Part shown: piece by piece, positions 1 to 16,687 of the stretch
Numbering within the stretch: position 1 is the first letter of the stretch
How the letters are laid out: each line of letters starts with the position of its first letter
Source: Myxococcota bacterium
GTDB lineage: Bacteria > Myxococcota > JACRCW01
Length of the DNA stretch: 16,687 nucleotides
Assembly (NCBI GenBank): GCA_040752415.1
Contig: JBFMGU010000233.1
Location: 1-16,687, forward strand
Direction: 5' to 3'
Notes under the pieces: generated by a model
Database searches by the model: none
Seen by the model: only the letters and a program-made list of their open reading frames with translations
Told to the model about the DNA's origin: nothing
Translations under genes and position numbers: made by a program

Positions 1-331
1 ACGAGGACGAAGACGAGGACACCGCCGCGGATGACGAAGACGATGACGCCGCCGCGGAGGAAGACGAGGACGATGACGACGACACCGCGGCCGACGACGA
101 AGAAGCGGAGCTGCCGGGTCCTCCCGACGTGGAGCTGCCGCCCGAGCCGGAACTGCTGCTGCTGGTCTCCGTGACAATGCCCGCGTCATGACGACGGATG
201 ATGCGGCCACCCGCGTCGATCCCGCCTTCCTCGACGAGCTCCTCGCCAGCGTCCGCGGCCCCCTGTGAGGTGCAACCCGCGCCCGCCCACATCGCTGCCA
301 GCAGTGTCATCCCCGCCATTCTCAACGTCAC
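1..331 (-). CDS. Lipoprotein with Ser-rich linker; N-terminal part only, runs off the window edge
   Basis: Not in the ORF track. The reverse complement from GTG at 331 (GGGGAG just upstream) reads MTLRMAGMTLLAAMWAGAG-C-TSQGAADAGEELVEEGGIDAGG...TETSSSSSGSGGSSTSGGPGSSASSSSAAVSSSS with no stop before position 1. It has a hydrophobic signal and a lipobox Cys. Confidence 0.8.
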   Translation of the reverse strand, partial: MTLRMAGMTLLAAMWAGAGCTSQGAADAGEELVEEGGIDAGGRIIRRHDAGIVTETSSSSSGSGGSSTSGGPGSSASSSSAAVSSSSSSSSSAAASSSSSSAAVSSSSSS

Positions 332-512
332 GACACGCTCCCCAGGTCAGGCGGGGAAGCCTACTGAGCGCTTTGGAGGGTCACAACAGCGGGTCCTGCT
401 CCGGCGGGATTCGGTGGCGGCGTACCACCAGACGCTGCAGGTGCCGTCCCCGGTCGCTCGTGTTGGGAATGAGCATGGCCGCCGTCGGCGGGCGCGGGCT
501 AGGGTGGGCCCG

Positions 513-1946
513 ATGCATCCCTGGTTGCTCCGGTCCACGTACCGCGTCCTGTTCTGTGTCACCCTTGTCAGCGGCTGCGTGGGCGTCTCCCCCGTCGACG
601 ATTCCGGCCCGCCCGCCTCCGCCAGAGACGCCGGGAGCACGTCGGATGCCGCTCCGCGCGCTGACGCCTCCCTACCCACCGACGCAGCACGGCTGGACGC
701 GGCGGTCCCGCTTGACGGTTCCGCTCCGCCCGACGCGCATCCCACCCCGGACGCCGCGCCCCTTCCCGACGCGAGCGCCCCCGGCCCCGATGCCAGTGCG
801 TCGGACGCCGCCCCCGGCATCGACGCCGCGCCCCACGTCGACGCCGCGGTCATCGACGCCACTGTTGGCACGGATGCCGCGCGCACCGACGCAGCCATCA
901 CACGGGACGCCGCCATCCCGGACGCGGCCACCATTCCCGACGCCACGATCTCCGACGCGACGACTCCCGACGCGGACACCCCCGACGCCAACAGCACCCC
1001 TGACGCCATGGTTCCCGACGTGGGGTCTCCGCGGGATGCCGCAATGGCGGCGGATGCGAGCAACGCCCCCGACGCCACCACGCCGCGCGACGCCGCCCCC
1101 GAACCGGACGCCAACGTCCCCGACGCAGCCACGACGCCGGACGCGGGCGGACCGGTTGCCACGCAGTCCATCCGCATCATGGCGGCGAACATCACCAGCG
1201 GGAACTACCAGTCCTACGACCCCGGGCACGGCATCCGCATCTTCCAGGGACTGGACCCCGACGTGGTGCTCATCCAGGAGATGAACTACTACGACAACAG
1301 CGCCGCCGCGGTGCGGAACTTCGTCGACATGGCGTTCGGCACCGAGTTCTTCTACCACCGCGAGAGCGGCGCGCAGATTCCCAATGGCGTCGTCAGCCGG
1401 TGGCCCATCATTGCGGCCGGTACGTGGGATGACCCACAGGCCACCAACCGCGAATTCGTGTGGGCGCGCGTGGACATCCCCGGCGACGTGGACCTCTGGG
1501 CCGTCAGCGTGCACCTGCTCACCGCCAACCCCTCCACGCGCAACAGCGAGGCAACACAGCTGGTGCAGTTCATCAACACCAACGTGCCGCAGGGCGACTA
1601 TCTCGTCGTGGGCGGAGACCTGAACACCGCCGCCTACGACGAGCCCGCACTGACCACGTTCTCCGCGCTGCTGGACACCACCGTCCATCCCGCCGACGGA
1701 AACGGGAACACGTTCACCAACAGCGGCCGCACCAAGCCGTATGACCAGGTGCTCCCCGACGTGGACCTGCTCGCGCACCAGGTTCCGGTGTTGATCGGGA
1801 CGCAGGCCTTCCCCGACGGACTGGTGTTCGACAGCCGCGTCTACACCCCCCTCTCCGACGTGGCGCCGGTGCTCGTGGGCGACAGCGCGGCGCCGAACAT
1901 GCAGCACATGGCGGTGATCAAGGACTTCCAGGTCCCGGTTCCCTGA
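513..1946 (+). CDS. Lipoprotein: Asp-Ala/Pro repeat linker plus C-terminal endonuclease/exonuclease/phosphatase (EEP, DNase I-like) domain
   Basis: Start reassigned from 198 to ATG 513 (MHPWLLRSTYRVLFCVTLVSG-C, lipobox). About 190 aa of PDAxx repeats follow. EEP motifs: IRIMAANI, DPDVVLIQE, VSVHL, VVGGDLN, YDQVL, terminal MQH. Confidence 0.85.
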   Translation: MHPWLLRSTYRVLFCVTLVSGCVGVSPVDDSGPPASARDAGSTSDAAPRADASLPTDAARLDAAVPLDGSAPPDAHPTPDAAPLPDASAPGPDASASDAAPGIDAAPHVDAAVIDATVGTDAARTDAAITRDAAIPDAATIPDATISDATTPDADTPDANSTPDAMVPDVGSPRDAAMAADASNAPDATTPRDAAPEPDANVPDAATTPDAGGPVATQSIRIMAANITSGNYQSYDPGHGIRIFQGLDPDVVLIQEMNYYDNSAAAVRNFVDMAFGTEFFYHRESGAQIPNGVVSRWPIIAAGTWDDPQATNREFVWARVDIPGDVDLWAVSVHLLTANPSTRNSEATQLVQFINTNVPQGDYLVVGGDLNTAAYDEPALTTFSALLDTTVHPADGNGNTFTNSGRTKPYDQVLPDVDLLAHQVPVLIGTQAFPDGLVFDSRVYTPLSDVAPVLVGDSAAPNMQHMAVIKDFQVPVP

Positions 1947-2022
1947 ACGCGCGGCGGTCCACCGGTTCCCAGGCGCGCCGCGCCCTGCTTAGATGCGGAT
2001 TCTCGCCCGTGGAGTCCGTTGC

Positions 2023-3768
2023 ATGCCGCCCATCCGGAACACGCCTGGCCCCGCCCCGCTGCCCCGCCCACTGACCACGCCCGCTGGCGTCGCCACGTCG
2101 ACACCCGGCACCACGTCCACGCCTTCCCCATCGAGCAACGTGACCACCGACGTGGTGGATCACCAGCCCTCGTCGCCACGACACGTCCCGGTGGAGCGCG
2201 GCAACTCCCATGCGCAGACGCGGGAAGTGCTGCAGACCTTCTTTGCTCCCTACGACGACCCCATCCAGCAGGACCTGGCGTGCATTCGCGAGGTGGTGGA
2301 GGCGCGCAAGGCGGACCCGCGTGCGTTCGTCGAGGGGGAGAACCCGTACAAGATCCAGTACGCCGTCTACAACCTGCGCAATCCCGCCGTGGTGGCCGCG
2401 CTCAAGGAGGCGCACCTCGCCGGTGTCGACGTGCAGATCCTCATCGAGCAGCACCAGCTGGATGCCGCCAAGACGTGGAACACCGCCGACGAGGAGCTCA
2501 AGGCGGCGGGGTTTGACTTCGCGGCGTCGCACAAGGGGCTGACTGCGGCGCAACGCAAGGAGCTGGACCTCATTGGCATCCAGGGCAGCGGGCTGATGCA
2601 CCTCAAGTCACGCATCTTCTCCCGTCCGGATCCGGCCGGTGGCCCGCCCGTCGAGAAGCTGCTGACCGGCTCCATGAATCCCGGCGACGAGGCGGCCGGC
2701 AACAACGAGACGCTGCACCTCATCACCGACCCGCAACTCATTGCCCGCTACAAGGCCAAGTACCAGTCCGTCCTCGAGGACAAACCGCTGGCCAATGAAT
2801 GGAAGGAGGGCGCGCCGGTCAACGTGCTGTTCACTCCCGCCACCCAGGGACCGCAGGCCGCCGACAAGATCCTGGAGCTGATTGACCAGGAGAAGGAGGC
2901 CATCTTCATGACGGTGTTCTCGCTGCGGAACATCACCAGTCCCAGGCAGCGGGAGTCGATGATCGACAAGCTCAAGAAGGCGAAGGAGCGCGGCGTGGAG
3001 GTGGTCATCATCACCGACCGCAAGCAGTCCGACGGCATTGGCATGGGCGCCAACGGCGGCCAGGGCTACAACGACAAGACCGAGGACCTGGTGAAGGCCG
3101 CGGGCATTCCCGTCTACGAGTGCGTCAATCCCGCCGGGCCGTTCAACGCCATGCACCAGAAGAACGCCCTGTTCGGCCTCACCAACATGAAGGTGGTCAC
3201 CGACTGCGGCAACTGGACGGAAGCGGCGCTCGGCAGCCACAAGAAGAAGGCGGTCAACGACGAGAGCTTCCTGTTCGTGGATTCGAAGAAGCTGGACAAC
3301 AACGCCACCGGCCTGCGCTACCTCAGCAACTTCCTGGTGCTGCTGCGTCAGTACGAAAACCAGCAGGAGGATGCGCCCAAGGCGGGTGCGCTCGTCGAGA
3401 AGTTCACCAAGCTGCCAGGCTGGCCCAAGGTCACCGTCAACTTTGACGCCGTGGCGCGCACGCACTTCGGTCAGGAGGTCTACATCACCGGCAATCACGA
3501 GGCGCTGGGCAATTGGACCCGCTCCGGCCCCGGCCTGAAGATGAATACCACCGGCGGCACCTATCCGCTCTGGCAGGCCGACACGTCGGTGGCGCTGCCG
3601 TTCGGGATCTCACTGGAATACAAGGTCGTGAAGCGCAACGAGCACGGCGAGCTGCAGTGGGAGGGCGGGGAGAACCAGCTCCTCGTCGTGGATTCCGGTG
3701 ACCTGCGCGTGAAGGGCGCGGATCAGCGCGGGAACACACTCAAGGTGGACACCCGCTTCCGCGAGTAG
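2023..3768 (+). CDS. Phospholipase D-superfamily protein (two HxK domains) with C-terminal CBM20 starch/glycogen-binding domain
   Basis: GGAG at 2011-2014 precedes ATG 2023. Motifs MHLKSRIF...TGSMN and MHQKNALF...TDCGNWT, plus PLD-like segments YAVYNL/AHLAGVDVQILIE and KAKERGVEVVIITD. From about 3430, VTVNF..THFGQEVYITGNHEALGNW..TYPLW..LEYKVVK..QWEGGEN matches the CBM20 pattern. Confidence 0.85.
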   Translation: MPPIRNTPGPAPLPRPLTTPAGVATSTPGTTSTPSPSSNVTTDVVDHQPSSPRHVPVERGNSHAQTREVLQTFFAPYDDPIQQDLACIREVVEARKADPRAFVEGENPYKIQYAVYNLRNPAVVAALKEAHLAGVDVQILIEQHQLDAAKTWNTADEELKAAGFDFAASHKGLTAAQRKELDLIGIQGSGLMHLKSRIFSRPDPAGGPPVEKLLTGSMNPGDEAAGNNETLHLITDPQLIARYKAKYQSVLEDKPLANEWKEGAPVNVLFTPATQGPQAADKILELIDQEKEAIFMTVFSLRNITSPRQRESMIDKLKKAKERGVEVVIITDRKQSDGIGMGANGGQGYNDKTEDLVKAAGIPVYECVNPAGPFNAMHQKNALFGLTNMKVVTDCGNWTEAALGSHKKKAVNDESFLFVDSKKLDNNATGLRYLSNFLVLLRQYENQQEDAPKAGALVEKFTKLPGWPKVTVNFDAVARTHFGQEVYITGNHEALGNWTRSGPGLKMNTTGGTYPLWQADTSVALPFGISLEYKVVKRNEHGELQWEGGENQLLVVDSGDLRVKGADQRGNTLKVDTRFRE

Positions 3769-3774
3769 GGTCGC

Positions 3775-5376
3775 ATGCGGCGCGTTGGCGTTCTCGTCGG
3801 GTGGGCGGTGCTGGCGTCGTGCTCGCAGCAGACGCAGCAGGAGGCGTTTGACGCGTGCAACAGCTGCAACGTGGTGGACTCCGGGCGGCACAACGTGGTC
3901 CGCGCCGACGGGGGCGCCCACACGGATGCCGCGCCAACGCCACTGGACGGAGGAAGCATCACGCCGGACGCCGCAGCCGTTCCCGACGCGGCACGTCCGG
4001 ATGCGACGCCCACCGACGCAGGACTACGCGATGCTGCACCACCTCCCGACGCCGCGCTCCCGCACGACGCGGCCGCGCCACCCGATGCGAACGTTTCCGT
4101 CGACGCCACCACGCCGGAGAGCTTCCCGGATGCGACGGTGCGGGATGCGTCGTCGGGAAGTGCGGATGCGAACCTGGGGTGGCCCCTTGATGCGGCGATT
4201 CCCCAGGGCTGCCCGGTGAATCCGCCGGACACGTCGGGAACGGCGTGGAGCGGGTGGGGCAACTTCCAGTACCCGGCCACCACCACGACGACGGAAGGCA
4301 CTCCCAGCCCCTTGGTCTTTGGCCAGGTGTGGCGGGATGGGGAGACGAACCAGCCGGGCGTGGCGTCGGGCTGGGAGGCGGAAGTGGCGGTGGGACCGTT
4401 GGGCGCGCTGCCTACCACCGACGGACGCTGCTGGAAGTACCAGGACGCCGAATACAACGTGGACGTGGGGAACAACGACGAGTACCGCGTTGCCGTCACG
4501 CCCTCCGGCGTGGGGCTGTACGGGTTGTATTTCCGCTACCGGCCCAGCGGCGGCGCGTGGCGCTACGGTGACCTCAACGGCTCCGACGACGGAATCCAGG
4601 TGGACCAGGCCGCGCGTTTCGTCGTCACCGGGGCGGTGGACCGGGCACTGGTGGTGGCAACGGTGAACCTGCATTGCCGTACCGACGCGTGGACCACACG
4701 ACTGCCACTCATCGTCAGTGCGCTGGCGCGCATCTCGCCGGACCTCGTGGCGTTCCAGGAGGATTGCTCGCAGGGGAGCGGCGTGGCGCAGTCGGTGGAG
4801 GTCCGCGCGGAGCTGGCCAGCGTGGTGGGGCGCGGTTACGAGGTGCTGCGCGTGCTCACCCACCAGGCCAACCACGACGGGCAGACGTACGACGAAGGCA
4901 TCAGCCTCATGAGCGCGTTTCCCGTCGAGGCGTCCCATGTGCTGGACCTGCCGTATGCCACCTTCCCCCGCAAGGCGATGGTTGCCGACGTGCGCGTCAA
5001 CACCACGCTCGTGCGTTTCTACGCCACGCACTGGGAGTACGGGACCGAGAACGACGCTGCACGGGAGGGCTCCGCGCAGGCGATCCTCGCGGACGTTCCG
5101 TCGGGGCGGGTGACGTTCGTGGCGGGCGACTTCAACACCGCGCCCACGGCGCAGGCCGTCGCGACGATGCGTGCCAGCATGACCGACGTGTGGGCCGCGG
5201 CGAATCCGTCGAGCGCGGGGCTCACGTTCCCGGCGAGCAATCCCACGCGGCGTATTGATTACGTCTTCATGACGCCCGACGGCACGGTGCGGGGTGCGCG
5301 GATTCTCGACGAGCGCAACGGTGCGACGCTGATGAGCGACCATCGCGGCGTGGCGGTGGCGGCCGAGTTGCCGTGA
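3775..5376 (+). CDS. Lipoprotein: Asp-Ala linker, 'GNNDEY' beta-sandwich module and EEP-family phosphoesterase domain
   Basis: MRRVGVLVGWAVLAS-C lipobox; starts 7 nt after the upstream stop. EEP motifs VATVNLH, PDLVAFQE, ATHW, AGDFN, RIDYVF, SDH. Middle domain GWGNFQYP..VFGQVW..YNVDVGNNDEY..YFRY..WRYGDLNG. Confidence 0.88.
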   Translation: MRRVGVLVGWAVLASCSQQTQQEAFDACNSCNVVDSGRHNVVRADGGAHTDAAPTPLDGGSITPDAAAVPDAARPDATPTDAGLRDAAPPPDAALPHDAAAPPDANVSVDATTPESFPDATVRDASSGSADANLGWPLDAAIPQGCPVNPPDTSGTAWSGWGNFQYPATTTTTEGTPSPLVFGQVWRDGETNQPGVASGWEAEVAVGPLGALPTTDGRCWKYQDAEYNVDVGNNDEYRVAVTPSGVGLYGLYFRYRPSGGAWRYGDLNGSDDGIQVDQAARFVVTGAVDRALVVATVNLHCRTDAWTTRLPLIVSALARISPDLVAFQEDCSQGSGVAQSVEVRAELASVVGRGYEVLRVLTHQANHDGQTYDEGISLMSAFPVEASHVLDLPYATFPRKAMVADVRVNTTLVRFYATHWEYGTENDAAREGSAQAILADVPSGRVTFVAGDFNTAPTAQAVATMRASMTDVWAAANPSSAGLTFPASNPTRRIDYVFMTPDGTVRGARILDERNGATLMSDHRGVAVAAELP

Positions 5377-5391
5377 AAGGGCTCACTGAAG

Positions 5392-5561
5392 TCGGTGGGC
5401 TCGAGTGAAAGCGGTACTTCATACCGCAGTCCGAAAGGTGCGGGCCCGGCGACGCGGTTTCCATTGCCCGCACCGCGTGTGCCGAATTGGAGTCATTGGA
5501 ACAAGCGCCGGCACACTTTCGGACTGCGGTATGAAGTACCGCTTTCACTCAAGTCCGCCGA
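5392..5561. repeat. Long inverted repeat (REPIN/MITE-like) with two internal hairpins
   Basis: 5403-5437 (GAGTGAAAGCGGTACTTCATACCGCAGTCCGAAAG) is the perfect 35-bp reverse complement of 5516-5550, extending imperfectly to 5392/5561. Internal stems 5437-5445/5466-5474 and 5477-5484/5509-5516. It lies between convergent genes. Confidence 0.9.
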
Positions 5562-5693
5562 ACCGGCGGTTCACGCGTGGCTCTTCACGTTGGGCACCAC
5601 GCTGTTCAGCGCCTTCCCGCACAGCGCGCGCTGGTCACCGAAGCGGCTGTCATGCGCAGGGAGATGGCCGTCGCAGTAGCGTGCAGCGCCGAC

Positions 5694-8147
5694 TCAGGGA
5701 CGCGCGTAGACCACGAAGTACTCGAACGCGGCACCGGTGCTCAGCGTGGCCAGGCCGATGTTGCCCACCGGGTTCACCGTGGAGCCCGCTTCCACCGTCT
5801 GCGAATAAACCGTGCACGCCAGGCCGTCGGCGCCGGCCATCAGTCTGACGCGCGTGCCGCGGTCACACGCCAACGCGCTCCCGGTGTCCGCGCTGGCCAG
5901 CCAGGTCAGGGCGCCGCTGGTCTCCTCGCGATACAGCGCGGCGTACGCGTCGTACTGGTCCTGCTCCACCGTGCAATAGGCGCTCGTCTGGTCCGTGAGG
6001 TCTGCCCACACCACGACGTAGTACGGCGGACGAACCACGGCGCGCTGCACCAAGGTGGTCTCCACCACCACAGACCGCAGCGTCCCGCTGGCCACCAACG
6101 TGCCCGCGGAGCTTTCCGCAAGGTTCGACTGCACCACCCCGTCGGGCAAGGGATTCCATGTCCCCGCCCACGATTGCCACTCCGGCCCCAAGCCGTCCCT
6201 GAACGGGTCGAAGAACGCGATGAAGTCGCCCTCCAACGTCGGATTCGGGTCGCACGCGTCTCCCACGCCATCCGCCAGCACCCCGGCGTCCTCCTCCTGG
6301 ATGTCGGACTGGTTGGAGTTGGGCGTGGCCGGGCAGTTGTCGCAGAGGTCGCCCACGCCGTCGCCGTCCTCGTCGTGCTGGTCGGCATTGGAGACCACGG
6401 GACAATTGTCGCAGGCGGAGCCGACGCCGTCCTGGTCGGGGTCGCCGCTCTCGTCTGGAATCAACGGGCACGAATCGAGCGCATCATCCACTCCGTCGCC
6501 ATCGTCGTCGTCGTCGCAGGCGTCGCCCTTGAAGTCGGCGTCGGTGTCGACCTGTCCGGGGTCGGGCGCGTCGCGACAGAGGTCGCACTCGTCGGGTGCG
6601 CCGTCAGCGTCGCGGTCGGAGGGTTTGCCACTGGCGGACGGACACCGGTCACACGCGTCGCCAGCACCGTCCCCATCCGCGTCATCCTGGGATGGGTTTG
6701 GCTGGAGCGGACAGCTGTCCTCGTCGTCGGGAAAGCCATCCCCGTCGTCATCCACCGCGGGCAGCCCGGCGAGATGGTTGGCGTTGATTTCCTCCGGCGT
6801 GAGGCCGCGGTTGTAGATGGCCACGAGGTGGACCTGGCCCTGCCACTGACGGTTCAGCGTCTCCTCGTTTCCGACGAGCAGGTGGTACGACTCGTCCCAG
6901 CCGGCGATGGGTCCGGAGGCGGAGAGCTGCGAATCCGCGAGCACGCCGTCCACGTAGGCACGCTCCCACCCGTCGGAGAAGACCATCACCAGGTGCTGCA
7001 TGCCGCCGCTGAGCACCGCGTTGTGGATTTCCGGGCACCATCCCGCTTCACCGGTGTCGGGCGTGCGCAGACGCATCACCATGGAACCCAGGCTCTGTCC
7101 CAGCGTGAAGTTGCGCTCCGCGGTCCCCGGCGAGAACGAGACGATCCGCGACGGTCCATCCAGCGTGAGGTCCGCCGGCGTCACCCATGCCTCCACGGTG
7201 AGCTCCCCGGTGTCGTTCACCGCCTGCGCGAGGCGCGCCGCGGGGTCGGGAGTGCGCAACACCACCGGCGTTCCATCCAGGGTGACGCCGCGCTCGTCGC
7301 GCGTCAGGAGTGCAGGGTCGTTCAACGCCAGGTCCAGCGCCGGGCTCACCGACGAGGTGTCCAGAGCCATCCCGTCGGGGTCGTCGATGAAGGTGTACAA
7401 CGCCTGCAGGTTGGCGGTGGCGCGCGCACGCCCGGTGGTCACGCCGACGGACGAGCTCGCGGACTCACCCGCGTCGTGGAATGCCATGACCCGGTACTCG
7501 TAGGTGGTCTCCGCAACGCAGGACGTGTCGACGACGTTGGTGGCGTCCGCCGGCAGGACCACAACCTCCGTCCAGCCCTGGCTCGCCGGGTCCCGCCGCT
7601 CCACGCGGAAGCCGGTCTCGTCGTTGGAGGCGTCCTCCCAGCGCAGGTGCACCCGGTCATGGAAGGCGACGTAGGCCACGAGGCCGGTGGGTGCGTTGGG
7701 GGGCGCCAGCCCACCGGATGAGCTGGACGACGACACGCTCGCGTTGCTCGACGAGGAACTGGCCACGCTCGCGGAGGCGGCACTGGCGCTCGAGGTCACG
7801 GACGCGCTCGAGCTTTCTCCTGTTGATGAGGACGACGAGGACGTGCCGCCGCTGGAAGTCGTTGCCCCAGACGAAGACAGGCTCGACGATGATGACGACG
7901 CCGCGGAGGCGCTTGACGAGGCGCTGGAGGACGATGACGACGAGGATGAGGCCGCAATGCCCGGCGCACGGGCACCTTCCACGCACTCGCCGCCCTCACA
8001 TCGCTCGTTGCCGGTGCAGTCTTCGTCGGCGTTGCACAATCGGATGCACTTGCCGTCGCGGGCAACCTCGTCGGACTCACAGGTGACGCAGCCCCAGCTG
8101 GCCGTTGCTACCGCCACCACCCCCAGGAGGTGAATCCGTCCAAGCAT
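5694..8147 (-). CDS. Surface lipoprotein: Cys-rich module, Ser-rich linker, FN3, LamG/ConA-like domain, thrombospondin type-3 Ca-binding repeats, C-terminal beta-rich domain
   Basis: GGAGG precedes ATG 8147; MLGRIHLLGVVAVATASWG-C lipobox. CNADEDCTGNERCEGGEC; PNAPTGL..LRWEDASNDETGFRVER..YEYRVMA (FN3); LTVEAWV..RIVS..QHLVMVF..YVDG..WQGQVHLVAIYNRGLTPEEI (LamG); repeated DxDGDGxGDACDxCP (TSP3). Confidence 0.9.
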   Translation of the reverse strand: MLGRIHLLGVVAVATASWGCVTCESDEVARDGKCIRLCNADEDCTGNERCEGGECVEGARAPGIAASSSSSSSSSASSSASAASSSSSSLSSSGATTSSGGTSSSSSSTGESSSASVTSSASAASASVASSSSSNASVSSSSSSGGLAPPNAPTGLVAYVAFHDRVHLRWEDASNDETGFRVERRDPASQGWTEVVVLPADATNVVDTSCVAETTYEYRVMAFHDAGESASSSVGVTTGRARATANLQALYTFIDDPDGMALDTSSVSPALDLALNDPALLTRDERGVTLDGTPVVLRTPDPAARLAQAVNDTGELTVEAWVTPADLTLDGPSRIVSFSPGTAERNFTLGQSLGSMVMRLRTPDTGEAGWCPEIHNAVLSGGMQHLVMVFSDGWERAYVDGVLADSQLSASGPIAGWDESYHLLVGNEETLNRQWQGQVHLVAIYNRGLTPEEINANHLAGLPAVDDDGDGFPDDEDSCPLQPNPSQDDADGDGAGDACDRCPSASGKPSDRDADGAPDECDLCRDAPDPGQVDTDADFKGDACDDDDDGDGVDDALDSCPLIPDESGDPDQDGVGSACDNCPVVSNADQHDEDGDGVGDLCDNCPATPNSNQSDIQEEDAGVLADGVGDACDPNPTLEGDFIAFFDPFRDGLGPEWQSWAGTWNPLPDGVVQSNLAESSAGTLVASGTLRSVVVETTLVQRAVVRPPYYVVVWADLTDQTSAYCTVEQDQYDAYAALYREETSGALTWLASADTGSALACDRGTRVRLMAGADGLACTVYSQTVEAGSTVNPVGNIGLATLSTGAAFEYFVVYARP

Positions 8148-8382
8148 GCCACCGCCTCCGCGACCCCGACGGGAACACCCCGAAGCGGACGCCGCTGGGC
8201 GCAAACTGTCAAGGGAGCCACCGCACGCCCCCCTGCCGGAATGCGTGATCGGGAGGAGAGCCTGACGTCATCAAGGGGCGGAAGCAGCGCCGCGTGCGCG
8301 TCCTCAGGCATCCCCGACGCGTCGAGCAGTCACATCCCGCGGGAGGTACCGGCGCTCTGAAGGTCTGTCGGACATTGCCAGG

Positions 8383-8492
8383 AGAAGGAAGTCAGAAGTC
8401 AGAATGCAGAAGTCAGAAGGTGCTTGCCCGTCGTCGTCACGGGACCACCTTCTGACTTCTGACTTCTGACTTCTGACTCCTGACTTCCTTCT
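8383..8492. repeat. Inverted arrays of 7-bp tandem repeats (GAAGTCA)n / (TGACTTC)n forming a long hairpin
   Basis: Left arm 8383-8422 AGAAG-GAAGTCA-GAAGTCA-GAATGCA-GAAGTCA-GAAGGTG. Right arm 8446-8492 CACCT-(TCTGACT)x4-CCTGACT-TCCTTCT. Inner mini-stem CCCGT/ACGGG. Lies about 40 nt downstream of the MFS stop, so it may also act in termination. Confidence 0.9.
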
Positions 8493-8532
8493 TTGGGGAT
8501 TCTCTGGGGATTCTCCGACACCCCATGAGAAC

Positions 8533-9861
8533 TCAGTTGGCGTCGCGCTGGCGCATCAGCACGCTGCCCCGCCACAGCATCACGGCGGAGAGCACACACG
8601 CCACGGGGCAGATGAGCAGGGAGTAACGCACCAGCGTGGGATCCTGCGCCACGCCGAGGACGTCATTGATGCGACCCACGATGGGCGGCGTGATGCCGTA
8701 GCCCACGATGTTGACGATGAAGAAGTACACGCCCACGCCGAGACCACGCAGCTTGGGGCCCACCACGTCCTGGATATCCGCCGCCGCGGGCCCGAGCCAC
8801 ATCAGCGCCACGCCCATCAGGACGAACATGGGCATCAGGAACACCGTGACGCTGTCCGCAAACAGCATCACCATCCACAACGGCGCGGAGACCAGCGCAC
8901 CCATGGCGGTGAACTGCATGCGACCACCCTTGTGACGCGCGCGGAACCAGTCCGCACCGTAGCCGCCCAGGATCGCGCCCAGCAGGCCACCCACCGACGC
9001 GCACAGGCCGATGTAGAAGCCCACCGTCTTCAGCTCCAGGCCAAACGCCTTGTGCATGTACGTGGGCATCCAGATGCTGAGGCTGTTGCCCGCCACGGCG
9101 AGGAGCGCGTAGCCCGCGTAGTGGAACCACAGCGCCTTGACGCGGAAGAGCACGCGCCAGTCGGGCTGCTCGCTGCTGTCCGTCGTCGTGGCGCGCTCGG
9201 TGACGCCCCGGGCCGGCTCGCGCAGCATCAGGACCGCCACGGCCATGATGATGCCGGGGAAGCCCAGCAGGTAGAACGCCCAACGCCAGCCGTAGGTGTC
9301 GCCAATGAGGCCGCCCAGCAGCATGGCCACTCCCGCGCCCATGGGGATGCCCGCGGAGTAGATGGCGCCAATGGTGGCGCGCATGCGCGGCGGGAACAGG
9401 TCGCTGAGCAGCGAGAGCGCAGCGGGTCCCAGCGTGGCCTCACCCACGCCCACCATCACGCGACAGACGAAGATGCCCGCGAACGTGTCCATCCAGCCCG
9501 TGAGCCCGGAGAACACGCTCCAGATCACCAGCCCCACCGCGATCATGCGCTTGCGCACCACGCGGTCCGCCAGGCGACCAAAGGGAATGCCCAACAGCGT
9601 GTAGAAGATGACGAACGACGTCGTGCCGAGCAGCGCGAGCTCGAGGTCGGTGAACTTCATCTCCTTCTTGATGGGCCCGAACAGGATGTAGATCAGCGTC
9701 CGGTCCAGGTAGTTCAGCATGTACACGACAAACAGCACCGCCAACGCCACCCACGACGAGCCCGGCACCGGGGCCTCGGCGGCAACGGGGGCGGACGCGG
9801 GAGCAGGCGCGGGCGGGTCGACGCGGACCGCGGTGGGACGGGACGAAACGGCAAGTGACAT
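8533..9861 (-). CDS. Major facilitator superfamily transporter, spinster-like
   Basis: GAGGAGGGG precedes ATG 9861 (start reassigned from 9978). About 12 hydrophobic segments; MFS motif A GRLADRVVRK; YMLNYLDR and RVMVGVGEAT segments typical of the spinster-like branch. Confidence 0.9.
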   Translation of the reverse strand: MSLAVSSRPTAVRVDPPAPAPASAPVAAEAPVPGSSWVALAVLFVVYMLNYLDRTLIYILFGPIKKEMKFTDLELALLGTTSFVIFYTLLGIPFGRLADRVVRKRMIAVGLVIWSVFSGLTGWMDTFAGIFVCRVMVGVGEATLGPAALSLLSDLFPPRMRATIGAIYSAGIPMGAGVAMLLGGLIGDTYGWRWAFYLLGFPGIIMAVAVLMLREPARGVTERATTTDSSEQPDWRVLFRVKALWFHYAGYALLAVAGNSLSIWMPTYMHKAFGLELKTVGFYIGLCASVGGLLGAILGGYGADWFRARHKGGRMQFTAMGALVSAPLWMVMLFADSVTVFLMPMFVLMGVALMWLGPAAADIQDVVGPKLRGLGVGVYFFIVNIVGYGITPPIVGRINDVLGVAQDPTLVRYSLLICPVACVLSAVMLWRGSVLMRQRDAN

Positions 9862-9872
9862 GGTTCCCCTCC

Positions 9873-10754
9873 TCAAAGGGACAACCGCCAGACTTCCTTG
9901 GCGGTGGTGAAATCGTCGGGAATGGTTTGGGCCAGGGTGGTGACCTCGGAGATCACGCGCGCCACCTCGCCCAGGCACTCGTGCACCCAGACGTGGGTCA
10001 CCTGCCGCGCGTCGCCCACCACGCCCACGCGTTGCAGGCGCACGGTGACCCGCAGCGTGTTGCGCAGGATCAGGTCGGGCAGCACCAGCGTGCCGCGGCC
10101 GGTCACTTCCACCTCGTAGTTGTCGTCCAGCGCGGTGGGCAGCCCCAGCACCACGGCGTTGCTGGCGCGGGCCTGGGTGACCGCGCGCGTGCCTTCCTGC
10201 AGCGGGAAGGGATAGAGCACCACCGGCACGTCGTAGACCACCAGGGTGCGGCCCTCCGCGGGGTCCGGCTCCGACGACGCGCTGCCGTACAGCCTCACCC
10301 CGTCGTCATCCACGCGCAGCGGGCCCAGCAGCTTGCCGCCCGGCACCAGCGGACCGGCGTGCTCCGCCTGCGGGAAGCTTCCCTGGAACCACTGGCCTTC
10401 CATGCTCTGCAGCTGCAGACGCCCCAGCGGCTCTCCCTCGGGGTCGGGCACGGAGAAGTCCCAGCGACGGTCCCCGTCCTCGTCGGTGAAGCCCAACACG
10501 TCCACCGTCACGGGGCCCTGCCGCACACGCACCCGGGCCACCGCGCCTTCCACGAAGGGCATCTCCGCGTACTCGATGACGCCGTCATTGTTGCCGCGAC
10601 AATCCGGCGCCTGCACCACCGGCTCGTAGCTCTCGTCCTCGGCGGACGTCTCCGGGGCCAGGCCGTAGGGCGCGCCCTCGCACGCGGCGCACAGCAGCAC
10701 CGTCAACGCCAGCGCGGAACGCAGTCCATGGTGCAGTGCAACATCAGCGCGCAT
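9873..10754 (-). CDS. Lipoprotein of unknown function, paralog of 13313..14329
   Basis: LALTVLLCAA-C lipobox; EF-hand-like NNDGVIEYAE. Shares WDFS, FPQ, G.AS.EP...TL..YD.PV....FP and RG.LV.P...LRV blocks with the other lipoprotein. Start overlaps the upstream stop by 11 nt. Confidence 0.85.
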   Translation of the reverse strand: MRADVALHHGLRSALALTVLLCAACEGAPYGLAPETSAEDESYEPVVQAPDCRGNNDGVIEYAEMPFVEGAVARVRVRQGPVTVDVLGFTDEDGDRRWDFSVPDPEGEPLGRLQLQSMEGQWFQGSFPQAEHAGPLVPGGKLLGPLRVDDDGVRLYGSASSEPDPAEGRTLVVYDVPVVLYPFPLQEGTRAVTQARASNAVVLGLPTALDDNYEVEVTGRGTLVLPDLILRNTLRVTVRLQRVGVVGDARQVTHVWVHECLGEVARVISEVTTLAQTIPDDFTTAKEVWRLSL

Positions 10755-12333
10755 AACCCAGCCTCACAAGGACCATGGTGGTGGGAAGGTTGGAGCTGTT
10801 GGCGCTCCGCTTGGCCAGACCCGCCAGGGGAAAGAGCACGCCGGCGTCGGTACGAATGGAGAAGGAGCCCATCTGCAGCGTCATGGCGCTGTCGACCTCG
10901 AACCCCAGCGGGTTGGCCCCGCCAGGCGCACTGCGCGCCAGCAGCGCGTGCGAGTACACGGTGTTGAACTCAAAGCGCATCCCCTCGACGGGCTGCAACG
11001 CGAACCGACCCCGCGCATACGCCGCCTCGCTCACGCCCCCCAGCAGCGTGCGCCAGAGGATGAGATCCACGCGGTACATCGGGTGCATGCGGAAGGAGTC
11101 GAACCGGCGGTCGCGCACGCCGTCCACCTGCGGGCCAAAGATGTCTCCCCGACGGGACTCCAGCAGGCCGGTGCTCTCCGACGCAGGGAATCCGGGGCTG
11201 GGATCCGGGCTGGCCACGCCCGCCTCACCCAGCAGACCAAACCGGCCGCGCAGCGGCAGCCACTCCGCCACCAGCACGCCCGCGAACGGGTTGCCCGTGA
11301 CGGGCTGACGGAACTCCACGCCGGGGTACGGCGAGGGATTGCCAATGTGCAGGTGCGTGAACACGCCTTCCGCTTCCACGCGCAGGTCGCGGAACCAGAA
11401 GCGGACCCACACGTCGGCCAGCGCGGCGAAGTAGTCGCGACGCACCGTCTCATTCTTGTTGAGCCCCGGAGTGGCGGAGAGCGTCTGGTAGTAGACCGGA
11501 TTGTCGCGCAGCTGGAACTGCGTGGTGAGCGCGGCGCCGTAGTCCAGCACCCAGCCCCCGGCGCGACGGTGCATGTCCACTTCCCACGGCGCGCGCCAGC
11601 GCAACACCGCCAGGGAGAACGCCTGCTGGCCCAGCAACGGGGAGGTCGGGTTGGGGCCCACCGCGTTGTGGTTGCCGCGCGGACCGCTGGCCGCGATGTC
11701 AAACGCCGCCGCCAGGAAGTGGCCCACCATGGGCATCCACCACGCCACGCGATCCGCGCGGTCACCACCGTCGTCGTCGAGATCGTCGCCGGCGTTGGCG
11801 GCAATGCCCAGGCCGAAATGCGTGGGGGAGCGCCCCGCGGAGATCACGCCCAGCGGCGTCATGGCCTCGGCCACCGCGCTGCGCAGCTTGAAGGCGCCCT
11901 GGGCGGCGGTGACCGGATCCTGGAACCCGGTGCCCGCCACAATGGCCGCCCGCCCGTTGTACGGCGTACCACGCGGAGTTGCGCCAAAGGCCAGGTTGTC
12001 CAGCACGTCCACCTCGACAAAGACACGCACGTCCTCGCCGAACCACAACGTGGGAGAGAGACGCAGCCGCATGTCCGCGCCCGTGGTGGTGCGCAGCGGC
12101 CCGTCGCCACGGGGCCAATAGGTCTGACCGCTGGGAGAAGGACGCGCCTCCAGGTCCATCCCGTTGTAGACCGCGCCGCGCACGCGCAGGTGGCCCTTGA
12201 GGGAGAACAGCTCACCGGGCTTGTGCTCGCGGAAGGTCTCGCCCGGGTCACCAAAGCCCACGCGCGCGTGCGCCGTCATGCCCGACGACACCAACGCCAC
12301 CACGGCCACCCATCGCATGCAGCGCGTCATCAT
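10744..12333 (-). CDS. Outer-membrane beta-barrel protein, resembling myxobacterial TIGR04551-type barrels
   Basis: ATG 12333 overlaps the hydrolase TGA (ATGA). Sec signal MMTRCMRWVAVVALVSSGMTAHA; alternating amphipathic strands (FSLKGHLRVRG, ADMRLRLSP, VRVFVEVDVLDN, LRVEAEG, LGFEVD); C-terminal MVLVRLGYAR. The family name is from recollection of the motifs. Confidence 0.75.
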   Translation of the reverse strand: MMTRCMRWVAVVALVSSGMTAHARVGFGDPGETFREHKPGELFSLKGHLRVRGAVYNGMDLEARPSPSGQTYWPRGDGPLRTTTGADMRLRLSPTLWFGEDVRVFVEVDVLDNLAFGATPRGTPYNGRAAIVAGTGFQDPVTAAQGAFKLRSAVAEAMTPLGVISAGRSPTHFGLGIAANAGDDLDDDGGDRADRVAWWMPMVGHFLAAAFDIAASGPRGNHNAVGPNPTSPLLGQQAFSLAVLRWRAPWEVDMHRRAGGWVLDYGAALTTQFQLRDNPVYYQTLSATPGLNKNETVRRDYFAALADVWVRFWFRDLRVEAEGVFTHLHIGNPSPYPGVEFRQPVTGNPFAGVLVAEWLPLRGRFGLLGEAGVASPDPSPGFPASESTGLLESRRGDIFGPQVDGVRDRRFDSFRMHPMYRVDLILWRTLLGGVSEAAYARGRFALQPVEGMRFEFNTVYSHALLARSAPGGANPLGFEVDSAMTLQMGSFSIRTDAGVLFPLAGLAKRSANSSNLPTTMVLVRLGYAR

Positions 12334-13316
12334 GGCGTGGCCACTCCACCCTGGCCGCTGGAGACCCGGGCGCGCGGCGCGGCGCCTCCGTCCACCACCG
12401 CCAGCAGCTCCTGGATGACGTTGAGCAACGCGGCCGGACGCTCCCACGGCGGAACGTGACCACACCTGGTCAGGACCTCCAGGCGCGTGTTGTCGATGTA
12501 GCCCGCGAGCTTCTTCCCGTCGGCCAGCGGCGTGACGCGGTCATCCTCCCCCCACACGATCACGGTGGGAACGCGCAGCGTGTTGTAGCGCTTCTGGTCG
12601 CGCGTGTAGTCCATGCCTCGCACTGTGTGCAGTGCAGCATAAAGCGCGCCTTCCTGGACCATGTTGCTGCGGAACTCCCCAATGGATTCCGGCGTGGCAA
12701 AGCGCTGCTGGTCGGAGAACGCCAGGATGTACTTCTCCCCGACAACCTCCTTGAACTGCGTGGCGAAGATGAACTCGCCCAGGCCGGGCACCTTGGCCCA
12801 CCGGAACGAGGACGGGATCTGCTCCTCCAGCGCGAACGCGTCGACGAGCACCAGCCCCGCGAACCGCTCGGGATGTTCCAGCGCGGCCTTGAGCACCACG
12901 CCGCCGCCGTAGGAGTGGCCCACCAGCACCGGCTTCTCCAACTCCAGCGCGTCGGCCAGCGCCACCAGGTCGCGCGCGTGCACCGCGGGACCGTACTTGC
13001 CCCCCGGACGCTCCGACTTCCCGAACCCGCGCTGGTCATAGGACACCACCCGACGCGACTCCGCGAGCGCGGGCTGGATGAGCGTCCACGTCTCCAGCCG
13101 GGAGCCGTAGCCGTGCACCATGATCACCGGGTGACGACGTGACTCGATCCGCTCCGGCGCGGTGTCACGCACGCGCAGCCAGGCGTTGTCCACCAGCACG
13201 TACTTGTCGGACTGCGGGGCGTCATGCGCCAGCAGGGGCGCCTTGGCGGAGTGCTTCCCCGGCGCGCACGCAGCCAGGAGCACCGCTCCCACGAGAACCA
13301 GGCGCGTGCGCTTCAT
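12330..13316 (-). CDS. Alpha/beta-fold serine hydrolase lipoprotein (esterase/lipase-like)
   Basis: MKRTRLVLVGAVLLAA-C lipobox; HGYG oxyanion loop, DQRGFGKS, nucleophile GHSYGG, acid WGEDDRVTP, His CGHVP. ATGA overlaps at both ends. Confidence 0.92.
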   Translation of the reverse strand: MKRTRLVLVGAVLLAACAPGKHSAKAPLLAHDAPQSDKYVLVDNAWLRVRDTAPERIESRRHPVIMVHGYGSRLETWTLIQPALAESRRVVSYDQRGFGKSERPGGKYGPAVHARDLVALADALELEKPVLVGHSYGGGVVLKAALEHPERFAGLVLVDAFALEEQIPSSFRWAKVPGLGEFIFATQFKEVVGEKYILAFSDQQRFATPESIGEFRSNMVQEGALYAALHTVRGMDYTRDQKRYNTLRVPTVIVWGEDDRVTPLADGKKLAGYIDNTRLEVLTRCGHVPPWERPAALLNVIQELLAVVDGGAAPRARVSSGQGGVATP

Positions 13317-14329
13317 GGCGCCAACCCCAGCCGCCGGAGCTCCGCCGCGGTGCTGAACTGCAGCTCCTCCTCACCTTCCAGGCTGGCCACGTACGCAACC
13401 TGCGAATAGCAGGGCGTCATGAAGCTGTAGCGGATGTACTTGTAGGTGAGCACGAAGGGCCAGAACGCAATGGGCACATCCACCTGGTGCTGCAAGCGCA
13501 CGCGGAGCACAGGGAAGGTTCCCGCCGGTGTCACCAGGTGGCCGCGCGCGTCGACGCTGAGATCGTAGGTGTCACTGCTGGAGTAGAACGTGTTGCCTTC
13601 GAAGGTGCCGCTGACGTCGGTGTTGCTGGTGAAGGCCTGGTTCAGCGTCACGGGGAACCGCACGATGTCCACCGGCGGGTCATAGGTGAGCAGCGTGTGC
13701 TCCGGCTCCTGGCTGGCCACGCCCAGCATCTGCACCACGCTCTCGGTGCGCTGGTAGATGGCGTAGTTGGTGGACTCGCCGTCGAGCGGGACCGCGTAGG
13801 CGCCCTGCGGGAAGCGATTGCCGAACCAGAGGTCGTCGAGCGGCAGCGCCTCCAACGTGAAGGCCTGGTCACCGGGCGCCGCCGCGGAGAAGTCCCACAC
13901 CCGCAGGCCCTGGGAGTCCGTGGTGCCCACCAGGTCCACCGGGATCCCGCCGTCCGCGCGCGCCTCCACGAACCGGCTCTCCACGTTCAGCGCCAGCGGG
14001 AGCTCCTCGGCGGTGAGGACGCCGTCGTCATCAAAGGGACACGCGCCACCGGGCCGGCCGCCGTCCCCCTGCCCTCCCGCGTCGTTGCCGTGGGCGGTGG
14101 CCGCGTCCCCGCGCTGCGTGCCGCCGTCCGTCCGGCTCAGCCCGGCGTCCAGCACGCCGTGGGGATCCTCATCCGCGCCCACACACTGGCCCGCGCGACA
14201 CACCGTCTCGAGCGGACAGTCATCATTGGCACTGCACGCGGTACCGGAGCAGCCGGGGACAGCCGCAACCGTCCCGGCCAGCAACGCGGCCAAGGCGATC
14301 AGACGAGGGAAGGTGGGAGCGGCAACCAT
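13313..14329 (-). CDS. Lipoprotein with Cys-rich module, paralog of 9873..10754; first gene of the minus-strand operon
   Basis: Start reassigned to ATG 14329: MVAAPTFPRLIALAALLAGTVAAVPG-C. CSANDDCPLETVCRAGQC, DAG-type linker, DDDGVLTAEE, then a beta-rich domain. Stop overlaps the hydrolase ATG. Confidence 0.85.
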   Translation of the reverse strand: MVAAPTFPRLIALAALLAGTVAAVPGCSGTACSANDDCPLETVCRAGQCVGADEDPHGVLDAGLSRTDGGTQRGDAATAHGNDAGGQGDGGRPGGACPFDDDGVLTAEELPLALNVESRFVEARADGGIPVDLVGTTDSQGLRVWDFSAAAPGDQAFTLEALPLDDLWFGNRFPQGAYAVPLDGESTNYAIYQRTESVVQMLGVASQEPEHTLLTYDPPVDIVRFPVTLNQAFTSNTDVSGTFEGNTFYSSSDTYDLSVDARGHLVTPAGTFPVLRVRLQHQVDVPIAFWPFVLTYKYIRYSFMTPCYSQVAYVASLEGEEELQFSTAAELRRLGLAP

Positions 14330-14340
14330 GACGGTGGCGT

Positions 14341-14393
14341 GATTAATGTGCGCTGCCACAAAAATCAAGGCCCTTTTATTGCGCTCCGCAACA
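14341..14393 (-). promoter_or_regulatory. Putative promoter of the minus-strand operon with degenerate PhaR-type boxes
   Basis: AT-rich island. The minus strand reads GTTGCGGAGCGCAATAAAAGGGCC-TTGATT-TTTGTGGCAGCGCACATTAAT. 14347-14366 TGTGCGCTGCCACAAAAATC nearly duplicates 14599-14617. Confidence 0.55.
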
Positions 14394-14597
14394 CGACCGA
14401 TACCCGGATCACCCCCGGATCTCCCTCCCACCGGCCCGTCCGCCCCGCGCCACCGCCCGCCGGCCGACCTCCCCGCCGACGCCCGACCGAAGACGATCCT
14501 CGTCGTCATGCCCAACCACAACGCCCGCGGCGCCCGGGCCGCACCATCAAGGAATATGCACCGCCCGGGTTGCCTGCCGCGCGGATCCGCTGATTTG

Positions 14598-14612
14598 TTG
14601 TGCGCTGCACAA
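14598..14612. promoter_or_regulatory. PhaR-type operator, perfect palindrome TTGTGC-GCT-GCACAA
   Basis: Matches TGCRNYGCASMA on both strands and sits just upstream of the -35 of the phasin-like gene. Confidence 0.75.
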
Positions 14613-14619
14613 AAATCCC

Positions 14620-14648
14620 TTGACTCCGGATCAGCTCATGTCTAGGTT
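14620..14648 (+). promoter_or_regulatory. Sigma70-type promoter of the pha operon
   Basis: TTGACT (14620-14625), 17-nt spacer, TAGGTT (14643-14648); GGAG RBS at 14681 and ATG at 14692. Confidence 0.65.
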
Positions 14649-14691
14649 GCGTCTTGCCACGGCGGACGTGGCCCCCAACCGGAGAATTCAG

Positions 14692-14973
14692 ATGACCTCG
14701 AACAACTTCATGATCGACCCCACCGAGCAGCTCAACGCCTTCACCAAGCAGTACCAGGAGGGTGTGCGCACCTACCTGAACTTCGTGGGGACCATGGCGG
14801 ACAGCCTGGACAAGCAGGTGGCGGACGGCCTGCGCGTGGCGGGCAGCGTGCAGGATCACCTCGCGGCTTCCCGTCGCCAGGGCATCAAGATGTTCGAGGA
14901 GGCGGTGGAGCGCAGCCTGGGCATGAGCCAGACGCTGGTGACCAACATGACGCAGGCCTGGAGGACCAAGTGA
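14692..14973 (+). CDS. Small helical protein (93 aa), putative phasin / PHA granule-associated protein
   Basis: GGAG 14681-14684 before ATG 14692; amphipathic helical composition; first gene before the phaE-like gene and phaC, downstream of a PhaR-type box. Function inferred from context. Confidence 0.6.
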   Translation: MTSNNFMIDPTEQLNAFTKQYQEGVRTYLNFVGTMADSLDKQVADGLRVAGSVQDHLAASRRQGIKMFEEAVERSLGMSQTLVTNMTQAWRTK

Positions 14974-15284
14974 ACAACCTGCAGCCCTTCAACATCACCA
15001 CCTGGCCCCTCTACCAGGCCTGGGAGAAGGCCACCTCGCGCATGCTGGAGAACACCATGCGTGACAACAGCTTCCTGGAGCTCTCCGGCCAGATGATGCG
15101 GAACATGCTGCAAAGCAAGAAGACGCTGGACCGCATGTTCGGCCTGGAGGCCGCGGGAGACAACCACTACGCCACCGAGCAGGACGTGGCGGAGCTGCGC
15201 CAGCGGGTGGTCGAGCTGGAGCGCCGGATCGTGCGGCTGGAGTCGGGCCGCAAGGGCGGCAACGCGGCGGGAGCAGAGGCATGA
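14970..15284 (+). CDS. phaE: Short PhaE-like PHA synthase subunit (104 aa)
   Basis: GTGA and ATGA overlaps couple it to both neighbours. C-terminal ATEQDVAELRQRVVELERRIVRLE resembles the PhaE / Bacillus PhaR C-terminal coiled coil; directly upstream of phaC. Confidence 0.6.
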   Translation: MNNLQPFNITTWPLYQAWEKATSRMLENTMRDNSFLELSGQMMRNMLQSKKTLDRMFGLEAAGDNHYATEQDVAELRQRVVELERRIVRLESGRKGGNAAGAEA

Positions 15285-16363
15285 TGAACAGCGCTTCCTA
15301 CCTCCGCCTGGCGGACCACGCCCACGCGTGGACCAGCGCGGCGTCCCGTGCTGCGTTGCAGCAGACGGCCAACACCTTCCGCCTGTTCAAGGGGCAGGGG
15401 CCGGTGCCGACGCCCACCCGCGGAGCCACCCCGCATGAGACGGTGGCCGAGCGGGAGGGCATCAAGCTCCTGCGCTACCCGGCGCGTGATGGGAAGGCCA
15501 AGGCGTCCGTTGTCGTCGTGGCGTCGCTCATCAACCAGTACTACGTGATGGACCTGCTGCCGGAGGTGTCGGTGATTGACACGCTGGCGCGCAAGGGCAT
15601 GGACGTCTACGTGCTGGACTGGGCGGCGCCCGGCGCCGAGGGCCCGCAGCGGGACTTCAGCGACTACGCCGACGGGTTCATCCCGTGGGCCGTGGAGCAC
15701 GCCAGCAAGGGTGGCAAGCCGCCGCACGTGCTGGGCTACTGCATGGGTGGCACGTTGGCGGTGATCCACGCCGCGCGTCATCCCGAGCAGGTGCGCTCGC
15801 TGACCCTGCTGGGCGCTCCGGTGGACTTCCACAAGAGCGGCGTGCTGGCCACCTGGACGGACCGCCGGTACTTCGACGCGGACCTGATGGTGGACGCGTT
15901 TGGCAACGTGCCGCCGTTCATGCTGCAGAGTGCGTTCAAGACCATGGCCACCGCGGGCATGGTCAAGAAGTACTCCGACCTGTGGGAGCGCGCCGACGAC
16001 GAGGGTGCGGTGCGTCACTTCCTGGCGGTGGAGTCCTGGCTGGAGGACAACATTGCCTTCCCGGGCGGGCTGTACCGGCCGTACATCCGCGACTGCTACC
16101 AGGACAACAAGCTCATCAAGAGCGAGATGGTGGTGGCCGGGAAGAAGGTGGAGCTGAAGAAGATCACCATGCCGCTGCTCACCGTGGTGGCCACCAAGGA
16201 CAACATCTGCGCTCCGGCGGCGTCGCTGGCGCTGCAGGAGGTGGCGGGCTCCACGGACAAGCAGGCCATCGAGTTCGAGACCGGCCACATCGGTCTCACC
16301 ACCAGCAAGCGCGCCCTCAAGGAGATGTGGCCGCGCGTGGCCACGTGGATGCTCGAGCGGTGA
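15281..16363 (+). CDS. phaC: Class III/IV-type polyhydroxyalkanoate synthase subunit PhaC (360 aa)
   Basis: GATPHETV..LLRY, SLINQYYVMDL, DVYVLDW, lipase box GYCMGG (catalytic Cys), APVDF, VDAFGNVP, ATKDNI (Asp), TGHIG (His). The ~40 kDa size fits class III/IV. Confidence 0.88.
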   Translation: MMNSASYLRLADHAHAWTSAASRAALQQTANTFRLFKGQGPVPTPTRGATPHETVAEREGIKLLRYPARDGKAKASVVVVASLINQYYVMDLLPEVSVIDTLARKGMDVYVLDWAAPGAEGPQRDFSDYADGFIPWAVEHASKGGKPPHVLGYCMGGTLAVIHAARHPEQVRSLTLLGAPVDFHKSGVLATWTDRRYFDADLMVDAFGNVPPFMLQSAFKTMATAGMVKKYSDLWERADDEGAVRHFLAVESWLEDNIAFPGGLYRPYIRDCYQDNKLIKSEMVVAGKKVELKKITMPLLTVVATKDNICAPAASLALQEVAGSTDKQAIEFETGHIGLTTSKRALKEMWPRVATWMLER

Positions 16364-16405
16364 TGTGACCCCCCGGGGGAATTTGCTGCAGTGCAATGGA
16401 ATTGG

Positions 16406-16477
16406 CGGGGCCGGGCCCCTCCGTCGTGGCGTAAGCGGCCGACACGACGTGGGGTGCCCGGCCCCGTGCTTTTCCTT
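16406..16477 (+). terminator. Long GC-rich hairpin followed by a pyrimidine tract, possible terminator of the pha operon
   Basis: CGGGGCCGGGC (16406-16416) pairs with GCCCGGCCCCG (16456-16466); CGTCGTG (16422-16428) pairs with CACGACG (16443-16449); followed by TGCTTTTCCTT. Confidence 0.45.
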
Positions 16478-16505
16478 GCGACGTTCATGGCATGTGGGCA
16501 GCGTC

Positions 16506-16668
16506 GTGGGGGCTGCTGATGCACGTCGGTGGACGATGGATCGTCAGCCCGCGGCCGAGCGGCGCGCGGCGGAACCAGAACGGGACACGACGACAACGAT
16601 GTAGGGGCTGCCGATCCGCGTTGGTGGCCGGATTGCGCGCAGTGGCAGCGGATCGTCAGCCCGGGGCC
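16506..16668. repeat. Two related GTRG-initiated palindromic units (REP-like)
   Basis: 16506-16535 and 16601-16630 are identical at 24/30 positions; both units end GGATCGTCAGCCCGsGGCC (16538-16556, 16650-16668). In unit 2, 16605-16619 pairs with 16648-16662 (14/15). Confidence 0.6.
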
Positions 16669-16687
16669 AGCGGTGCGCGACGGCACA

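Follow-up and report, generated by a model that had tools for sequence, protein, structure and literature searches.

An envelope cassette in a PHA gene cluster of Myxococcota, with PhaR-type sites, suggests a possible route from scavenged esters to storage granules

The question raised by this locus is what a group of genes for envelope proteins is doing beside a PHA synthase gene. In the 16,687-nucleotide stretch of DNA from a Myxococcota bacterium analysed here (the window), five minus-strand cassette genes diverge from a small gene, a PhaE-like gene and phaC, an arrangement that a first-pass annotation, made from the sequence alone, read as a complete path by which PHA oligomers or lipids, for instance those of prey, might be hydrolysed, imported and stored. 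The genes are as follows.

8533-9861, minus strand: spinster-like MFS carrier, a lineage-specific addition
9873-10754, minus strand: LipoB, a lipoprotein paralogous to LipoA, with a closed beta-barrel-like fold
10744-12333, minus strand: outer-membrane beta-barrel of 18 strands, sister of TIGR04551
12330-13316, minus strand: lipid-anchored alpha/beta hydrolase (GHSYG; Ser135-Asp259-His287)
13313-14329, minus strand: LipoA, first gene of the cassette, with lipoprotein signal ...AAVPGC, a Cys-rich module and a beta-barrel-like domain
14692-14973, plus strand: small orphan gene (93 aa), called 'phasin-like' from position alone
14970-15284, plus strand: PhaE-like short protein (104 aa), resembling the C-terminal part of PhaE
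15281-16363, plus strand: PhaC, a class III-like PHA synthase (Cys154-Asp307-His336)

Most of what was first said of the individual genes is confirmed. The five minus-strand genes are indeed closely coupled, LipoA to hydrolase and hydrolase to barrel by ATGA overlaps, barrel to LipoB by an 11-nt overlap (ATGCGCGCTGA), and LipoB to MFS across an 11-nt gap containing GGAGG. LipoA and LipoB are paralogues (31% identity across 254 aa, E 1e-16), both with lipoprotein signals; the hydrolase is a lipid-anchored GxSxG serine hydrolase (lipobox LLAAC, nucleophile motif GHSYG) whose catalytic triad is invariant in 72/72 aligned orthologues; the barrel gives an 18-strand model with pLDDT 88.7, and scores 261 bits against TIGR04551, below the cut-off of 300; and the MFS (MFS_1, 2.6e-54) has as its best solved relative the bacterial spinster homologue 6e8j (HnSpns; E 3.7e-36), with human SPNS1/SPNS2 at E 1e-23 to 1e-26 and DgoT behind at 4.5e-15. 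On the plus strand, the small gene and the PhaE-like gene share a GTGA overlap, and GC3 is 0.88-0.95 across all eight genes (0.95 in the small gene) as against 0.68 in a non-coding intergenic ORF.

PhaC itself scores 281 bits against TIGR01836, under the cut-off of 365, and has the cysteine box GYCMGG; among PhaCs of the related loci the catalytic Cys is found in 85/88, the Asp in 88/88 and the His in 86/88. 'PhaE-like' is a weaker label, resting on a match to PF09712 (E 0.0098, 15.6 bits) that lies under the cut-off of 25.7, as likewise does that of the orthologue in locus L082 (E 6.2e-05). The 'phasin-like' label of the small gene is not supported, as no family matched and a word-based search gave no homologue; the only leads are Atlas clusters (Phasin_2, PHB_acc and PhaE) at 0.84-0.86.

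Conservation and synteny across Myxococcota

Comparison was made over 80 species-level loci retained from 168 barrel relatives, with family assignments checked on L082 and L033; since the genomes compared are related, the counts overstate independence. The core (LipoA-hydrolase-barrel-LipoB) is complete in 63 of the 65 Myxococcota loci with enough flanking sequence, and most loci have barrels of 32-37% identity. Over all 80, the neighbours include PhaC in 65, an acyl-CoA ligase in 65, PhaR in 57, a PhaE-like homologue in 55 (downstream of LipoB) and FabG in 28. PhaR lies upstream of the core in 55 of the 63 loci having at least 4 kb of upstream sequence, while among the 58 with at least 5.5 kb downstream a co-directional PhaC follows in 45 and a ligase in 43. 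Synteny of the cassette with phaEC and phaR in Myxococcota, which had been proposed as a check on the import-and-store reading, is clearly positive: the full order PhaR<>core-PhaE-ligase-PhaC, with phaR divergent and the rest co-directional, is present in 32/47 loci, and in canonical loci translational coupling links every core gene to the synthase genes. In a phylum sample of 301 genomes the cassette occurs in at least 51, and a TIGR01836 match (E<=1e-30) is found in 48 of these 51 as against 77 of the 250 without the cassette (compared by hand); the three cassette genomes lacking such a match all belong to one family. No description of such an arrangement of envelope cassette and PHA cluster was found in the literature searched.

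Other arrangements occur. PhaC immediately follows LipoB in L027, L033, L058 and L076; two PhaCs lie upstream of the cassette in L067, L081, L091, L093 and L101; in L086 and L100 an EEP-family lipoprotein, in place of pha genes, precedes the cassette; and 5/44 well-flanked loci are without any PhaC. In the clade closest to the window, the ligase comes after a cytoplasmic hydrolase that has no signal peptide. The window's own genome has PhaR, PhaC2 and ligase on another contig; it contains two PhaR genes, the second preceding a patatin-like phospholipase, and a LipoA paralogue whose gene overlaps by ATGA that of a secreted type-1 short-chain PHA depolymerase (NF050058, 294 bits; cut-off 150).

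No other gene is found in more than 10/80 loci (in tests with the ORFs of three reference loci), so that the conserved set has an activating ligase and no inner-membrane exporter. The MFS adjoins the cassette in just one of the 80, the one same-family genome, and is absent from the other 79; its best solved relatives by sequence are Spns transporters, and its link with the cassette is confined to the window's family-level lineage. It is therefore not part of the conserved system, and the 'complete path' applies to the window's lineage alone.

PhaR-type operator boxes

The first-pass annotation also held that both operons share a TGC-N3-GCA operator. The count of the plain motif (TGCNNNGCA) in the window is that expected by chance, with 11 matches where shuffles average 9.2 and 60 in 200 of them reach 11. 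What does stand is an extended palindrome, wTGkTGC-N3-GCAmCAw: with a matrix derived from other genomes, two boxes in the window beat every one of 50 shuffles (maximum 18.0), and the eight best matches in the window all fall in 10.7-16.4 kb. The sites of most interest are the following.

10726-10746: top-scoring PhaR-type box of the window (score 23.8), at the barrel/LipoB junction
14343-14396: two degenerate boxes beside the LipoA start (matrix scores 12.3 and 12.1)
14595-14615: strong PhaR-type operator TTGTGCGCTGCACAA (score 23.0), 9 nt upstream of TTGACT before the small gene
16381-16468, plus strand: a weaker box (score 14.7) and a terminator-like hairpin, 3' of phaC

The extended palindrome matches a footprinted PhaR site of Bradyrhizobium, and fits the consensus TGCRNYGCASMA published for Bradyrhizobium diazoefficiens; the operator at 14595-14615 contains TGCGCTGCACAA (14601-14612), the 12-mer of the footprinted phaP4 PhaR site (all as given in PMC6201568). 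As judged from its sequence, the palindrome is a genuine PhaR-type box, here a predicted site. The first degenerate box reads GTGCGCTGCCACAAAAAT, which is the strong box plus one extra C; only such degenerate copies adjoin the LipoA start, the strong box being about 270 bp from it. In the same-family genome L026 there is no box at the barrel/LipoB junction among sites scoring at least 14, and no sigma-70 consensus promoter turned up in a simple scan.

Among related loci, TGC-N3-GCA is present in the spacer between PhaR and LipoA in 45 of 51 cases, with a density there of 2.1 per kb as against 0.51 per kb elsewhere, while of eight testable loci without a PhaR match four have no box. Genome G001, which was left out of the matrix construction, has a cassette without a pha neighbour and three boxes (18.5-23.3) at its LipoA start. 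PhaR-PhaP circuits are known also from Ralstonia and Paracoccus. The likeness of the window to such a circuit lies in the palindrome with its TGC-N3-GCA core and fit to TGCRNYGCASMA (PMC6201568), in the box near a -35-like hexamer before the small gene, and in the presence of PhaR genes in the genome. Unlike the known circuit, so far as the literature searched describes it, the apparent regulon predicted here includes an outer-envelope operon of lipoproteins, barrel and hydrolase.

It might be argued that an independent nutrient-uptake or other envelope unit became lodged next to phaR in some ancestor and has stayed there without functional coupling, repeated synteny among related genomes then simply reflecting descent. 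The rearranged lineage of the window, the isolated G001 cassette and the loci without PhaC would all fit such a history. We nevertheless regard it as very unlikely, in that the link survives both deep divergence, as seen in the barrel identities, and several gene orders (PhaC after LipoB, two PhaCs upstream, divergent in the window), while G001, though parted from pha genes, retains PhaR boxes at LipoA, and the window retains boxes too.

The envelope proteins and the direction of traffic

Predicted envelope placement of the core proteins is conserved, lipoprotein signals being recognised (heuristically) in 62/66 hydrolase orthologues and in 56/64 and 74/77 of the other two sets. LipoA matched no Pfam or NCBIfam family. 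The predicted structure of LipoB (pLDDT 93.8) has as its top solved match the lipoprotein BDI_3050 (4fvs; Z 9.5, rmsd 4.2, 173 aligned), followed by YmcC (Z 7.8) and, at Z 4-6, by LolA, LolB, LppX, LmcA and lipovitellin. One Atlas cluster carries the automatic name 'outer membrane lipoprotein-sorting protein'. The hydrolase matches Abhydrolase_1 at 3.8e-34; no extracellular PHA-depolymerase model matched it, its best PHA-related scores being 72 bits for i_nPHAscl (cut-off 300) and 40 bits for TIGR02240 (cut-off 250). Among solved structures its relatives are generic hydrolases of the MhpC/BphD type and esterases; residues 8-303 resemble the membrane-bound enzyme 6i8w (E 1.1e-17), which we take to be the P. 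aeruginosa phospholipase PlaF, and there is also a match to the acyltransferase model OlsI (E 3e-13).

These likenesses could be taken to indicate housekeeping under PhaR, in which the cell remodels or recycles its own outer-membrane lipids or lipoproteins: the hydrolase would be a phospholipase or acyltransferase working with LolA-like carriers, the ligase would recapture freed fatty acids, and PhaR would be in control so as to keep the turnover of membrane lipids in balance with carbon storage. The lipid carriers among the LipoB matches, the automatic cluster name, the transport of lysolipids by the spinster family, the patatin-like phospholipase after the second PhaR and the EEP-family lipoproteins preceding the L086 and L100 cassettes all lend something to this idea, although every fold match is of middling strength. 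On the other hand, housekeeping would not predict a cassette in just 51/301 genomes (a lower bound), nor its tight insertion between phaR and phaE-ligase-phaC, nor a LipoA paralogue coupled to a PHB depolymerase, and we consider it rather unlikely.

For the barrel, AlgE entries occupy the top ranks of a Foldseek search (E 6e-16 to 1e-13, TM 0.50-0.53 by query; best E 6e-16, TM 0.53/0.63), ahead of MOMP and of the OprD/Occ uptake porins (the latter at about 1e-9 to 1e-10). No Pfam or other sequence family matched at cut-off, and conserved arginines probably line the lumen. A predicted complex of barrel and LipoB scores 0.51 against 0.00 for the best of three controls, with at least 76% of contacts agreeing between runs and partner pLDDT at least 76. 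The mark applied is reached by 116/157 solved complexes and 2/215 mismatched pairs, but among those passing, scores of 0.60 or below are found for only 18/157 solved complexes and for both mismatches, so the modelled contact is weakly supported.

Alginate export uses AlgE, AlgK and AlgL, and YmcC is a lipoprotein encoded in E. coli by a paralogue of a capsule-export operon. By analogy, traffic might be outward, the ligase and PhaC-like enzymes making an oligo-hydroxyalkanoate or hydroxy-fatty-acid conjugate located at the surface or in the periplasm. The barrel would then let this product out, the hydrolase would trim it and the lipoproteins would act as carriers or plugs. The lead of AlgE in the fold search, the weak likeness of LipoB to YmcC and the translational coupling of core and synthase genes would be in keeping with this. 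However, the 18-strand architecture is common to AlgE and OprD-type uptake channels, and the resemblance to either is moderate (8-13% identity, TM by query just 0.42-0.53), the barrel being linked to lipoproteins and pha genes rather than to alg genes. Furthermore, no signal or membrane segment was noticed in the PhaC translations, the conserved neighbourhood holds no inner-membrane exporter, PhaR boxes and a PhaE-like partner indicate ordinary cytoplasmic granules, and the LipoA paralogue is paired with a degradative extracellular depolymerase. Outward traffic or handling of an envelope product thus seems unlikely.

A possible route to storage

The reading we prefer, if tentatively and at somewhat below an even chance, is that the core may be an envelope module of the PhaR/PHA regulon in a subset of Myxococcota that hydrolyses exogenous esters and sends (hydroxy)acyl acids into the cell to be activated with CoA and stored. 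The earlier import-and-store interpretation is thereby kept in part: synteny and the extended operator speak for it, while MFS conservation, the plain box count and the phasin label have fallen away. It also lacked an activation step, which the acyl-CoA ligase lying between cassette and phaC in most relatives (43/58) would supply. Counting against the reading are the AlgE-like fold of the barrel, the poor PHA-related scores of the hydrolase, the near absence of the MFS from other loci, the cassettes in loci or genomes without PhaC, the PhaR-less loci that have no box, the negative promoter scan and the distance of the strong box from LipoA.

The direction of transport, substrate, protein contacts and regulation that we infer for the module would be as follows. 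The LolA/YmcC-like lipoproteins would bind exogenous esters, either PHA oligomers from surface depolymerases or acyl-lipids; the Ser-Asp-His hydrolase would cut these within the envelope, and the barrel would let the released (hydroxy)acyl acids through the outer membrane. The inner membrane would be crossed by way of the spinster-like MFS in the window's lineage, and elsewhere without a dedicated carrier, the clustered ligase trapping the acids by vectorial acylation of the FadL/FadD type. PhaE-like/PhaC would then polymerise 3-hydroxyacyl-CoA, directly or after FabG or beta-oxidation steps. Since PhaR is understood to leave DNA once granules form, granule formation would switch on both the module and the small granule-protein gene.

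In E. coli, FadL/FadD takes up fatty acids through vectorial acylation, likewise with an outer-membrane channel, a cytoplasmic acyl-CoA ligase and no conserved inner-membrane carrier. In contrast to FadL, which the barrel does not resemble (TM 0.27/0.31), the channel here is 18-stranded and AlgE/OprD-like; there are also two lipoproteins and an esterase, and the ligase clusters with PHA synthase rather than beta-oxidation genes. A second comparison is with the phaC1-phaZ-phaC2 cluster and PhaZ/ACS1 PHA cycle of Pseudomonas, as many relatives have two synthase genes around a hydrolase-containing block and an acyl-CoA ligase for re-activating released 3-hydroxy acids. Indeed, its pairing with a cytoplasmic hydrolase in the nearest clade means that the ligase could serve internal PHA turnover, re-activating monomers, rather than import. 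However, PhaZ is a granule-bound depolymerase whereas the cassette hydrolase is a secreted lipoprotein, and the locus here has class III-like synthases, a PhaE-like partner for them and outer-membrane components. Taken together, the presence of the cassette within the PHA cluster, with its PhaR-type sites, suggests that in these Myxococcota there may be a route leading from scavenged esters to storage granules.

Gene layout and the PHA synthase genes

The window is a complete contig (C150) of a genome that comprises 11.0 Mb in 520 contigs, and the eight genes of interest lie in its second half, where they form two divergent sets.

Genes of the two divergent sets (coordinates, strand, product, junction)
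13313-14329, minus strand: lipoprotein LipoA; ATGA overlap with the hydrolase gene
12330-13316, minus strand: lipid-anchored hydrolase; ATGA overlap with the barrel gene
10744-12333, minus strand: beta-barrel; 11-nt overlap with the LipoB gene
9873-10754, minus strand: lipoprotein LipoB; 11-nt gap with GGAGG before the MFS gene
8533-9861, minus strand: MFS carrier; last of the five head-to-tail genes
14692-14973, plus strand: small 93-aa protein; GTGA overlap with the 104-aa gene
14970-15284, plus strand: PhaE-like 104-aa protein; ATGA overlap with phaC
15281-16363, plus strand: PhaC; third of the plus-strand set

The GC3 of all eight genes lies between 0.88 and 0.95, as against 0.68 in one non-coding intergenic ORF. 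Taken together with the junctions, this establishes that the first-pass annotation was correct in describing five minus-strand genes and three divergent plus-strand genes, a layout with which the gene coordinates agree.

The rest of the window holds a three-gene block at 198-5376 (plus strand). It encodes a member of the EEP family, a PLD-like protein that carries a CBM20 starch-binding domain, and a lipoprotein that is also of the EEP family and whose gene has homologues directly upstream of the cassette in two other loci (L086 and L100), which have no pha gene and no PhaR box. Nothing relevant to the cassette emerged when solved structures were searched for the EEP and PLD genes upstream. 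Between this block and the MFS gene, at 5694-8204 (minus strand), lies a gene for a secreted protein of 836 aa, in which a long linker rich in Ser is combined with domains of the fn3, LamG-like and thrombospondin type-3 repeat kinds; the protein matches the MtsC cell-cohesion family weakly (105.6 bits; cut-off 350).

On the synthase side, PhaC scores 281.3 bits on the class III model TIGR01836, under the curated cut-off of 365.3; matches over that cut-off occur in only 5 of 301 Myxococcota genomes. At residue 152 it has the sequence GYCMGG, which is a G-x-C-x-G box with a synthase-type Cys-Asp-His triad, and among 88 PhaC proteins from the compared loci Cys154 is present in 85, Asp307 in all 88 and His336 in 86. 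Three of these 88 PhaC-like proteins have Ser rather than Cys at the nucleophile position. The 104-aa protein matches PF09712 over the C-terminal 76 positions of that model only (E 0.0098; 15.6 bits, cut-off 25.7); the label PhaE-like is a weak one. The 93-aa protein is phasin-like by its position; no Pfam match better than E 0.11 was found for it, the phasin families PF05597 and PF09361 included, and the Atlas offered leads only (0.84-0.86). Kinship with the 204-aa protein that adjoins PhaR in L082, a typical locus, was also considered and rejected (no similarity; E 2.9).

Proteins of the envelope cassette

LipoA and LipoB are paralogues (31% identity across 254 aa, E 1e-16) for which no Pfam or NCBIfam family was matched. 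Their own family profile finds 1837 representative proteins at E<=0.001, of which 433 are at E<=1e-30, and the Atlas clusters closest to the family are mostly from Myxococcota. A model of LipoB built from an 89-sequence alignment (pLDDT 93.8) is that of an all-beta, closed-barrel-like lipoprotein. Foldseek found nothing in the PDB at E<=0.001 for this model, while in a wide structural search the nearest entry was a Bacteroides-group lipoprotein (4fvs; Z 9.5, rmsd 4.2 over 173 residues), followed by E. coli YmcC (Z 7.8); these values are middling, a best Z of 7-8 being typical of models that lack a clear match. Further matches at Z 4-6 comprise LolA (Z 5.4), LolB, LppX, LmcA and lipovitellin-type lipid binders, and the fold matches as a whole suggest that the modelled protein may be a binder of hydrophobic ligands. 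That the cassette serves envelope lipid housekeeping, and is simply co-regulated with storage, is a reading that is considered unlikely.

The hydrolase belongs to Abhydrolase_1 (3.8e-34) and carries a lipobox cysteine. Its triad of Ser135, Asp259 and His287 is invariant in 72 of 72 orthologues, the HG oxyanion motif is present in 71 of the 72, and a lipoprotein signal was found, by a heuristic, in 62 of 66; it thus has the triad, HG motif and lipobox cysteine that define an alpha/beta serine hydrolase lipoprotein. Its relatives of known structure are MhpC/BphD hydrolases and esterases of a generic type, together with the membrane-bound enzyme 6i8w. No family of extracellular PHA depolymerases (NF050057, NF050058, NF050059, PF10503) was matched over its cut-off, in a check covering the best 25 of 34 NCBIfam families and 8 Pfam families; the best PHA-related scores were 72 bits for i_nPHAscl (cut-off 300) and 40 bits for TIGR02240 (cut-off 250).

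The barrel scores 261 bits on TIGR04551, under the curated cut-off of 300, and represents a sister group of that family. A true member of TIGR04551 occurs elsewhere in the same genome (contig C387, locus L025, 1462-3654; 470.6 bits). This protein is extended at length at its N-terminus, and its contig, a short one, carries none of the cassette genes; the surroundings of its gene could hint at the role of the parent family. The barrel model (pLDDT 88.7) has 18 strands, and the closest solved fold is the alginate pore AlgE (E 6e-16, TM 0.53/0.63), then MOMP and the OprD/Occ channels; the 14-strand FadL type of fatty-acid channel is far off, with a TM of 0.27/0.31 to FadL (3dwn) and 18 strands in the model. 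The resemblance to AlgE speaks for a role in export or in the handling of surface products, a reading that is nevertheless held to be quite unlikely. Seven arginines located on strands (Arg27, Arg29, Arg66, Arg68, Arg145, Arg172 and Arg276) are invariant in an alignment of 79 sequences and would be expected to face the lumen.

For the barrel and LipoB together, complex prediction gave a score of 0.51, the best of 3 controls being 0.00, with at least 76% of contacts agreeing between runs and a partner pLDDT of at least 76. Of 157 solved complexes 116 reach the mark used, as do 2 of 215 mismatches, and passing scores of 0.60 or under come from 18 of the 157 solved complexes and from both passing mismatches. 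Computational support for a barrel-LipoB contact, as predicted from these models, is weak.

Finally, the first-pass annotation had called the MFS carrier spinster-like, and sequence comparison upholds this, the Spns proteins being closer (6e8j, 3.7e-36; SPNS1/SPNS2, 1e-23 to 1e-26) than DgoT (4.5e-15). A 713-aa entry in the representative library (P0084) was considered as an MFS-lipoprotein fusion and rejected, as the lipoprotein signal peptide falls mid-protein, and it does not count as evidence here; the record probably runs two neighbouring genes together, which would give a second, unrelated MFS adjoining a LipoA-family member.

Genomic context and PhaR-type operators

When species-representative genomes were searched with the barrel alignment, 168 relatives were obtained, of which the best 80 loci, all from metagenome-assembled genomes, were retained together with as much as 10 kb of flanking sequence; proteins of the window and of L082 were then placed on them by tblastn. 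The core LipoA-hydrolase-barrel-LipoB is complete in 63 of the 65 loci with enough flank. Typically one strand carries FabG, PhaC, a 204-aa protein and PhaR, while the divergent strand carries, tightly packed, LipoA-hydrolase-barrel-LipoB-PhaE-like (about 109 aa)-acyl-CoA ligase (about 570 aa)-PhaC.

Occurrence of neighbouring genes in the 80 compared loci
PhaC: 65
Acyl-CoA ligase: 65
PhaR: 57
PhaE-like: 55
FabG: 28
Window-type MFS: 1

PhaR lies upstream of the cassette in 55 of the 63 loci having at least 4 kb upstream, and of the 58 loci with 5.5 kb or more on the downstream side, 45 have a PhaC there that reads in the same direction. Among the 44 loci that are well flanked on both sides, 39 carry some PhaC, the exceptions being L026, L032, L060, L069 and L100. 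The canonical gene order is found in full in 32 of 47 loci, and comparison of the ORFs of three reference loci with the 80 revealed no further gene common to more than 10 of them. Five loci (L067, L081, L091, L093 and L101) have the ligase and two PhaC-like genes upstream of LipoA, not downstream of LipoB, these PhaC-like proteins being 26-30% identical to that of the window.

The lipoprotein pair occurs in at least 51 of 301 sampled Myxococcota genomes, a floor because the first look was stricter. PhaC-family matches at E<=1e-30 occur in 125 of the 301, and when the tables were compared by hand they were found in 48 of the 51 cassette genomes as against 77 of the 250 others; the three cassette genomes that have no such match all belong to one family. 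Had cassettes been found mostly in genomes lacking phaC, this would have refuted the association originally proposed, and such is clearly not the case. Since the sampled genomes are related, these figures describe a pattern and are no test; inherited adjacency, in which the genes have stayed together uncoupled, is rated very improbable.

On the source genome's own REARRANGEMENT, in the clade nearest to the window (L027, L033 and L076), FabG and PhaR are followed by a divergent run of signal-less hydrolase, ligase, LipoA, hydrolase, barrel, LipoB and PhaC. On another contig of the source genome (C29, locus L136, 4906-8423), PhaR is divergent from PhaC2 and then an acyl-CoA ligase that shares 46% identity with the ligase linked to the cassette in L033, which implies, as far as the sequences can tell, that an ancestral cluster was split in this genome. 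The window has kept the cassette, has gained the MFS gene and lies opposite a different PhaC set. A third lipoprotein of the LipoA family, with 50% identity to LipoA in the folded domain, is encoded together with a depolymerase on contig C509 (locus L024, 314-2856), and only in this genome among the 301 sampled is there such a third copy. An ATGA overlap joins its stop codon to the start of the depolymerase gene, whose product is a secreted type-1 short-chain PHA depolymerase (NF050058, 294 bits; cut-off 150) with a MYXO-CTERM-like tail; although a single case, the pair links this lipoprotein family directly with the hydrolysis of polyester outside the cell. Two other C509 ORFs (3178-4734 and 4747-5496) were considered as relatives of the cassette and rejected (probability 0.1 against the barrel and lipoprotein profiles; no family), and are probably not genes.

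The PHB_acc_N (PhaR) protein on C29 is one of two in the genome outside the window, the other lying on C186 (E 1e-25 and 2e-27, respectively). The latter (locus L137, 457-2317) is followed immediately by a patatin-like phospholipase gene, and its C-terminus has a weak phasin-like match (PF05597, 23.0 bits), below the cut-off of 28.8.

In PMC6201568, TGCRNYGCASMA is the consensus from DNase footprints of Bradyrhizobium PhaR, and the phaP4 site as printed there is identical to window positions 14601-14612, TGCGCTGCACAA. By its sequence and its place at a predicted PHA-gene promoter, this site qualifies as a putative PhaR operator. The motif TGC-N3-GCA is present in 45 of 51 PhaR-LipoA spacers of other genomes, at 2.1 per kb as against 0.51 elsewhere in the loci, and the spacer flanks widen it to a 15-17-bp palindrome, wTGkTGC-N3-GCAmCAw, that fits this consensus.

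A matrix was made from 71 sites, all from other genomes. The eight best scores in the window all fall within 10.7-16.4 kb, and the first 8.5 kb contains nothing above 11.1; in 50 shuffles the mean maximum was 9.2 and the highest 18.0.

The eight best-scoring PhaR-type sites in the window
10726-10746: score 23.8, at the barrel/LipoB junction
14595-14615: score 23.0, in the intergenic region, with a TTGACT hexamer 9 nt further on
12622, 15103, 16381, 15346, 14343 and 14376: the other six

It had been proposed from the sequence that one TGC-N3-GCA box is shared by both operons. As a bare motif this does not stand, plain TGCNNNGCA giving 11 matches in the window where 9.2 are expected, which is chance level; as the extended palindrome it does, with two sites that exceed the shuffle maximum. 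The start of LipoA is adjoined only by a degenerate box, namely the strong box with one extra C. A simple sigma-70 promoter scan of 8300-16687 returned 0 sites, and two arrangements read by eye, TTGACT-N17-TAGGTT and TTGATT-N17-TAATCA, fail the criteria of that scan and are therefore given as -35-like hexamers only.

Across the 80 loci there are 198 sites scoring at least 18, clustered on both sides of phaR. The only same-family genome (G001), which is outside the matrix set, has the cassette and MFS gene with no pha neighbour, and has three boxes at its LipoA start (18.5-23.3). Of eight testable loci that have no PhaR match, four have boxes and four have none, the latter including L086 and L100, where the EEP-family lipoprotein gene precedes the cassette.

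Proposed working and significance

While all of the components are of known kinds, a search of the full-text literature, with subscription journals mostly outside it, found no description of an outer-envelope module that lies inside, and shares operators with, a PHA synthase cluster. The arrangement was likewise not found in literature on PHA or PhaC in myxobacteria and Myxococcota, on outer-membrane uptake with PHB depolymerases, or on phaE-phaC-acyl-CoA synthetase clusters, and no full-text paper was found on TIGR04551.

An inward path under PhaR control, running from external esters to storage, is given a little less than an even chance. In such a path the lipoproteins would bind hydrophobic esters, the anchored esterase would cleave them, the barrel would pass the carboxylate products, the clustered ligase would trap these (helped in this lineage by the spinster-like MFS carrier), and PhaE-like/PhaC would store what the ligase had activated. 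The substrate may be PHA oligomers, to which the C509 lipoprotein-depolymerase pair is a pointer, or it may be acyl-lipids, the pointers being long-chain-type ligase models, FabG, the kinship of the MFS carrier with spinster proteins and a fold like that of LolA.

A bolder version, regarded as doubtful, is a dedicated scavenge-to-store pathway that feeds PHA granules in saprophytic or predatory Myxococcota. Foreign polyester or prey lipids would be broken down at the cell surface, the (hydroxy)acyl pieces would cross a lipoprotein-assisted 18-strand pore, and the clustered CoA ligase would re-activate them for polymerisation into the cell's own PHA granules, bypassing central metabolism; a feed-forward loop would arise as PhaR sensed granule growth and opened the gate for import. 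If true, a storage-polymer operon would here contain an outer-membrane uptake machine of a new class.

PHA metabolism is usually treated as a cytoplasmic matter of synthase, phasins, PhaR and depolymerases. An envelope module between phaR and phaE-ligase-phaC in about one sixth of the sampled Myxococcota would mean that the PhaR regulon has an envelope arm which had gone unrecognised, and gives a first functional context to two unannotated families, that of LipoA/LipoB and the TIGR04551 sister group. Should import prove true, polyesters or lipids from outside would have a direct way into storage granules, with a bearing on how myxobacteria turn over carbon in soils and sludge, on the degradation of bioplastics, and on the engineering of cells that upcycle PHA or lipid waste.

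Follow-up and report, generated by a model that had tools for sequence, protein, structure and literature searches.

Among regulators that respond to the physical state of a storage polymer, PhaR is the standard example. This repressor attaches to DNA and also to granules of polyhydroxyalkanoate (PHA), and its targets are 15-17 bp palindromes of the type T-K-N-TGC-R-N-Y-GCA-N-M-A. Binding to DNA as well as to PHB has been reported (PMC3570403, PMC12542648), and work on alpha- and betaproteobacteria has mapped PhaR sites (PMC6201568, PMC12849132, PMC12542648). For Bradyrhizobium diazoefficiens, the described consensus is TGCRNYGCASMA; the footprinted site at phaP4 overlaps the -35 element, and the targets include phasins and PHB depolymerases (PMC6201568). 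Likewise, AniA, the PhaR protein of Sinorhizobium meliloti, recognizes a palindrome whose arms are AT-rich and which flanks the -35 element of phasin promoters in two copies; the regulator also targets PHB depolymerase genes, and PHB is described as sequestering it (PMC12542648). Lastly, the sites BS1-BS3 of Ralstonia eutropha phaP1 and phaP3 follow the palindrome YTKNTGCRNYGCANMAR. Several sites per gene and cooperative binding are reported there, an intragenic site in phaP3 was bound in EMSA, and a LacI-like model of auxiliary operators and looping has been proposed for PhaR, with the lac auxiliary operators O2 and O3 cited as precedent (PMC12849132). Our literature search found no paper that combines PhaR, phasin and Myxococcota.

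Here, we describe a locus from the genome of a Myxococcota bacterium. The stretch analysed, which we refer to as the window, comprises 16,687 nucleotides. On its two strands, TGCRNYGCASMA occurs at five places, all within positions 10729-16395: at 10729-10740 (minus strand), 12628-12639 (plus strand), 14598/14601 and 15349/15352 (both strands each) and 16384-16395 (minus strand). An original prediction, made from the letters of the window, had listed these five exact matches, three of them in coding sequence, and had noticed none in the first 10 kb; coordinates, gene placements and the absence of exact matches from the first 10 kb all proved accurate. Its assignment of the boxes to the PhaR type is also supported, as their pattern and the consensus published for PhaR are one and the same (PMC6201568). 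The two boxes that match on both strands show dyad symmetry, with a TGC-N3-GCA core and symmetric arms, and those at 10729, 12628 and 16384 combine this core with one good and one weaker arm. All five fit the Ralstonia palindrome YTKNTGCRNYGCANMAR at one or two mismatches, a pattern which, at up to two mismatches, yields 146 matches per Mb here and is too loose to discriminate.

The clustering of the boxes is far from random. The window contains seven strand matches to TGCRNYGCASMA, compared with a mean of 0.39 in dinucleotide shuffles, none of which reached seven (0/200). The whole genome (11.0 Mb) has 251 places with the motif, equivalent to 0.40 strand matches per 16.7 kb, and the window locus is its densest cluster; random placements brought five places within 6 kb in 7 of 2000 trials, and 0.003 such five-place clusters are expected genome-wide. 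The density is thus far above the genomic background (five places against 0.40 expected strand matches), as had been anticipated from a base composition of about 70% GC, a value that in fact varies between 65 and 72% per kb. The sequences flanking the boxes are at most 48% identical to one another, so the boxes are not copied segments. We further ran a position weight matrix (PWM), built from 13 sites of five other genomes only, across the 11 Mb genome; it is not fully independent of the consensus, because its sites were chosen by a rule derived from it. In this ranking, three PHA loci, including that of the window, account for eight of the 12 top matches (ranks 1-6, 9 and 12). We therefore regard the five boxes as very probably real PhaR operators. 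With somewhat more reserve, we consider that the locus probably falls under a PhaR regulon of this Myxococcota genome in which some boxes serve as auxiliary or roadblock operators, a reading against which we count that several other high-scoring PWM matches adjoin unrelated genes.

The main putative operator is the perfect palindrome TTGTGC-N3-GCACAA at 14596..14614, which matches on both strands. Its sequence, TTGTGCNNNGCACAA, occurs only once in the 11 Mb genome and holds PWM rank 3, and its 12-mer at 14601 is that of the footprinted phaP4 site. The box ends 5 nt ahead of a -35-like TTGACT (14620), part of a putative promoter read from the sequence only (14620..14648, plus strand; TTGACT, 17 nt, TAGGTT), which a consensus promoter scan did not report because the -10 element matches at only 3/6 positions. 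The same order of box, 5-6 nt and a TTGAC- or TTGCC-type hexamer is found at two further boxes of this genome, on contigs C509 (position 219) and C29 (position 27634), and in the related loci L096, L101 and L090, and boxes in this position relative to the promoter have been reported for phasin promoters (PMC12542648, PMC12849132, PMC6201568). Bound PhaR would most likely occlude RNA polymerase here until nascent PHB titrates it off, a titration step that we infer from the model established for Bradyrhizobium, Sinorhizobium and Ralstonia.

The promoter would serve an operon of three genes on the plus strand. The first past the operator (14692..14973) encodes a 93-aa helical protein, a candidate phasin as a lead only: it matches no Pfam or NCBIfam family, and its phasin leads in the Atlas are weak and under the bar set there. 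It is followed by a 104-aa PhaE-like protein (14970..15284), whose weak match to PF09712 (E 0.0098, below the cut-off) is confined to the final ~75 positions of this family, at the C-terminal end of PhaE, and by a 360-aa class III-type PHA synthase, PhaC (15281..16363), identified by Pfam matches and by TIGR01836 (E 1e-83; 281 bits, under the cut-off of 365). The PhaC gene carries an internal palindromic box in codons 23-28 (15347..15365; PWM rank 56), 751 bp from the main operator. A weaker box (16382..16400; PWM rank 196), in which the motif match at 16384 starts 21 nt past the PhaC stop (16361-16363), lies between this stop and a terminator-like hairpin with a T-rich tail, found by sequence scan (16448..16468, plus strand). 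Two near matches had also been pointed out in the window. The one in the PhaE-like gene (15104..15122; PWM 13.7) is probably due to chance, its score being reached by 795 of 5000 synonymous resamples, and the other (14344..14362; PWM rank 214) can be retained as a decayed copy of the main operator, identical to it at 19/20 positions with one inserted C in the right half.

This decayed copy precedes the ATG at 14329 by 15 nt, a start inferred from a lipoprotein signal peptide and a paralogue alignment, which opens a divergent operon of four genes on the minus strand. Its first product, p402 (13313..14329), is a lipoprotein of unknown family with a signal peptide, and the second (12330..13316) is a lipoprotein alpha/beta hydrolase (Abhydrolase_1, E 4e-34) that also weakly resembles PHA depolymerase models, without reaching the cut-offs of these models. 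The third (10744..12333) is a TIGR04551-family protein (E 2e-77; 261 bits, cut-off 300) and a predicted outer-membrane beta-barrel: its structure model is all-beta (pTM 0.80), with AlgE chains as the best solved matches (E about 1e-15, TM 0.50-0.67). The last gene (9873..10754) encodes a lipoprotein without a Pfam family, paralogous to p402 by tblastn cross-hits. Two internal boxes lie in this operon, one at about codons 226-232 of the hydrolase gene (12623..12641; PWM rank 12) and one at the junction between the barrel gene, whose stop is at 10744-10746, and the last lipoprotein gene (10727..10745; PWM rank 4), where it forms codons 4-9 directly after the upstream stop. That the operon has only the decayed box near its own start we count against our reading of the locus.

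The boxes at 15347, 16382, 12623 and 10727 are all in cis to the 14596 operator, 0.75-3.9 kb away from it. They most likely raise the local occupancy of PhaR as auxiliary operators and would tighten repression either by bridging to the promoter operator, in the manner of LacI O2, or by blocking elongation; on balance, we lean towards such an auxiliary or roadblock role. They could also have been selected to control internal or antisense promoters, as operators of these, or as decoys that buffer the pool of free PhaR. Several placements would suit this alternative: the box at C29:24077 (PWM rank 5) lies between convergent gene ends, next to a hairpin, and serves neither neighbour's promoter, the 16382 box likewise stands past a stop codon and ahead of a hairpin, and in the related loci L107 and L109 a box occupies the junction between the hydrolase and barrel genes. 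However, boxes 12623 and 10727 have no -35-like hexamer 5-6 nt away, unlike the promoter boxes, and successive genes of the envelope operon share 4, 4 and 11 nt, as would be expected of a single translationally coupled operon. We consider these roles unlikely.

Another explanation would be that the promoter box alone is functional and the intragenic matches are accidents of neutral drift. In its favour, the intragenic boxes have no positional conservation in any orthologue that we examined: the position of box 10727 is empty in 5/5 orthologous junctions, that of 12623 in 42/42 aligned hydrolase rows (among which at least three contigs are represented twice) and that of 15347 in 8/8 aligned PhaC rows. 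The conservation of synonymous positions to which the original prediction had looked is therefore absent, and the boxes look like lineage-specific gains. The closest orthologues share 60-69% protein identity, and we found no closer relatives in the collections searched. Moreover, 35 of 40 related operon interiors are without a strong box (PWM >= 17), one of the five that have one carrying it at a gene edge. When all boxes of the related loci are counted, the flanks (38.9 per Mb) are as dense as the interiors (44 per Mb), so that any interior enrichment comes solely from the coding-class boxes (3 inside vs 1 outside). Genome-wide, five of the six coding matches with a PWM score of at least 18 lie outside PHA loci.

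The codons, by contrast, argue against drift. Synonymous resampling reached the observed PWM score in 0, 0 and 3 of 5000 resamples for the lipoprotein, hydrolase and PhaC genes, respectively, whereas the scores observed in nine other genes of the window were reached in 219 to 4147; a match of any kind to the published 12-mer arose in 199, 31 and 198 of 20000. The boxes are written in codons such as GCT (2.8%), GCA (3.2%), ACA (1.5%), GTT (2.9%), CTT (2.5%) and TTG (7.5%), of which GCT, GCA and ACA make up the hydrolase box. The original prediction had thus been right to single out these codons as atypical (usage 1.5-7.5%), and the choice in all three genes is far from what protein and genome usage would lead one to expect. 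Judged by these resamples, the protein sequence does not explain the three intragenic boxes, and selection for the boxes seems to have brought in the unusual codons, presumably within this lineage. In addition, two of the 12 best matches of the genome occur inside a 4.5-kb run of coding sequence next to the third-best, and the intragenic pattern recurs in the PHA operons of contigs C29 and C509, where the same resampling gave 0 (C509 depolymerase), 6 (C29 phaC2) and 29 (C29 acyl-CoA synthetase) of 5000. Finally, the only genome of the same family, G001, has an intragenic box in the same operon, at a different place. Given this evidence, we judge drift to be rather improbable.

The regulator was expected to be encoded elsewhere, and the genome indeed encodes two PhaR homologues with a PHB_acc_N domain, both outside the window. 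The one on contig C29 passes the cut-off of TIGR01848 (110.5 bits, cut-off 109.45) and is most likely the regulator of the window boxes; the other, on C186, scores 79.4 bits, below this cut-off. We found no solved PhaR structure. On C29, boxes flank phaR and cluster around the phaC2 operon. On C509, they lie ahead of an operon that combines a p402 paralogue (42% identical to p402) with the extracellular scl-PHA (PHB) depolymerase gene that it precedes (NF050058, 294 bits; cut-off 150). In a more speculative reading, boxes of this lineage go beyond the gating of promoters and punctuate and bracket whole PHA operons, from the promoter through the genes to the stretch separating stop codon and terminator; selection on synonymous and tolerant positions would have placed them in coding sequence. 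Together they would make up multi-operator PhaR-DNA assemblies, with the operon as the regulated unit; such assemblies might form kilobase-scale loops or couple pha loci physically to nascent granules, but we hold this to be improbable. Recognition of the palindrome by a transcription factor other than PhaR would be in keeping with the best-scoring PHB_acc_N paralogue type, upstream of which TGC-N3-GCA is not enriched (any such core in 6/30 regions); it seems most improbable, since the motif coincides with two PhaR consensus sequences that were published independently of each other (PMC12849132, PMC6201568) and since all 29 related loci in which phaR adjoins the same four-gene operon have at least one box (PWM >= 15) between the two. 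Similarly, tethering of pha loci to PHB granules, or granule nucleation on DNA, could draw on the dual binding of PhaR and on boxes strewn along whole operons, 3' ends included, but is likewise most improbable: in the established model PHB competes PhaR off DNA (PMC12542648), and no more than about 13 boxes, spread over three loci, would be involved.

On our preferred reading, the locus would extend the PhaR operator to Myxococcota and tie it to a conserved envelope operon, which encodes a pair of paralogous lipoproteins, a lipoprotein hydrolase and an outer-membrane barrel resembling AlgE. The extracellular PHB depolymerase in the paralogous operon may be a sign that PhaR also controls the handling of polymer outside the cell. 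The window boxes are also uncommonly clean natural cases in which to study operators located within coding sequence: because they are built of codons used at 1.5-3%, synonymous mutagenesis can tell selection on the DNA apart from selection on the protein.

The system in the window is a variant of the known PhaR system. With B. diazoefficiens it shares the identical consensus and, at 14601, the phaP4 site; it differs in belonging to another phylum, in having an envelope operon among its putative targets and in carrying boxes deep in genes and at operon ends, whereas the published search for sites covered promoter regions alone (PMC6201568). The motif search in S. meliloti was likewise confined to upstream regions, and the main text of that study mentions no intragenic sites (PMC12542648). 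R. eutropha comes closer, with multiple sites including one in a coding region (PMC12849132). By contrast, the internal boxes of the window lie in downstream genes of polycistronic operons and, at 0.75-3.9 kb from the promoter box, much farther away than known auxiliary PhaR sites, a distance that we count against our reading. The lac operon has a main operator at the promoter and a second one in the first gene, and looping between them strengthens repression. The window likewise combines a promoter operator with additional putative operators inside genes, with PhaR looping as a proposal, and its distances between main and internal operators are several-fold larger than those of the lac operon.

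The window is contig C150 (GC about 65-72%) of G000, a genome of 11.0 Mb in 520 contigs, and between 9.9 and 16.4 kb it carries two divergent operons, one of four overlapping minus-strand genes and one of three plus-strand genes. The minus-strand operon consists of p402, a lipoprotein of unknown family (13313-14329), an alpha/beta hydrolase that is likewise a lipoprotein (12330-13316), a TIGR04551-family protein (10744-12333) and a second lipoprotein, which is a p402 paralogue (9873-10754). The plus-strand genes encode, in the order listed, a 93-aa helical protein whose phasin leads are weak, a 104-aa protein weakly matching the C-terminal end of PhaE, and a class III-type PhaC. According to the nearest database records, the gene cluster is also carried by metagenome-assembled genomes from Myxococcota, Polyangiaceae, Kofleriaceae and Haliangiales. 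Structure prediction yields an outer-membrane beta-barrel for the TIGR04551 protein (pTM 0.80), with the alginate channel AlgE providing the best solved matches (E about 1e-15, TM 0.50-0.67). This barrel and three lipoproteins form a cluster that many Myxococcota genomes keep beside phaR and phaC, and may constitute an envelope system handling PHA or PHA oligomers. The first 10 kb of the window (198-9978) encode likely secreted enzymes and one transporter, including two Exo_endo_phos proteins, a PLD-like protein with a CBM20 starch-binding domain, and a TSP3/LamG/fn3 repeat protein followed by an MFS transporter. For p402, we favour the start at 14329 over one at 14521 because of the lipoprotein signal peptide; a long reading frame across the divergent intergenic region (14390-14590), which is GC- and proline-codon-rich and thus unusual for non-coding DNA, would extend the gene to the latter. 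A separate small palindrome, TTGCG-N3-CGCAA, lies upstream of p402 at 14377-14395, and its spacing differs from the PhaR type.

The original prediction had placed five exact matches to a TGC-N3-GCA-type PhaR pattern in this region and none in the first 10 kb. All five are present where it put them (boxes at 10727, 12623, 14596, 15347 and 16382), and the first 10 kb are free of matches. The pattern, which equals the published Bradyrhizobium diazoefficiens PhaR consensus letter for letter (excerpt of PMC6201568), was not fitted to the window. Counted by strand, there are seven matches, compared with a mean of 0.39 after shuffling, and none of 200 shuffles reached seven. The 12-mer at 14601, within the 14596 box, has the very sequence of the footprinted B. 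diazoefficiens phaP4 site, which overlaps the -35 element of the phaP4 promoter (excerpt of PMC6201568). Allowing 1-2 mismatches, each of the five also conforms to the palindrome YTKNTGCRNYGCANMAR of Ralstonia eutropha (consensus from an excerpt of PMC12849132); as a genome statistic, this consensus with at most two mismatches was discarded as too degenerate (7 + 124 + 1478 hits). The weaker box at 16382 is situated between the PhaC stop codon and a terminator-like hairpin. The region upstream of the four-gene operon retains only a decayed operator copy with a 1-nt insertion, and a consensus promoter scan of 10400-16687 returned no promoters.

Across G000, the 12-mer occurs at 251 places, giving 264 matches when the strands are counted separately. 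The density had been predicted to exceed the background, and the window locus is indeed the densest in G000, its five places within 6 kb exceeding the three of the next best; 0.003 five-place clusters are expected under random placement, and five is reached in 7 of 2000 simulations. Of the other four clusters, which have three places each, two are PHA loci. On contig C29, the boxes flank phaR and run along a divergent operon for a second class III PhaC (phaC2), an acyl-CoA synthetase and a FabG/PhaB-like reductase, and one box (C29:24077) sits next to a hairpin, between the ends of two convergent genes. On contig C509 (314-2856), a two-gene operon encodes a p402-like lipoprotein (42% identity to p402) and an extracellular type-1 short-chain PHA (PHB) depolymerase, with two strong boxes before the former and a third in the last 28 codons of the latter. 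A 19-nt matrix, derived from 13 sites of five other genomes and run across G000, ranked sites within these three PHA loci at positions 1-6, 9 and 12; since its sites were chosen by a consensus-derived rule, it is independent of G000, though not of the consensus. Annotation of other high-scoring hits added no clear regulon members, their neighbours having no evident PHA link (a GH31 enzyme, FabF/FabA, L33/EF-Tu, PrpD, TauE, acyltransferases and a glycogen debranching enzyme). High-scoring box-like sites inside acyltransferase or FabA-like lipid-metabolism genes (C477:45625, C497:27158, C135:41288) could be further targets, or chance. Separately, the final ~130 bases of the window (16561-16687) recur at the end of contig C29 (30516-30642, 98% identity) and, at 76-86% identity, on contigs C470, C467 and C43; this segment is a dispersed repeat and seemingly a break point of the assembly.

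Related genomes show the same association. Among 58 related loci fetched with the barrel protein, phaR adjoins the operon in 29, and all 29 have at least one box between the two. Three putative promoters in G000 and three in relatives share a layout in which the box is followed, after 5-6 nt, by a TTGAC- or TTGCC-type hexamer; PhaR sites occupy the same position in the phasin promoters of three studied species (excerpts of PMC12542648, PMC12849132 and PMC6201568). Taken by their sequence, the boxes of the window are very probably real PhaR-type operators.

The PhaR gene to be sought elsewhere in the genome has two candidates, both PHB_acc_N proteins. The one on C29 exceeds the TIGR01848 PhaR cut-off; the one on C186 (418-1044) falls below it and resembles phasins in its C-terminal part, and boxes on its contig score 7.5 at most. 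When dyads were counted de novo in the 400 nt preceding the 30 top-scoring phaR genes in the phylum, TGC-N3-GCA stayed outside the top 15, with any such core in only 6 of the 30 regions; these genes belong to the C186 paralogue type, and no independent motif was therefore obtained. A search for solved structures similar in sequence to the C29 PhaR found none. Upstream of its domain, an in-frame basic stretch (C29:9590-9760) contains an AT-hook-like RGRP (Pfam E 0.097); an AT-hook-like N-terminal extension was rejected, as just 2 of 30 relatives show a GRP-type motif when their upstream DNA is translated, and the stretch may not be translated.

For the boxes within genes, we resampled synonymous codons by G000 usage and counted how many of 5000 resamples reached the observed matrix score. 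None did for the lipoprotein at 9873-10754, the hydrolase or the C509 depolymerase, three did for PhaC, six for C29 phaC2 and 29 for the C29 acyl-CoA synthetase, compared with 219 to 4147 for nine other window genes. With the published 12-mer alone, the counts were 199 (lipoprotein), 31 (hydrolase) and 198 (PhaC) of 20000. The 10727 box falls within the signal-peptide n-region of the lipoprotein, right after the stop codon of the upstream gene. In the hydrolase box, the atypical codons GCT, GCA and ACA noted in the original prediction are present, where relatives mostly use GC-ending codons, and the box also brings an Ala-to-His change relative to them. The boxes are not copied segments, because their flanks lack extended similarity (at most 48% identity in pairwise comparison). 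As putative operators, the non-promoter copies are statistically well supported at the sequence level.

Synonymous conservation at the intragenic boxes, which had been proposed as a check, was not seen, nor was conservation of their positions: a box is present at 0 of 5 orthologous junctions, in 0 of 42 rows of the hydrolase alignment (where three or more contigs occur twice) and in 0 of 8 PhaC rows. The relatives search returned a single same-family genome, G001, at 70% DNA identity, whose best PhaC is not close (27%), and a metagenome scan with the hydrolase gave 18 loci, the best 34% identical; neither found relatives closer than 60-69% protein identity. Within related operons, seven boxes scoring at least 17 occur in 5 of 40, one of them at a gene edge and all at positions other than those of the window. 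G001 has one intragenic box, in the low-complexity linker of p402, and two further loci (L107, L109) have a box at the hydrolase/barrel junction. L096 (5745) and L101 (5802) share one in a hydrolase-like gene beside phaR, ~290 nt into the gene and immediately past the enzyme's conserved HG motif region. Flanking DNA of the related loci is about as box-dense as the interiors, with 11 boxes in 283 kb; it is not a clean control, since 10 of the 11 lie at gene edges or in non-coding DNA and are probably further regulon members. Because box positions are not conserved and relatives have occasional, differently placed boxes, the intragenic boxes appear to be gained and turned over in tolerant coding parts rather than conserved.

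Most likely, PhaR dimers on the 14596 palindrome would keep the promoter shut until titrated away by PHB granules, with the extra boxes serving as auxiliary operators or roadblocks; for the intragenic boxes, we lean slightly towards such a role. The literature searched contained no published PhaR work in this lineage. A precedent is Ralstonia phaP3, where a PhaR site in the coding region is bound in vitro cooperatively with neighbouring sites and has been considered as an auxiliary operator of the LacI type (excerpt of PMC12849132). The window differs in scale and placement, in that its boxes are 0.75-3.9 kb away from the putative promoter operator and fall in distal genes, and in that some G000 boxes (C29:24077 and 16382) occupy 3' non-coding DNA.
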